64,000 nt of DNA. Origin: Centroscyllium fabricii (taxonomy: Eukaryota). The stretch is from NCBI GenBank assembly GCA_051313645.2, contig JBNRSN020000194.1, positions 248,001 to 312,000 on the forward strand, given 5' to 3'. This document shows, piece by piece, positions 1 to 64,000 of this stretch. The notes beneath the pieces are model-generated. The model was not told where the DNA came from. It made no database searches and saw only the letters and a list, made by a program, of their open reading frames with translations. Positions within the stretch are counted from its first letter, which is position 1, and each line of letters begins with the position of its first letter. The position numbers were made by a program, and so were the translations under genes.

Positions 1-3000
1 GAGAGCACCCGCCCCTGACTAAGAATAATGAGAGCACCCGCCCCTGACTGAGAATACACAGAGCACTCGCCCCTTACTGAGAATAGTGAGAGCACCCGCC
101 CCTGACTGAGAATACACGGAGTACCCGGCCCTGACTGAGAATAGGCGGAGTACCCACCACTGACTGAGAATACTCAGAGCACTCGCCCCTGACTGAATAT
201 ACTCAGAGTACCCGCACCTGACTGAGAATACTCGGTGTACCTGCCCCTGACTGAGAATACTCGGAGCACCCGCCCCTGACTGAGAATACTTGGAGCACCC
301 GCACCTGACTGAGAATACTCAGAGCACTCGCCCCTGACTGAGAATACTGAGAGCACCCGCGCCTGACTGAGAATACTCAGAGCACTTGCCCCTGACTGAG
401 AATACTCGGAGCACCCACCGCTGACTGAAAATACTCGGAGTACCCGCACCTGACTGAGAATACTCGGTGTACCTGCCACTGACTGAGAATACTCGGAGCA
501 CTCGCCACTGACTGAGAATACTGAGAGCACCCGCGCCTGACTGAGATTACTCAGAGCACTCGCCTCTGACTGAGAATACTCGGAGCACTCGCCACTGACT
601 GAGGATACTCGGAGTACCCGCCCCTGACTCAGAATATTGAGAGCACCCGCCCCTGACTCAAAATACTGTGTGCACCCGCCCCTGACTGAGAATACTCAAA
701 GCAATCGCTCCTGACTGAGAATACTCGGAGCACCCACAGCTGACTGAGAATACTCGGAGCACCCACCCCTGAATGAGCATACTCATAGCACCCGCCCCTG
801 ATTGAGAATATTCAGAGCACTCGCCCCAAATGAGAATACTCGGAGCACCCACCCCTGACTGAGAATACTCGGAGCACCCGCCACTAACTGAGAAAACTCG
901 GAGCACCCGCCCCTGACTGAGAATTCACGGAGCACCCGCCCCTGACTGAGAATACGTGGAGCACACAGCCCTGACTGAGAATACTCGGAGCACTCACCCC
1001 TGACAGTGAATACTGGGAGCACACACCCCTTACTGAGAATACTCGGATCACACATCCATGACTGAGAATACTGAGAGCACACGCCCCTGACTGAGAATAC
1101 TGTGAGCACCCACCCCTGACTGAGAATACACGGAGAACCCGCCCCTGACTTGAATACTCGGAGCTCTCGCCCCTCACTCAGAATACTGAGAGCAACCGCC
1201 CCTGACTTAGAATATTCGGAGCACACGCCCCTGACTGAGAATTCTCGGAGCACCCGCCCCTGACTTGAATACTCGGAGCTCCCGCACCTCACTCAGAATA
1301 CTGAGAGCACTCGCCCCTGACTGAGATTACTCGGAGCACCCGCCCCTGACTGAGAATACTTGGAGCACCCGCCCCTGACTGAGAATTCACGGAGCACCCG
1401 CCCCTGACTGAGAATACGTGGAGCACACAGCCCTGACTGAGAATACTCGGAGCACTCGGCCCTGACTGAGAATACTGGGAGAACACACCCCTTACTGAGA
1501 ATACTCGGATCACACATCCTTGACTGAGAATAATCGGAGCACCCGCACCTGACTGAGAATACTGAGGGCATCGCCCCGACTTAGAATACTTGGAGCACCC
1601 ACCCCTGACTGAGAATACTCGGAGCACCTGTCCCTGACTTAGAATACTCGGAGCACCCGCCCCTGACTGAGAATACTCAGAGCACACGCCCCTGACTGAG
1701 AATACTCAGAGCACCCGCCCCTGACTGAGAATACTCGGAGCACCCGCCCCTGACTGAGAATAATCGGAGCACCCGCCCTTGACTGAGAATAATCGGAGCA
1801 TCCGCCCCTGACTGATAGTACTCGGAGCACCCGCGCCTGACTGAGAATACCTGGGGCACCCGGCGTGACTGAGAATATTCGGAGCACCCACCCCTGACTG
1901 AGAATACTCGGAGCTCCCGCCCCTGACTGAGTATACTCGGAGCACCCGCCCCTGACTGAGAATACTCGGAGCACACACCCCTGACTGAGAATACTTGGAG
2001 AACCCGCACCTGATTGAGAATACTCAGAGCACTCTCCCCTGACTGAGAATACTTGGAGCACTCGCCCCTGATTGAGGATACTCGGAGTACCCGCCCCTGA
2101 CTCAGAATACTGAGAGCACCCACCCCTGACTCAGAATAATGAGAGCACCCGACCCTGAATGAGAATACTCAGAGCACTCGCCCCTGACTGAGAATACTCG
2201 GAGCACCCACCGCTGACTGAGAATACTCGGAGCACCCACCCCTGAATGAGAATACTCATAGCACCCACCCCTGATTGAGAATAGTCAGAGCACTCGCCCC
2301 GACTGAGAATACTCGGAGCACCCACCCCTGACTGAGAATACTCGGAGCACCCGCCACTGACTGAGAATTCTCGGAGCACCCGCTCTGACTGAGAATTCAC
2401 GGAGCACCCGCCCCTGACTGAGAATACGTGGAGCACACAGCCCTGACTGAGAATACTCGGAGCACTCGCCCCTGACTGAGAATACTGGGAGCACACACAC
2501 CTTACTGAGAATACTCGGATCACACATTCGTGACTGAGAATAATCGGAGCACCCGCACCTGACTGAGAATATTGAGGGCATCGCCACTGACTTAGAATAC
2601 TTGGAGCACCCACACCTGACTGAGAATATTCGGAGCACCTGTCCCTGACTTAGAATACTCGGAGCACCCGCCCCTGACTGAGAATACTCAGAGCACCCAC
2701 CCCTGACTGAGAACACTCAGAGCACCAGCCCCTTACTGAGTATACTGAGAGCACCCGCCCCTGACTGAGAATACTCGGAGCATCCGCCCCTGACTGATTG
2801 TACTCGGAGCACCCGCGCCTGACTGAGAATACCTGGGGCACCCGGCGTGACTGAGAATACTCGGAGCTCCCACCCCTGACTGAGTGTACTCGGAGCACCC
2901 ACCCCTGACTGAGAATACTCGGAGCTCCCGCCCCTGACTGAGTATACTCGGAGCACCCGCCCCTGACTGAGAATACTCGGAGCACACACCCCTGACTGAG

Positions 3001-6000
3001 AATACTTGGAGCACCCGCCCCTGACTGAGAATATTCGGTGCACTCGCCCATGACTGAGAATACTGAGAGCACCCGCCCCTGACTGAGGATACTCAGAGCA
3101 CCCACCCCTGACTGAGAATACTGAGAGTACCTGCCCTGACTGAGAATCCTCAGAGCACCCGCCCATGACTGAGAATACTTGGAGCACCCGCACCTGACTG
3201 AGGATACTCAGAGCACCCGCCCCTGACTGATAATATTCGGTGCACTCGTCTCTGACTGAGAATACTTGGAGCACTCACCCCTGACTGAGGATACTCGGAG
3301 TACCCGCCCCTGACTCAGAATACTGAGAGCACCCGCCCCTCACTCAGAATAATGAGAGAACCCGCCCCTGACTGAGAATACTCAGAGCACTCGCCCCTGA
3401 CTGAGAATACTCGGAGCACCCACCGCTGACTGAGAATACTCGGAGCACTCACCCCTGAATGAGAACACTCATACCACCCACCCCTGATTGAGAATACTTG
3501 GAGCACACACCCCTGACTGAGAATACTCGGAGCACTCGCCCCTCACTGAGAATACTGGGAGCAGACACACCTTACTGAGAATACTCGGATCACACATCCA
3601 TGACTGAGAATACTCGGAGAACCCGCCCCTGAATGAGAATAATGAGAGCATCGCCCCTGACTGAGAATACTTGGAGCACCCACCTCTGACAGAGAATACT
3701 CGGAGCACCTGCCCCTGACTTAGCATACTCGGAGCACCCGCACCTGACTGAGAATACTCAGAGCACCCGCCCCTGACTGAGAATACTCAGAGCACCCGCA
3801 CCTGACTGAGTATACTGAGAGCACCCGCCCCTACTGAGAATACTCGGAGCACCCGCCCCTGACTGAGAATACTCGGAGCACCAAACACTGACTTAGAATA
3901 ATCGGAGCACCTGCCCCTGACTGAGAATACTCAGAACACCCGCCCGGTACTGAGAATACTCGGAGCTCCCGCCTCTGACTGATACTACTCGGAGCACCCG
4001 CGCCTGACTGAGAATACCTGGGGCACCCGGCGTAACTGAGAATACTCGGAGCTCCCAACATTGACTGAGTATACTCGGAGCACCCACCCTGACTGAGAAT
4101 ACTCGGAGCTCCCGCCCCTGACTGATGATACTCAGAGCACCCACCCCTGACTGAGAATACTGAGAGCAACCGCACCTGACTGAGAATACTGAGAGCACCC
4201 GCCCCTGACTGAGAATACTGAGAGCACCCGATCCTGACTGAGAATACTGTGAGCACCCGCCCCTGACTGAGAATACTCGGAGCACCCGCCCCTGACTTGA
4301 ATACTCGGAGCTCCCGCCCCTCACTCAGAATACTGAGAGCACCCGCCCCTGACTGAGAATACTCGGAGCACCCGCCCCTTACTGAGAATACTGAGAGCAC
4401 CCGCCCCTGTCTAAGAATACTGAGAGAACCCGACCCTGACTGAGAATACTCGGAGCACCCGCCCCTGACTGAGAATACTCGGAGTACATGCTCCTGACTG
4501 AGAAAACTCGGATTACCCACCACTGACTGAGAATATTCAGAGCACTCGCCCGTGACTGAAAATACTCGGAGTACCCGCCCCTGACTGAGAATACTTGGAG
4601 CACCCGCACCTGACTGAGAATACTAAGAGCACTCGCACCTGACTGAGAATACTGAGAGCAACCGCCCCTGACTGAGAATACTCGGAGCACCCGCCCCTGA
4701 CTTGAATACTCAGAGCTCCCGCACCTCACTCAGAATACTGAGAGCACCCGCCCCTGACTGAGAATACTCGGAGCACCCGCCCCTCACTGAGAATACTGAG
4801 AGCACCCGCCCCTGACTAAGAATACTGAGAGCACCCGCCCCTTACTGAGAATACTCGGAGCACCCGCCCCTGACTGAGAATACTCGGAGTACACGCCCCT
4901 GACTGAGAATACTAAGTGTACCCACCCCTGACTGAGAATACTTAGAGCACTCACCCATGACTGAAAATACTCGGAGTACCCGTGCCTAACTGAGAATACT
5001 CGGAGTACCTGCCCCTGACTGAGAATACTCGGAGTACCCGCCCCTGACTGAGAATACTTGGAGAACCCGCACCTGACTGAGAATACTGAGAGCACTCGCC
5101 CCTGACTGAGAATACTGAGAGCACCCGCCCCTGACTGAAAATACTCAGAGCACTCGGCTCTGACTGAGAATACGCGGAGCACTCGCCCCTGACTGAGAAT
5201 ACTCAGAGCACCTGCCCCTGACTGAGAATATCCGAGCACCCGCCCCTGACTGAGAATATTCCGAGCACCCAACCCTGACTTAGAATAATCGGAGCACCAG
5301 CCCCTGACTGAGAATATCGAAGCACCCGCCCCTGACTGAGAATACTCGGAGCACCCAGCATTGATTTAGAATAGTCGGAGCACCCGCCCCTGACTGATAC
5401 TACTCGGAGCACCCGCGCCTGATGAGAATGCCTGGGGCACCCGGCGTGACTTAGAATACTCGGAGCTCCCGCCACTGACTGAGTATACTCGGAGCACCCG
5501 CCCCTGACTGAGAATACTCGGAGCACACACCCCTGACTGAGAATACTTGGAGCACTCGCCCCTGGCTGAGATTATTCGGAGCACCGACCCCTGACTGAGA
5601 TTACTGAGAGCACCCGCACCTGAATGAGAATACTGAGAGCACCCGCCCCTGACTGAGAATACTCGGAGTAACTGCCCCTGACTGAGAATACTCGGAGCCC
5701 CAGCCCCTGACTGAGACTACTTGGAGCACCCGCACCTGACTGAGAATACTCAGAGCACTCGCCACTGACTGAGAATACTGAGAGCACCCGCCCCTGACTG
5801 GGAATACTCAGAGCACTCGCCTCTGACTGAGAATACTCGGATCACTCGCCCCTGACTGAGGATACTCAGAGTACCCGCCCCTGACTGAGAATACTGAGAA
5901 CACCCGCCCCTGACTCAGAATACTGAGAGCACCTGCCCCTGACTGAGAATACTCAGAGCACTCGCCCCTGACTGAGAATACTCGGAGCACCCACCGCTGA

Positions 6001-9000
6001 CTGAGAATACTCGGAGCACCCACCCCTGAATGAGAATACTCATAGCACCCGCCCCTGATTGAGAATAGTCAGAGCACTCGCCCCGACTGAGAATACTCGG
6101 AGCACCCACCACTGACTGAGAATATTCGGAGCACCCGCCACTGACTGAGAATTCAAGGAGCACCCGCCACTGACTTGAGAATTCACAGAGCACCCACCCC
6201 TGACTGAGAATACGTGGAGCACACAGCCCTGACTGAGAATTATCGGAGCACTCGCCCCTGCCTGAGAATACTGGGAGCACACACCCCTTACTGAGAATAC
6301 TCGGATCACACATCCATGACTGAGAATAATCGGAGCACCCGCCCCTGACTGAGAATACTCAGAGCATCGCCCCTGAGTGAGAATATTTGGAGCACCCACC
6401 CCTGACTGAGAATACTCGGAACACCTGCCCCTGACTTAGAATAATCGGAGCACCCGTCCCTGACTGAGAATACTCAGAGCACTAGCCCCTGGATGAGAAT
6501 ACTCAGAGCACCCGCCACGACTGAGTATACTGAGAGCACCCGCCCCTGACTGAGAATACTCGGAACACCCGCCCCTGACTGAGAATAATCGGAGCACCCG
6601 CCCCTGACTGAGAATACTCGGAGCATCCGCCCCTGACTGATAATACTCGGAGCACCCGCGCCTGAATGAGAATACCTGGGGCACCCGGCGTGACTGAGAA
6701 TATACGGAGCTCCCACCCCTGACCGAGTATACTCGGAGCACACGCCCCTGACTTTGAATACTCGGAGCTCCCGCCCCTGACTGAGTATACTCGGAGCACC
6801 CGCCCCTGACTGAGAATACTCGGAGCACACACCCCTGACTGAGAATACTTGGAGCACCCGCACCTGACTGAGAATATTCGGAGCACTCGGCCCTGCCTGA
6901 GAATACTGAGAGCACTCGCCCCTGACTGAGGATACTCAGAGCACCCACCCCTGACTGAGAATACTGAGAGCACCCACCCCTGACTGAGAATACTGAGAGC
7001 ACCCGCCCCTGACTGAGAATACTGAGAGCACCCGCCCCTGAATGAGAATACTGAGAGTACCTGCCTTGTTGAGAATACACGGAGCACCTGCCCCTGAGTG
7101 AGAATACTTGGAGCACCCGCACCTGATTGAGAATACTCAGAGCACTCGCCCCTGACTGAGAATACTGAAAGCACCCGCCCCTGACTGAGAATACTCAGAG
7201 CACTCGCCTCTGACTGAGAATAATCGGAGCACTCGCCCCTGACTGAGGATACTCGGAGTACCCGCCCCTGACTCAGAATACTGAGAGCACCCGCCCCTGA
7301 CTCAGAATAATGAGAGCACCCGCCCCTGACTGAGAATACTCAGAGCACTCGCCCCTGACTTAGAATACTCGGAGCACCCACCGCTGACTGAGAATATTCG
7401 GAGCACTCACCCCTGAATTGGAATACTGGGAGCACACACCCCTTACTGAGAATACTCGGATCACATATCCATGACTGAGAATACTCGGAACACCCGCCCC
7501 TGACAGAGAATACTCAGAGCACCCGCTCCTGACTGAGAATACTCAGAGCACCCGCACCTGACTGAGTATACTGAGAGCACCCTCCCCTGACTGAGAATAC
7601 TCGGAGCACCCGCACCTGACTGAGAATACTTGGAGCACCCACCTCTGACTGAGAATAATCGAAACACCTGCCCCTGACTGAGAATACTCGGAACACCCGT
7701 CCGGTACTGAGAATACTCGGAGTTCCCGCCTCTGACTGATACTACTCGGAGCACCCGCGCCTGACTGAGAATACCTGGGGCACCCGGCGTAACTGAGAAT
7801 ACTCGGAGCTCCCAACCCTGACTGAGGATACTCAGAGCACCCACCACTGACTGAGAATACTGAGAGCACCCGCACCTGACTGAGAATACTGAGAGCACCC
7901 GCCCCTGACTGAGAATACTGAAAGCACCCGCCTCTGACTGAGAATACTGAGAGCACCCGACCCTGACTGAGAATACTGTGAGCACCCGCCCCTGACTGAT
8001 ACAACTCGGAGCACCCGCGCCTGATGAGAATGCGTGGGGCACCCGGCGTGACTTAGAATACTCGGAGCTCCCACCCCTGACTGAGTATTCTCGGAGCACC
8101 CACCCCTGACTGAGAATACTCGGAGCTCCCTCCCCTGACTGAGTATACTCGGAGCACTCGCCCCTGACTGAGAATACTCGGAGCACACACCCCTGACTGA
8201 GAATACTTGGAGCACTCGCCCCTGACTGAGATTATTCGGAGCACCCACCCCTGACTGAGAATACTGAGAGCACCCGCCCTTGACTGAGAATAAAGAGAGC
8301 ACCCGCCCCTGACTGAGAATACTCGGAGTACCTGCCCCTGACTGAGAATACTCGGAGCCCCAGCCCCTGACTGAGAATACTTGGAGCACCCGCACCTGAC
8401 TGAGAATACTCAGAGCACTCGCCACTGACTGAGAATACTGAGAGCACCCGCCCCAGACTGGGAATACTCAGAGCACTCGCCTCTGACTGAGAATACTCGG
8501 ATCACTCGCCCCTGACTGAGGATACTCGGAGTACACGCCCCTGACTGAGAATACTGAGAGCACCCGCCCCTGACTCAGAATACTGAGAGCACCCGCCCCT
8601 GACTGAGAATACTCAGAGCACTCGCCCCTGACTGAGAAAACTCGGAGCACCCACCGCTGACTGAGAATACTCGGAGCACCCACCCCTGAATGAGAATACT
8701 CATAGCACCCGCCCCTGATTGAGAATAGTCAGAGCACTCGCCCCGACTGAGAATACTCGGAGCACCCACCACTGACTGATAATATTCGGAGCACCCGCCA
8801 CTGACTGAGAATTCAAGGAGCACCCGCCACAGACTGAGAATTCACAGAGCACCCACCCCTGACTGAGAATACGTGGAGCACACAGCCATGACTGAGAATT
8901 TTCGGAGCACTCGCCCCAGACTGAGAATACTGGGAGCACACACCCCTTACTGAGAATACTCGGATCACACATCCATGACTGAGAATAATCGGAGCACCCG

Positions 9001-12000
9001 CCCCTGACTGAGAATACTGAGAGCATCGCCCCTGAGTGAGAATACTTGGAGCACCCACCCCTGACTGAGAATTCTCGGAGCACCTGCCCATGACTTAGAA
9101 TAATCGGAGCACCCGTCCCTGACTGAGAATATTCAGAGCACTAGCCCCTGGATGAGAATACTCAGAGCACCCGCCCCGACTGAGTATACTGAGAGCACCC
9201 GCCCCTGACTGAGAATACTCGGAGCACCCGCCCCTGACTGAGAATAATCGGAGCACGCGCCCCTGACTGAGAATAATCAGAGCATCCGCCCCTGACTGAT
9301 ACTACTCGGAGCACCCGCGCCTGAATGAGAATACCTGGGGCACCCGGCGTGACTGAGAATACACGGAGCTCCCACCCCTGACCGAGTATACTCGGAGCAC
9401 CCTCCCCTGACTGAGAATACTTGGAGCTCCCGCCCCTGACTGAGTATACTCGGAGCACCCGCCCCTGACTGAGAATACTCGGAGCACACACCCCTGACTG
9501 AGAATACTTGGAGCACCCGCCCCTGACTGAGAATATTCGGAGCACTCGGCCCTGCCTGAGAATACTGAGAGCACTCGCCCCTGACTGAGGATACTCAGAG
9601 CACCCACCACTGACTGAAAATACTGAGAGCACCCGCACCTGACTGAGAATACTGAGAGCACCCGCCCCTGACTGAGAATACTGAGAGCACCCTCCCCTGA
9701 CTGAGAATATTGAGAGTACCTGCCTTGACTGAGAATACACGGAGCACAAGCCCCTGAGTGAGAATACTTGGAGCACCCGCACATGATTGAGAATACTCAG
9801 AGCACTCGCCCCTGACTGAGAATACTGAAAGCACCCGCCCCTGACTGAGAATACTCAGAGCACTCGCCTCTGACTGAGAATACTCGGAGCACTCGCCCCT
9901 GACTGAGGATACTCGGAGTACCCGCCCCTGACTCAGAATACTGAGAGCACCCCCCCCGACCCAGAATAATGAGAGCACCGGCCCCTGACTGAGAATACTC
10001 AGAGCACTCGCCCCTGACTTAGAATACTCGGAGCACCCACCGCTGACTGAGAATACTCGGAGCAATCACCCCTGAATGAGAATACTGGGAGCACACACCC
10101 CTTACTGAGAATACTCGGATCACATAGCCATGACTGAGAATACTCGGAGAACCCGCCCCTGACTGAGAATACTGAGAGCATCGCCCCTGACTGAGAATAC
10201 TTGGAGCACCCTCCCCTGACTGAGAATACTCGGAGCACCTGCCCCTGACTTAGCATACTCGGAGCACCCGCCCCTGACTGAGAATACTCAGAGCACCTGC
10301 CCCTGACTGAGAATACTCAGAGCACCCGCACCTGACTGAGTATACTGAGAGCACCCGCCCCTGACTGAGAATACTCGGAGCACCCGCACCTGACTGAGAA
10401 TACTCGGAGCACCCACCCCTGACGGAGAATAATCGAAACACCTGCCCCTGACTGAGAATACTCGGAACACCCGCCCGGTACTGAGAATAATCGGAGTTCC
10501 TTCCTCTGACTGATACTACTCGGAGCACCCGCGCCTGACTGAGAATACCTGGGGCACCCGGCGTAACTGAGAATACTCGGAGCTCCCACCCCTGACTGAG
10601 GATACTCAGAGCACCCACCCCTGACTGAGAATACTGAGAGCACCCGCACCTGACTGAGAATACTGAGAGCACCCGCCCCTGACTGAGAATACTGAGAGCA
10701 CCCGCCCCTGACTGAGAATACTGAGAGCACCCGCCCCTGACTGAGAATACTGTGAGCACCCGCACCTGACTGAGAATACTCGGAGTACACACCCCTGACT
10801 GAGAATACTCGGAGTACCCACCACTGACTGAGAATACTCAGAGCACTCTCCCCTGACTGAAAATACTCGGAATACTCGCACCTGACTGAGAATACTCGGA
10901 GTACCTGCCCCTGACTGAGAATACTCGGAGCACACGCCCCTGACTGAGAATACTGAGAGCACCCGCCACTGACTGAGAATACTCAGAGCACTCGCCTCTG
11001 ACTGAGAATAAACGGAGCACTCGCCTCTGACTGAGAATACTCAGAGCACCCGCCCCTGACTGAGAATATCGGAGCACCCGCCCCTGACTGAGAATACTCG
11101 GAGCACCCACCCCTGATTTAGAATAGTCGGAGCACCCGCACCTGACTGATACTACTCGGAGCACCCGCGCCTGATGAGAAAACCTGGGGCACCCAGCGTG
11201 ACTGAGAATACTCGGAGCTCCCACCCCTGACTGAGTATACTCGGAGCACCCACCCCTGACTGAGAATACTCAGAGCTCCCGCCCCTGACTGAGTATACTC
11301 GGAGCACCCGCCCCTGATGGAGAATACTCGGAGCATCCGCCCCTGACTGATACTACTCGGAGCACCCGCGCCTGACTGAGAATACCTGGGGCACCCGGCG
11401 TGACTGAGAATACACGGAGCTCCCACCCCTGACTGAGTATACACGGAGCACCCGCCCCTGACTGAAAATACTCGGAGCTCCCGTCTCTGACTGAGTATAC
11501 TCGGAGCAAACACCCCTGACTGAGAATACTCGGAGAACACACACCTGACTGAGAATACTTGGAGCACCTGCCCATGACTGAGAATATTCGGAGCACTCAC
11601 CCCTGATTGAGAATACTGAGAGCACCCGCCCCTGACTGAGGATACTCAGAGCACCCACCCCTGACTGAGAATACTGAGAGCACCCGCCCCTGACTGAGAA
11701 TACTCAGAGTACCTGCCCTGACTGAGAATACTCGGAGCACCCGTCTCTGACTGAGAATACTTGGAACACACGCACCTGACTGAGAATACTCAGAGCACTC
11801 GCCCCTGACAGAGAATACTGAAAGCACCCGCCCCTGACTGAGAATACTCAGATCACTCGCCTCTGACTGAGAATACTCGGAGCACTCACCCCTGACTGAG
11901 GATACTCGGAGTACCCGCCCCTGACTCAGAATACTGAGAGCACCCGTCCCTGACTCAGAATAATGAGAGCACCCGCCCCTGACTCAAAATACTCAGAGCA

Positions 12001-15000
12001 ATCGCCCCTGACTGAGAATACTCGGAGCACCCACCGCTGACTGAGAATACTCGGAGCACCCACCCCTGAATGAGAATACTCATAGCACCCGCCCCTGATT
12101 GAGAATACTTGGAGCACACATCCCTGACTGAGAATACTAGGAGCACTCACCCCTCACTGAGAATACTGGGAGCACACACCCCTTACTGAGAATACTCGGA
12201 TCACACATCCATAACTGAGAATACTCGGAGCACCCGCCGCTGACTGAGAATACTGAGAGCATCGCCCCTGACTGAGAATACTTGGAGCACCCACACCGGA
12301 GCACCTGCCCCTGACTTAGCATACTCGGAGCATCCGCCCCTGACTGAGAATAATCAGAGCACCCGCCCCTAACTGAGAATACTCAGAGCACCCGCACCTG
12401 ACTGAGTATACTGAGAGCACCCGCCCCTGGCTGAGAATACTCGGAGCACCCGCCCCTGACTGAGAATAATCGGAGCATCCACCCCTGTCTTAGAATAATC
12501 GGAGCATCTGCCACTGACTGAGAATACTCGAAGTTCCCGCCTCTGACTGATACTACTCGGAGCACCCGCGCCTGACTGAGAATACCTGGGGCACCCGGCG
12601 TAACTGAGAATACTCGGAGCTCCCACCCCTGACTGAGAATACTTGGAGCACCCGCCCATGACTGAGAATATTCGGAGCACTCGCCCCTGACTGAGAATAC
12701 TTGGAGGACCCGCACCTGACTGAGAATACTCAGAGCACTCGCCCCTGACTGAGAATACTGAGAGCACCCGCCCCTGACTGAGAATACTCGGAGCACCCTC
12801 CCCTGACTGAGAATAATCGGAGCACCCACCCCTGACTTAGATTAATCGGAGCATCTGCCACTGACTGAGAATACTCGGAACACCCGCCCCTGACTGAGAA
12901 TACTCGAAGCTCCCGCCTCTGACTGATACTACTCGGAGCACCCGCGCCTGACTGAGAATACCTGGGGTACCCGGCGTAACTGAGAATACTTGGAGCTCCC
13001 ACACCTGACTGAGTATACTCGGAGCACCCGCCACTGACTGAGAATACTCGGAGCTCCCGCCCCTGACTGAGGGTACTCAGAGCACCCACCCATGACTGAG
13101 AATACTGAGAGCAGCCGCACCTGACTGAGAATACTCGGAGCACCCACCCCTGACTGAGAATAATCGAAACACCTGACCCTGACTGAGAATACTCGGAACA
13201 CTCGCCCGGTACTGAGAATACTCGGAGTTCCCGCCACTGACTGTTACTACTCGGAGCACCCGCGCCTGACTGAGAATACCTGGGGCACCCGGCGTAACTG
13301 AGAATACTCGGAGCTCCCACCCCTGACTGAGGATACTCAGAGCACCCACCCCTGACTGAGAATACTGAGAGCACCCGCACCTGACTGAGAATACTGAGAG
13401 CACCCGCCCCTGACTGAGAATACTGAGAGCACCCGCCCCTGACTGAGAATACTGAGAGCACACGCCCCTGACTGAGAATAATCGGAGTACACGCCCCTGA
13501 CTGAGAATACTCGGGGTACCCACCACTGACTGAGAATACTCAGAGCACTCTGCCCTGACTGAAAATACTCGGAATACCCGCACCTGACTGAGAATACTCG
13601 GAGTACCTGCCCCTGACTGAGAATACTCGGAGCACTCGCCCCTGACTGAGAATACTGAGAGCACCCGCCCCCAACTGAGAATACTCACAGCACTCGCCTC
13701 TGACTGAGAATAAACGGAGCACTCGCCTCTGACTGAGAATACTCAGAGCACCCGCCCCTGACTGAGAATATCCGAGCACCCACCCCTGACGGAGAATACT
13801 CGGAGCACACACCCCTGACTTAGAATAATCGGAGCACCCGACCCTGACTGAGAATATCGGGGCACCCGCCCCTGACTGAGAATACTCGGAGCACCCACCC
13901 CTGATTTAGAATAGTCGGAGCACCCGCACCTGACTGATACTACTCGGAGCACCCGCGCCTGATGAGAGTACCTGGGGAAACCCAGCGTGACTGAGAATAC
14001 TCGGAGCTCCCACCCCTGACTGAGTATACTCGGAGCACCCACCCCTGACTGAGAATACTCAGAGCTCCCGCCCCTGACTGAGTATACTCGGAGCACACGC
14101 CCCTGACAGAGAATACTCGGAGCACACACCCCTGACTGAGAATACTTGGAGCACCCACCCCTGACTGAGAATATTCGGAGCACCCACACCTGACTGAGAT
14201 TACTGAAAGCACCCACCCCTGACTGAGAATACTCGGAGCACCCGCCACTGACTGAGAATTCTCGGAGCACCCGCCCCTGACTGAGAATTTACGGAGCACC
14301 CGCCCCTGACTGAGAAAACGTGGAGCACACAGCCCTGACTGAGAATACTCGGAGCACTCGCCCGTGACTGAGAATACTGGGAGCACACACCCCTTACTGA
14401 GAATACTCGGATGACACATCCATGACTGAGAATAATCGGAGCACCCGCACCTGACTGAGAATACTGAGAGCATCGCCCCTGACTGAGAATACTTGGAGCA
14501 CCCACCCCTGACTGAGAATACTCGGAGCACCTGCCCCTGATTTAGAATACTCGGAGCACCCGCCCCTGACTGAGAATACTCAGAGCACCCGCCACTGACT
14601 GAGAATACTCAGAGCACCCGCCACTGACTGAGTATACTGAGAGCACCCGCCCCTGACTGAGAATATTCGGAGCACACGCCCCTGACTGAGAATAATCGGA
14701 GCACCTGCCCCTGACTGAGAATACTCGGAGCATCCGCCCCTGACTGATACTACTCGGAGAACCCGCGCCTGACTGAGAATACCTGGGGCACCCGGCGTGA
14801 CTGAGAATACACGGAGCTCCCACCCCTGACTGAGTATACACGGAGCACCCGCCCCTGACTGAGAATACTCGGAGCTCCCGTCCCTGACTGAGTATACTCG
14901 GAGCAAACACCCCTGACTGAGAATACTCGGAGCACACAAACCTGACTGAGAATACTTGGAGCACCCGCCCATGACTGAGAATATTCGGAGCACTCGCCCC

Positions 15001-18000
15001 TGACTGAGAATACTGAGAGCACCCGCCCCTGACTGAGGATACTCAGAGCACCCACCCCTGACTGAGAATACTGAGAGCACCCGCACCTGACTGAGAATAC
15101 TGAGAGCACCCGCCCCTGACTGAGAATACTGAGAGCACCCGCCCCTGACTGAGTATACTCAGAGTACCTGCCCTGACTGAGAATACTCGGAGCACCCGTC
15201 CCTGACTGAGAATACTTGGAACACCCGCACCTGACTGAGAATTCTCAGAGCACTCGCCCCTGACAGAGAATACTGAAAGCACCCGCCCCTGACTGAGAAT
15301 ACTCAGATCACTCGCCTCTGACTGAGCATACTCGGAGCACTCGCCCCTGACTGAGGATACTCGGAGTACCCGCCCCTGACTCAGAATACTGAGAGCACCC
15401 GTCCCTGACTCAGAATAATGAGAGCACCCGCCCCTGACTCAGAATACTCAGAGCAATCGCCCCTGACTGAGATTACTCGGAGCACCCACCGCTGACTGAG
15501 AATACTCGGAGCACCCACCCCTGAATGAGAATACTCATAGCACCCGCCCCTGATTGAGAATACTTGGAGCACACATCCCTGACTGAGAATACTCGGAACA
15601 CTCACCCCTCACTGAGAATACTGGGAGCACACACCCCTTACTGAGAATACTCGGATCACACATCCATAACTGAGAATACTCGGAGCACCCGCCGCTGACT
15701 GAGAATACTGGGAGCATCGCCCCTGACTGAGAATACTTGGAGCACCCACACCGGAGCACCTGCCCCTGACTGAGAATACTCGGAACACCCGTCCGGTACT
15801 GAGAATACTCGGAGTTCCCGCCTCTGACTGATACTACTCGGAGCACCCGCGCCTGACTGAGAATACCTGGGGCACCCGGCGTAACTGAGAATACTCGGAG
15901 CTCCCACCCCTGACTGAGAATACTTGGAGCACCCGCCCATGACTGAGAATATTCGGAGCACTCGCCCCTGACTGAGAATACTTGGAGGACCCGCACCTGA
16001 CTGAGAATACTCAGAGCACTCGCCCCTGACTGAGAATACTGAGAGCACCCGCCCCTGACTGAAAATACTCGGAGCACCCGCCCCTGACTGAGAATAATCG
16101 GAGCACCCACCCCTGACTTAGAATAATCGGAGCATCTGCCTCTGACTGAGAATACTCGGAACACCCGCCCCTGACTGAGAATACTCGAAGCTGCCGCCTC
16201 TGACTGATACTACTCGGAGCACCCGCGCCTGACTGAGAATACCTGGGGCACCCGGCGTGACTGAGAATACACGGAGCTCCCACCCCTGACTGAGTATACA
16301 CGGAGCACCCGCCCCTGACTGAGAATACTCGGAGCTCCCGTCCCTGACTGAGTATACTCGGAGCAAACACCCCTGACTGAGAATACTCGGAGAACACACA
16401 CCTGACTGAGAATACTTGGAGCACCCGCACATGACTGAGAATATTCGGAGCACTCGCCCCTGACTGAGAATACTGAGAGCACCCGCCCCTGACTGAGGAT
16501 ACTCAGAGCACCCACCCCTGACTGAGAATACTGAGAGCACCCGCACCTGACTGAGAATACTGAGAGCACCCGCCCCTGACTGAGAATACTGAGAGCACCC
16601 ACCCCTGACTGAGTATACTCAGAGTACCTGCCCTGACTGAGAATACTCGGAGCACCCGTCCCTGACTGAGAATACTTGGAACACCCGCACCTGACTGAGA
16701 ATACTCAGAGCACTCGCCCCTGACAGAGAATACTGAAAGCACCCGCCCCTGACTGAGAATACTCAGATCACTCGCCTCTGACTGAGAATACTCGGAGCAC
16801 TCGCCCCTGACTGAGGATACTCGGAGTACCCGCCCCTGACTCAGAATACTGAGAGCACCCGTCCCTGACTCAGAATAATGAGAGCACCCGCCCCTGACTG
16901 AGAATACTCAGAGCAATCGCCCCTGACTGAGAATACTCGGAGCACCCACCGCTGACTGAGAATACTCGGAGCACCCACCCCTGAATGAGAATACTCATAG
17001 CACCCGCCCCTGATTGAGAATACTTAGAGCACACATCCCTGACTGAGAATACTCGGAGCACTCACCCCTCACTGAGAATACTGGGAGCACACACCCCTTA
17101 CTGAGAATACTCGGATCACACATCCATAATTGAGAATACTCGGAGCACCCGCCGCTGACTGAGAATACAGAGAGCATCGCCCCTGACTGAGAATACTTGG
17201 AGCACCCACACCGGAGCACCTGCCCCTGACTTAGCATACTCGGAGCACCCGCCCCTGACTGAGAATAATCAGAGCACCCGCCCCTAACTGAGAATACTCA
17301 GAGCACCCGCACCTGACTGAGTATACTGAGAGCACCCGCCCCAGGCTGAGAATACTCGGAGCACCCGCCCCTGACTGAGAATAATCGGAGCATCTGCCAC
17401 TGACTGAGAATACTCGAAGTTCCCGCCTCTGACTGATACTACTCGGAGCACCCGCGCCTGACTGAGAATACCTGGGGCACCCGGCGTAACTGAGAATACT
17501 CGGAGCTCCCACCCCTGACTGAGAATACTTGGAGCACCCGCCCATGACTGAGAATATTCGGAGCACTCGCCCCTGACTGAGAATACTTGGAGGACCCGCA
17601 CCTGACTGAGAATACTCAGAGCACTCGCCCCTGACTGAGAATACTGAGAGCACCCGCCCCTGACTGAGAATACTCGGAGCACCCGCCCCTGACTGAGAAT
17701 AATCGGAGCACGCACCCCTGACTTAGATTAATCGGAGCATCTGCCACTGACTGAGAATACTCGGAACACCCGCCCCTGACTGAGAATACTCGAAGCTCCC
17801 GCCTCTGACTGATACTACTCGGAGCACCCGCGCCTGACTGAGAATACCTGGGGCACCCGGCGTAACTGAGAATACTTGGAGCTCCCACCCCTGACTGAGT
17901 ATACTCGGAGCAGCCGTCCCTGACTGAGAATACTCGGAGCTCCCGCCCCTGACTGAGGGTACTCAGAGCACCCACCCATGACTGAGAATACTGAGAGCAG

Positions 18001-21000
18001 CCGCACCTGACTGAGAATACTGAGAGCACCCGCCCCTGACTGAGAATACTGAGAGCACCCGCCCCTGACTGAGAATACTGAGAGCACCCACCCCTGACTG
18101 AGAATACTGTGAGCACCCGCCTCTGACTGAGAATAATCGGAGCACCCGCCCCTGACTTGAATACTCGGAGCTCCCGCACCTCACTCAGAATACTGAGAGC
18201 ACCCGCCCCTGACTGAGAATACTCGGAGCACACGCCCCTGACTGAGAATACTGAGAGCACCCGCCCCTGACTATGAATACTGAGAGCACCCGCCCCTGAC
18301 TGAGAATACTCGGAGCACCCGCCCATGATGAGAATACTCGGAGTACACGCCCCTGACAATACTCGGAGTACCTGCCCCTGACTGAGAATACTCGGAGCAC
18401 CCGCCCCTGACTGAGAATACTTGGAGCACCCGCACCTGACTAAGAATACTCAGAGCACTCGCCTCTGACTGAGAATACTCGGAGCACTCGCCCTTGTCTG
18501 CGAATACTCAGAGCACCCGCCCCTGACTGGGAATATCGGATCACCCGCCCCTGACTGAGAATACTCGGAGCACCCACCCCTGACTTAGAATAATTGGAGC
18601 ATCCGCCCCTGACTGAGAATATCGGAGCACCCGCCCCTGACTGAGAATACTCGGAGCACCCACCCCTGACTTAGAATAGTCGGAGCACCCGCCCCTGACT
18701 GATACTGCTCAGAACACCCGCGCCTGATGAGAATACCTGGGGCACCCGGCGTGACTGAGAATACTCGGAGCTCCCACCCCTGACTGAGTATAGTCGGTGC
18801 ACCCGCCCCTGACTGAGAATACTCGGAGCTCCCACCCCTGACTGAGTGTACTCGGAGCACCCGCCCCTGACTGAGAATACTCGGAGCACACACCCCTGAC
18901 TGAGAATACTCGGAGCACTCACCCCTGACTGAGAATACTGGGAGCAACCACCCATTACTGAGAATACTCGGATCATACATCCATGACTGAGAATACTCGG
19001 AGCACCCGCCCCTGACTGAGAATACTGAGAGCATCGCCCCTGACTGAGAATACTTGGAACTCCCACCCCTGACTGAGAATACTCGGAGAACCCACACCTG
19101 ACTGAGAATACTGAGAGCAACCGCCCCTGACTGAGAATACTCGGAGCACCCGCCACTGACTTGAATAATCGGAGCTCCCGCCACCGATTCTGAATACTGA
19201 GAGCACCCGCCCCTGACTGAGAATATTTGGAGCACACGCCCCTGACTGAGAATACTGAGAGCACCCGCCCCTGTCTAAGAATACTGAGAGCACCCGCCCC
19301 TGACTGAGAAAACTCTGAGGATCCGCCCATGACTGAGAATACTTGGAGTACCAGCCCCTGACTGAGAATACTCGGAGGACTCGCCTCTGACTGAGAATAC
19401 ACGGAGCTCGCCCCTCATTGAAAATGTTCGGAGCACCCGCCCCTGACTGAGAATACTCAGAGCACTCGCCTCTGACTGAGAATAATCGGAGCACTCGCCC
19501 CTGACTGAGGATACTCAGAGCACCCACCCCTGACTGAGAATACAGAGAGCACCCACACCTGACTGAGAATATTGAAAGCACCCTCCCCTGACTGAGAATA
19601 CTGTGAGCACACGCCCTTGACTGAGAATACTCGGAGCACCCGCCCCTGACTTGAATACTTGGAGCTCCCGCCCCTGACTAAGAATACTGAGAGTACCCGC
19701 CCCTGACTGAGAATACACGGAGCACCCGCCCCTGACTGAGAATACTGAGAGCACCCGCCCCTGACTAAGAATAATGAGATCACCCGCCCCTGACTGAGAA
19801 TACTCGGAGCACCCGCACATGACTGAAAATACTCGGAGGACTCGCCTCTGAATGAGAATATTTGGAGCACTCGCCCCTGACTCAAAATGTTCGGACCACC
19901 CGCCCCTGACCGAGAATACTCGGAGTACACACCCCTGACAGAGAATACTCGGAGCACACACCCCTGACTGAGAATATTCGGAGTGCCCGCCCCGACTAGG
20001 AATACTGTGAGCACCCGCCCCTGACTGAGAATTCTTGGAGCACCAGCACCTGACTGAGAATACTGAGAGCACCCGCCCGTGACTGAGAATACTCAGAGCA
20101 CTCGCCTCTGACTGGGAATAATCGGAGCACTCGCCCCTGACTGAGGATACTCGGTGTGCCCGCCCCTGACTCAGAATATTGAGAGTACCTGCCCCTGACT
20201 CAGAATACTGAGAGCACCCGCCCCTGACTGAGAATTCTCAGAGCAATCGCCCCTGACTGAGAATACTCGGAGCACCCACCGCTGACTGAGAATACTTGGA
20301 GCTCCCGCCCCTGAATGAGAATACTCGGAGCACCCACCTCTGACTAGGAATACTCGGAGCACCAGCCACTGACTGAGAATACTCGGAGAACACACACCTG
20401 ACTGAGAATATTTACAGCACCCGCCCCTGACTGAGAATACTCAGAGCACCCGCCCCTGACTGAGATTACTGAGAGCTCCTGCCCCTGATTTAGAATACTC
20501 AGAGCACCCGCCCCTGACTGAGAATACTGAGAGCACCCGCCCCTGACTGAGAATACTCGGAGCACCCACCCCTGACTGAGAATTCTCAGAGCACCTGCCC
20601 CAGACTCAGAATACTCGGAGCACACACCCCTGACTGAGAATACTCGGAGCACTCGCGCCTGACTGAGAAAACTGGGAGCACACACCGCTTACTGAGAATA
20701 CTCGGATCACACACACGTGACTGAGAATACTCGGAGCACCCCTCCCTGACTGAGAACACTCGGCGCACTCGCTCCTGACTGAGAATACTCGCGGCACTCG
20801 CCCCTGACTCAGAATACTCAAAGCACCCGCCCCTGACTGAGAATACTGAGAGCACCCGCCCCTGACTGAGAATACTTGGAGCACCCACCCCTGACTGAGG
20901 ATACTCAGAGAACCCACCCCTGACTGAGAATACTGAGAGCACGCGCACCTGACTGAGTATACTGAGAGCAACCGCCCCTGACTGAGAATACTGAGAGCAC

Positions 21001-24000
21001 CCGCCCCTGACTGAGAATACTGAGAGCACCCGCCCCTGACTGAGAATACTGTGAGCACCCGCCCCGACTGAGAATACTCGGAGCACCCGCACCTGACTTG
21101 AATACTTGGAGCTCCCGCCCCTGACTCAGAATACTGAGAGCACCCGCCACTGACAGAGAATACTTGGAGCACCCGCACCTGACTGAGAATAATGAGAGCA
21201 CTCGCCCCTGACTGAGAATACTGAGAGCACCCGCCCATGACTGAGAATACTCAGAGCACTCGCCTCTGACTGAGAATACTCGGAGTACCTGCCCCTGACT
21301 GAGAATACTTGAAGCACCCGCCCCTGAATGAGAATACTCGGAGCATCCACCACTGATTAAGAATAATCAGAGCACCCGCCACTGACTGAGAATCCTCGGA
21401 GCACACACCCCCGACTGAGAATACTTGGAGCACCCACCCCTGACTGAGAATATTCGGAGCACCTGCCGCTGACTTAGAATAATCGGAGCACACGCACCTG
21501 ACTGAGAATACAAATAGCACTCGCCCATGACTGAGAATACTCAGAGCACCCACACCTGACTAAGTATAGTGAGAGCACCCGCCCCTGATTGAGAATACTC
21601 AGAGCACCCGGCCCTGACTGAGAATACTCGGATCACCCGCCCCTGAATTAGAATAATCGGAGCACCCGCCCCTGACTGAGGATACTCAGAGCACCCACCC
21701 CTGACTGAGAATACAGAGAGCACCCGCACCTGACTGAGAATACTGAGAGCACCCGCCCATGACTGAGAATACTGTGAGCACCCGCACCTGACTGAGAATA
21801 CTCGGAGCACCCGCCCCTGACTTGAATACTCGGAGCTCCCGCCCCTGACTGAGAATACTGAGAGCATCCGCACCTGACTGATACTACTCGGAGCACCCGC
21901 ACCTGACATTGAATACCTGGGGCACCCGGCGTGACTGAGAATACTCGGAGCACCTGCCCCTGTCTAAGAATACTGAGAGCACCCGCCCCAGACTGAGAAT
22001 ACTCTGAGGACCCGCCCATGACTGAGAATACTTGGAGTACAAGCACCTGACTGAGAATACTCAGAGGGCTCGCCTCTGTCTGAGAATACTCGGAGCACTC
22101 GCACCTGATTGAAAATGTTCGGAGCACCCGCCCCTGACTGAGAATACTCAGAGCACACACACCTGACTGAGAATACTGAGACCACCCACCCCTGACTGAG
22201 AATACTCAGAGCACTCGCCTCTGACTGAGAATAATCGGAGCACTCGCCCATGATTGAGGATACTCGAAGTACCCGCCCCTGACTCAGAATACTGAGCGCA
22301 CCCGCGCCTGACTCAGAATACTGTGAGCACCCGCCCCGACTGAGAATACTCAGAGCACTCGCCCCTGACTGAGAATACTCGGAGCACCCACCGCTGACTG
22401 AGAATACTTGGAGCACACGCCCCTGAATGAGAATACTCGGAGCACCCACCTCTGATTAAGAATACTCGGAGCACCCGCCACTGACTGAGAATCCTCGGAG
22501 CACCCACCCCTGACTGAGAATACTTGGAGCACCCACCCCTGACTGAGAATATTCGGAGCACCTGTCGCTGAATTTGAATACTCGGAGCACACGCCCCTGA
22601 ATGAGAATACTCATTGCACCCGCCCCTGACTGAGAATACTCAGAGCACACGCCCCTGACTGAGTATACTGAGAGCACCCGCCCCTGATTGAGAATACTCG
22701 GAGCACCCGCCCCTGACTGAGAATACTCGGAGCATCCGCCCCTGACTTAGAATAATCGGAGCACCCGCCCCTGACTGAGGATACTCAGAGCACCCACCCC
22801 TGACTGAGAATACAGAGAGCACCCACACCTGACTGAGAATACTGAAAGCACCCGCCCCTGACTGAGAATACTGTGAGCACACGCCCTTGACTGAGAATAC
22901 TCGGAGCCTCCACCCCTGACTTGAATACTCGGAGCTCCCGCCCCTGACTCAGAATACTGAGAGCACCCGCCCCTGACTGAGAATACTCGGAGAACCCGCC
23001 CCTGACTGAGAATACTGAGAGCACCCGCCCCTGACTAAGAATAATGAGAGCACCCGGCCCTGACTGAGAATACTCGGAGCTCCCGCCCATGACTGAGAAT
23101 ACTTGGAGTACCAACCCCTGACTGAAAATACTCGGAGTACCCGCCCCAACTAAGTATACTGAGAGCACCCGCCCCTGACTGATAATTCTTGGATCACCCG
23201 CACCTGACTGAGAATACTCAGAGCACTCGCCCCTGACTGAGAATACTGAGAGCACCCGCCCGTGACTGAGAATACTCAGAGCACTCGCCTCTGACTGAGA
23301 ATAATCGGAGCACTCGCCCCTGACTGAGGATGCTCGGAGTACCCGCCCCTGACTCAGAATACTGAGAGTACCTGCCCCTGACTCAGAATACTGAGAGCAC
23401 CCGCCCCTGACTGAGAATTCTCAGAGCACTCGCCCCTGACTGAGAATACTCGAAGCACCCACCGCTGACTGAGAATACTTGGAACACCCGCCCCTGAATG
23501 AGAATACTCGGAGCACCCACCTCTGACTAAGAATACTCGGAGCACCCGCCCCTGACTGAGAATACTCAGAGCACCCGCCCCTGACTGAGAATACTGAGAG
23601 CACCCGCCCCTGATTGAAAATACTCATGGCACCCGCCCCTGACTGAGAATATTTGGAGCACCCGCACCTGACTGAGAATACTGAGAGCACTTGCCCCTGA
23701 CTGAGAATACTGAGAGCACCCGCCCATGACTGAGAATACTCAGAGCACCCGCCCCTGACTTAGAATACTCGGAGTACCCGCCCCTGACTGAGAATACTTG
23801 AAGCACCCGCCCCTGAATGAGAATACTCGGAGCACCCACCTCTGATTAAGAATACTCGGAGCACCCGGCACTGACTGAGATTCCTCGAAGCACACACCCC
23901 AGACTGAGAATACTTGGAGCACCCACCCCTGACTGAGAATATTCGGAGCACCTGCCGCTAACTTAGAATAATCGGAGCACACGCCCCTGACTGAGAACAC

Positions 24001-25428
24001 ACATAGCACTCGCCCATGACTGAGAATACTCAGAGCACCCGCCCCTGACTGAATATACTGAGAGCACCCGCCCCTGATTGAGAATACTCGGAGCACCCGC
24101 CCCTGACTGAGAATACTCGGAGCACCCGCCCGTGAGTTAGAATAATCGGAGCACCCGCCCCTGACTGAGGATACTCAGAGCACCCACCCCTGACTGAGAA
24201 TACAGAGAGCACCCGCACCTGACTGAGAATACTGAGAGCACCCGCCCCTGACTGAGAATACTGTGAGCACCCGCCCCTGACTGAGAATACTCGGAGCACC
24301 CACCCCTGACTTGAATACTCGGAGCTCCCGCCCCTGACTCAGAATACTGAGAGCATCCGCACCTGACTGATACTACTCGGAGCACCCGCGCCTGACTGAG
24401 AATACCTGGGGCACCCGCCCATAACTGAGAATACTTGGAGTACCAGCCCCTGACTGAGAATACTCGGAGGACTCGCCTCGGACTGAGAATATTCGGAGCA
24501 CTCGCCCATGACTGAAAATGTTCGGAGCCCCTGCCCCTGACTGAGAATACTCGGAGCACACACCTCTGACTGAGAATACTCAGAGTACCCGCCCCTGACT
24601 CAGAATACTGAGTGCACCCGTCCCTGACTGAGAATACTTGGAGCACCCGCACCTGACTGAGAATACTGAGAGCACTCGCCCCTGACTGAGAATACTGAGA
24701 GCACCCGCCCATGACTGAGAATACTCAGAGCACTCGCCTCTGACTGAGAATACTCTGAGTACCCGCCCCTGACTGAGAATACTTGGAGCACCCACCCCTG
24801 ACTAAGAATACCTGGAGCACCCGCCACTGACTGAGAATACTTGGAGCACCCACCTCTGACTAAGAATACCTGGAGCACCCGCCACTGACTGAGAATCCTC
24901 GGAGCACCCACCCCTGACTGAGAATACTCGGAGCACCCGCCCCTGACTTGAATACTCGGAGCTCCCGCCTCTGACTCAGAATACTGAGAGCATCCGCACC
25001 TGACTGATACTACTCGGAGCACCCGCGCCTAACTGAGAAAACCTGGGGCACCCGGCGTGACTGAGAATACTCGGAGCACCCGCCCCTGACTGAGAATACT
25101 CGGAGCTCCTGCCCCTGTATGAGTATACTCGGAGCACCCGCCCCTGACTGAGAATACTCGGAGCACACACACCCCTGACTGAGAATACTTGGAGCACCCG
25201 CCCCTGACTGAGAATATTCGGAGCACTCGCCCCTGACTGATAATACTGAGAGCACCCGCCCCTGACTGAGGATACTCAGAGCACCCACCCCTGACTGAGA
25301 ATACTGAGTGCACCCGCACCTGACTGAGAATACTGAGAGCACCCGCCCCTGACTGAGAATACTGAGAGCACCCGCCCCAGACTGAGAATACTGAGAGCAC
25401 CCGCCACTGACTGAGAATACTGTGAGCA
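1..25428. repeat. 29-bp tandem satellite array, left block
   Basis: Head-to-tail copies of GAGCACCCGCCCCTGACTGAGAATACTCG with recurring diagnostic variants such as TACCTGGGGCACCCGGCG and CCCCTTACTGAGAATACTCGGATCACAC. Confidence 0.98.
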
Positions 25429-25707
25429 TGTGGTAACCCATAATGTTATGTATACCACTGTATTCTTGTTGTCAATTATTGGCTGTGTATATGTGTTATA
25501 CAGCCCTGTAACACTGTTGGGAGCCAGGTCAGCCACACCTCTAACTCCTCCCCCAGGTGAGGCCTTTATAGGTGGAGACTGACTGAGGCTCCCTCATTCC
25601 TGCTTAGATGTTCGTTCGGAGGGTAGCTCCTAAGTAAGTGATTAAAAGCCTATAGTTACGGTAACTACTCGTTGAGTCTTTTAATCTGAGATATTGACGA
25701 TACGTCA
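25429..25707 (+). repeat. 5' LTR of the gypsy element
   Basis: TGTGGTAACC...TACGTCA; TTTATA at 25565-25570, ATTAAA at 25641-25646; 10 mismatches versus 30029-30307 by manual count. Confidence 0.96.
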
Positions 25708-25732
25708 ATTTTAATCACTTAAAAGTTTTAAA

Positions 25733-28700
25733 ATGGAGAGCGGTGCAGTAAAGCTAGAAAAGCTGGTCATCAGTCCACAGGACCCTGCCGCCGCCACCAT
25801 GTTCGAACACTGGTTCGGTCTCCTGGAGGCCTATATGGACGCCGCCATAGCTACAACCGACGGGAACAAGCTACAGGTTCTCCGGTCCAGGATCTCCAGC
25901 CGAGTATTCTCCCTCATCCGAGACGCCAAAACCTACCCAGGGGCAGTGGAAAAGCTGAGGAAATGCTACGAGCGCCCGGTCCATTCGGTCTATGCTAGAC
26001 ATGTGCTCGAGACCAGACCACAACTACCGGGTGAGACTAATGATCAATTTGAGCAAGCGCTCCAGGCCCTGGTACGGGTCTGTGGCTGCCAAGCCCGGAC
26101 AGCAGAAGAGGAGGCGAACCTCCTCGTCCGAGCGCATATGTAACTGGACTAAGGTGCGTGGAGGCCCGCCAGAGGCTGCTGGAAAAAGACACTTTGTCCC
26201 TCGAAGACGCGATTGCTATATCTAACTCCGTGGAAGGAGCACGCAAAAAACTACAAGCTTACAGTGGCACAAACCCGCAGGCCGACGACATGTGGGCCAC
26301 GCCACAACGGACCCAGGCCTGGGCAGCGCCACAATGGGTCGAGACTCCCACGATGGCTGCGACAGCCACAGAAGACAAACGCTGCTACTTCTGTAGCCAG
26401 GGACTGCACCCGAGAGCGTGATGCCCAGCAAGGACCGCGACCTGTGAGAGGTGCGCCAAGAAGGGACATTATGCAAAGGCTTGCAGATCAGCACCAACAG
26501 CACCCAACTCCAGGTACAACAGCGCAGCCTGTGAAAGCGACAGACCTTATGTAAGCTGCAATAGCAGCGTGATGCAGCGACGGTCCGGGGGTAGAAGGGA
26601 AGCGCCCCCAGCTCCCACGCCGATGCGGCAAAGGCCGGCCAAGCGCGACCCCCCAATGCCAGCAGCAGACCCAATGCGGCCGGCTGCGTGCGAATCACGG
26701 GCACCGCCAACCCGACCACCGCGGCTCGCTGCGTGCGAACCACGGGCACCGCCAACCCAGTCACCACGGCCCGCTGCGTGCGAACCACGGGCGCTGCCAG
26801 CATGCTCACAGCGGTCAGCCGCGTGCGAACCACGGGCGCCGCCATCTCGACCCCAGCGGCCCAGCATGTGCGACCCGTCGGCGCCGCCATTTTGTCCCCA
26901 GGGCCCCACCATGTGCGAGCCAGGGGCGCCGCCATTTTGTCTACAGGGCCCCACCATGTGCGAGCCAGGGGCGACGCCATTTTGTCTACAGGGCCCCACC
27001 ATGTGCGAGCCAGGGGCGCCGCCATTTTGTATACAGCCCCAACCAGCAGGGGGCCCACACACACAGAAGCACACGTCTGCTCCAGCCATACCTAGAGTGT
27101 ACCAGGACAGGCCACACACCCTGTCTAACTCGATAATGCCTATCAAAATAAACGGCTATACTACTAATTGCCTATTTGACACTGGAAGCACGGAGAGCTT
27201 TGTGCACCCCGATACAGTGCAGCGCTGCGGACTGCAGATCCTGCCCACAAACTACCAAGTCTCCCTTGCTTCAAAGTCCCACACCGCGGACGTCACCGGC
27301 TACTGCTCCGTCACGCTCACAGTCAAGGGGTGCGTGTACCGTAATTTTAAATTGTACACCCTCCAGCAGTTGTGCGCCCCAGCCTTACTAGGTCTGGATT
27401 TCCAGTGCCACCTCAAGAGCGTGACAATGGATTTCGGCGGGACTTTGCCCCCCCTCACCGTCAGTAGCCGGGACAGTCCCTTCCCAAAGCGGAGCCCGGC
27501 CTGCGGCCTCTCCACCCTGAAAATCGACCCCCCCTCACTGTTCGCCAACCTCGACCCCAAGTGCAAACCTATTGCTACCAAGAGTCGGCGGTACAGTGTG
27601 GGGGATCGCACGTTTATCAGGTCGGAGGTCGGGCGGATGCTGAAGGAGGGGATAATTGAAGCCAGCACCAGCCCCTGGCGCGCCCAGGTTATTGTGGTAA
27701 AGTCTGGCGAGAAACAACGGCTGGTGATCAATTACAGCCAGACCATCAACCGCTACACCGGGCTCGACGCCTACCCCCATCCCCGCATCTCGGAAATGGT
27801 CAATCAGATCGCCCAGTATAAGGTGTTCTCCATGATCGACCTTAAGTCAGCGTATCACCAACTCCCAATCCGGAAAGCCGACCGCCCCTACACCGCCTTC
27901 GAGGCGAACAGTCGGCTCTACCACTTCCTCCGGGTCCCCTTCGGCGTGCCCAATGGAGTGTCAGTGTTCCAGTGGGAGATGGACCGCATGGTTGACCAGA
28001 ACGAGTTGCAGGCCACCTTCCCCTACCTGGACAACGTGACCATCTGCGGCCACGACCAACAGGACCACGATGCCAATCTGGCCAAATTTCTCGACACGGC
28101 GGATAAGCTGGACCTCACGTATAACAAAGACAAATGTGTCTTTAATACAGACCGGTTCGCCATCCTCGGATACGTGGTGGAGAACGGAGTCCTCGGCCCC
28201 GACCCACAGCGTATGCGACCCCTACAAGAACTGCCCCTACCTCAAGCCTTGAGGAGATGCCTAGGATTTTTCTCCTATTACGCACAATGGGTCCCACAAT
28301 TCGTGGACAAGGCTAGACCACTCCTCAAGGCTGCCATTTACCCCCTTTCGGTAGAAGCCCAAACGGCATTCGCCCGGATAAAGGAAGACATCATCAAGGC
28401 TACCATGCTCGCTGTTGATGAATCCATTCCCTTCCAGGTGGAGAGCGACGCTTCGGACTTCGCCCTTGCTGCCATCCTGAATCAGGCAGGCAGGCCCGTA
28501 GCGTTTTTCTCCCGCACGCTACAGGGACCCGAAACTCACCACTCAGCAGTGGAAAAGGAGGCCCAGGCCATCGTGGAGGCCATGCGCTACTGGCATCATT
28601 ACCTGGCCGGTAAGCGTTTTACCCTTCTCACCGACCAACGGTCGGTGGCGTTTATGTTTAATAATAAACAGTAGGGTAAGATCAAGAATGATAAGATCCT

Positions 28701-30027
28701 GCGGTGGCGGATCGAACTCCCGACTTACGAGTATGACATTCTTTACCGACCAGGCAAACTCAATGAACCCCCGGACGCACTGTCCAGGGGAACGTGCGCC
28801 AGTGCCCAGCTAGACCAGCTGAAGGACCTCCACGACCGCCTTTGCCACCCGGGTGTCACCAGACTCGCCCACTTCATTAGATCCCGTAGCCTCCCCTACT
28901 CCATCACGGAGATCAAGGCTATGACCCGAGAGTGCCCTGTTTGCGCCGAGTGCAAACCCCAATTTTTCCGGCCAGACACGGTGCACCTCATCAAGGCCAC
29001 CCGCCCCTTTGAACGTCTCAGCATGGACTTCAAAGGCCCCCTCCCCACCACCGACCGCAACTCATACTTCCTCACGGTCGTAGATGAGTTCTCCCGTTTC
29101 CCCTTCACCTTCCCCTGCGCAGATATGACAAGCGCAACGGTGATAAAACACTTCACCACGCTGTTTGCCATCTTCGGTCTCCCTAGCTACATCCATAGCG
29201 ACCGGGGGTCATCGTTCATGAGCGATGAACTGCGTCAGTTTCTGCTCCAGAAAGGGGTTGCCACGAGCAGAACGACCAGTTATAACCCCCGGGGGAACGG
29301 CCAGGTAGAAAGGGAGAATAGCATCATCTGGAAGGCGGTCACCCTGGCCCTGAAGTCCAGAGGCCTTCCAGTGGCCCATTGGCAGGCAGTGCTCCCAGAC
29401 ACGCTGCATTCTATACGCTCTCTCCTATGTACGGCCACTATCGCAACTCCTCATGATTTGATTTTTGCTTTTCCCAGGAAGTCAACTTCGGGGACAGCTC
29501 TTCTTCCATGGCTCACGACATCGGGGCTGGTCTTCCTTAGAAGACACGTTCGGGGCCACAAGGCCGACCCCCTGGTGGACAAGGTGCAGCTCCTGCATGC
29601 GAACATGCAATACGCATTCGTGCAGTTCCCGGACGGGCGTGAGGACACCGTATCTATCAGGGACCTGGCGCCCGCAGGTAGCACCGCAGAGCCCCTGGTC
29701 GGTCAGCAGGCCGCCCAGCCACAGTATCCAGAACACCCCCTACACCTACAATGGCCTCCGAGTTTTCCAGAGCCCCAGCTGTGGCCACTCCAGGACCACC
29801 ACTCCGATAGCTCGGACCAGCGGAGACCATCGCCACCTGAAACCAGGGCACCGGGGCAACGGTCACCACCAGCGGACTCGAGCAGCACGGACCATGAGGG
29901 GTCATCACCGGAACTCCGGCGGTCCTCCAGGCTGGCACGACCACCGGATAAGTTGATATTGAACTGCTCGGTCCATTCACCCGGGTCCATTCACCCCCCT
30001 GAACTTAAATTTTTCAAGAAGGGGTGA
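25733..30027 (+). pseudogene. gag-pol: Disrupted gag-pol polyprotein (Gag with two Cys/His knuckles, aspartic protease, RT, RNase H, integrase)
   Basis: One frameshift near 26131, then a single frame with in-frame stops at 26419-26421 and 28672-28674. Motifs: CYFCSQGLHPRA*C and CERCAKKGHYAKAC, LFDTGSTES, DLKSAYHQL, VPFG, YLDN, ESDASDF/EKEA/TDQRS, LHDRLCHPG..CPVC, MDFKGP/SDRG/QVERE. Confidence 0.93.
26675..27035 (+). repeat. 45-bp (15-aa) in-frame tandem repeat, about 8 units, between the Gag knuckles and the protease
   Basis: Units in 45-bp register at 26683, 26728, 26773, 26818, and near-identical units at 26901, 26946, 26991; translation AACEPRAPP.../PTMCEPGAPPFCLQG. Confidence 0.9.
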
Positions 30028-30028
30028 A
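30016..30028 (+). promoter_or_regulatory. Polypurine tract of the gypsy element
   Basis: AAGAAGGGGTGAA directly before the TG of the 3' LTR. Confidence 0.85.
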
Positions 30029-30307
30029 TGTGGTAACCCATAATGTTATGTATACCACTGTATTCTTGTTGCCAATATTTGGCTGAGTATATGTGCTACA
30101 CAGCCCTGTAACACTGTCGGGAGCCAGGTCAGCCACACCTCTAACTCCTCCCCCAGGTGAGGCCTTTATAAGTGGAGACTGACTGAGGCTCCCTCATTCC
30201 TGCTTAGATGCTCGTTCGGAGGGTAGCTCCTAAGTAAGTGATTAAAAGCCTATAGTTACGGTAACTACTCGTTGAGTCTTTTAATCCGAGATATTGACGA
30301 TACGTCA
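30029..30307 (+). repeat. 3' LTR of the gypsy element
   Basis: Direct repeat of 25429-25707 at offset 4600, followed by TSD GAGCA. Confidence 0.96.
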
Positions 30308-31696
30308 GAGCACCCGCCCCTGACTGAGAATACTCGGAGCACCCACCCCTGACTTGAATACTCGGAGCTCCCGCCCCTCACTCAGAATACTGAGAGCACC
30401 CGCCCCTGACTGAGAATACTCGGAGCACCCGCCCCCGACTGAGAATACTGAGAGCAGCCGCCCCTGACTAAGAATACTGAGAGCACCCGCCCCTGACTGA
30501 GAATGCTCAGAGCACCCGCCCCTTACTGAGAATAGTGAGAGCACCCGCCCCTGACTGAGAATACTCGGAGTACCCACTCCTGACTGAGAATACTCGGAGT
30601 ACCCACCACTGACTGAGAATACTCAGAGCACTCGCCCCTGACTGAACATACTCGGAGCACCCACCGCTGACTGAGAATACTTGGAGCAGCCACCCCTGAA
30701 TGAAAATACTCGGAGCACCCGCCCCTGACTGAGAATACTCAGAGCACTCGCCCCGACTGAGAATACTCGGAGCACCCACCCCTGATTGAGAATACTCGGA
30801 GCACCCGCCACTGTCTGAGAATTATCGGAGCACCCGCCCCTGACTCAGAATACTCGGAGCACACACCCCCGACTGAGAATACTCGGAGCACTCTCCCCTG
30901 ACTGAGAATACTGGGAGCACACACCCCTTACTGATAATACTCGGATCACACACCCGTAACTGAGAATACTCGGAGCACCCGTCCCTGACTGAGAATACTC
31001 GGAGCACTCGCCCCTGACTGAAAATATTCGGGGCACTCCCCCTGACTCAGAATACTCAGAGCACCCGCCCCTGATTGAGAATACTGAGAGCACCCGACCC
31101 TGACTGAGAATACTTGGAGCACCTACCCCTGACTGAGAATAGTCGGAGCACCTGCCCCTGACTTAGAATACTCGGAGCACCCGCCCCTGACTGAGAATAC
31201 TCAGAGCACCCGCCTCTGACTGAGAATACTCAGAGCACCCGCCCCTGACTGAGAATACTCAGAGCACCCGCCCCTGACTGAGTATACTGAGAGCACCCAC
31301 CCCTGACTGAGAATACACGGAGCACCCGCCCCTGACTGAGAATACTCGGAGCACCCGCACCTGACTTAGAATAATCGGAGCACCCGCCCCTGACTTTGAA
31401 TACTCGGAGCACCCGCCCCTGACTGATACTACTCGGTGCACCCGCCCCTGACTGAGAATACCTGGTGCACCCGGCGTGACTGAGAATACTCGGAGCTCCC
31501 ACCCCTGACTGAGTATACTCAGAGCACCCGCCCCTGACTGAGAATACTCAGAGCTCCCGCCCCTGACTGAGTATACTCGAAGCACCCGCCCCTGACTGAG
31601 AATACTCGGAGCACACACCCCTGACTGAGAATACTGGGAGCACCCGCCCCTGACTGAGAATATTGGGAGCACTCGCCCCTGACTGAGAATACTGAG
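30308..31696. repeat. 29-bp satellite
   Basis: Same monomer, resumes in phase after the TSD. Confidence 0.97.
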
Positions 31697-31996
31697 TGTG
31701 ACCGAAATAATGACCTCGTGGACGAGTAGTTATAAGGGTGAAAGAATACGGCTTTTATTCACTAAATGGTGGACATGCACAAGGTAGTCGACAGTCCCCA
31801 GGAATGGCTGGGGGATGGGAGACGGCCACTTATATACCTCCTCCTGGGAGGGAGGAGTCGAGTGCGGAGCCAGCCTGGGCATGTCCAGGTAATCGTACAA
31901 CAGGTTAAACAGGTTATATACAAACATAAGTATAAGCACAATTACAGAGATACATCATAGGGTGAGTATATACAGTGGAAACAGTGGTTTACCACA
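31697..31996 (-). mobile_element. Solo LTR (300 bp) of a gypsy family related to the element at 25429
   Basis: TG...CA ends; minus strand begins TGTGGTAAACCA (compare TGTGGTAACCCA); minus-strand TATATAA (31830-31836) and AATAAA (31754-31759); flanks CTGAG/CTAAG form a 5-bp TSD with one mismatch. Confidence 0.88.
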
Positions 31997-34900
31997 CTAA
32001 GAGCACCCGCCCCTGACTGAGAATATTCGGAGCACCCGCCCCTGACTTAGAATAATCGGAGCACCCGCCCCTGACTGAGAATAATCGGAGCATCCGCCCC
32101 TGACTGATACTACTCGGAGCTCCCGCCCCTGACTGAGAATTCCTGGGGCACCCGGCGTGACTGTGAATACTCGGAGCTCCGACCCCTGACTGAGTATACT
32201 CAGAGCACCCGCCCCTGTCTGAGAATAGTCGGAGCACCCACCCCTGACTGAGTATACTCGGAGCACCCGCCCCTGACTGACAATACTGAGAGCACACGCA
32301 CCTGACTGAGAATACTGAGAGCACCCGCCCCTGACTGAGAATACTTGGAGCACCCGCACCTGACTGAGAATACTCAGAGCACTCGCCCCTGACTGAGAAT
32401 ACTGAGAGCACCCGCCCCTGACTGAGAATACTCAGAGCACTCGCCTCTGACTGAGAATACTCGGAGCACTCGCCCCTGACTGAGGATACTCAGAGTACCC
32501 GCCCCTTACTCAGAATATTGAGAGCATCCGCCCCTGACTCAGAACACCGAGAGCACCCGCTCCTGACTGAGAATGCTCAGAGCACTCGCCCCTAACTGAG
32601 AATACTTGGAGTACGCACCGCTGACAGAGAATACTTGGAGCACCCACCCCTTAATGAGAATACTCGGAGCACACGCCCCTGACTGAGAATACTCGGAGCT
32701 CCCGCCCCTGACTCAGAATACTGAGAGCACCCGCCCCTGACTGAGAATACTGAGAGCACCCGCCCCTGACTGAGAATATTCAGAGCACCCGCCCATGACT
32801 GAGAATATTCGGCGCACCCACCGCTGACTGAGAATACTCGGAGCACCCACCACTGAATGAGAATACTCGGAGCACCCGCCCCTGACTGAGAATACTCAGA
32901 GCACTCGCCCCGACTGATAATACTTGGAGCACCCACCCCTGACTGAGAATACTCGGAGCACCCGCCACTGACTGAGAATTTTCGGAGCACCCGCCCCTGA
33001 CTCCGAATACTCGGAGCACCCACCCCTGACTGAGAATACTAGGAGCACTCGCCCCTGACTGAGAATACTGGGAGCACACACCCCTTACTGAGAATGCTCA
33101 GATCACACACCCGTGACTGAGAATACTCGGAGCACCCGTCCATGACTGAGAATACTCGGAGCACTCGCCCCTGACAGAGAATACTCGGGGCACTCGCCCC
33201 TGACTCTGAATAATCAGAGCACCCGCCCGTGACTGAGAATACTTGGAGCACACACCCCTGACTGAGAATAGTCGGAGCACTCGCCCCTGACTCAGAATAC
33301 TCAGAGCACCCGCCCATGACTGAGAATACTGAGAGCACCCACCCCTGACTGAGAATACTCAGAGCACCCGCCGCTGACTGAGAATACTCAGAGCACCCGC
33401 CCCTGACTGATTATACTGAGAGCACCCGCCCCTGACTGAGAATATTCGGAGCACCCGCCCCTGACTGAGAATACTCGGAGCACCCGCCCCTGAATTAGAA
33501 TAATCGGAGCACCCATCCCTGACTGATAATACTCGGAGTACATGCCCCTGACTGATACTACTCGGAGCACCCGCCCCTTACTCAGAATGACTTTGGCACC
33601 CGGCGTGACTGAGAATATTCGGAGCTCCCACCCCTGACTGAGTATACTCAGAGCATCCGCCCCTGACTGAGAATACTCGGAGTTCCCGCCACTGACTGAG
33701 TATACTCGGAGCACTCGCCACTGACTGAGAATACTGAGAGCATCCCGCCCCTGAATGAGAATACTTGGAGCACCCGCACCTGACTGAGAATACTCAGAGC
33801 ACTCGCCCCTGACTGAGAATACTGAGAGCACCCGCCCCTGACTGAGAATACTCAGAGCACTCGCCTCTGCCTGAGAATACACGGAGCACTCGCCCCTGAC
33901 TGAGGATACTCGGAGTACCCGCCCCTGACTCAGAATACTGAGAGCACCCGGCCCTGACTCAGAATAATCGGAGCACCCATCCCTGACTGATAATACTCGG
34001 AGTACATGCCCCTGACTGATACTACTCGGAGCACCCGCCCCTTACTCAGAATGACTTTGGCACCCGGCGTGACTGAGAATATTCGGAGCTCCCACCCCTG
34101 ACTGAGTATACTCAGAGCATCCGCCCCTGACTGAGAATACTCGGAGTTCCCGCCACTGACTGAGTATACTCGGAGCACTCGCCACTGACTGAGAATACTG
34201 AGAGCATCCCGCCCCTGAATGAGAATACTTGGAGCACCCGCACCTGACTGAGAATACTCAGAGCACTCGCCCCTGACTGAGAATACTGAGAGCACCCGCC
34301 CCTGACTGAGAATACTCAGAGCACTCGCCTCTGCCTGAGAATACACGGAGCACTCGCCCCTGACTGAGGATACTCGGAGTACCCGCCCCTGACTCAGAAT
34401 ACTGAGAGCACCCGGCCCTGACTCAGAATACTGAGAGCACCGGCCCCTGACTGAGAATACTCAGAGCACTCGCCCAGACTGAGAATACTCGGAGCACCCA
34501 CCCCTGACTGAAAATACTCGGAGCACCCGCCACTGACTGAGAATTAACGGAGCACCCGCCCCTGACTCAGAATGCTCGGAGCACACACCCCTGTCTGAGA
34601 CAACTGGTAGCACACCCCCCTTACTGAGAGTACTCGGATCATACACCCGTGACTGAGAATACTCGGAGCACCCGTCACTGACTGAGAATACTCGGAGCAC
34701 CTGTCCCTGACTGAGAATACTTGGAGCACCCGCCACTGACTGAGAATACTCAGAGCACCCGCCACTGACTGAGAATACTCAGAGCACCCGCCCCTGACTG
34801 AGTATACTGAGAGCACCCGCCCCTGACTGAGAATACTCGGAGCACCAACCCCAACTGAGAATACTCGGAGCACACGCACCTGACTTAAAATAATCGGAGT

Positions 34901-37340
34901 ACCCGCCACTGACTGAGAATACTCGGAGCACCCGCCCCTGACTGATACTACTCGGAGCACCCGCCGCTGACTGAGAATACCTGGGGCACCCGTCGTGACT
35001 GAGAATAGTCGGAGCTCCCACCCATGACTGAGTATACTCGGAGCACCAGCCCCTGACTGAGAATATTCGGAGCTCCCGCCCCTGACTGAGTATACTCGGA
35101 GCACCCGCCCCTGACTGAGAATATTCGGAGCACACACCCCTAACTGAGAATACTTGGAGCACCCGACCCTGATTGAGAATATTCGGAGCACTCGCCCCTG
35201 ACTGAGAATACTGAGAGCACCCGCCCCTGACTGAGGATATTCAGAGCACCCACCCCTGACTGAGAATGCTGAGAGAACCCGCACCTGACTGAGAATACTG
35301 AGAGCACCCGCCCCTGATGGAGAATAGTGAGAGCGCCCGCCCCTGACTGAGAAAACTGTGAGCACCCGAACCTGACTGAGAATACACGGAGCACACGCCA
35401 CTGACTGAGAATACTCCAAGCTCCCGCCCCTGACTCAGAATATGAGAGCACCCGCCCCTGACAAAAAATAATCGGAGTACCCGCCCCTGACTGAGAATTG
35501 TCGGAGCACCCGCCCCTGACTGATACTACTCGGAGAACCCGCCCCTGACTGAGAATACCTGGGGCACCCTGCGTGACTGAGAATACTCGAAGCTCCCACC
35601 CCTGACTGAGTATACTCGGATCACCCGCCCCTGACTGAGAATACTTGGAGCTCCCGCCCCTGACTGAGTATACTCGGAGCACCCGCCCCTGTCTGAGAAT
35701 ATTCGGAGCACACACCCCTGACTGAGAATACTTGGAGCAACCGCCCCTGAATGAGAATATTAAGAGCACTCGCCCCTGACTGAGAATACTGAGAGCACCC
35801 GCCCCAGACTGAGGATACTCAGAGCACCTACCCTTGACTGAGAATGCTGAGAGCACCCGCACCTGACTGAGAATAATGAGAGCACCTGCCCCTGTTTGAG
35901 AATTCTGAGAGCACCCGCCCCGACTGAGAATACTGTGAGCACCCGCCCCTGACTGAGAATATTCGGAGCACACGCCCCTGACTGAGAATATTCCAGGCTC
36001 CCGCCCCTGACTCAGAATACTGAGAGCACCTGCCCCTGACTCAGAAAACTCGGAGCACCCGCCACTGACTGAGAATACTGAGAGCACCCGCCCCTGACTG
36101 AGAATACAGAGAGCTCCCGCCCATGACTGAGAATACTTGGAGCACCCACACCTGACTGAGAATACTCAGAGCACTCGCCCCTGACTGAGAATACTGAGAG
36201 CACCCGCCCCTGACTGAGAATACTCAGAGCACTCGCCTCTGACTGAGAATACTCGGAGCACTCGCCCCTGACAGAGGATACCCGGAGTACCCGCCCCTGA
36301 CTCAGAATATTGAGAGCACCCGCCCCTGACTCAAAATACCAAGAGCACCCGCCCCTGACTGAGAATACTCAGAGCACTCGCCCCTAACTGAGAGTACTCG
36401 GAGCATGCACCACTGAATGAGAATACTTGGAGCACCCACCCCTGAATGAGAATACTCGGAGCACACGCCCCTGACTGAGAATACTCGGAGCTCCCGACCC
36501 TGACTCAGAATACTGAGAGCACCCACCCCTGACTGAGAATACTGAGAGCACTCGCCCCTGACTGAGAATATTCGGAGCACCCGCCCCTGACTGAGAATAC
36601 TCAGAGCACCCGCCCATGACTGAGAATATTCGGAGCACCCACCGCTGACTGAGAATAATTGGAGCACCCACCCCTGAATGAGAATACTCGGAGAACCCGC
36701 CCCTGACTGAGAATACTCAGAGCAATCGTCCCGACTTAGAATACTCGGAGCACACACCCCTTACTGAGAATGCTCGGTTCACACACCCGTGACTGAGAAT
36801 ACTCGGAGCACCCGTCCCTGACTGAGAATACTCGGAGCACTCGCCCCTGACAGAGAATACTCGGGGCACTCGCCACTGACTCAGAATAATCAGAGCACCC
36901 GCCCCTGACTGAGAATACTTGGAGCACCCAACCCTGACTGAGAATAGTCGGGGCACTCGCCCCTGACTCAGAATACTCAGAGCACCCGCCCCTGACTGAG
37001 AATACTGAGAGCACCCGCCCCTGACTGAGAATACTCAGAGCACCCGCCCCTGACTGAGAATACTCAGAGCACCCGCCCCTGACTGAGTATACTGAGAGCA
37101 CCCGCCCCTGACTGAGAATACTCGGATCACCCGCCCCTGACTGAGAATACTCGGATTACCCGCCCCTGACTTAGAATAATCGGAGCACTCGTCCCTGACT
37201 GAGAATACTCGGAGTACATGCCCCTGACTGATACTACTCGCAGCACCCGCCCCTTACTCAGAATGACTTTGGCACCCGGCGTGACTGAGAATATTCGGTG
37301 CTCCCACCCCTGACTGAGTATACTCAGAGCACCCGCCCCT
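31997..37340. repeat. 29-bp satellite, containing a 464-bp tandem duplication (33497-33960 / 33961-34424)
   Basis: Same monomer; rare variants (CACCCATCCC, AGTACATGCC, ATGACTTTGGCACC) recur at offset 464 = 16 x 29. Confidence 0.96.
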
Positions 37341-38770
37341 TGTAAGATTTGAGCTGATGTTTCCCGGATCCAGAACTACTATCAACACTTTTATAACACA
37401 GAACTGCAAGCAACATGCTTTTGTTAAAACCGATAATGTGGGGGCACCCTGGGTACGGAGATGTGGCTCTGTACCAGGGAAAAAGGACTATAGCCAGAGA
37501 CTTTTAAAAGAAAACCAGACACAAGCAGGGGCCACAAAATGGCTTCGCCGACCACGTGATCAGCCTGGCAGAGTGAAACTAAAACAGCCCCCCCCACACA
37601 CATTTTTCTGCAAACTCATGACCAGATAGACTTTGGATATTGGTCATGAATAGCCCACATAACGAGATCGAGTCCCCAGACTGGGAGGCGCCGGTGTCCA
37701 GCAGATGGACAAGGGGCACCGAGGTAACCTCGTCAAGTAAAACAAAAGGCCCATAGAAACCCGAGGGCAGGTAATGGGAAAAAGCTTATGCACAGAGATC
37801 GCTTAACAGAAAAAACGTTTACAGGTGGTCAGGAGATTATCGGTCTGTTAAGCGACCATGAGAACAGAAAAGAACAGATCTAACCTCACTTAAAGACAAA
37901 AGGACACTATAGATCTGGCACGCAGATAAGCGCGAGGTGCGGGGGTATAACGGCCAGGGTTTTAAACTGAAGGCAGAAGGAACAGGCTCGGAGAGGGAGA
38001 GAGAGGTTCGGACAGAGGGGAACTGATGAGCTAGAAAGCAAACAGACTGACGAACTGGAGAACGAGAGCTCAAGCAAAGAGCTGATGGCAGTTGATAGCC
38101 AGAAAGAGTAACAGTGTCGTTTTAAAGTGAGAGCTGGAGAGAAGCAGCAGAGGTCTGAACCAGAAAGAAAGGTGCACTCGATTTAGAGATCAGCTAGAAA
38201 GTGCTTGCCTGCATCAGAAGTCGGTGCCAGGAAGCCAGGAAGGCGGAAGAGAGAGAGAGAGAGAGAGCCCCTTCCACAGCTACCTAATCGAAGGACGAAG
38301 GAGGTGCAACACAACGAACCCCGAACCCCCCCAGTAAACATAGCCCATGGTGAGTATGGTGTTCCGCTTCTGCACGTCTGGACATAGGATAGTGTAGGAA
38401 GTGGAGGGTGGGTGTCGTGGAAGCATATTGGGGTGTAGCTGTTTAATGTTTGCCCAATTTTACGTTGTATCGTACCCTCTCCATCCTGTTTTTAATTGAT
38501 TAACGTTTGGTTCTACTGTTGTAATAGTTGAATGTGTAATAAAGGACTGTGTTTTAAACATCACATCTCTGGTCTCTTGGAACTCTGTTCTGGCAGGAAT
38601 TACCTACACTATCACAACTCCTGTACATAAGCCCAGTGTCGAGAACCGTAGGGGGGAGCGTTTCAGACCGCTCACAGGGACCCGGTGTGCGAGGCCTGGT
38701 CGCGGGACCAAGGCAAGGCGCAGGGACTCTAGGTCGAGCCTGGAGAAGGCCGGCTGCCAAACCCCTTACA
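37341..38770 (+). repeat. 5' LTR (1430 bp)
   Basis: Terminal inverted TGTAAG/CTTACA; TATAA 37946-37950; (GA)n run near 38248-38267; AATAAA 38538-38543. Confidence 0.97.
38347..38355 (+). promoter_or_regulatory. Candidate start codon plus splice donor, ATG|GTGAGT, in the LTR
   Basis: Near-consensus U1 donor directly after an ATG; in phase with a candidate acceptor at 41714. Confidence 0.65.
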
Positions 38771-38775
38771 GATTT

Positions 38776-38793
38776 TGGCGACCCAGATGGGAC
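38776..38793 (+). promoter_or_regulatory. Primer-binding site, tRNA-Arg (CCG-type)
   Basis: TGGCGACCCAGATGGGAC, 5 nt after the LTR, is the reverse complement of GTCCCATCTGGGTCGCCA, which I recall as the 3' end of a vertebrate tRNA-Arg(CCG); not checked against a database. Confidence 0.8.
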
Positions 38794-40541
38794 ACTGGCA
38801 ACAGGATGATAGTGTGCCAGAAACGGTTGTAAGAACTAGGGATATGATGGATGAACGCATGGCCGACTATGTGTTCAGCAAGGTCAATCTGACCAAGTCA
38901 TGGATGTGTGAGTTGCTGGAAGACAAGCGCCCACTGGATGCAGCGATCCGGTGGACGTCCAGCAAAGCACACAAGAAAGTGGTAGAAAAGGCCGTCTGGC
39001 TGTCGTGCTACAAGAAGCAGGTCCAGCTCCTGGACCGTGTAGTGGCAGCGCAGGCAGCCCAGATAGGGAACCTCCGTGAGGAGGTGAGGGAAAAGGCTGA
39101 GGGAGGGCTCCAGTTGATCGAGGCCCTGGACTCCTCGAACAAGGAGCGCCGGGTTTTGGTCAACCGATATGAGGCCAAGGTTGAACTGTTGGGGTGCCAG
39201 ATCACTGACGCTAAGCTCAGTGAGGGCGCAATTAGGCAGCGGTGTGCCGGCCTAGACCAACAGTTGGAGGCCACAGGGGAGACTCTCCGGGGGGTTAAAG
39301 CAGCCTATAAAATGGCTTTGGAGGATCGGTCCGAAGGGGCCGATCACGGGGCTTGTAGGGAGGAGATCGAAAGCCTGCGCAGCGCCTTAGATAGGGCTAG
39401 TGGGTTGGTCTGCCTTATGAACCCCGCAGCGGGAACATCACTGGCAGCGGCAAGGGTTCCAGCAAGGGGTCCGTGCATGCCCGTGGTGGCTTCGGCCCCC
39501 ACGTATCACGATCCCCCCAGCTATGAGGCTTCCTGGGAGAAGGGGGGCGCTGGGGAGAGTGAGCAGGGGGGGGGACCGGCCAGGGAACCGGCGCAGGCAC
39601 CGATGTGTCCATTGCTGGAGACCAGGCGGGGACCCGACGCAGCGAACGGGGATCCCGGGCCTGTCCAAAGTCAGATTATAGTGCCCCACAGCGCCCAGCA
39701 GTTGAGGTCCATGGTCGGGCAAGTCAAGAAGCTGTCCGAATCGGGGGACCCTTCACTGCATTTTCAGGAGGTTGAGCAGACCGCCGCAATCAATGGTTGC
39801 GACGAAGGGGAGCAGGCGAGGATGCTATTGTTCTCCCTGGACTACTCACTCCTTCAGTGCCTCAGTGATGAGAGCAAACGGGGTACCAGAACCTACGAAC
39901 AGTTAAGGGAAGAGGTTCTGGAGGTTTTAGGCACGGACGATGAGGGTCCATTTGCCCGCTTGGGGAAAACTCTCCAGATGGAGGGAGAACCTCCGAGGGT
40001 TTTTGCGGCGAGACTGTGGCCGGTCTACCAACGTAGCTGCCCGCAGGTCCCGAACCGGGATGCCCTGGTCGGGAATGTTAGGGCGCAGTGGCTTCGGTGC
40101 TTGGTAACGAACAGCCTAGCAGCTGTCCGGGAGCAGGCGAAAGCCTGGTTCGACCCAACGAACACCACGGAGGACGAGGTTTTGGACCGCCTCACCGTGG
40201 GGTATCGGAACACCCGGAGCACCGCCACCAAGTCGGTCAAGGGGAAGGTGCACGTAGCGGAGGCCGTTACATCGGCCCCGAAGGAATGGCGTCAGGAGGG
40301 CAACCCTGCCGCACAGTCTAAGTGTTTTAGGTGCGGTAAGGTGGGTCACTGGAGGAAAGACTGCAGGGTTTTCCCCAAGGAGGTTAGGGCCAACCCCGCT
40401 CCGCGCGCCGAGATAGCCGTTAAGCCCGAAACGTTGGAGTCAATGATCGAGGTGATGCGGTCCCTCATGGAAGCACAAGGGAAGGTTGCAGTCGCCACCG
40501 GCTCCCCGGGTGCGGGGGGGACACCGGACATTCCCCAGTGA
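38787..40541 (+). CDS. gag: Gag-like polyprotein (N-terminal coiled coil, PPxY late motif, capsid-like helical region, CCHC knuckle)
   Basis: Intact ORF of about 584 aa from the first ATG (inside the PBS; alternative ATG at 38844); PPSY at 39513-39524; CFRCGKVGHWRKDC at 40323-40364. Confidence 0.88.
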   Translation: MGHWQQDDSVPETVVRTRDMMDERMADYVFSKVNLTKSWMCELLEDKRPLDAAIRWTSSKAHKKVVEKAVWLSCYKKQVQLLDRVVAAQAAQIGNLREEVREKAEGGLQLIEALDSSNKERRVLVNRYEAKVELLGCQITDAKLSEGAIRQRCAGLDQQLEATGETLRGVKAAYKMALEDRSEGADHGACREEIESLRSALDRASGLVCLMNPAAGTSLAAARVPARGPCMPVVASAPTYHDPPSYEASWEKGGAGESEQGGGPAREPAQAPMCPLLETRRGPDAANGDPGPVQSQIIVPHSAQQLRSMVGQVKKLSESGDPSLHFQEVEQTAAINGCDEGEQARMLLFSLDYSLLQCLSDESKRGTRTYEQLREEVLEVLGTDDEGPFARLGKTLQMEGEPPRVFAARLWPVYQRSCPQVPNRDALVGNVRAQWLRCLVTNSLAAVREQAKAWFDPTNTTEDEVLDRLTVGYRNTRSTATKSVKGKVHVAEAVTSAPKEWRQEGNPAAQSKCFRCGKVGHWRKDCRVFPKEVRANPAPRAEIAVKPETLESMIEVMRSLMEAQGKVAVATGSPGAGGTPDIPQ

Positions 40542-41495
40542 CTGGAGCCCGCGCAGCCTGTCAACCCGGTTCCCTCGGAAAGACGTGCAGAGGAAGAGAC
40601 CTCCGGTAATTTGGAGGACTTCCTGGGGTGCCAGGTTGCAGGAGCTCAGGTCGTGGAACGGGCTTTAAGGAAAGAGAATGACAGGCTAGCGGCAAAAGCT
40701 AGCAGTTTAGAGGAAGAACTCAAGGTTTTTAAAATGCTTCACAGCAGGTGCAAGCTGTTTAGCCTGGAGGCAAAAACCCAGGCAGCTGAAGTGAAAAGGG
40801 AGTTTAAAACCTCAAAGGCTGCAACAGGTCAGCGGCAGCAGGTAAAACAGGGGTCAGTCACAGGGGCAAGCCCTGTGGATAGAGAATCACAGCCAAAATT
40901 GTGGAAGGTCACGCAGGTGGGTAAAGCTGCCTGCGTGAGGGGAAAGGAGGAAGACGTTTGCCAGCAATGGAGGGCGTCCCAGTTTGGATGGGACTCAGAC
41001 GAAGACGAGCCTGATCAGCTCGGTCTGGGGCTGAATCTCATGACGGAGGAGTGGGAGTCGGAGGGGGATGACGAGAGCATCCTCGACTCAAGCACCAGGG
41101 AGGCGGGGGTAGCGGGCGGAGACTCACCACCTGTCACAGACAGGGTGAGGTCGGAAGCCGCGGATATACCCAGCCCCAAGGGGGTAGTGCTGGATGAGGA
41201 AGGGCCGGGGTCGGCAGCTGCGGGGGTCACCCGAGCTGCGGCACGGCGGGAACCTGTCCTCAACCGGGCTGCCCAGGGGGCCGTGCCTGAGGTGACTCTC
41301 CGTAGGTCCAGCAGGATACCTCAACTGAGGAAGCTTTGGCCGGAATTGTACGGGACCCCAGCGACAGGCAGTTTGTCGGGTTGGAGAAAGGAAGATGGTC
41401 ACTGGCAGGCAGCCACAGGCTGCGACACTTCAAAGGATGCAGGCAGCGCGGCCAAGCCACAGGCAGCGGCGCGCTGCAGCCTGGATCAGGATTAG
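40542..41495 (+). CDS. ORF2, unknown 317-aa protein in frame with gag behind a single UGA (occupies the pol position)
   Basis: Same frame as gag with no stop from 40542 to the TAG at 41493-41495; heptad-rich segment, acidic tract (WDSDEDEPD, EEWESEGDDES), LRRSSR motif; no pol catalytic motifs. Confidence 0.6.
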   Translation: MEPAQPVNPVPSERRAEEETSGNLEDFLGCQVAGAQVVERALRKENDRLAAKASSLEEELKVFKMLHSRCKLFSLEAKTQAAEVKREFKTSKAATGQRQQVKQGSVTGASPVDRESQPKLWKVTQVGKAACVRGKEEDVCQQWRASQFGWDSDEDEPDQLGLGLNLMTEEWESEGDDESILDSSTREAGVAGGDSPPVTDRVRSEAADIPSPKGVVLDEEGPGSAAAGVTRAAARREPVLNRAAQGAVPEVTLRRSSRIPQLRKLWPELYGTPATGSLSGWRKEDGHWQAATGCDTSKDAGSAAKPQAAARCSLDQD

Positions 41496-41714
41496 CCTGG
41501 CCGCCTTGGAAGGGCGGCGTTGTATGATAGGCTAGGTAGTTTTAAGAAGTTTAGTGGTAAGTTAAGTTATATTTTTACTGGGTTAGGTAAAAGGGGCAAT
41601 GTGTCCAGCGTGCAGATGCGGGGTACGGGCTGGGGTCATCAGACCCAAGCATGGGTCTTTAACACAGCCAAGCGCTCTTGGAGAGGCTGGCTATACCAAC
41701 GTTATCTGTTTCAG

Positions 41715-44087
41715 GAACCAAACGAGGCACTAAGATGGGGAATCATCTTCCTGGCGATCGGATGCGGGTGGGCCTATCGGGGCCGCACCCAGGACATCGT
41801 GGTATACGGATGTTCGGGAAGCACCGCGCCTACCGCGACCGTTGGGACGGGACAACGGACAACCGAAGGAGCTGCCGTTTTCTTCCACCAGGGGCGATGG
41901 CCAGGGTGGCTGGGATCAAACGCTTCTGAGTATCTCGGCACCCCAGGATTTTTCTTCAGGGACACTGAGTTATTGTGCCCAAAGGTGAAGATCATCGCCC
42001 AGAAGACCAGCGTCACGGCCGGCAAGAGGATTTGCCTGAGGTGCACCGGAAAGGTCGACACCCGGTTGAGGTGGTGGCTACGTAAAACCAGCCGGACCAT
42101 GGCCAACTCAACCGTGAATTGGGAAAAGCTGGACAACAACACTCACAGGACAGTCTTTGGGACTAATGAAAGTTTGAGTGTCTGTTGGGACAAGTGGTGG
42201 GAGCCTGATGAGGGAATTTATGTGTGTAGGTGGGGTTCCAGGTATTTGTGCCCCACAGGGAACAGCATATTTTTCCACCAGCAGTGGCAAGATGGTGGTA
42301 AGGGGATGAGGTGGGATGTTAGCTCACAAGCCTGTGGGGTCCCATTTTCCCCGAGCCCAGTTAACGCCACTGAACTCGTCACCCGACCACGCACAACACC
42401 TCCCACACCGAGGCGGGCAGCAGCACAGGAGGGTGGGTGCCCCAAGACTACACGGGGGCCCGAGAATGGCCTGGTATTGATACCAACAGATCAGGTATTA
42501 TACCAGGGGGTGCACTACACGGTGGCCTCGGTGATTTTAAACCTCACCGAGGTAAGGTTGCCGGAGTGGTGCCCCAAGGAGACCGAAAGGTTATATCAGG
42601 TGCTGCTGGCAAATATGTACAGGCAGTTTTACGAACTTGACCTGGCCAGTGTAGACAAGGCAAGCCTGTACCGCCAAGGGCCAGAGACATGGGGCCAAAC
42701 GGGGAGACAAAAGAGGGGTGTAGTGAATGATGTGTTCACGGGCTTTAACACCGGAGCCTCTGTGGTCAACGCTCTCGACACCATGGAGCTGCAGACCCAG
42801 ATAAACGGTTTAAAGTCGCAGTTGAAGGACATCCTCACGGAGGAGAACAATGTCGTCGGGTCGGAGCTCCATGAGGACCAGGCGATGACACTGCACCTGC
42901 GCGAGATAATCGCGTAATTAGAAAGACACGCGAGCACGGTGAACGCTCTGATCAAGGAAGATCGGAACGCTTCTGACCAGGCTGCGCAGAACGAGGTGTG
43001 CGTTCTGTACGGGGCGTGGTTGCTGGGCGAGGGCCGCAGCAACCTTGAGGACCTGAAGCAAGGGTTGGTCCCGTCCTGGATCAGTAACAAACACCTCCAA
43101 GCACTGCAGCCTTTTCAGAACGCGCTTACACCGTGTCAGCTCAGGTTGGCGTCAGAGGCGTACCCTGTTCCCATTGACTGTGGGCGTTCTAATTACACGG
43201 TCATGGGAGTGGTGGTACGGATGCCGGTGTTGGGCAAGACGGCAAGGCCCGCACCGGTATACAGGGTGGAGAACATCGGAGTCATTCAGGGGGGAGTACA
43301 CGTTCGCTACGCAGAGGTCCCACCGTATGTTGTCCGCTGGGAGCAGTTGATGACAGGTACAGACCTCTCGGGGTGCCGGAGCAGGGGAGCACACATAATA
43401 TTGTGTCCCCAGCACTTGAATGTCTTGCGGGTACAGCAGTGTGGGTTCAGGGCTGTTGGCGCGAAGCCTATGAATTGCACTATGGAGGCGATGGCACAGG
43501 ACCATGTCCCTCCACAGGTGGCATACATAGGGGGTGGTACTTACTGTATTACCACTGCAGCGCAACACTACCGACACGGGCAGCATGGCCTATGTCCGGT
43601 GAGTGACAGCAGCTTCTGTTTTAAACCACAGGCAGAGGTTCAAGTGGCACAGCTGCGAATCGTCCCCATACCTGAACCCTCCACGGTTCACATCAGTGTA
43701 AAGGAGAATTTCACCAACCTGCAGCACTTTGTGGCGCATTTTGGGTATGCCATACCCCCTCTCCCCGAACACCTCACAACACTTTTTAAAGCAGTTGCCG
43801 TATCGCAAAAGCATTTTTACACCCTGGAACAGAAGACAGATAAGATTGGGGCAGACATATTGGAGATAGTGGTTCCCCCGTGGTGGGACCTGTTCAATAA
43901 TATAGAAGTCCCATCTTGGGTTAGAATTGCATCACACGTGTTAGTGGTGGTGCAAGCTTTTATAGTGTTCTATTTAATATGTGGACAGTGCAGAGGGAGA
44001 CAGCGGCTTCGCAGCCGGATAGGCAGAGGGGAATGGAGGGACCGGTACGTCAGGGCGGACGAACCGGAGGCAGAGACAAGCTGCTGA
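41715..44087 (+). pseudogene. env: Envelope glycoprotein: signal peptide, Ig-like domain, Pro/Thr linker, furin site, long F1-like fusion subunit, TM; one in-frame TAA
   Basis: Track ORFs 41520-42917 and 42939-44087 share one frame, split by TAA at 42915-42917; hydrophobic WGIIFLAIGCGWAY; RQKR at 42705-42716 then GVVNDVFTGFNTGASVVNAL and heptads; C-terminal VLVVVQAFIVFYLIC; several N-x-S/T sequons. Confidence 0.87.
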
Positions 44088-44496
44088 CATGGGGAAGAAG
44101 TCACCTCCAATTTTACCTCTCTGTGAGAGAGTCTCATTGAAAACACTGTATATATATTTAAGTTTAAGTTTTGAAGGTATTTTCTTTTTGTGGTGTATGT
44201 ATTGATCTTTGTGCCCCAATAAAACGATCACCGACAGGAGGACGGTTGGCGGACGGCATCAGCCGAGGAAAAGGGTGTAAGTTTTGAAAGACGGGCACAA
44301 ATCTGGGGAATGTTTATGTGTATATAGTGACCCGGGAAGGCAGTAATGTATAGGTCGGCCTGAAAGATGGGGACTGTACGTTAAGTACTTGGGCGCTAGT
44401 TTAGGTAAAATAGTGGGGGTCTGGACGTGGACAACCGGGAAAACATAGCTCAACCGTAATTTAATTTGATTGCGACACATTGGGGTGTGTGGAATC

Positions 44497-44509
44497 AAAC
44501 AGGAGGGAC
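44497..44509 (+). promoter_or_regulatory. Polypurine tract of the ERV-like element
   Basis: AAACAGGAGGGAC directly before the TG of the 3' LTR. Confidence 0.8.
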
Positions 44510-45936
44510 TGTAAGATTTGAGCTGATGTTTCCCGGATCCAGAACTACTATCAACACTTTTATAACACAGAACTGCAAGCAACATGCTTTTGTTAAAACC
44601 GATAATGTGGGGGCACCCTGGGTACGGAGATGTGGCTCTGTACCAGGGAAAAAGGACTATAGCCAGAGACTTTTAAAAGAAAACCAGACGCAAGCAGGGG
44701 CCACAAAATGGCTTCGCCGACCACGTGATCAGCCTGGCAGAGTGAAACTAAAACAGCCCCCACACACATTTTTCTGCAAACTCATGACCAGATAGACTTT
44801 GGATATTGGTCATGAATAGCCCACATAACGAGATCGAGTCCCCAGACTGGGAGGCGCCGGTGTCCAGCAGATGGACAAGGGGCACCGAGGTAACCTCGTC
44901 AAGTAAAACAAAAGGCCCATAGAAACCCGAGGGCAGGTAATGGGAAAAAGCTTATGCACAGAGATCGCTTAACAGAAAAAACGTTTACAGGTGGTCAGGA
45001 GATTATCGGTCTGTTAAGCGACCATGAGAACAGAAAAGAACAGATCTAACCTCACTTAAAGACAAAAGGACACTATAGATCTGGCACGCAGATAAGCGCG
45101 AGGTGCGGGGGTATAACGGCCAGGGTTTTAAACTGAAGGCAGAAGGAACAGGCTCGGAGAGGGAGAGAGAGGTTCGGACAGAGGGGAACTGATGAGCTAG
45201 AAAGCAAACAGACTGACGAACTGGAGAACGAGAGCTCAAGCAAAGAGCTGATGGCAGTTGATAGCCAGAAAGAGTAACAGTGTCGTTTTAAAGTGAGAGC
45301 TGGAGAGAAGCAGCAGAGGTCTGAACCAGAAAGAAAGGTGCACTCGATTTAGAGATCAGCTAGAAAGTGCTTGCCTGCATCAGAAGTCGGTGCCAGGAAG
45401 CCAGGAAGGCGGAAGAGAGAGAGAGAGAGAGAGCCCCTTCCACAGCTACCTAATCGAAGGACGAAGGAGGTGCAACACAACGAACCCCGAACCCCCCCAG
45501 TAAACATAGCCCATGGTGAGTATGGTGTTCCGCTTCTGCACGTCTGGACATAGGATAGTGTAGGAAGTGGAGGGTGGGTGTCGTGGAAGCATATTGGGGT
45601 GTAGCTGTTTAATGTTTGCCCAATTTTACGTTGTATCGTACCCTCTCCATCCTGTTTTTAATTGATTAACGTTTGGTTCTACTGTTGTAATAGTTGAATG
45701 TGTAATAAAGGACTGTGTTTTAAACATCACATCTCTGGTCTCTTGGAACTCTGTTCTGGCAGGAATTACCTACACTATCACAACTCCTGTACATAAGCCC
45801 AGTGTCGAGAACCGTAGGGGGGAGCGTTTCGGACCGCTCACAGGGACCCGGTGTGCGAGGCCTGGTCGCGGGACCAAGGCAAGGCGCAGGGACTCTAGGT
45901 CGAGCCTGGAGAAGGCCGGCTGCCAAACCCCTTACA
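44510..45936 (+). repeat. 3' LTR (1427 bp)
   Basis: Direct repeat of 37341-38770; I found 2 substitutions and a 3-bp shorter C run. Confidence 0.97.
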
Positions 45937-48900
45937 CCCTGACTGAGAATACTCAGAGCTCCCGCCACTGACTGAGTATACTCGGAGCACTCGCCCCTGA
46001 CTGAGAATACTTGGAGCACCCGCCCCTGACTAAGAATATTCGGAGCTCTCGCCCCTGACTGTTGATACAGAGAGCACCCGACCCTGACTTAGGATACTCA
46101 GAGCACCCACCCCTGACTGAGAATACTGAGAGCACCCGCACCTGACTGAGCATACTGAGAGCCCACGCCCCTGACTGAGAATACTGAGAGCACTCGCCCC
46201 TGACTGAGAACACTGAGAGCACCCACCCCTGACTGAGAATAGTGTGAGCACCCGCCCCTGACTGAAAATACTCTGAGCACACGCCCCTGACTGAGAATAC
46301 TTAGAACACCAGCCACTGACTGACAATACTGAGAGCACCCGCCCCGACTGAGAATACTCGGAGCACCCACCCCTGACTGAGAATACTCGGAGCACCCGCC
46401 ACTGATTGAGAATTTTCGGAGCACCCGCCCCTGACTCAGAATACTCGGAGCACACAGCCCTGACTGAGATTACTCGGAGCACTCACCCCTGACTGAGAAT
46501 ACTGGGAGCACACACCCCTTACTGAGATTGCTCGGATCACACACCCGTGACTGAGAATACTCGGAGCACCCATCCCTGACTGAGAATACTCGGGGCACTC
46601 GCCCCTGACTCAGAATAATCAGAGCACTCGCCCCTGACTGAGAACACTCGGAGCACCCGCCCCTGACTGAGAATACTGAGAGCACCAGTCCCTGACTGAG
46701 AATTCTGAGAGCACCCGCCCCTGACAGAGAATACCCGGAGCACCCGCCCCTGACTAAGAATAGTGAGAGCACCCGCCCCTGACTGAGAATACTCGGACCA
46801 CCCTCCCCTGACTGAGAATGGTTGGAGCACCAGCCCCTGACTGAGAATATACGGAGTACCCACCACTGACTGAGAATTCTCAGAGCACCCGCCCCTGACT
46901 GAAAATACACGGAGTACCCGCCCCTGACTGAGAATACTTGGAGTACCTGCCCCTGACTGAGTATACTCGGAGCACTCGCCCCTGACTGAGAATACTCGGA
47001 GCACACACCCCTGACGGAGAATACTTGGAGCACCTGCCCCTGACTGAGAATATTCGGAGCACTCGCCCCTGACTGTTGATACGGAGAGCACCCGACCCTG
47101 ACTTAGGATATTCAGAGCACCCACCCCTGACTGAGAATACTGAGAGCACCCGCACCTGACTGAGAATACTCGGAGTACCCGCCCCTGATTGAGAATACTC
47201 GGACCACCCGCCCCTGACTGAGAATACACGGAGTACCCACCACTGACTGAGAATTCTCAGAGCACCCGCCCCTGACTGAAAATACACGGAGTACCCGCCC
47301 CTGACTGAGAATACTTGGAGTACCTGCCCCTGACTGAGAATACTCGGAGCACTCGCCCCTGACTGAGAATACTCAATGCACCCGCACCTGACTGAGAATA
47401 CTCGGAGCACCTGCTGCTGAATGAGAATACTCGGAGCACCCGCGCCTTACTGAGCATATTCAAAGCACCCACCTCTGACGGAGAATACTGTGAGTACCCG
47501 CCTCTGACTGAGAATACTCGGGGCACCCGCCCCTGACTGAGATTACTCGGAGCACCCGCCCCTGACTGAGAATACTCAATGCACCTGCCACTGACTTAGG
47601 ATACTGAGAGCACCCGCCCCTGACTGAGAATACTTGGAGTACCCGCCCCTGACTAAGGATACTAGGAGCACCCGCCCCTGACTGAGAATACTCGGAGCAC
47701 CCGCCCCTGAATGAGATTACTCGGAGCACCCGCCCCTGACTGAGAATACTCGGAGCACCCGCCACCGACTGAGAATATTGAGAGCACCCGCCCCTGACTG
47801 AGATTACTCGGAGCACCCGTCCCTGACTGAGAATACTGAGAGCACACACCCCTGACTGAGAATACTCAGAGCACCCGCCCCTGACTGAGAATACTCAGAG
47901 CACCACCCCCTGACTGAGAATATTTGGAGTACCAGCCCCTAACTGAGAATACTCGGAGCACCCACCCCTGACTGAGAATATTCAGAGCACCCACACCTGA
48001 CTGAGAATACTCGGAGAACCCACCCCTGACTGAGAATACTCAGAGCACTCGCCCCTGACTGCGAATACTTGGTGTACCCGCCCCTGACTCAGAATACTTG
48101 GAGTACCCGCCCCTGACTGAGTATACTCAGGGCACCTGTCACTGACTGAAAATACTAGGAGTACCCGCCCCTGACTGAGAATACTCAGAGCACCTGACCA
48201 TGACTGAGAATACTAGGAGCACCCGCCCCTGATTGAGAATTCTGAGAGCACCCGCCCATGACTGAGAATACTGTGAGCACCCGCCCCTGACTGAGAATAC
48301 TCGGAGCACATGCCCCTGACTGAGAATACGCCAAGCTCCCGCCCCTGACTCAGAATACTGAGAGCTTCCGCCCCTGACTGAGAATACTGAGAGCACCCGC
48401 CCCTGAATGAGAATAGTTGGAGCACCCGCACCTGACTGAGAATACTCAGAGCACTCTCCCCTGACTGAGAATACTGAGATCACCCGCCCCTGACTGAGAA
48501 TATTCGGAGCACCCACCGCTGACTGAGAATACTTGGAGCACCTACCCCTGAATGAGAATACTCAGAGCACCCGCCCCTGACTGAGACTACTCAGAGCACT
48601 CGCCCCGACTGAGAATACTCGGAGCACCCAACCCTGACTGAGAATACTCGGAGCCCTCGCTCCTGACTGAGAATACTGGGAGCACACACACCTTACTGAG
48701 AATGCTCGGATCACACACCCGTGACTGAGCATACTCGGAGCACCCGTCCCTGACTGAGAATACTCGGAATACTCGCCCCTGACAGAGAATACTCGGGGCA
48801 CTCGCCCCTGACTCAGAATAATCAGAGCACCCGCTCCTGACTGAGAATACTTGGAGCACCCACCCCTGACTGAGAATAGTCGGGGCACTCGCCCCTGACT

Positions 48901-51900
48901 CAGAATATTCGGAGCACCCGTCCCTGACTGTGAATACTGAGAGCACCCGCCCCTGACTGAGAATACTCAGAGCACCCGCCCCTGACTGAGAATACTGAGA
49001 GCACCAGCCCCTGACTGAGAATACTCGGAGCACCCGTCCCTGACTGAGAATACTCAGAGCTCCCGCCACTGACTGAGTATACTCGGAGCACTCGCCCCTG
49101 ACTGAGAATACTTGGAGCACACACCCCTGACGGAGAATACTTGGAGCACCCGCCCCTGACTAAGAATATTCGGAGCTCTCGCCCCTGACTGTTGATACGG
49201 AGAGCACCCGACCCTAACTTAGGATACTCAGAGCACCCACCCCTGACTGAGAATACTGAGAGCACCCGCACCTGACTGAGCATACTGAGAGCCCACGCCC
49301 CTGACTGAGAATACTGAGAGCACTCGCCCCTGACTGAGAACACTGAGAGCACCCACCCCTGACTGAGAATAGTGTGAGCACCCGCCCCTGACTGAAAATA
49401 CTCAGAGCACACGCCCCTGACTGAGAATACTTAGAACACCAGCCACTGACTGACAATACTGAGAGCACCCGCCCCTGACTGAGAATACTCGGAGCACCCA
49501 CCCCTGACTGAGAATACTCGGAGCACCCGCCACTGATTGAGAATTTTCGGAGCACCCGCCCCTGACTCAGAATACTCGGAGCACACACCCCTGACTGAGA
49601 TTACTCGGAGCACTCACCCCTGACTGAGAATACTGGGAGCACACACCCCTTACTGAGATTGCTCGGATCACACACCCGTGACTGAGAATACTCGGAGCAC
49701 CCGTCCCTGACTGAGAATACTCGGGGCACTCGCCCCTGACTCAGAATAATCAGAGCACTCGCCCCTGACTGAGAACACTGAGAGCACCCACCCCTGACTG
49801 AGAATAGTGTGAGCACCCGCCCCTGACTGAAAATACTCTGAGCACACGCCCCTGACTGAGAATACTTAGAACACCAGCCACTGACTGACAATACTGAGAG
49901 CACCCGCCCCGACTGAGAATACTCGGAGCACCCACCCCTGACTGAGAATACTCGGAGCACCCGCCACTGATTGAGAATTTTCGGAGCACCCGCCCCTGAC
50001 TCAGAATACTCGGAGCACACAGCCCTGACTGAGATTACTCGGAGCACTCACCCCTGACTGAGAATACTGGGAGCACACACCCCTTACTGAGATTGCTCGG
50101 ATCACACACCCGTGACTGAGAATACTCGGAGCACCCATCCCTGACTGAGAATACTCGGGGCACTCGCCCCTGACTCAGAATAATCAGAGCACTCGCCCCT
50201 GACTGAGAACACTCGGAGCACCCGCCCCTGACTGAGAATACTGAGAGCACCAGTCCCTGACTGAGAATTCTGAGAGCACCCGCCCCTGACAGAGAATACC
50301 CGGAGCACCCGCCCCTGACTAAGAATAGTGAGAGCACCCGCCCCTGACTGAGAATACTCGGACCACCCTCCCCTGACTGAGAATGGTTGGAGCACCAGCC
50401 CCTGACTGAGAATATACGGAGTACCCACCACTGACTGAGAATTCTCAGAGCACCCGCCCCTGACTGAAAATACACGGAGTACCCGCCCCTGACTGAGAAT
50501 ACTTGGAGTACCTGCCCCTGACTGAGTATACTCGGAGCACTCGCCCCTGACTGAGAATACTCGGAGCACACACCCCTGACGGAGAATACTTGGAGCACCT
50601 GCCCCTGACTGAGAATATTCGGAGCACTCGCCCCTGACTGTTGATACGGAGAGCACCCGACCCTGACTTAGGATACTCAGAGCACCCACCCCTGACTGAG
50701 AATACTGAGAGCACCCGCACCTGACTGAGAATACTCGGAGTACCCGCCCCTGATTGAGAATACTCGGACCACCCGCCCCTGACTGAGAATACACGGAGTA
50801 CCCACCACTGACTGAGAATTCTCAGAGCACCCGCCCCTGACTGAAAATACACGGAGTACCCGCCCCTGACTGAGAATACTTGGAGTACCTGCCCCTGACT
50901 GAGAATACTCGGAGCACTCGCCCCTGACTGAGAATACTCAATGCACCCGCACCTGACTGAGAATACTCGGAGCACCTGCTGCTGAATGAGAATACTCGGA
51001 GCACCCGCGCCTTACTGAGCATATTCAAAGCACCCACCTCTGACGGAGAATACTGTGAGTACCCGCCTCTGACTGAGAATACTCGGGGCACCCGCCCCTG
51101 ACTGAGATTACTCGGAGCACCCGCCCCTGACTGAGAATACTCAATGCACCTGCCACTGACTTAGGATACTGAGAGCACCCGCCCCTGACTGAGAATACTT
51201 GGAGTACCCGCCCCTGACTAAGGATACTAGGAGCACCCGCCCCTGACTGATAATACTCGGAGCACCCGCCCCTGAATGAGATTACTCGGAGCACCCGCCC
51301 CTGACTGAGAATACTCGGAGCACCCGCCACCGACTGAGAATATTGAGAGCACCCGCCCCTGACTGAGATTACTCGGAGCACCCGTCCCTGACTGAGAATA
51401 CTGAGAGCACACACCCCTGACTGAGAATACTCAGAGCACCCGCCCCTGACTGAGAATACTCAGAGCACCACCCCCCTGACTGAGAATATTTGGAGTACCA
51501 GCCCCTAACTGAGAATACTCGGAGCACCCACCCCTGACTGAGAATATTCAGAGCACCCACACCTGACTGAGAATACTCGGAGAACCCACCCCTGACTGAG
51601 AATACTCAGAGCACTCGCCCCTGACTGCGAATACTTGGTGTACCCGCCCCTGACTCAGAATACTTGGAGTACCCGCCCCTGACTGAGTATACTCAGGGCA
51701 CCTGTCACTGACTGAAAATACTAGGAGTACCCGCCCCTGACTGAGAATACTCAGAGCACCTGACCATGACTGAGAATACTAGGAGCACCCGCCCCTGATT
51801 GAGAATTCTGAGAGCACCCGCCCATGACTGAGAATACTGTGAGCACCCGCCCCTGACTGAGAATACTCGGAGCACATGCCCCTGACTGAGAATACGCCAA

Positions 51901-54900
51901 GCTCCCGCCCCTGACTCAGAATACTGAGAGCTTCCGCCCCTGACTGAGAATACTGAGAGCACCCGCCCCTGAATGAGAATAGTTGGAGCACCCGCACCTG
52001 ACTGAGAATACTCAGAGCACTCTCCCCTGACTGAGAATACTGAGATCACCCGCCCCTGACTGAGAATATTCGGAGCACCCACCGCTGACTGAGAATACTT
52101 GGAGCACCTACCCCTGAATGAGAATACTCAGAGCACCCGCCCCTGACTGAGACTACTCAGAGCACTCGCCCCGACTGAGAATACTCGGAGCACCCAACCC
52201 TGACTGAGAATACTCGGAGCCCTCGCTCCTGACTGAGAATACTGGGAGCACACACCCCTTACTGAGAATGCTCGGATCACACACCCGTGACTGAGCATAC
52301 TCGGAGCACCCGTCCCTGACTGAGAATACTCGGAATACTCGCCCCTGACAGAGAATACTCGGGGCACTCGCCCCTGACTCAGAATAATCAGAGCACCCGC
52401 TCCTGACTGAGAATACTTGGAGCACCCACCCCTGACTGAGAATAGTCGGGGCACTCGCCCCTGACTCAGAATATTCGGAGCACCCGTCCCTGACTGTGAA
52501 TACTGAGAGCACCCGCCCCTGACTGAGAATACTCAGAGCACCCGCCCCTGACTGAGAATACTGAGAGCACCAGCCCCTGACTGAGAATACTCGGAGCACC
52601 CGTCCCTGACTGAGAATACTCAGAGCTCCCGCCACTGACTGAGTATACTCGGAGCACTCGCCCCTGACTGAGAATACTTGGAGCACACACCCCTGACGGA
52701 GAATACTTGGAGCACCCGCCCCTGACTAAGAATATTCGGAGCTCTCGCCCCTGACTGTTGATACGGAGAGCACCCGACCCTAACTTAGGATACTCAGAGC
52801 ACCCACCCCTGACTGAGAATACTGAGAGCACCCGCACCTGACTGAGCATACTGAGAGCCCACGCCCCTGACTGAGAATACTGAGAGCACTCGCCCCTGAC
52901 TGAGAACACTGAGAGCACCCACCCCTGACTGAGAATAGTGTGAGCACCCGCCCCTGACTGAAAATACTCAGAGCACACGCCCCTGACTGAGAATACTTAG
53001 AACACCAGCCACTGACTGACAATACTGAGAGCACCCGCCCCTGACTGAGAATACTCGGAGCACCCACCCCTGACTGAGAATACTCGGAGCACCCGCCACT
53101 GATTGAGAATTTTCGGAGCACCCGCCCCTGACTCAGAATACTCGGAGCACACACCCCTGACTGAGATTACTCGGAGCACTCACCCCTGACTGAGAATACT
53201 GGGAGCACACACCCCTTACTGAGATTGCTCGGATCACACACCCGTGACTGAGAATACTCGGAGCACCCGTCCCTGACTGAGAATACTCGGGGCACTCGCC
53301 CCTGACTCAGAATAATCAGAGCACTCGCCCCTGACTGAGAACACTCGGAGCACCCGCCCCTGACTGAGAATACTGAGAGCACCAGTCCCTGACTGAGAAT
53401 TCTGAGAGCACCCGCCCCTGACAGAGAATACCCGGAGCACCCGACCCTGACTAAGAATAGTGAGAGCACCCGCCCCTGACTGAGAATACTCGGAGTACCC
53501 GCCCATGACTGAGAATACTCGGACCACCCTCCCCTGACTGAGAATGTTTGGAGCACCCGCCCCTGACTGAGAATATACGGAGTACCCACCACTGACTGAG
53601 AATTCTCAGAGCACCCGCCCCTGACTGAAAATACACGGAGTACCCGCCCCTGACTGAGAATACTTGGAGTACCTGCCCCTGACTGAGAATACTCGGAGCA
53701 CACACCCCTGACGGAGAATACTTGGAGCACCCGCCCCTGACTGAGAATATTCGGAGCACTCGCCCCTGACTGTTGATACGGAGAGCACCCGACCCTGACT
53801 TAGGATACTCAGAGCACCCACCCCTGACTGAGAATACTGAGAGCACCCGCACCTGACTGAGCATACTGAGAGCCCACGCCCCTGACTGAGAATACTCGGA
53901 GTACCCGTCCCTGACTGAGGATACTCAGAGTACCCGCCCCTGACTGAGGATACTCAGAGCACCCACCCCTGACTGAGAATACTCGGAGTACCCGTCCCAG
54001 ACTGAGGATATTCAGAGTACCCGCCCCTGACTGAGGATACTCAGAGCACCCGCCACTGACTGAGAATTTTCGGAGCACCCGCCTCTGACTCAGAAAACTC
54101 GGAGCACACACCCCTGACTGAGATTACTCGGAGCACTCACCCCTGACTGAGAATACTGGGAGCACACACCCCTTACTGAGAATGCTCGGATCACACACCC
54201 GTGACTGAGAATACTCGGAGCACCCGTCCCTGACTGAGAATACTGGGAGCACACACCCCTTACTGAGAATGCTCGGATCACACACCCGTGACTGAGAATA
54301 CTCGGAGCACCCGTCCCTGACTGAGAATACTCGGGGCACTCGCCCCTGACTCAGAATAATCAGAGCACTCGCACCTGACTGAGAACTCTCGGAGCACCCG
54401 CCCCTGACTGAGAATACTGAGAGCACCAGTCCCTGACTGAGAATACTGAGAGCACCCGCCCCTGACTGAGAATACCCGGAGCACCCGCCCCTGACTGAGA
54501 ATAGTGAGAGCACCCGCCCCTGACTGAGAATACCCGGAGCACCAGCCCCTGACTAAGATTAGTGAGAGCACCCGCCACTGACTGAGAATACTCGGAGTAC
54601 CCGCCCCTGATGGAGAATACTCGGACCACCCGCCCCTGACTGAGAATGTTTGGAGCACTCGCCCCTGACTGAGAATACACGGAGTACCCACCACTGACTG
54701 AGAATTCACAGAGCACCCGCCCCTGACTGAAAATACACGGAGTACCCGCCCCTGACTGAGAATACTTGGAGTACCTGCCCCTGACTGAGAATACTCGGAG
54801 CACTCGCCCCTGACTGAGAATACTCAATGCACCCGCCCCTGACTGAGGCTACTGAGAGCACCCGCACCTGACTGAGAATACTCGGAGCACCTGCTGCTGA

Positions 54901-57900
54901 ATGAGAATACTCGGAGCACCCGCGCCTTACTGAGCATATTCAAAGCACCCACCTCTGACGGAGAATACTGTGAGTACCCGCCTCTGACTGAGAATACTCG
55001 GGGCACCCGCCCCTGACTGAGAATACTCGGAGCACCCGCCCCTGACTGAGAATACTCAATGCACCTGCCACTGACTTAGGATACTGAGAGCACCCGCCCC
55101 TGACTGAGAATACTTGGAGTACCCGCCCCTGACTAATGATACTAGGAGCACCCGCCCCTGACTGAGAATACTCGGAGCACCCGCCCCTGACTGAGATTAC
55201 TCGGAGCACCCGCCCCTGACTGAGAATACTCGGAGCACCCGCCACCGACTGAGAATATTGAGAGCACCCGCCCCTGACTGAGATTACTCGGAGCACCCGT
55301 CCCTGACTGAGAATACTGAGAGCACACACCCCTGACTGAGAATACTCAGAGCACCCGCCCCTGACTGAGAATACTCAGAGCACCACCCCCCTGACTGAGA
55401 ATATTTGGAGTACCCGCCCCTAACTGAGAATACTCGGAGCACCCACCCCTGACTGAGAATATTCAGAGCACCCACACCTGACTGAGAATACTCGGAGAAC
55501 CCACCCCTGACTGAGAATACTCAGAGCAATCGCCCCTGACTGCGAATACTTGGTGTACCCGCCCCTGACTCAGAATACTTGGAGTACCCGCCCCTGACTG
55601 AGTATACTCAGGGCACCTGTCACTGACTGAAAATACTAGGAGTACCCGCCCCTGACTGAGAATACTCAGAGCACCTGACCATGACTGAGAATACTAGGAG
55701 CACCCGCCCCTGATTGAGAATTCTGAGAGCACCCGCCCATGACTGAGAATACTGTGAGCACCCGCCCCTGACTGCGAATACTCGGAGCACATGCCCCTGA
55801 CTGAGAATACGCCAAGCTCCCGCCCCTGACTCAGAATACTGAGAGCACCCGCCCTTGACTCAGAATAATCGGAGCACCCGCCACTGACTGAGAATACTGA
55901 GACCACCCGCCCCTGACTGAGAATACTGAGAGCACCCGCCCCTGACTGAGAATAGTTGGAGCACCCGCACCTGACTGAGAATACTCAGAGCACTCTCCCC
56001 TGACTGAGAATACTGAGATCACCCGCCCCTGACTGAGAATATTCAGAGCACCCACCGCTGACTGAGAATACTTGGAGCACCTACCCCTGAATGAGAATAT
56101 TCGGAGCACCCGCCCCTGACTGAGACTACTCAGAGCACTCGCCCCGACTGAGAATACTCGGAGCACCCTCCCCTGACTGAGGATACTCAGAGTACCCGCC
56201 CCTGACTGAGGATACTCAGAGCACCCACCCCTGACTGAGAATACTCGGAGTACCCGTCCCAGACTGAGGATATTCAGAGTACCCGCCCCTGACTGAGGAT
56301 ACTCAGAGCACCCGCCACTGACTGAGAATTTTCGGAGCACCCGCCTCTGACTCAGAAAACTCGGAGCACACACCCCTGACTGAGATTACTCGGAGCACTC
56401 ACCCCTGACTGAGAATATTGGGAGCACACACCCCTTACTGAGAATGCTCGGATCACACACCCGTGACTGAGAATACTCGGAGCACCCGTCCCTGACTGAG
56501 AATACTGGGAGCACACACCCCTTACTGAGAATGCTCGGATCACACACCCGTGACTGAGAATACTCGGAGCACCCGTCCCTGACTGAGAATACTCGGGGCA
56601 CTCGCCCCTGACTCAGAATAATCAGAGCACTCGCACCTGACTGAGAACTCTCGGAGCACTCGCCCCTGACTGAGAATACTGAGAGCACCAGTCCCTGACT
56701 GAGAATACTGAGAGCACCCGCCCCTGACTGAGAATACCCGGAGCACCAGCCCCTGACTGAGAATAGTGAGAGCACCCGCCCCTGACTGAGAATATCCGGA
56801 GCACCAGCCCCTGACTAAGACTAGTGAGAGCACCCGCCACTGACTGAGAATACTCGGAGTACCCGCCCCTGATGGAGAATACTCGGACCACCCGCCCCTG
56901 ACTGAGAATGTTTGGAGCACTCGCCCCTGACTGAGAATACACGGAGTACCCACCACTGACTGAGAATTCTCAGAGCACCCGCCCCGACTGAAAATACACG
57001 GAGTACCCGCCCCTGACTGAGAATACTTGGAGTACCTGCCCCTGACTGAGAATACTCGGAGCACTCGCCCCTGACTGAGAATACTCAATGCACCCGCCCC
57101 TGACTGAGGCTACTGAGAGCACCCGCACCTGACTGAGAATACTCGGAGCACCTGCTGCTGAATGAGAATACTCGGAGCACCCGCGCCTTACTGAGCATAT
57201 TCAAAGCACCCACCTCTGATGGAGAATACTGTGAGTACCCGCCTCTGACTGAGAATACTCGGGGCACCCGCCCCTGACTGAGAATACTCGGAGCACCCGC
57301 CCCTGACTGAGAATACTCAATGCACCTGCCACTGACTTAGGATACTGAGAGCACCCGCCCCTGACTGAGAATACTTGGAGTACCCGCCCCTGACTAAGGA
57401 TACTAGGAGCACCCGCCCCTGACTGAGAATACTCGGAGCACCCACCCCTGACTGAGATTACTCGGAGCACCCGCCCCTGACTGAGAATACTCGGAGCACC
57501 CGCCACCGACTGAGAATATTGAGAGCACCCGCCCCTGACTGAGATTACTCGGAGCACCCGTCCCTGACTGAGAATACTGAGAGCACACACCCCTGACTGA
57601 GAATACTCAGAGCACCCGCCCCTGACTGAGAATACTCAGAGCACCACCCCCCTGACTGAGAATATTTGGAGTACCCGCCCCTAACTGAGAATACTCGGAG
57701 CACCCACCCCTGACTGAGAATATTCAGAGCACCCACACCTGACTGAGAATACTCGGAGCACCCACCCCTGACTGAGAATACTCAGAGCACTCGCCCCTGA
57801 CTGCGAATACTTGGTGTACCCGCCCCTGACTCAGAATACTTGGAGTACCCGCCCCTGACTGAGTATACTCAGGGCACCTGTCACTGACTGAAAATACTAG

Positions 57901-60900
57901 GAGTACCCGCCCCTGACTGAGAATACTCAGAGCACCTGACCATGACTGAGAATACTAGGAGCACCCGCCCCTGATTGAGAATTCTGAGAGCACCCGCCCA
58001 TGACTGAGAATACTGTGAGCACCCGCCCCTGACTGAGAATACTCGGAGCACATGCCCCTGACTGAGAATACGCCAAGCTCCCGCCCCTGACTCAGAATAC
58101 TGAGAGCACCCGCCCTTGACTCAGAATACTCGGAGCACCCGCCACTGACTGAGAATACTGAGACCACCCGCCCCTGACTGAGAATACTGAGAGCACCCGC
58201 CCCTGACTGAGAATAGTTGGAGCACCCGCACCTGACTGAGAATACTCAGAGCACTCTCCCCTGACTGAGAATACTGAGATCACCTGCCCCTGACTGAGAA
58301 TATTCAGAGCACCCACCGCTGACTGAGAATACTTGGAGCACCTACCCCTGAATGAGAATATTCGGAGCACCCGCCCCTGACTGAGACTACTCAGAGCACT
58401 CGCCCCGACTGAGAATACTCGGAGCACCCTCCCCTGACTGAGAATACTCGGAGCCCTCGCTCCTGACTGAGAATACTGGGAGCACACACCCCTTACTGAG
58501 AATGCTCGGATCACACACCCGTGACTGAGAATACTCGGAGCACCCGTCCCTGACTGAGAATACTCGGAATACTCGCCCCTGACAGAGAATACTCGGGGCA
58601 CTCGCCCCTGACTCAGAATAATCAGAGCACCCGCCCCTGACTGAGAATACTTGGAGCACCCACCCCTGACTGAGAATAGTCGGGGCACTCGCCCCTGACT
58701 CAGAATATTCAGAGCACCAGTCCCTGTCTGTGAATACTGAGAGCACCCGCCCCTGACTGAGAATACTCAGAGCACCCGCCCCTGACTGAGAATACTGAGA
58801 GCACCAGCCCCTGACTGAGAATACTCGGAGCACCCGTCCCTGACTGAGAAAAATCAGAATACTCGCCCCTGACAGAGAATACTCGGGGCACTCGCCCCTG
58901 ACTCAGAATAATCAGAGCACCCGCCCCTGACTGAGAATACTTGGAGCACCCACCCCTGACTGAGAATAGTCGGGGCACTCGCCCCTTACTCAGAATATTC
59001 AGAGCACCCGCCCCTGACTGTGAATACTGAGAGCACCCGCCCCTGACTGAGAATGCTCAGAGCACCCGCCCCTGACTGAGAATACTGAGAGCACCAGCCC
59101 CTGACTGAGAATACTCGGAGAACCCGCCCCTGACAGAGAATACTCGGAGCACCCGACCCTGACTTAGAATAATCGGAGCACCCGCCCCTGACTGAGAATA
59201 CTCGGAGTACACGCCCCTGACTGATACTACTCGGAGCACCCGCCCCTTACTCAGAATTACTTTGGCACCCGGCGTGACTGAGAATACTCGGAGCTCCCAC
59301 CCCTGACTGAGTATACTCAGAGCACCCGCCCCTGATTGAGAATACTCGGAGATCCCGCCACTGACTGAGTATGCTCGGAGCGCTCGCCCCTGACTGAGAA
59401 TACTCGGAGCACCCACCCCTGACGGAGAATACTTGGAGCACCCGCCCCTGACTGAGAATATTCGGAGCACTCGCCCCTGACTGTTGATACTGAGAGCACC
59501 CGACCCTGACTGAGGATACTCAGAGCACCCACCCCTGACTGAGAATACTGAGAGCACCCGCAACTGCCTGAGATTACTGAGAGCACATGCCCATGACTGA
59601 GAATACTGAGAGCACCCGCCCCTGACTGATAATACTGAGAGCACCCGCCCCTGACTGAGAATACTGTGAGCACCTACCCCTGACTGAGAATACTCGGAGC
59701 ACCTACCACTGACTGAGAATACTCGGAGTACCCGCCACTGACTGAGAATTTTCGGAGCACCCGCCCCTGACTCAGAATACTCGGAGCACACACCCCTGAC
59801 TGAGAATACTCGGAGCACTCACCCCTGACTGAGAATACTGGGAGCACACACCCCTTACTGAGAATGCTCGGATCTCACAACCGTGACTGAGATTACTCGG
59901 AGCACCCATCCCTGACTGAGAATAGTCGGAGCACTCGACCCTGTCAGAGAATACTCGGGGCACTCGCCCCTGACTCAGAATAATCAGAGCACTCGCCCCT
60001 GACTGAGAACACTCGGAGCTCCCGCCCCTGACTGAGAATACTGAGAGCACAAGCCCCTGACTGAATATATTGAGAGCACCTGCCCCTGACTGAGAATACC
60101 CGGAGCACCCGCCCCTGACTGAGAATAGTGAGAGCACCCACCCCTGACTGAGAATACTCGGAGTACCCGCCCCTGACTGAGAATACTCGGACCACCCGCC
60201 ACTGATTGAGAATGGTTGGAGCACACGCCCCTGACAGAGAATACTCGGAGTACCCGCCCATGACTGAGAATACTCGGAGTACCCACCACTGACTGAGAAT
60301 ACTCAGAGCACTCGCCCCTGACTGAAAATACTCGGAGTACACGTCCCTGACTGAGAATACTCGGAGTACCTGCCCCTGACTGAGAATACTCAGGGCACCC
60401 GACCCTGACTGAGAATACTCAATGCACACGCCCCTGACTGAGGATACTGAGTGCACGCGCCCCTGACTGAGAATACTGAGAGCACCAGCCCCTGACTGAG
60501 AATAATGAGAGCACGCGGCCCTGATTGAGAATACCCGGAGCACCCGCCCCTGACTGTGAATAGTGAGAGAACCCGCCCCTGACTGAGAATACTCAGAGTA
60601 CCCGCCCCTGACTGAGAATACTCGGACCACCCGGCCCTGACTGAGAATGGTTGGAGCACCCGCCCCTGACAGAGAATACTCAGAGTACCCGCCCCTGACT
60701 GAGAATACTCGGAGCACTCGCCCCTGACTGAGAATACTCAATGCACCCGCCCCTGACTGAGGCTACTGAGAGCACCCGCCCCTGACTGAGAATAATCGGA
60801 GCACCTGCCCCTGAATGAGAATACTCGGAGCACCCGCGCCTTACTGAGCATATTCAAAGCACCCACCTCTGACGGAGAGTACTGTGAGTACCCGCCTCTG

Positions 60901-63900
60901 ACTGAGAATACTCGGGGCACCCGCCCTTGACTGAGAATACTCGGAGCACCCGCCCCTGCCTGAGAATACTCAATGCACCCACCACTGACTTAGGATACTG
61001 AGAGCACCCGCCCCTGACTGAGAATACTTGGAGTACCCGCCCCTGACTAAGGATACTAGGAGCACCCGCCCCTGACTGAGAATACTTGGAGCACCCGCCC
61101 CTGACTGAGATTTCTCGGAGCACCCGCCCCTGACTGAGATTACTCGGAACACCCGTCCCTGACTGAGAATACTGAGAGCACACACCCCTGACTGAGAATA
61201 CTCAGAGCACCGGCCCCTGACTGAGAATACTCAGAGCACCACCCCCCTGACTAAGAATATTTGGAGTACCCGCCCCTAACTGAGAATACTTGGAGCACCC
61301 ACCCCTGACTGAGAATATTCAGAGCACCCACCCCTGACTGAGAATACTCGGAGCACCCACACCTGACTGAGAATACTCAGAGCAATCGCCCCTGACTGCG
61401 AATACTTGGTGTACCCGCCCCTGACTCAGAATACTTGGAGTACCCGCCCCTGACTGAGAATACTCAGGGCACCTGTCACTGACTGAAAATACTAGGAGTT
61501 CCCGCCCCTGACAGAGAATACTCAGAGCACCTGACCCTGACTGAGAATACTAGGAGCACCCGCCCCTGATTGAGAATTCTGAGAGCACACGCCCCTGACT
61601 GAGAATAGTGTGAGCACCCGCCCCTGACTGAGAATACTCGGAGCACATGCCCCTGACTGAGAATACGACAAGCTCCCGCCCCTGACTCAGAATACTGAGA
61701 GCACCCGCACCAGACTCAGAATACTCGGAGCACACGCCACTGACTGAGAATACTGAGACCACCCGTCCCTGACTGAGAATACTGAGATCACCCGCCCCTG
61801 ACTGAGAATACCTGGAGCACCCGCACCTGACTGAGAATACTCAGAGCACTCGCCCCTGACTGAGAATACTGAGATCACCCGCACCTGACTGAGAATATTC
61901 GGAGCACCCACCGCTGACTGAGAATACTTGGAGCACCTACCCCTGAATGAGAATACTTGGAGCACCCGCCCCTGACTGAGACTACTCAGAGCACTTGCCC
62001 CGACTGAGAATACTCGCAACACCCACCCCTGACTGAGAATACTCGGAGCCCTCGCTCCTGACTGAGAATAATGGGAGCACACACCCCTTACTGAGAATGC
62101 CTGGATGACACACCCGTGACTGAGAATACTCCGTGCACCCGTCCCTGACTGAGAATACTCGGAACACTCGCCCCTGACAGAGAATACTCGGGGCACTCGC
62201 CCCTTACTCAGAATAATCAGAGCACCCGCCCCGACTGAGAATACTTGGAGCACCCACCCATGACTGAGAATAGTCGGGGCACTCGCCCCTGACTCAGAAT
62301 ATTCAGAGCACCCGCCCCTGACTGAGAATACTGAGAGCACCCGCCCCTGACTGAGAATACTCAGAGCACCTGCCCCTGTCTGAGAATACTCAGAGCACCC
62401 ACCCCTGACTGAGTATACTGAGAGCACCCGCCCCTGACTGAGAATACTTGGAGAAACCTCCCCTGACTGAGAATACTCGGAGCACCCGACCCTGACATAG
62501 AATAATCGGAGCACCCGCCCCTGACTGAGAATACTCGGAGTACACGCCCCTGACTGATACTACTCGGAGCACCCGCCCCTTACTCAGAATTACATTGGCA
62601 CCCGGCGTGACTGAGAATACTCGGAGCTCCCACCCCTGACTGAGTATACTCAGAGCACCCGCCCCTGACTGAGAATACTCGGAGCTCCCGCCACTGACTG
62701 AGTATACTCAGAGCGCTCCGCCCCTGACTGAGAATACTCGGAGAACCCACCCCTGACGGAGAATACTTGGAGCACCAGCCCCTGACTGAGAATATTCGGA
62801 GCACTCGCCCCTGACTGTTGATACTGAGAGCACCCGAACCTGACTGAGGATACTCAGAGCACCCACCCCTGACTGAGAATACGGAGAGCACCCGCACCTG
62901 CCTGAGATTACTGAGAGCACATGCCCATGACTGAGAATAATGAGAGCACCCGCCCCTGACTGAGAATACTGAGAGCACCCGCCCCTGACTGAGAATACTG
63001 TGAGCAACCGCCCCTGACTGAGAATACTCGGAGCACACGCCCCTAACTGAGAATACTGAGAGCACCAGCCCCTGACCTGAGAATACTGAGAGCACCCGCC
63101 CCAGCCTGAGAATACTCCGTACACCTACCCCTGACTGAGAATACTCGGTGCACCCGCCACTGACTGAGAATTTTCGGAGCACCCGCCCCTGACTCAGATT
63201 AATCGGAGCACACACAATCATGACTGAGAATACTCGGAGCACTCACCCCTGACTGAGAATACTGGGAGCACACACCCCTTGCTGAGAATGCTCGGATCAC
63301 ACACCCGTGACTGAGAATATTGGAGCACCCGTCCCTGACTGAGAATACTCGGAGCACTCGCCTCTGAAAGAGAATACTCGGGGCACTCGCCCCTGACTCA
63401 GAATAATCAGAGCACTCGCCCCTGACTGAGAACACTCGGAGCTCCCGCCCCTGACTGAGAATACTGAGAGCACAAGCCCCTGACTGAGAATATTGAGAGC
63501 ACCCGCCCCTGACTGAGAATACCCGGAGCACCCACCCCTGATTGAGAATAGTGAGAGCACCCGCCCCTGACTGAGAATACTCGGAGTACCCGCCCCTGAC
63601 TGAGAATACTCGGACCACCCGCCCCTGACTGAGAATGGTTGGAGCACCCGCACCTGACAGAGAATACTCGGAGTACCCGCCCCTGACTGAGAATACTCGG
63701 AGTACCAACCACTGACTGAGAATTCTCAGAGCACTCGCCCCTGACTGAAAATACTCGGAGTACACGCCCCTGACTGAGAATACTCGGAGTACCTGCCCCT
63801 GACTGAGAATACTCGGCGCGCCCGCCCCTGACTGAGAATACTCAATGCACCCGCCCCTGACTGAGGATACAGAGTGCACCCGCCCCTGACTGAGAATACT

Positions 63901-64000
63901 CGGAGCACCTGCCCCTGAATGAGAATACTCGGAGTTCCCGCCCCTGACTGAGAATACTCGGAGTACCCACCACTGACTGAGAATAATCAGAGCACTCGCC
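45937..64000. repeat. 29-bp satellite, right block, with kilobase-scale tandem duplications
   Basis: Same monomer; about 46200-49765 repeats at offset 3565-3566, and about 53910-56170 repeats at offset 2261-2262. Confidence 0.97.

Follow-up and report, generated by a model that had tools for sequence, protein, structure and literature searches.

How does a retrovirus-like element that carries gag and env and lacks pol multiply in its host genome? This question is raised by the element at positions 37341–45936 of the window, the 64,000-nt stretch of Centroscyllium fabricii DNA (GenBank assembly GCA_051313645.2, contig JBNRSN020000194.1) analysed here. Defective endogenous retroviruses (ERVs) commonly count as transient products of decay, and env is the gene that they typically lose. 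We consider it probable that the locus represents a young non-autonomous ERV in which gag and env remain whole, while an old cassette of ~375 nt replaces pol. For reverse transcription and integration the element likely depends on enzymes from a near-identical helper family, with which it is likely co-packaged and recombines.

Structure and coding content of the element

The features of the locus are compiled in Table 1. An earlier note on this DNA had described nearly identical LTRs, a clean 4-bp target-site duplication (TSD) and an intact primer-binding site (PBS) and polypurine tract (PPT), all of which we recovered. The LTRs differ by two substitutions and one 3-nt indel over ~1.43 kb and have TG...CA ends, CCCT flanks both sides, and the PBS is perfectly complementary to the 3' terminus encoded by a host tRNA-Arg(CCG) gene with CCA added. 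A second PBS type, tRNA-Arg(TCG), occurs within the pol-less family. The 14-nt PPT is identical in all two-LTR copies read (pol-less, n=37; helper, n=14), and the ATG-GTGAGT motif in the LTR recurs in 76/80 pol-less and 16/16 helper loci.

Table 1. Features of the pol-less element and its flanks, in coordinates of the window
Feature	Position	Strand	Remarks
Left TSD, CCCT	37337..37340	+	inside 29-bp satellite array
5' LTR, 1430 nt	37341..38770	+	AATAAA at 38538
ATG followed directly by splice-donor-like GTGAGT, within LTR	38347..38355	+	putative, from sequence only
PBS, tRNA-Arg(CCG) type	38776..38793	+	
gag	38844..40541	+	N-terminal coiled coil; single CCHC zinc knuckle at aa 493-508; ends in UGA
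Pol-replacement cassette, ~375 nt	40470..40843	+	all enzymes replaced in frame
ORF2, 317 codons	40542..41495	+	in frame behind gag stop; cassette peptide and Pol tail
Acidic non-enzymatic Pol C-terminal tail	40847..41495	+	begins just past integrase SH3-like domain
env, 823 codons	41616..44087	+	in-frame stop at 42915
Possible Ig-like domain, Env N-terminus	41970..42240	+	C...W...DEGIYVC pattern; lead only
Internal purine run, then LTR-start-like TGTAAG	44260..44295	+	234 nt before 3' LTR; also in helper
PPT, 14 nt	44496..44509	+	short, purine-rich, before 3' LTR
3' LTR, 1427 nt	44510..45936	+	
Right TSD, CCCT	45937..45940	+	

The three genes share one reading frame. As had been reported, gag and ORF2 are open and env is interrupted by a single stop, which is private to this copy (1/41 copies). 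Gag comprises 565 aa when the upstream one of its two Met codons is taken as start, with a single zf-CCHC domain match, an N-terminal heptad region recognised from the sequence and a PPSY late-domain-like motif at 39513. A search for Gag homologues returned only two proteins (skate, Logan), and no extended fusion protein turned up. The skate Gag is 74% identical, and its last 23 residues agree with the cassette form.

No RT YxDD or integrase HHCC motif was detected in any frame of the element, and the two matches to D[TS]G[AS] both lie inside env in other frames. Likewise, tblastn with PR/RT/IN of gypsy elements and of the helper gave no match within the element. Both the motif scan and tblastn thus agree with the proposed absence of protease, RT, RNase H and integrase. 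The further claim that no pol fragment is present did not hold, as two thirds of ORF2 is Pol tail: residues 103–317 (the last 215) are 94–95% identical at the aa level to the post-integrase tail of helper Pol, and the opening ~6 codons correspond to the start of Pol. ORF2 is therefore a pol remnant in its tail part, one of two outcomes that the earlier note had named as fatal to its reading; the other, a one-off deletion, is contradicted by the existence of a family. For ORF2 residues 1–110, no homologue was found among 190 candidates. A Gag-ORF2 product is likely made by readthrough of the UGA.

Env has a hydrophobic signal-like stretch near aa 38, a Pro/Thr-rich linker, a furin site (RQKR, at 42705), an F-like ectodomain and a TM segment at aa ~767–794; CX6CC and CWLC motifs are absent from it. 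Its match to PF00523 falls below the cut-off (E 0.012–0.047), its blocks look like those of Loki-Xtr Env by eye, and a comparison with PDB sequences gave no match. The ectodomain model (pLDDT 38) is too poor to support a fold search. An Ig-like domain at the N-terminus is possible: the neighbours of the model of this region (pLDDT 51) mostly have an Ig fold, though no match reaches significance (Z at best 6.5; Foldseek E 0.045), and the domain's Atlas score of 0.88–0.89 is a lead only.

A dispersed pol-less family and its pol-bearing helper

The cassette is present in at least 150 pol-less copies at 96–100% identity. Copies selected by gag were all colinear and pol-less (40/40), and family-type PR or RT lay inside the element in none of 80 copies; in one of these, 95 aa of integrase persist at the 3' junction. 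The Pol tail and the region before env were retained in 80/80. Two samples of two-LTR copies had 4-bp TSDs in 31/37 and 20/27 cases (51/64 together) and median LTR divergences of 0.14% and 0.28%. The search for further pol-less copies with different TSDs that the earlier note had suggested thus uncovered a dispersed, recently mobile family, non-autonomous in that the 80 copies are without their own PR or RT. In an unbiased copy sample, gag was open in 16/40 and env in 20/40. Targeting of satellite arrays was rejected, with the 29-bp satellite in the flanks of 0/36 other two-LTR copies. Outside the assembly, a contig from a public run that looks independent and may equal the source sample covers the entire cassette with two differences, and public contigs also span its 3' junction. 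No RNA data set was listed on record as containing the element, and the contigs contained no splice joint linking the LTR donor with ORF2 or env, a result that counts neither for nor against splicing. Beyond this genome, the cassette was found on one contig, which carries a second organism code.

The same genome contains a gag-pol-env family in which pol lies between flanks 96–99% identical to the element. Pol was present in 15/16 helper loci read, so that 15 helpers were sampled from a population of at least about 170. The Pol domains are arranged in the order PR, RT, tether, RNase H, IN, and gag and pol lie in one frame, split by a stop. UGA-C stands at the gag end in every junction among the matches listed, and the first 100 junction matches listed include 56 of cassette type and 40 of helper type. 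The helper shares LTR ends, Arg PBS and also PPT with the pol-less family; it is the kind of pol-bearing relative that had been called for.

Of 11 segments compared beyond the cassette, none contains a fixed difference between pol-less and helper copies, against 24 such differences in the first 72 nt of the cassette itself. In both pools, 25 non-CpG polymorphisms segregate. Helper monophyly was rejected in the gag tree (p-AU 0.017) and was not rejected in the tail+env tree (p 0.64). Apart from the cassette, pol-less and helper forms make up a single recombining pool, which does not support the proposed reading as a separate satellite virus. The idea of Pol borrowed from a helper fares better: a near-identical helper family is co-resident, from which we infer use of its enzymes in trans.

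An old cassette on distant Gag lineages

The cassette takes in the last 24 gag codons and the UGA-CUG junction, then ~6 codons from the start of Pol and ~95 codons missing from the helper. These ~95 codons resemble the Gag coiled coil, aligning to Gag residues 113–161 with an hhalign probability of 85 and a score of 37, compared with a maximum of 33 for heptad-block shuffles (0/60). In a 42-row Gag tree, cassette carriers require four label changes and their placement as a single clade is rejected (p-AU 5e-88); the cassette sits at no fewer than four places, beside pol-bearing sisters. Gag lineages carrying related cassettes are only ~45–50% identical. Compared with their older counterparts, 4/17 four-fold sites differ in the cassette versus 29/46 in gag (p=0.009). 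In a lenient nucleotide alignment the median for the cassette was 71%, the only informative figure there because the background lies near 55%. Judged by these comparisons, the cassette is much older than the young copies carrying it and, given that related cassettes occur on several distant virus lineages, likely moved between them. Older cassettes have a conserved Met codon in a good start context, where the young family has TTG.

Selection on the cassette, Gag and Env

In older cassettes, variants found in at least three copies comprise 25 synonymous and 15 nonsynonymous changes versus 32/76 among singletons (p=5e-4; copies chosen by protein score, a possible conservation bias, and CpG sites kept). 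This synonymous excess is as strong as in Gag capsid. The pattern indicates that the cassette was under purifying selection in older lineages.

The dN/dS check proposed for the three ORFs of the young family gave a divided answer. Variants of env shared by pol-less copies only number 18 synonymous and 17 nonsynonymous versus 61/191 among singletons (p=0.002), although some may stem from unsampled helpers because only 15 of ~170+ were read; with CpG sites kept, the second sample alone was not significant (omega 0.77–0.96). By this measure, Env shows purifying selection within the pol-less pool. For Gag the signal is weak, with a non-significant omega of 0.6–0.8 in an unbiased sample; values of 0.28–0.43 from a first dN/dS analysis were discarded, as the copies had been picked by Gag score. 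Young ORF2 appears unconstrained: its shared variants are 0 synonymous/6 nonsynonymous in the cassette and 2/26 in the Pol tail, and omega is about 1 or above. We do not read the nonsynonymous excess in the Pol tail as positive selection, as singletons show the same skew.

Discussion

We propose that helper Gag-Pol enters particles together with pol-less RNA. In mixed particles, template switching would keep gag, env and LTRs alike and occasionally put the cassette onto a new helper lineage. Readthrough of the UGA would yield a Gag-ORF2 protein consisting of Gag, a second coiled coil and the Pol tail, for which the helper counterpart is Gag-Pol. The element's own Env may still matter for spread, which would point to cell-to-cell reinfection over purely intracellular copying.

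What the cassette itself does is a matter of more tentative readings. It could be a real replicator, a selfish module of ~375 nt that encodes a copy of the Gag coiled coil and that recombination has carried from one retroviral lineage of cartilaginous fish to the next; at every such transfer a competent virus would have become a pol-less partner still able to produce particles and Env. We hold this possible and short of an even bet. The current carrier would be SnRV-like, with a paramyxovirus-F-like Env plus an added Ig-like domain.

Somewhat unlikely, in our estimate, is that the cassette is inert, a fragment of some old deleted provirus that the active virus acquired in one or a few swaps. 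The ORFs would then be open only through youth and refreshment by the helper, and none of their proteins would be needed. Such a passenger would fit the unconstrained young ORF2 with its neutral singletons, the modest numbers of open gag and env genes, the lack of fixed differences from the helper outside the cassette, and the same segment-swap pattern in ERVK C/D, MusD/ETn and recKoRV (PMC10924933, available text). However, it sits poorly with the protein-level constraint on older cassettes and on env of the pol-less pool. Moreover, the same in-frame cassette occurs on at least four Gag branches, whereas recKoRVs, in the accessible part of their description, show 17 distinct breakpoints, and their ORFs are disrupted (PMC6112702).

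A Gag-derived regulator appears similarly doubtful; here the cassette peptide would pair with the Gag coiled coil, biasing assembly or packaging towards pol-less genomes or damping the helper, with Ty1 p22 as the analogy. The alignment to Gag, the conserved Met and purifying selection in older copies, and the predominance of cassette-type over helper-type junctions among the first 100 matches listed speak for it, but the young family is without both ATG and constraint. We regard as unlikely an RNA-level role, by which the cassette shortens the genome without loss of the open frame, of the signal for readthrough or of any splice signals for env; the RNA would stay stable and packageable and the peptide would do little. 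The junction does still carry UGA-C together with the opening codons of Pol, the frame is open through to the Pol stop, the Pol tail and pre-env region persist in all 80 copies and young ORF2 shows an omega about 1 or above; yet the synonymous excess in older cassettes, matching that of Gag capsid, is a protein signature. Finally, a one-off deletion or assembly artefact, suggested by the satellite array around the locus and the Pol sequence in ORF2, can be practically dismissed, given a cassette common to 80 dispersed copies, the missing satellite in the flanks of all 36 others, and public contigs crossing the cassette and its 3' junction.

A single pol-replacing unit has likely outlasted several helper lineages and was under protein constraint, and so it behaves like a persistent retrovirus satellite. 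The hundreds of young copies of both forms, together with older pairs, make parasite-of-parasite dynamics testable from sequence alone, and likewise the cis-preference of Gag and Env. RT-based ERV surveys would overlook the whole pol-less half. Our literature search, covering sources other than Repbase, Dfam and subscription journals, returned no description of this family or such a cassette.

Comparison with known systems

Over 140 columns, by-eye identities of helper RT number 70 with SnRV, 56 with WDSV, 48 with MuLV and 47 with Loki-Sau. The RNase H motifs also resemble SnRV by eye, and in a PDB ranking gammaretroviral and foamy RTs stand above Ty3. Helper RT thus looks, by eye, closer to snakehead retrovirus than to lokiretroviruses. 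The lokiretrovirus affinity suggested earlier appears to hold for the F-like Env only. Tether and RNase H are both present (Pfam RT_RNaseH, then RNase_H); this dual arrangement is common to all retroviruses and hence not diagnostic for lokiretroviruses. SnRV has a tRNA-Arg PBS, its Pol includes an additional domain and its env begins upstream of gag; the tRNA-Arg primer site matches here. If the helper is SnRV-like with an F-type Env, F-type fusogens would not be restricted to lokiretroviruses, and the proposed separate Env origins of canonical retroviruses and lokiretroviruses would be blurred.

According to the available parts of the literature, the SnRV clade, including the elephant-shark CmiERV lineage I, likewise occurs in cartilaginous fish (PMC12193657, PMC4422223, PMC2717909, PMC13517186). 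SnRV also has a Gag that starts with a coiled-coil region and contains just one zinc finger (PMC2717909), and joins gag and pol by an in-frame stop with putative readthrough, as in the helper. However, its stop is UAG where ours is UGA, as in other fish retroviruses (PMC13517186), no accessory 3' ORF was seen here, and the Env cytoplasmic tail measures ~30 aa compared with 136. With lokiretroviruses, as far as their description was accessible, the system shares dual RNase H, a coiled-coil Gag and an Env with RxKR and a weak Fusion_gly match (PMC7947760); by eye, Loki-Xtr is similar in tether and IN C-terminal motifs as well as Env blocks. In contrast, the motifs common to the 24 Loki RTs in Dataset S2 are missing from helper RT, the N-terminal part of Env is longer by ~230 residues, and lokiretroviruses were reported in 0/6 chondrichthyan genomes (PMC7947760).

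Zebrafish BHIKHARI elements (Bik-1/Bik-2) are, in the text available, recently active and non-autonomous, with a coiled-coil Gag and no pol; unlike our family they encode Gag only, without env, have no helper in the reference genome and are assigned to lokiretroviruses (bioRxiv 10.1101/2024.03.25.586437). Pol-less Athila of Arabidopsis are LTR elements with gag and env whose ORFs are under purifying selection and which recombine with autonomous families; they are plant Ty3/gypsy elements with an env-like gene of unproven role, and the available portion of that paper describes no conserved cassette lying in frame where pol would be (PMC2410132).

Cattle ERVK[2-1-LTR] C/D, MusD/ETn and KoRV/recKoRV likewise pair competent and defective forms with common flanks (PMC10924933, PMC6112702; accessible text). 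There too, a central segment is exchanged for a piece of an older retroelement, the forms recombine and young defective copies are numerous. Whereas D-type elements and recKoRVs are without intact ORFs, whole gag and env are kept here, and compared with ERVK C/D and recKoRV the swapped piece is short, in frame, apparently once protein-constrained and recurrent on distant Gag lineages.

Results

The element is a young endogenous retrovirus in a 7.2 Gb host genome. Its LTRs (1430 and 1427 nt) differ by two substitutions and one 3-nt indel, the target site duplication (TSD) is CCCT, and the primer binding site fits a host tRNA-Arg(CCG) gene. Three genes lie in a single reading frame: gag (565 aa, with Pfam zf-CCHC), the 317-codon ORF2, and an 823-codon env interrupted by one stop. 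As the earlier note had reported, protease, RT, RNase H and integrase are undetectable, both by motif scan and by tblastn with gypsy and helper PR, RT and IN. The closest named protein to Gag is that of the skate Rhinoraja longicauda (74%), which makes a cartilaginous fish the probable host.

Features of the window discussed in the text
Feature	Position	Strand	Remarks
Endogenous retrovirus, pol-less	37341-45936	+	embedded in 29-bp satellite array
Primer binding site	38776-38793
Cassette	40470-40843
Env Ig-like cysteine/tryptophan pattern	41970-42240		N-terminal; then Pro/Thr-rich linker
env stop	42915		private to the window copy among 41 copies
Ty3/gypsy element	25430-30300		separate insertion, likewise within 29-bp satellite; gag-like frames followed by a PR-RT-RH-IN region broken by several stops
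29-bp satellite array	22000-25428, 30300-37340, 45937-50000		unit matches 78-83%

Composition suggests that the satellite makes up most of the window. The Ty3/gypsy element has a 45-bp repeat in its gag-pol region, and its relatives are frequent among the fetched loci.

Searching the genome with Gag gave 77 matches at 98-100%, of which 40, chosen by Gag score, were read (sample 1). None of the 40 has pol, and every one follows the layout of the window copy; two carry a secondary insertion in env and one has a shortened 3' end. Two of them, L043 and L049, are a single insertion with common flanks, and L049 was left out of later counts. Both LTRs were found for 37 elements, counting the window copy. 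A 4-bp TSD flanks 31 of these, almost always with a different sequence, and median LTR divergence is 0.14%. This would correspond to about 3 million years at the shark rate of 2.2e-10 per site per year assumed in PMC4422223, or about 0.3 at a mammalian rate. Because sample 1 was chosen by Gag score, 40 more copies were chosen by cassette (sample 2): 29 are fully colinear, 20 of 27 have a TSD, and median LTR divergence is 0.28%. Open frames number 38 (gag), 33 (ORF2) and 19 (env) of 41 in sample 1 plus window, and 16, 34 and 20 of 40 in sample 2. No family-type PR or RT lies inside the element in any of the 80 copies; a 95-aa piece of integrase sits at the 3' junction of one, and another adjoins a helper-type copy on the opposite strand. 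The cassette itself has at least 150 genomic matches, every one listed at 96-100%. At locus L222 (~3948-4232, oriented), the cassette 3' junction contains an insertion of 237 nt from the integrase C-terminus (84% aa identity to the helper), and this copy is likely a recombinant with another lineage. Tandem proviral arrays occur at G000:C1044:224694756-224722505 and G000:C1:587235594-587244536, with ~11-kb spacing for the helper type and ~7.2-kb for the pol-less type.

Older pol-bearing relatives were reached through a distant Gag (P0006), and their RT and IN in turn uncovered many young copies in which the pol frame is long and open. In the closest such family, the helper, 15 of 16 loci read carry pol between window-like flanks (96-97% identity over 38771-40558, 98.5-99% over 40847-44509); the remaining locus has an interruption behind gag. 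Both the multiple pol-less copies with differing TSDs and the pol-bearing relative with the same LTR ends that the earlier note named as support are present. Helper and pol-less form also have the PPT in common. Ten of 14 two-LTR helpers have a 4-bp TSD, and helper Pol comprises PR, RT, tether, RNase H, IN and an SH3-like domain. A degenerate junction pattern matched the genome exactly 424 times; the first 100 listed comprise 56 cassette-type (at least two from older families), 40 helper-type and four other junctions. Two primer types, tRNA-Arg(CCG) and tRNA-Arg(TCG), each matching a single host tRNA gene exactly, segregate about half and half among pol-less copies; helpers read favour TCG by 14 to 1. 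The element very probably belongs to a non-autonomous family served by this helper. Three other pol-bearing relatives (L133-L138), with Gag ~59% identical and Pol frames 1482-1561 codons long, have wholly or largely lost env, so that this genome holds both env-less and pol-less derivatives of a single clade.

Contrary to the earlier note, pol fragments do remain. The first ~6 codons of ORF2 are the Pol start, and residues 103-317 are the helper Pol tail (94-95% aa), beginning right behind the integrase SH3-like domain; the helper lacks the ~95 codons in between. Sequence identity with the helper falls from 97-100% to ~63% at 40470, 24 codons ahead of the gag stop, and recovers at ~40844. A cassette of ~375 nt therefore replaces ~3.7 kb of enzymes, in frame. 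Between 40 pol-less and 15 helper copies, no fixed differences occur in 11 segments outside the cassette, against 24 in its first 72 nt. When 80 pol-less copies are used, the two pools have 35 polymorphisms in common, 25 of them non-CpG. Helper monophyly is rejected in the gag tree (p-AU 0.017) and not for tail plus env (p 0.64). Judged from these sequences, the pol-less form and helper are one recombining pool, with the cassette as the difference.

Cassette homologues (47-61% aa) stand behind gag in older elements, with at least 150 further copies. At copies with readable flanks, the Pol tail or env begins no more than ~1.5 kb downstream, too close for a pol to fit in between. A Gag capsid-region tree was built from 42 rows, dropping three duplicate loci and omitting loci without a 170-aa single-frame match. 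In it the window groups with its helper, each of two older groups has a pol-bearing sister, cassette carriers need four label changes, and their union as one clade is rejected (p-AU 5e-88). Between the window and older cassettes, 4/17 four-fold sites differ in the cassette and 29/46 in gag (p=0.009). Of the last 23 Gag residues, 19 match three skate proteins and 13 the helper; the preceding 250 are 99% identical to helper and 78% to skate. One contig, assigned to a second organism code, crosses the cassette 3' junction at ~94%. No direct source for the young cassette turned up among the sequences compared. We consider it probable that the cassette moved between retroviral lineages. An hhalign comparison places the cassette peptide on Gag residues 113-161 (probability 85; score 37 versus a maximum of 33 in 60 heptad-block shuffles). 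The peptide therefore probably descends from a Gag coiled coil copied long ago. In older lineages (L083, L084, L088) the Gag N-terminus has internal coiled-coil repeat expansions at the motif that the cassette resembles; this segment therefore duplicates readily.

In 36 older cassettes, chosen by protein score and with CpG sites kept, variants in at least three copies are 25 synonymous/15 nonsynonymous against 32/76 for singletons (p=5e-4). Gag capsid at 29 of these loci is similar (66/38 versus 63/122). Constraint was looked for in young-family ORF2 and none was seen. For env (80 copies, CpG sites removed), shared variants are 20/24 against 61/191 singletons (p=0.006); those confined to pol-less copies, as defined against 15 helpers, are 18/17 (p=0.002). 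Sample 2 alone, with CpG sites kept, is not significant for env, nor is gag in this unbiased sample (omega 0.6-0.8).

Discussion

The sequences show that pol-less form and helper have the same cis signals, that pol-less copies integrated independently, that genes have been exchanged, and that the in-frame cassette recurs. The mechanism proposed here goes further. Helper Gag-Pol would be packaged together with pol-less RNA, whose reverse transcription would start from a tRNA-Arg primer. In mixed particles, template switching would homogenise gag, env and LTRs and could transfer the cassette onto a new lineage. UGA-C stands at every gag-end junction displayed, and UGA readthrough would yield Gag-ORF2 where the helper makes Gag-Pol. 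As env is under selection, the data suggest that spread involves entry. The cassette may only keep the reading frame and RNA signals, or its peptide may act on Gag; that the peptide still acts in the young family seems rather doubtful.

The lokiretrovirus resemblance raised in the earlier note appears to hold for Env and to hold poorly for Pol. Env has weak, below-cut-off Pfam Fusion_gly matches and RQKR, a motif search found neither CX6CC nor CWLC, and by eye it is like Loki-Xtr Env (supplement of PMC7947760). Helper RT, hand-counted over 140 columns against four Dataset S2 entries rather than placed in a tree, matches SnRV (snakehead retrovirus) at 70, WDSV at 56, MuLV at 48 and Loki-Sau at 47. 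Helper RNase H likewise looks SnRV-like by eye. The SnRV primer is tRNA-Arg. SnRV Gag combines a coiled coil with a single zinc finger (PMC2717909), and a readthrough stop is described for this virus (PMC13517186). Elephant shark carries SnRV relatives (PMC4422223), and lokiretroviruses are reported in none of six chondrichthyan genomes (PMC7947760). A literature search gave no statement on whether SnRV-clade Env is F-like. The possible Ig-like region and the linker of Env are conserved in older lineages (50-71%) and parallel the IgV-like receptor-binding domain and proline-rich region of gamma-type Env (bioRxiv 10.1101/2024.03.17.585361).

Literature searches, with repeat databases and most subscription journals outside their scope, turned up neither an account of this family nor one of a short, constrained cassette that several retroviral lineages have used. 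Athila comprises pol-less gag+env elements under selection (PMC2410132), and Bhikhari gag-only non-autonomous fish elements (bioRxiv 2024.03.25.586437). In cattle ERVK, MusD/ETn and recKoRV, competent/defective pairs have a central segment exchanged for an old retroelement piece (PMC10924933, PMC6112702). The pol-less family with its cassette is real, and is a variant of such already known competent/defective ERV pairs.

Follow-up and report, generated by a model that had tools for sequence, protein, structure and literature searches.

A putative LTR-borne start codon for the F-type env gene of a retrovirus-like element in Centroscyllium fabricii

Where does translation of an env gene begin when the signal-peptide-like stretch at its 5' end has no methionine of its own? 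The question is raised by a retrovirus-like element of Centroscyllium fabricii, for which a preliminary description proposed that the env start codon is donated by the LTR through splicing. We analyzed this element in its window, the whole stretch of 64,000 nucleotides of contig JBNRSN020000194.1, which consists mostly of a 29-bp satellite with an 8.6-kb LTR element inserted within it.

The element and its Env protein

The 5' and 3' LTRs are 99.65% identical, differing by two substitutions and one 3-nt indel, and the element seems to be a young insertion. Its features, all on the forward strand, are as follows.

37337..37340 (+): target-site duplication of 4 bp, left copy, inside the 29-bp satellite; right copy at 45937-45940
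37341..38770 (+): 5' LTR with TG...CA ends
37946..37951 (+): TATA-like box, candidate promoter, 401 nt before the ATG at 38347
38341..38349 (+): stop in frame, followed by CCC and by the ATG, which alone would be coding in the proposed exon 1
38350..38355 (+): putative major splice donor GTGAGT, directly after the ATG at 38347-38349, at a break from A-rich to G/T-rich sequence
38538..38543 (+): the LTR's polyadenylation signal AATAAA, 188 nt 3' of the donor; AATAAA also at 44218 and 45704
38777..38794 (+): primer-binding site
38733..40541 (+): gag frame, first ATG at 38787, with a zinc knuckle, retrotransposon-Gag/Ty3-capsid-like, within the putative intron
40542..41495 (+): ORF2, 317 codons, in frame after the gag stop, within the putative intron
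41616..41618 (+): rival in-frame ATG; its context is weak, with C at -3 and at +4, and a weak CAG immediately precedes it
41702..41714 (+): putative env splice acceptor, pyrimidine tract and CAG, with a 27-nt AG-free zone; the predicted intron is 3365 nt
41715..41774 (+): signal-peptide-like start of the env exon, with a brief polar segment followed by a hydrophobic core, and with candidate cleavage sites
41715..44087 (+): env, with an N-terminal beta domain, an RQKR site, a paramyxovirus-F-type core and a C-terminal helix; TAA at 42915-42917
44510..45936 (+): 3' LTR, carrying an identical ATG|GTGAGT at 45513-45521

The primer-binding site presumably matches the 3' end of tRNA-Arg, and no tRNA gene that could be compared with it lies within the 64-kb window. 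The gag frame gave a zinc knuckle in Pfam (E 6e-6) and Atlas feature matches of 0.90-0.93 to Retrotrans_gag/Ty3_capsid clusters. No pol domain was matched by Pfam in ORF2 and no pol frame was found anywhere between the LTRs, the gene order being LTR-gag-ORF2-env-LTR with a paramyxovirus-F-type Env and no pol. Related loci sought in viral contigs and metagenome contigs were not found.

Counted from position 41715, Env has its RQKR motif at residues 331-334, long helices and a C-terminal helix at residues 734-770. Its similarity to the Mononegavirales F family (PF00523) in Pfam is weak and below the cut-off (E 0.016). A structural model built from an alignment of 28 sequences, with X at the premature stop, reached a pLDDT of 59.7 and its top Foldseek matches were all paramyxovirus or pneumovirus F proteins (best E 1.6e-11); the single-sequence model had a pLDDT of 32.9. 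A profile search of PDB sequences with Env retrieved no F protein, an Atlas search with the front half of env gave no usable match and a search for homologues among longer proteins found nothing. Judged from the model, Env is of the paramyxovirus F type. It shows the features by which lokiretrovirus Env proteins are recognized: similarity to F, an RXKR site, a coiled coil and a TM segment. The closest Env proteins are skate gene models (75-79% identical), followed by those of sharks and then amphibians, a ranking that makes a cartilaginous fish the probable host. Since the element lacks the pol (PR, RT, tether, RH and IN) that membership calls for, and with it the RT whose phylogeny places lokiretroviruses as sister to retroviruses, it resembles at most a non-autonomous relative of lokiretroviruses. 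The present env copy is interrupted by the TAA at 42915-42917, and full Env cannot be made from the locus. This stop would truncate Env, and any model of env expression therefore describes the design of the family and not a working locus.

The putative donor and acceptor

The arrangement CCC-ATG|GTGAGT at 38347-38355 was found as previously described, and it is repeated unchanged in the 3' LTR (45513). The donor at 38350 ranks first among the 79 GT sites of the LTR and primer-binding site and third among the 443 of the LTR and internal region, with a score of 5.90. An ATG|GT of equal score occurred in 1.0% of 5000 Markov-1 simulated sequences of LTR length, the chance test being post hoc and the splice-site matrices being textbook frequencies rather than MaxEntScan. 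The best single composition cut fell just before 38348 in four of four segments tested, separating A-rich, T-poor from G/T-rich sequence, and its gain was reached by none of 1000 shuffles in each segment; as such shuffles ignore local repeats, the position of the cut is more telling than the P value. The frame is closed by the in-frame stop at 38341, and an exon ending at 38349 would therefore code for Met only, as had been claimed. The context of this ATG has C at -3, and two short upstream ATGs, at 38026 (2 codons) and 38085 (8 codons), precede it if the TATA-like box drives transcription. ATG|GTRAG is not supported as a general feature of lokiretrovirus LTRs: of the matches in the supplement, at least 2 plus 13, only those in one element fall at its LTR start, and line breaks there may hide others.

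Contigs from four of seven sequencing runs were compared with the element. These contigs, which may be DNA, span it in full, from the start of the LTR onward, and differ from it by 1024 letters and 97 indels (40 and 12 of them listed). Four contigs of organism A (three from run X1, one from run X7) match the element up to 38358 and diverge directly after it, which weakly suggests that the donor is conserved. The joint 38349-41715 is not among the 15 contig joints listed of 21, which counts as evidence neither way.

On the acceptor side, a new codon of the env frame, GAA at 41715, begins directly after the AG at 41713-41714, in agreement with the preliminary description. With a score of 3.45 the acceptor at 41714 is the best of the 35 AG sites in 41400-41800 and ranks 7 of 517 in the element; a stronger-scoring one at 41891 sits beyond the signal-peptide-like stretch. 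No clear branch point was seen within 40 nt of the acceptor, the nearest YTNAY being 52 nt away. Downstream of 41715 there is no in-frame ATG until 42099. The start of the env exon has a hydrophobic core with a 9-residue hydropathy peak of 2.6 and small-residue cleavage candidates at residues 16-20, and may encode the signal peptide proposed for the spliced N-terminus.

Relatives at the env start and rival explanations

The env start was compared in six relatives, P0039 being excluded as it has no anchor motif. Two skate models, P0005 and P0016, are in register with the element from the position equivalent to the acceptor, free of gaps and without Met before the hydrophobic core; P0005 has Ser instead of Glu at the junction position. 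A third skate model, P0002, starts at a Met within the hydrophobic core. Of the six relatives, three carry a Met of their own ahead of the core: P0010 (sawshark), P0023 (whale shark) and P0013. The Met-less env start is thus not family-wide among the sequences compared. The relatives support the proposed splicing indirectly. All the skate evidence comes from automated gene models of decayed copies, back-translated without DNA.

Just upstream of the junction the residues of P0016 (RLAIP, ICF) match two other frames of the window, with 21 versus 16 nt between the same anchors. The upstream DNA therefore seems to be kept and its frame not, which argues for the end of an intron and against a 33-residue leader, with the reservation that a single automated model of a decayed copy was back-translated for this comparison. 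In run X1, a divergent contig is gap-free over 41611-41711 at about 90%, its flanks not fitting; such a block would suit either intronic signals or a 33-codon extension. The main contig of run X3 shows 4 letter differences and 1 gap against 41521-41888.

The published lokiretroviruses offer a wider comparison. Among the at least 23 env entries of the available supplement, 9 start at the ATG, 2 are without DNA near the Met and 1 is a fragment, and in 10 of the 11 remaining entries a pyrimidine tract and YAG, as judged by eye, lie 0-4 nt before the signal-peptide ATG (PMC7947760). From these relatives, an acceptor at the start of the signal peptide appears to be old and the norm in loki-like elements. 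The Met-less start behind the acceptor, an outsourcing of the start codon, looks like a derived state because env has a Met of its own directly behind the acceptor in the shark relatives and the published lokiretroviruses.

Several other explanations of the env start were weighed. Env might start at ATG 41616, which is in the env frame 33 codons before 41715 and would, as claimed, add 32 residues relative to the lone Met. Splicing of the mRNA to 41586, or to the CAG before this ATG (41614-41615), would then make the LTR ATG a bystander and place a leader of 33 residues in front of the hydrophobic core. The CAG|ATG at 41615/41616 does resemble the lokiretrovirus pattern, the frame is open from 41496 and the 41611-41711 block is gap-free in the divergent contig. 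We nevertheless consider this start unlikely, as the acceptor scores 0.04 versus 3.45 for 41714, the ATG has C at both -3 and +4, the leader frame is not retained in P0016 and splicing from the 38350 donor would put the LTR ATG in frame at the front of this form as well. It is very improbable that acceptor 41714 is joined instead to an in-phase donor within gag or ORF2 (39084, 40341, 40842, 40917 or 41145), so that the first residues of Env would come from Gag or ORF2, the arrangement of idefix-type ERVs. An upstream ATG is in phase with these donors, the one at 39084 scores 5.78 versus 5.90 for 38350 and PMC12992720 supplies a precedent, but 35-518 residues would be placed ahead of the hydrophobic core, and in-phase GTG is expected anyway from valine codons.

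The donor at 38350 could also be real and act mainly through U1 in suppressing polyadenylation in the 5' LTR, active copies using their own env ATG and the present copy being damaged near the env 5' end. Its position 188 nt 5' of AATAAA is the foamy virus arrangement (PMC3694450), a Met of its own is present in the env of the shark relatives, 41521-41888 has 4 letter differences and one gap in the main contig of run X3 and this env copy is already broken elsewhere. Against this stand the two skate models, and because they are gap-free and Met-less across the same stretch the Met-less state appears to be shared and not specific to this copy; moreover, suppression through U1 is compatible with donation of the ATG. 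We regard this account as highly unlikely. That both sites are chance matches, in a non-autonomous element whose env is not expressed, would fit with the motif search having been post hoc and with two sites in the element outscoring the donor and six the acceptor. Chance would have to account for the coincidence of the best LTR donor, an ATG, the phase, the composition break and an acceptor position typical of the family, in an env that is 75-79% identical to the skate copies, and we find it barely credible.

A model for the env start and its relation to known systems

The site pair is well placed and is probably how the family of the element starts Env. Splicing of the donor behind the LTR ATG (38350) to the acceptor at 41714, giving Env its start, is the reading that we consider fairly likely. 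Speaking for it are the strength of the sites, their phase, the composition break, the lack of an own Met, the Met-less skate relatives and the unconserved upstream frame; on the other side, env is broken at 42915 and the junction is deduced from DNA. Transcription would start in the 5' LTR upstream of 38347, and the LTR exon ending in ATG would be joined to the env acceptor in a subgenomic mRNA from which the LTR polyadenylation signal, U5, the primer-binding site, gag and ORF2 have been removed. Initiation would take place at 38347 after scanning past the two short upstream frames, and the signal peptide would be cleaved from the Env product. The lineage of the element and its skate relatives without their own ATG would depend on the LTR ATG.

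An env start on an upstream exon is already known in kind from the Drosophila ZAM and springer ERVs; what would be new here, in a vertebrate lineage of loki-like elements, is an LTR exon that supplies a complete ATG and codes for Met alone. By its anatomy only, the element has the features of that type, namely a main exon without its own start and an in-phase start upstream. Hart et al. reportedly described in 1996 that in snakehead retrovirus, which has a tRNA-Arg primer, the env initiation codon precedes both gag and the common splice donor. The upstream exon of this complete complex retrovirus is said to encode a leader or signal peptide and not Met alone. Its Gag has a coiled-coil and one zinc finger, according to PMC2717909.

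In Drosophila iERVs, according to Senti et al. (PMC12992720), env is joined to an exon ahead of gag that encodes a short peptide or to an AU dinucleotide, or else the splice begins inside gag. Those env-F transcripts (ZAM/Beagle and springer subclades) belong to insect Metaviridae with a baculovirus-type F and have experimentally mapped junctions, whereas the present element is from a vertebrate and its junction is predicted; unlike the Drosophila iERVs described there (PMC12992720), it has the whole ATG inside the LTR. With the lokiretroviruses, as presented by Wang and Han (PMC7947760), it shares a paramyxovirus-F-type Env with an RXKR site, an acceptor-like YAG at the head of the putative signal peptide and possibly a Ty3-like Gag capsid. 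It differs from them in that a Met lies ahead of the hydrophobic stretch in 22 of the 23 env entries compared, the remaining entry being a fragment (PMC7947760), and in having no pol and a further domain, some 230 residues long, in front of the F core. Its relatives are from cartilaginous fishes, a class outside the host list of that paper. 'Splic' has 0 occurrences in the main text of PMC7947760, and no literature on the splicing of loki-like env was found in the sources within view, which exclude subscription papers and bioRxiv supplements. The foamy virus LTR also has its major donor upstream of the LTR polyadenylation signal, where the putative donor lies here, but the abstract of PMC3694450 ties that donor to U1-dependent polyadenylation control and not to the env start. 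BLV G4 uses a CUG within R of the 5' LTR as its start codon, which splicing links to a remote frame (PMC1839114); this resembles the start proposed here, but G4 is an accessory protein.

A broader picture is possible, though we hold it as doubtful. A single site in the R region would serve as env initiator, as major donor and as the U1 site that silences 5' polyadenylation; the env start would have moved into the LTR in a cartilaginous-fish loki-like lineage, the same exon may feed gag via the in-phase AG at 38770-38771 and sister lineages would keep the ancestral state with their own ATG. On this picture a date could be put on the switch, and any solo LTR would offer host genes a promoter and start exon ready for use.

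If the LTR does donate the start codon, the env genes of the element's family could not be annotated from the ORF alone; the NCBI skate models do begin within the putative signal peptide or join env to exons of other origin. Screens in which an ORF has to carry a signal peptide at its N-terminus, such as that of 10.64898/2026.05.06.723177, would then miss or mis-start such genes. The model would be the first concrete one for expression of an F-type env in loki-like elements. It would also provide a case of start-codon relocation whose ancestral state is still alive in sister lineages, and LTRs able to supply host genes with a promoter and a Met in phase.

Reading frame and Env domains

A single frame of the loki-like element (38733-44087) holds gag, ORF2 and env, parted by single stops. 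The stop context of gag, TGA-CTG-G, resembles the TGA-CTA-G found behind lokiretrovirus gag in the published supplement (Wang and Han, PMC7947760), and this resemblance suggests readthrough from gag into ORF2, which stands where pol would be. The features of this coding region are as follows.

38787-38789: first gag ATG, within the primer-binding site
41990-42320: beta-rich domain of Env, ahead of the paramyxovirus-F-type core
42915-42917: premature TAA in env, 400 codons past the putative env acceptor

Downstream of the first gag ATG, the ATG at 38847 has a stronger context. The LTRs of the element carrying the premature env stop share 99.65% identity. The beta-rich domain is possibly Ig-like, and weak Ig/V-set matches were found in shark and amphibian relatives; in this domain the element differs from the published teleost lokiretrovirus Env.

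Further splice sites and polyadenylation

38596-38809: putative acceptor within the LTR, downstream of AATAAA, with a 50-nt AG-free zone (score 2.97)
38770-38772: AG closing the LTR, preceded by pyrimidines (score 0.39, rank 27 of 517)
41557-41562: strong donor GTAAGT between ORF2 and env (score 5.72)
44218-44223: second AATAAA, past the env stop and ahead of the 3' LTR

Because the weakly scoring AG at the LTR end is in phase with gag, the LTR exon that codes for Met only could serve gag too. The acceptor within the LTR scores better, and a transcript spliced there would lose the polyA signal and gain an open frame of 70 codons over U5 and the primer-binding site. No upstream ATG is in phase with the GTAAGT donor. 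The env mRNA could end at the second AATAAA, ahead of the donor copy in the 3' LTR.

Second LTR element and env relatives

25428-30307: gypsy-like LTR element with 280-bp LTRs, 96% identical

This second element in the window is inserted in the same 29-bp satellite as the loki-like element, and its pol is interrupted by a stop at 28672-28674. All three organism A runs contain a joint (42464-43773) that omits 1308 nt of env and whose ends are not GT-AG, probably reflecting a deleted subfamily in DNA. In the Pristiophorus gene models P0003, P0004 and P0010, env-family pieces are joined to models of host genes that are Niban-like, cadherin-like or of zinc-finger type; these fusions represent either an annotation artefact or real exonisation.

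Follow-up and report, generated by a model that had tools for sequence, protein, structure and literature searches.

A copied Gag coiled coil under purifying selection in the chimeric reading frame of a pol-less, lokiretrovirus-like element

The open reading frame that lies behind the gag stop codon of the element described here is a real feature and partly ordinary in origin: its chimeric anatomy is near certain, and codon-level comparison shows that one of its parts, a copied Gag coiled coil, is under protein-level, frame-specific purifying selection. We put at about even chances the reading in which the element is a pol-less, helper-dependent, lokiretrovirus-like satellite that makes a minor Gag-ORF2 readthrough fusion, the extra coiled coil of which would likely aid the uptake of helper Gag-Pol. 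Non-autonomous retroelements are generally regarded as deletion derivatives that soon disappear; in the element here, the place of pol is taken by a small coding module that is under selection and has stayed while the sequence around it was replaced again and again, and the retained module points to protein-level parasitism of the helper. The element also offers a candidate for gag/pol expression by UGA readthrough in a sister clade of the retroviruses.

Organization of the element

The window, the whole 64,000-nucleotide stretch of DNA that was analyzed, is a 29-bp satellite array carrying two LTR insertions, and the genome around it is 7.2 Gb in size. The element occupies 37341-45936 in the order LTR, gag, TGA, ORF2 (317 codons), env and LTR, and its window copy is devoid of PR, RT, RH and the IN core. 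Its features are the following.

37341..38770, + strand: 5′ LTR (TG...CA), with the 4-bp target duplication CCCT, inside the 29-bp satellite array
38776..38793, + strand: primer-binding-site-like 18-mer, first bases TGG, recognized from sequence
38787..40538, + strand: gag, with an N-terminal coiled coil, a capsid-like region and a CCHC knuckle
39183..39314, + strand: part of the Gag coiled coil with homology to that of ORF2, of the type from which the duplication stems
40320-40367, + strand: CCHC knuckle of gag
40470..40846, + strand: segment that the current helper lacks, from the end of gag through the stop to ORF2 codon 102
40539..40541, + strand: TGA gag stop in UGA-C context, at the position of the gag/pol stop of pol-bearing relatives
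40542..40613, + strand: ORF2 codons 1-24, pol start with a compensated +1/-1 register shift
40591..40624, + strand: hairpin (AGGAAG/CTTCCT plus CCTCCGG/TTGGAGG)
40611..40727, + strand: ORF2 codons 24-62, duplicated from the N-terminal coiled coil of Gag and under purifying selection
40728..40846, + strand: ORF2 codons 63-102, older integrase-tail stub (end of the GPY/F-SH3 region onward)
40847..41495, + strand: ORF2 codons 103-317 and stop, C-terminal integrase tail of the current helper, with an acidic tract and LRRSSR at 41298-41315
41616..44087, + strand: env, with an RQKR cleavage site, a C-terminal hydrophobic stretch and weak paramyxovirus-F similarity
44510..45936, + strand: 3′ LTR, with a short purine tract just 5′ of it

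The LTRs, 1430 bp in length, differ between the 5′ and 3′ copies by two mismatches and one 3-nt gap. Translation of gag may start at the ATG at 38787 or at 38847, the Met at 38847 being conserved across families; the closest named Gag, from the skate Rhinoraja longicauda, is 74% identical, which points to a cartilaginous fish as host, and the CCHC knuckle is the only Pfam match on Gag. The env of the window copy is broken by a private stop at 42915-42917, found in 1 of the 71 pol-less copies matched.

An inherited gag/pol stop codon

The junction reads CAG-TGA-CTG-G at 40536-40545 and is followed by a stop-to-stop run of 317 codons in the gag frame (40542-41495), just as the initial annotation had described. 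Simple decay of a sense codon, the alternative raised in the same place, is ruled against by the other copies in the genome: of 205 genome-wide matches with exact flanks, 204 have TGA, as do all of the 30 best matches and all 86 sampled copies of the pol-less family of the window (the first 30, plus 56 of the next 70, from 216 exact matches to an ORF2 21-mer). Members of this family differ from the window by 0.7-2.8% in ORF2, and since the family is young, conservation of TGA among its copies alone shows inheritance and not selection.

The protein database contains a single relative of ORF2, with an integrase GPY/F-SH3 region at its N-terminus, and through it a sister family that bears pol was reached. 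Its layout is gag-TGA-pol-env, with a Pol of 1442 aa that holds PR, RT, tether, RNase H and IN domains; among 20 sister copies, which were picked for having a long pol frame, that frame directly follows the gag stop in all 20 and measures 1442 aa in 19. Of 39 matched sister copies, 38 have TGA-C at the junction, and a TGA-C junction recurs in 8 of 9 pol-bearing rows across lineages. Among the 28 older pol-less copies, 24 have TGA, and the four exceptions are decayed single copies. Downstream of the junction, 40847-44600 of the window is 97-99% identical to the end of the sister pol plus env, and upstream gag is ~97% identical to the gag of pol-bearing copies up to ~40470, so that only ~375 nt are private to the pol-less form; exact 21-mer matches number 216 for this form versus 178 for the pol-bearing one. 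The element combines the features of a non-autonomous ERV with a helper, of the BHIKHARI or ETn/MusD type, namely the lack of pol, intact and near-identical LTRs, recent spread and a pol-bearing partner that shares its cis sequences.

Judged from these alignments, the TGA is the gag/pol junction inherited from the pol-bearing sister family and not a product of decay. Because pol lies in frame behind the same TGA in the sister, Pol itself most likely needs UGA readthrough, and a stop that is a real, conserved gag/pol junction makes readthrough into ORF2 plausible. We consider such readthrough fairly probable, both because pol-bearing copies hold pol in frame behind the same UGA-C and because the family of the window has TTG at codon 24, where older lineages have ATG. 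The stop context in the window is UGA-CUG, not the optimal UGA-CUA(G).

The stem-loop to which the initial annotation had pointed does pair at 40591-40624 in both of its arms. Its folding z is -2.4 in a 45-nt window picked after the fact, and z amounts to -2.65 for 40530-40660 and -1.2 for 40542-40640; 25 of 29 pol-less rows keep all of the 5-bp core, versus 1 of 9 pol-bearing rows. Conserved RNA structure was not detected by covariation (term of -0.16, with a double change in 2 of 26 pairs), and the matching region of the sister folds no better than shuffles (z of +1.6 and +0.4). Lying 49 nt past the stop, free of covariation and missing from pol-bearing copies, the hairpin is unlikely to stimulate readthrough or to be the readthrough signal of the family.

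Origin of ORF2

The initial annotation had taken ORF2 for an unknown frame that replaces pol; instead, it is a pol/gag chimera, every part of which traces to the element's own pol or gag. The frame opens with ~24 codons from the start of pol. A 39-codon duplicate of the N-terminal Gag coiled coil comes next, then the stub of an older integrase tail, and finally a 215-codon tail with 98-99% DNA identity to the sister integrase tail. Codons 1-24 align with the pol start at 80% column identity in register over the first 33 nt, after which a scrambled block gives way to 81% identity at a +1 offset and then to 83% back in register, as in a compensated shift. Of the 11 pol-bearing loci searched, 9 retain the N-terminal end of gag, and in 8 of these a profile of ORF2 24-66 matches the gag coiled coil (iE 1.5e-6 to 0.02); the three misses are two loci without the gag N-terminus and L219, which has it. 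No reversed control appears among the matches, and a DNA profile finds the same places. ORF2 is predicted to form one long helix, with codons 24-62 modelled as a single helix, and the complex prediction for the Gag and ORF2 coiled coils scored 0.17, a value that speaks for neither side.

The predicted helix or coiled coil, the acidic Trp-containing tract and LRRSSR are all present in ORF2, LRRSSR also occurs in the gypsy integrase of the same window, and 77 of the 85 copies covered carry the frame without a stop or frameshift, so in these respects the earlier description stands. Since the sequence from 40847 onward is the sister integrase tail, the acidic tract and LRRSSR come from the integrase tail of the helper; L093 carries LRMSSR at the same position. 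The tail motif may be reminiscent of the CENP-C motif, a likeness on which the titles and abstracts searched held nothing. Codon 24 is ATG in 7 of 9 pol-bearing rows and TTG in 86 of 86 copies of the window's family. It is ATG in 27 of the 29 aligned pol-less rows, and it is also the codon at which the selection signal of codons 24-62, described below, begins.

A foreign origin of ORF2 was considered and rejected. Pfam gave just a weak CvfB_WH match, the one relative found in the protein database is an integrase C-terminus, and a search of 50% representatives returned one tandem-repeat protein, which is spurious. No relative was found by an alignment search with ORF2 among longer proteins, and all matches in an ESM Atlas search stayed under 0.9. 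Identity with the loki 'smc' gene was likewise rejected, smc being placed upstream of gag by the labels in PMC7947760.

Recurrence of the layout across helper lineages

Relatives were sought with a divergent Gag query and with an older ORF2 query, for which 150 of 1199 candidates were scored. Many decayed pol-less copies share the arrangement gag-TGA-ORF2-tail-env, with ~50% protein identity to the start of the window's ORF2, and the 20 loci fetched comprise 10 pol-less loci with ORF2, 9 pol-bearing loci and one that is truncated. The gag tree of 33 rows, which leaves out four ORF2 loci without usable gag, contains five starred clades, each mixing pol-bearing and pol-less rows. Monophyly of the pol-less rows is rejected at a cost of 1537 log units (p-AU 1e-4, 32 rows), in a test from which the long-branch L272 was dropped and in which the group was set by anatomy but tested after the first tree had been seen. 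On this phylogenetic evidence, the gag-TGA-ORF2-env layout accompanies five divergent pol-bearing lineages in the genome.

The ORF2 tree follows gag in part, with some discordant rows, and matches to the helper tail start at in-frame points that differ by lineage (~nt 199, 210-226 and 306). A second organism carries the junction of the window's family at ~93-95% identity, on contigs that bridge the crossover at 40847, and three further organisms (C, E and F) yielded only 1-7 short contig pieces.

Selection on ORF2

Selection was estimated from 35 natural copies with a codon model that assigns separate omega values to internal and terminal branches. This model replaced a within-family gag control that is noisy (saturated or misaligned). 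Uncorrected NG86 gave 0.46 between families (CI 0.27-0.78) against a singleton baseline of ~0.72-0.78, which we count among the evidence against the satellite reading. Over codons 1-85, omega is 0.42 on internal versus 0.84 on terminal branches (p=0.002), the gag control standing at 0.10 versus 0.40. By segment, the values are 0.31 versus 1.09 for codons 24-62 (p=0.0002) and 0.42 versus 0.85 for codons 63-85 (p=0.05), and no difference is seen for codons 1-23 (0.55 versus 0.59). The other sense frames of codons 24-62 yield internal omega values of 2.9 and 2.6 and contain 135 and 91 stop cells, compared with 4 in the gag frame; the antisense frame that shares third positions is the sole frame mirroring the signal. 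On the stem of the window's family, omega is 0.38 for codons 24-62 (p=0.04 versus 1), and 0.77, with no significant departure, over the first 84 codons (p=0.45). The displayed rows of the second organism, which come from a partial table with mixed contigs, show 7 silent and 3 replacement changes in codons 24-62 (P ~0.04).

Among the 86 young copies, shared non-CpG variants reveal no purifying selection in ORF2: the ratio of replacement to silent variants is 4:0 for codons 24-62, where counts are small, 5:0 for codons 63-102, and 26:3 for the ORF2 tail versus 30:17 for gag. The suspicion that ORF2 is frameshifted or evolves neutrally is not borne out, as the frame is open and the coiled coil selected; the tail, LRRSSR included, is by these variant counts clearly unconstrained among young copies. 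Nuclear or chromatin targeting was one of the roles of ORF2 raised in the initial annotation; that this tail, through its acidic tract and RRSSR motif, performs such targeting and is what makes ORF2 useful we regard as highly improbable. An RRS.R.P.PRK.W-like motif does occur in 14 of the 23 pol-less rows scanned and in 2 of the 9 pol-bearing ones, many rows being broken or tail-less, but the helper regularly supplies a new tail, and selection acting in the helper can account for the motif; the excess of replacement variants in the tail of young pol-less copies also speaks against such a role, and a tail without an integrase core would have no evident link to the integration complex. The integrase tail is likely a passenger.

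ORF2 as a whole could be a neutral recombination scar, with the stop and the open frame as leftovers. All of its parts come from gag or pol, the open state of 215 of its 317 codons follows from their recent helper origin, and young copies are without constraint; the coiled-coil copy, however, is open and selected in frame across ~30% nucleotide divergence and five helper lineages, and we give this largely disfavoured explanation little chance. It is also unlikely that the open frame mainly serves the RNA, with run-on ribosomes shortening the effective 3′ UTR and guarding the genomic RNA from nonsense-mediated decay while the protein need only be harmless. Readthrough elements inhibit this decay in a manner that depends on the distance to the RNA end, according to the available text of PMC5360307, every ORF2 join preserves the frame, and the tail stays open although its sequence drifts; an omega of 0.3 confined to the coiled coil is nevertheless not what this explanation predicts.

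ORF2 might instead be translated on its own as a small accessory protein, from codon 24 of a message that is spliced or allows reinitiation. Such a protein would fit the ATG found there in 27 of 29 pol-less rows, which lies in strong context in older lineages, the start of the selection signal at that codon and the unconstrained state of young copies in the window's family, whose TTG would then mark weak or recently lost expression. Yet the ATG is inherited from pol, as 7 of 9 pol rows have it, codons 1-23 stay open with the +1/-1 shift compensated upstream of codon 24, and the family with TTG in all 86 copies still shows signs of constraint on its stem (omega 0.38) and in the second organism. 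We judge the accessory protein, the main rival of the satellite reading, unlikely.

Proposed mechanism

In the satellite reading that we prefer, the inherited UGA would be read through at a low level to give a minor Gag-ORF2 fusion of ~880-900 aa, which would join the Gag lattice at the place of Gag-Pol. The second, Gag-like coiled coil of the fusion may engage helper Gag or Gag-Pol, a target that is our guess, and could thereby draw Pol into particles carrying satellite RNA, a gain in cis. Recombination with co-packaged helper RNA would refresh gag, the integrase tail, env and the LTRs, with the junction module retained. In its fullest form, the proposal describes an ancient, defective-interfering-style, lokiretrovirus-like satellite in which an adaptor derived from the duplicated Gag coiled coil, made at Gag-Pol stoichiometry through UGA readthrough, captures helper Gag-Pol, and which has moved by recombination among at least five helper lineages, this module being all that it kept; we advance this form tentatively, as possible.

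Comparison with known systems

The module is undescribed in the literature searched, a scope that leaves aside most subscription papers, repeat databases and bioRxiv supplements, and nothing on it appears in the available text of PMC12440569 or bioRxiv 2023.10.17.562709. Pol-less loki relatives (BHIKHARI) are already known, but, as available texts describe them, without env or such an ORF.

The initial annotation had cited gamma- and epsilonretroviruses as its model for Pol made by readthrough, but the element is lokiretrovirus-like. According to the available text of PMC13517186, the gag-pol stop of gamma- and epsilonretroviruses is UAG, and UGA-CUA and UGA-CGG contexts are described for alphaviruses. 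Gamma/epsilon readthrough shares with the present case a stop codon that lies in frame after the Gag knuckle and before the protease motif; it differs in using UAG, with a pseudoknot 8 nt downstream in MoMLV, whereas the UGA-C(U/A) found here is nearer to the alphavirus type of context (PMC13517186, same text). Where that signal joins UAG to a nearby pseudoknot, the window has TGA and a hairpin 49 nt downstream, and no conserved structure was detected behind the stop in pol-bearing copies by pseudoknot-free folding.

With lokiretroviruses, as portrayed in the available text of PMC7947760, the element shares the LTR-gag-pol-env plan, with the PR-RT-tether-RNase H-IN order found here in the sister, and an env with an RXKR site and possibly weak PF00523 similarity. 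The sister has the LTR-flanked gag, pol and env and the dual RNase H of this group, and the RQKR site and hydrophobic C-terminal stretch of lokiretrovirus env are present. PF00523 matches the second half of the window env at E=0.016, below the cut-off; the sister env gives no PF00523 match, env finds no match in PDB, and its structure model has a pLDDT of 31. The sister RT scores ~205 bits against the MuLV type, ~187 against foamy and 144 against Ty3, values that are compatible with Loki but place it in no clade. A coiled coil at the gag N-terminus is a further likeness, the 'smc' of lokiretroviruses lying upstream of gag, and the terms 'readthrough' and 'stop codon' were not found in the main text of that paper (PMC7947760). 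The lokiretrovirus screen of Wang and Han, in the available text of PMC7947760, found none of 6 chondrichthyan genomes positive; our results suggest that a cartilaginous fish, a member of a group negative in that founding screen, harbours abundant lokiretrovirus-like elements of young age.

Zebrafish BHIKHARI (Bik-1 and Bik-2), in the available text of bioRxiv 2024.03.25.586437, are likewise pol-less, partner-dependent loki relatives with a coiled-coil Gag. Bik-1 consists of one long ORF and Bik-2 is without pol and env, unlike the present element, which keeps env and a selected chimeric ORF. The mouse IAP 1Δ1, as the available texts of PMC6466679 and PMC7411935 present it, is also a helper-dependent, non-autonomous ERV with a Gag-Pol-derived fusion frame that arose by internal deletion, and its fusion is reported to aid retrotransposition in cis. 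That fusion is betaretrovirus-like, direct and in frame, through a 1.9-kb deletion, whereas the full Gag is kept here and a minor readthrough product is proposed; the fusion proposed here, unlike that of IAP 1Δ1 as covered in those texts, would also include a second copy of the Gag coiled coil, and its frame is found beside five helper lineages. By analogy with IAP 1Δ1, the proposed fusion would likely act in cis and might raise the element's own mobilization.

Lineages and genomic arrangement of the elements

Lokiretrovirus-like elements in the genome searched (G000), which is probably that of a chondrichthyan, belong to at least five lineages (loci L091-L110 and L211-L230), one of which is very young, with pol frames remaining open in many copies. 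The founding lokiretrovirus screen recorded none of six chondrichthyan genomes as positive (PMC7947760). Some of the pol-less copies, which carry ORF2 behind the gag stop, occur in pairs approximately 7.17 kb apart (at 92183126 and 92190296 on contig C1, and at 551746 and 558910 on contig C669), a spacing expected for tandem copies with one LTR in common. Other copies of the element are scattered throughout large contigs.

Both LTR elements of the window are hosted by a long 29-bp satellite array (1-64000). The second LTR insertion, at 25428-30307, is a gypsy element unrelated to the pol-less element; its 280-bp LTRs are 96.4% identical, and its pol carries an internal stop at 28672-28674.

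Integrity of the gag and env frames

Within gag, the G-run at 39566-39575 is a frameshift hotspot across many copies, reflecting either slippage or assembly error. The Gag protein of one older lineage (P0003) contains its own tandem duplication within the N-terminal coiled coil (residues 116-150), and this duplication adjoins the Gag stretch copied into ORF2.

The env frame of the window copy is broken by a stop at 42915-42917. This stop is private to that copy, being present in 1 of the 71 pol-less copies matched; among the pol-bearing copies, 17 of 17 matched carry a sense codon here.

The gag stop in a second organism

In organism D, which also carries the junction of the window family, a sense codon apparently replaces the TGA in a single contig, putatively RNA-derived, of sequencing run X16 (aligned at window 40540-40639). 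This contig represents an older-lineage copy.

The integrase-tail motif

The sequence LRRSSR of ORF2 is also found in the integrase tail of the gypsy element at 25428-30307. An RRS.R.P.PRK.W-like motif (window 41298-41339 and the older tails) is retained in integrase tails that have otherwise diverged, and may resemble the CENP-C motif.

Follow-up and report, generated by a model that had tools for sequence, protein, structure and literature searches.

The envelope gene of a young and very abundant provirus family in Centroscyllium fabricii encodes an immunoglobulin (Ig)-like head ahead of a predicted F-type fusogen, and analogy with other viral entry systems makes it somewhat probable that this head is a built-in, swappable module for receptor binding or attachment. 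The copy described here lies in a 64,000-nucleotide stretch of contig JBNRSN020000194.1, which at its full length we call the window and by which plain coordinates are numbered. An LTR provirus set within satellite DNA occupies positions 37341-45936 and has the following parts.

37341 to 38770, + strand: 5' LTR (TG...CA), 1430 bp, with CCCT at 37337-37340 just before it
38776 to 38793, + strand: PBS-like 18-mer, called from its position and TGG start
38733 to 40541, + strand: gag frame, 602 aa stop to stop, with a CCHC zinc knuckle (zf-CCHC E = 6e-6, above cut-off)
40542 to 41495, + strand: pol remnant, 317 aa, in which 288 bp of non-pol sequence run in frame into the 3' end of pol
41496 to 44087, + strand: env frame, first ATG at 41616, broken in this copy by a TAA stop (42915-42917)
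41727 to 41783, + strand: signal-peptide-like hydrophobic segment, from hydropathy; cleavage site inferred
41784 to 41975, + strand: N-terminal extension of the head, 64 aa, conserved, with one invariant Cys and no predicted fold (pLDDT 25-38)
41976 to 42290, + strand: Ig-like (V/I-type) domain, core Cys at 42042 and 42225, further conserved Cys at 41976, 42033, 42183 and 42249
42336 to 42437, + strand: Pro/Thr-rich linker, 34 aa, containing TRPRTTPPTPR
42438 to 42716, + strand: F2-like subunit, opening CP-x4-GP-x2-GLVL, with the furin-type site RQKR at its end (42705-42716)
42717 to 44084, + strand: F1-like subunit, 456 aa, with a fusion-peptide-like start, heptad region, Cys-rich core and tail (Fusion_gly E = 0.016, under cut-off)
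about 43908 to 43979, + strand: transmembrane helix within the F1-like subunit
44510 to 45936, + strand: 3' LTR, 1427 bp, with CCCT at 45937-45940 just after it

The two LTRs align over 1425 identical columns with 2 mismatches and one 3-nt indel. The non-pol piece is window 40559-40846, and the pol-bearing copies L025 and L032 match the window from 40847 onward. Long pol was present in these two of the 19 copies read upstream; most others are pol-deleted like the window copy, in which most of pol is missing and env stops prematurely. Because env is truncated ahead of the transmembrane helix, the window copy cannot make a membrane-anchored Env. The stop was seen in 2 of 18 loci scored (a set without L003 and L015), the window itself being one of the two, and the env ATG at 41616 is retained in 37/37 copies scored. 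A search of the 7.2-Gb genome with the Ig segment gave 6732 candidates, 150 of which were scored; there are at least 150 copies, all 96-100% identical, and open frames of 841 or 863 aa hold 81 of the 150. The closest named relatives are from skate (79%) and sawshark (54%).

The window is mostly 29-bp satellite, with about 1400 registers at about 82% identity, and a second, separate Ty3/gypsy-like gag-pol element with stops (25.7-30.0 kb, + strand) also sits in satellite. Provirus copies are spaced by 7338 bp at G000:C991 (321265, 328603, 335941) and by about 7160 bp at C1155 (107930915, 107938076, 107945239), which is consistent with tandem proviruses with common LTRs. The 317-aa pol-remnant frame is open in 12 of the 19 copies read and lies in frame after the gag stop, like pol in L032; it may be functional as a read-through product. 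Among the sequencing runs listed as containing the element none is of RNA, and contigs of four runs span it without an env splice joint, which has no bearing on splicing either way, and contigs from three runs of another organism bridge a 1308-bp env deletion (window 42464-43773) in which the head is kept.

Several weak tests that agree with one another lend moderate support to the proposal, made in an earlier note on this DNA, of an Ig-like domain fused ahead of a fusogen, and we regard the head domain as very probably an Ig fold. First, the motif on which the proposal was based is present: Cys 42042 (frame residue 183), a Trp-Trp pair 10-11 residues on, SLSV, and DEGIYVC with Cys 42225 (residue 244, 61 residues after the first). 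This is the IgSF sequence pattern of a B-strand Cys, a C-strand Trp and an F-strand DxGxYxC at 55-75-residue spacing, although the Asp of the last motif (D238) is kept in only 22 of 40 aligned relatives; retention elsewhere in the core is 40/40 for C183, 39/40 for W193, 37/40 for Y242 and 38/40 for C244. The head alignment used has 40 rows, 38-97% identical, with 36 further own-genome copies (several subfamilies, including L032 of the same family) and two database proteins; row L094, which contains stops, was removed from alignment A1. DxGxYxC was found once across the six frames of the element and in 49 of 20,000 shuffles of the env frame, and the full C-x(8-16)-W-x(35-60)-DxGxYxC pattern, which was picked after the sequence had been seen, arose in 11 of 20,000 such shuffles. 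Six cysteines of the head segment are conserved beyond the core pair. Second, Pfam Ig_3 matched the window domain alone at E = 0.079 (13.9 bits against a cut-off of 30) and 18/40 relatives at E <= 0.1, the best being 0.0019; 'ig' was the sole other family matched, and the 187-aa head alone had no Pfam match at E <= 0.1. No Ig match of the window domain or of the 40 rows reached the cut-off (V-set, I-set, Ig_3). A PDB profile search ranked the CRTAM V-set domain first (E = 0.035), spanning the whole domain. In Atlas the domain scored 0.93 against Ig clusters; 9 of its 10 best family matches belong to one clan, and the 168 common features are slightly below the same-family mark of 170. Third, AF2 models built from the single sequence and from 40 rows were all-beta over the domain, and Foldseek lists against the PDB were headed by IgV domains (CD8, antibody V) at E = 0.002-0.02. 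Confidence in the models was low, with mean pLDDT values of 43 and 41, and Foldseek gave nothing at E <= 0.001 for them. The best VIA matches, mostly to Ig-fold chains and including rows for TREM1/2 and CD300, had Z scores of 6.4 (rmsd 3.7, 96 aligned) and 6.0 (rmsd 3.1, 91 aligned), and Z near 6 may, according to the tool, reflect just a common arrangement. A BFVD search gave nothing at E <= 0.001, with herpesvirus RL11/Ig-type membrane proteins among its top rows.

The head is under purifying selection yet is changing twice as fast as the F part, mostly in loops. Between two young families, pN/pS was 0.163/0.78 for the Ig domain and 0.083/0.51 for the F part; for the whole head between two young own-genome families, pN was 0.18 and pS 0.72. 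Entropy in the head was 1.5-1.6 in loops versus 0.4-0.9 in strands B, C, and F. Because synonymous distance is higher in the head than in the F part, the sequences hint at recombination near the head/F junction. N-glycan sequons are present in the Ig domain (three), the extension (one), and the linker (one).

The TRPRTTPPTPR segment pointed out earlier does stand at 42381-42413, but the label of mucin-like stalk overstated it. A mucin-like stalk is a long, extended Ser/Thr/Pro-rich segment of tens to hundreds of residues. The linker here has only 34 residues, 7 of them Ser/Thr and 7 Pro, with 14/25 S/T/P in its best 25-mer, and is therefore too short for such a stalk; it is better likened to the proline-rich hinge of gamma-type Env or of HSV gD.

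The fusogen behind the linker is in all likelihood of the paramyxovirus F-type fold. The F2-like segment runs about 90 residues from its opening motif to RQKR, and the window env has the lokiretrovirus-style layout of signal, RxKR, fusion peptide, coiled coil, and TM. Matches to Fusion_gly (PF00523) had E values of 0.016-0.043, under cut-off, with 1/27 rows matched, and Baculo_F matched the shark relative P0154 at E = 0.0011. The call draws on this layout and on weak HMM matches because no F protein was among the PDB matches of the A2 profile. Unlike gamma-type Env, the window env has an Ig-like head, no CX6CC, no TLV_coat match, and a post-furin subunit of 456 aa, where a gamma-type TM subunit has about 200 aa. 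Measuring the head against a retroviral SU, as had been done, was thus the wrong comparison: with that subunit length, no CX6CC and a weak Fusion_gly match, the layout is F-type and not SU/TM.

Lokiretrovirus Env likewise shows weak similarity to Pfam Fusion_gly (PMC7947760). It has in common with the window env a signal, a GPxxG(I/L)VL F2 opening (a likeness to the published Envs judged by eye), an RxKR site, a fusion-peptide-like segment, a long Cys-rich post-cleavage subunit, and a TM segment (PMC7947760). However, all 22 published Loki Envs that have an N-terminus, of 23 listed in the accessible supplement of PMC7947760, are headless and pass from the signal straight to the GPxxG F2 opening, whereas window-type env carries about 220 extra residues. 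This 220-residue head is therefore an addition. No Loki Env was among the env matches.

Judged by RT sequence, the element is on the canonical-retrovirus side. The pol of L032 contains PR, RT, tether, RNase H, and IN. A provirus with tether plus RNase H is a feature common to the element and lokiretroviruses (PMC7947760), and dual RNase H is present in both L032 and L025, but it is not diagnostic of Loki because canonical retroviruses have it too. The L032 RT motifs LPQGFHNSP and QYVDD are as in canonical retroviruses and are shared with basal fish and amphibian Retroviridae near snakehead retrovirus (clade Huo of PMC6001957; CmiERV lineage I, PMC4422223); gag and pol in one frame with one stop between them are also common to the element and these basal viruses (PMC6001957, PMC4422223). 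The Loki RT signature, taken from a published alignment, was found in 3 of 120 pol matches, all from eel, and is absent from L032. In two trees, L032 grouped at 100/98 with MLV, epsilon-like rows, and a row that matches the published SnRV text, while the Loki-signature rows lay elsewhere. Within this clade, L032 belongs to a basal, poorly resolved group that also holds pol proteins of frogs and coelacanth, outside the 95/96 subclade of the SnRV-matching row. An AU test in which the groups were named after the first tree had been seen, the Loki references were picked by motif, and no row was labelled foamy rejected L032 plus Loki-signature rows (p = 0.00096); p was 0.027 for the wider frog/coelacanth group. 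On the RT signature and this test, lokiretrovirus membership was rejected. The placement fits the scoring of Loki in 0/6 cartilaginous-fish genomes (PMC7947760); three of those six species hold env relatives found here. Canonical and Loki Envs have no detectable mutual similarity in the account available in PMC9040795, and the Env of the element looks F-type, unlike canonical Retroviridae Env.

The position occupied by the head appears to be modular: in shark and frog relatives it is either empty or taken by a different Ig-like head or a Cys-rich one. HMMER over 1.84 billion representatives gave 49 matches, two of which are bacterial PKD-repeat proteins; among the 20 of these 49 that were looked up, the named ones come from sharks, skates, and frogs, and some relatives are predicted gene models that may be incomplete. 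The window-type Ig head precedes the same F2 start in skate, in sawshark, and in many own-genome subfamilies. A second Ig-like head is found in P0131 (auto-named 'Ig-like domain-containing protein' in UniRef) and in own-genome L097; hhalign places its Cys, Trp, and WxxxW-GxxxC in register with the window-type head at E = 0.028 and 1.8% probability, no more than a hint of common origin. The heads of frog proteins P0138 and P0157 and of L097 look Ig-like to the eye alone and had no Pfam match. P0159 has a V-set head (E = 0.0014) without the canonical cysteines that resembles CEACAM/SLAM V domains (E = 0.23-0.6), and P0163, its sister on the F tree (100/100), is headless. In P0129, P0139, and P0145 the head is Cys-rich and unrelated, with a similar Pro/Thr linker behind it. 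The window-type Ig profile showed no clear homology to the other heads, its score being attained by 27 (P0131), 4 (P0138), 67 (P0157), 8 (P0159), 19 (P0129), and 4 (P0139) of 200 shuffles.

The L097 env (L097:1456-4011, - strand, G000:C933) is an open 851-aa F-type frame, 45% to P0131, in a clade whose other listed copies are broken or partial. About 5 kb upstream, on the same strand and beyond an inserted element, there is an integrase-like remnant. This env has possibly been retained by the host. Gene models P0128, P0002, and P0154 join env pieces to host genes (zinc finger, Niban, fbxo15); these fusions are probably annotation artefacts.

A captured host Ig domain, as the earlier note had it, is plausible. 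No donor was found: CRTAM was the best match (E = 0.035), and no host Ig protein was among the 49 HMMER matches. Since sharks and skates carry already divergent forms of the domain within the virus lineage, any capture would be old, and we infer an ancient host origin.

Paramyxovirus F requires a separate attachment protein, and none was found in this provirus. That absence, together with analogies to the RBD-PRR arrangement of gamma-type Env and to HSV gD, leads us to read the head as an attachment module. The Ig-fold head, N-terminal extension, and proline-rich linker would sit between the signal-like segment and the predicted F-type machine; where the copy is intact, cleavage of the precursor at RQKR would leave the head plus F2 outside the F1 trimer. 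The head would then bind a cell-surface protein, which would tether the particle and help to trigger F1 refolding, one chain performing what paramyxoviruses split off to a separate attachment protein. By these analogies, receptor binding and triggering by the head is the reading towards which we lean. Gamma-type Env has an N-terminal RBD, a proline-rich region, and a C-terminal domain (PMC9967133), and like it the window env has a variable N-terminal module and then a proline-rich hinge ahead of the fusion machinery (PMC9967133). In HSV gD, extensions at the N-terminus and of proline-rich sequence wrap around an IgV core (PMC3182920), but gD is a separate protein that acts on gH/gL and gB, and serves as an analogue only, no sequence relationship having been found or expected. 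Since the IgV core of gD itself contributes little receptor contact (PMC3182920), binding may here fall to the extension rather than to the Ig core.

We think it unlikely that the Ig head is instead an immune decoy or modulator that mimics host IgSF proteins (nectin/CRTAM, CD2/SLAM, or CD300/TREM-like) on infected cells or particles while the F part attaches. CRTAM as best profile match, the TREM1/2 and CD300 rows from VIA, and the CEACAM/SLAM-like head of P0159 would suit mimicry, and members of this fusogen family can lack a head, as P0163 and the published Loki Envs do. However, the IgSF matches are all weak and tied, at 6-18% identity to the domain, other lineages have a non-Ig Cys-rich module in this slot, and a decoy has no need to be fused to a metastable fusogen. 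A structural cap that protects or locks the prefusion F trimer, or helps it to fold, without binding any ligand itself would be consistent with the eight conserved cysteines, which suggest a tightly cross-linked module, with the N-glycan sequons (three in the Ig domain, one each in extension and linker), and with purifying selection. We consider it rather improbable: repeated swapping of unrelated heads on one scaffold suits a targeting part better than a fitted clamp, and it is the loops that vary most. Least probable of all is a disulfide-rich viral beta domain that merely resembles Ig by convergence or a chance motif, with no host capture, which sub-threshold HMM scores, low pLDDT, an atypical EF segment (WDKWW), and the D of DxGxYxC in only 22/40 rows would allow, but against which stand the agreement of sequence-profile, language-model, and fold searches on IgSF, the Cys-Trp-Tyr-Cys core kept in register, and the clear V-set domain of P0159 in the same slot.

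An attachment module thus remains our preferred function for the head. More broadly, we tentatively propose an undescribed lineage with canonical-side RT, in sharks, rays, and probably frogs, whose F-type Env became a one-chain entry machine by gaining an interchangeable N-terminal position for attachment domains; captured Ig domains would have occupied it on more than one occasion, and an unrelated Cys-rich module once. The present contribution is the RT placement together with the head swapping. No Ig-headed F-type Env is described in the literature searched, which includes the accessible text of PMC9040795, PMC13709493, and bioRxiv 2023.10.26.564294 and 2023.10.17.562709; bioRxiv 2023.10.26.564294 states that its own vertebrate analysis is to be reported elsewhere. 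If our proposal is true, F-type Env is not confined to lokiretroviruses, which bears on whether it is the ancestral retroviral envelope. F-type Env beside a canonical-side RT would favour the Wang and Han scenarios in which the canonical lineage either possessed F-type Env or acquired it, and would count against the independent origins that they prefer (PMC7947760). Retroviruses with F-type envelopes have no separate attachment gene, and a modular Ig head would be a concrete, testable answer to how these envelopes attach to cells. A retrovirus would, in addition, have captured an IgSF domain, something otherwise best known from large DNA viruses.
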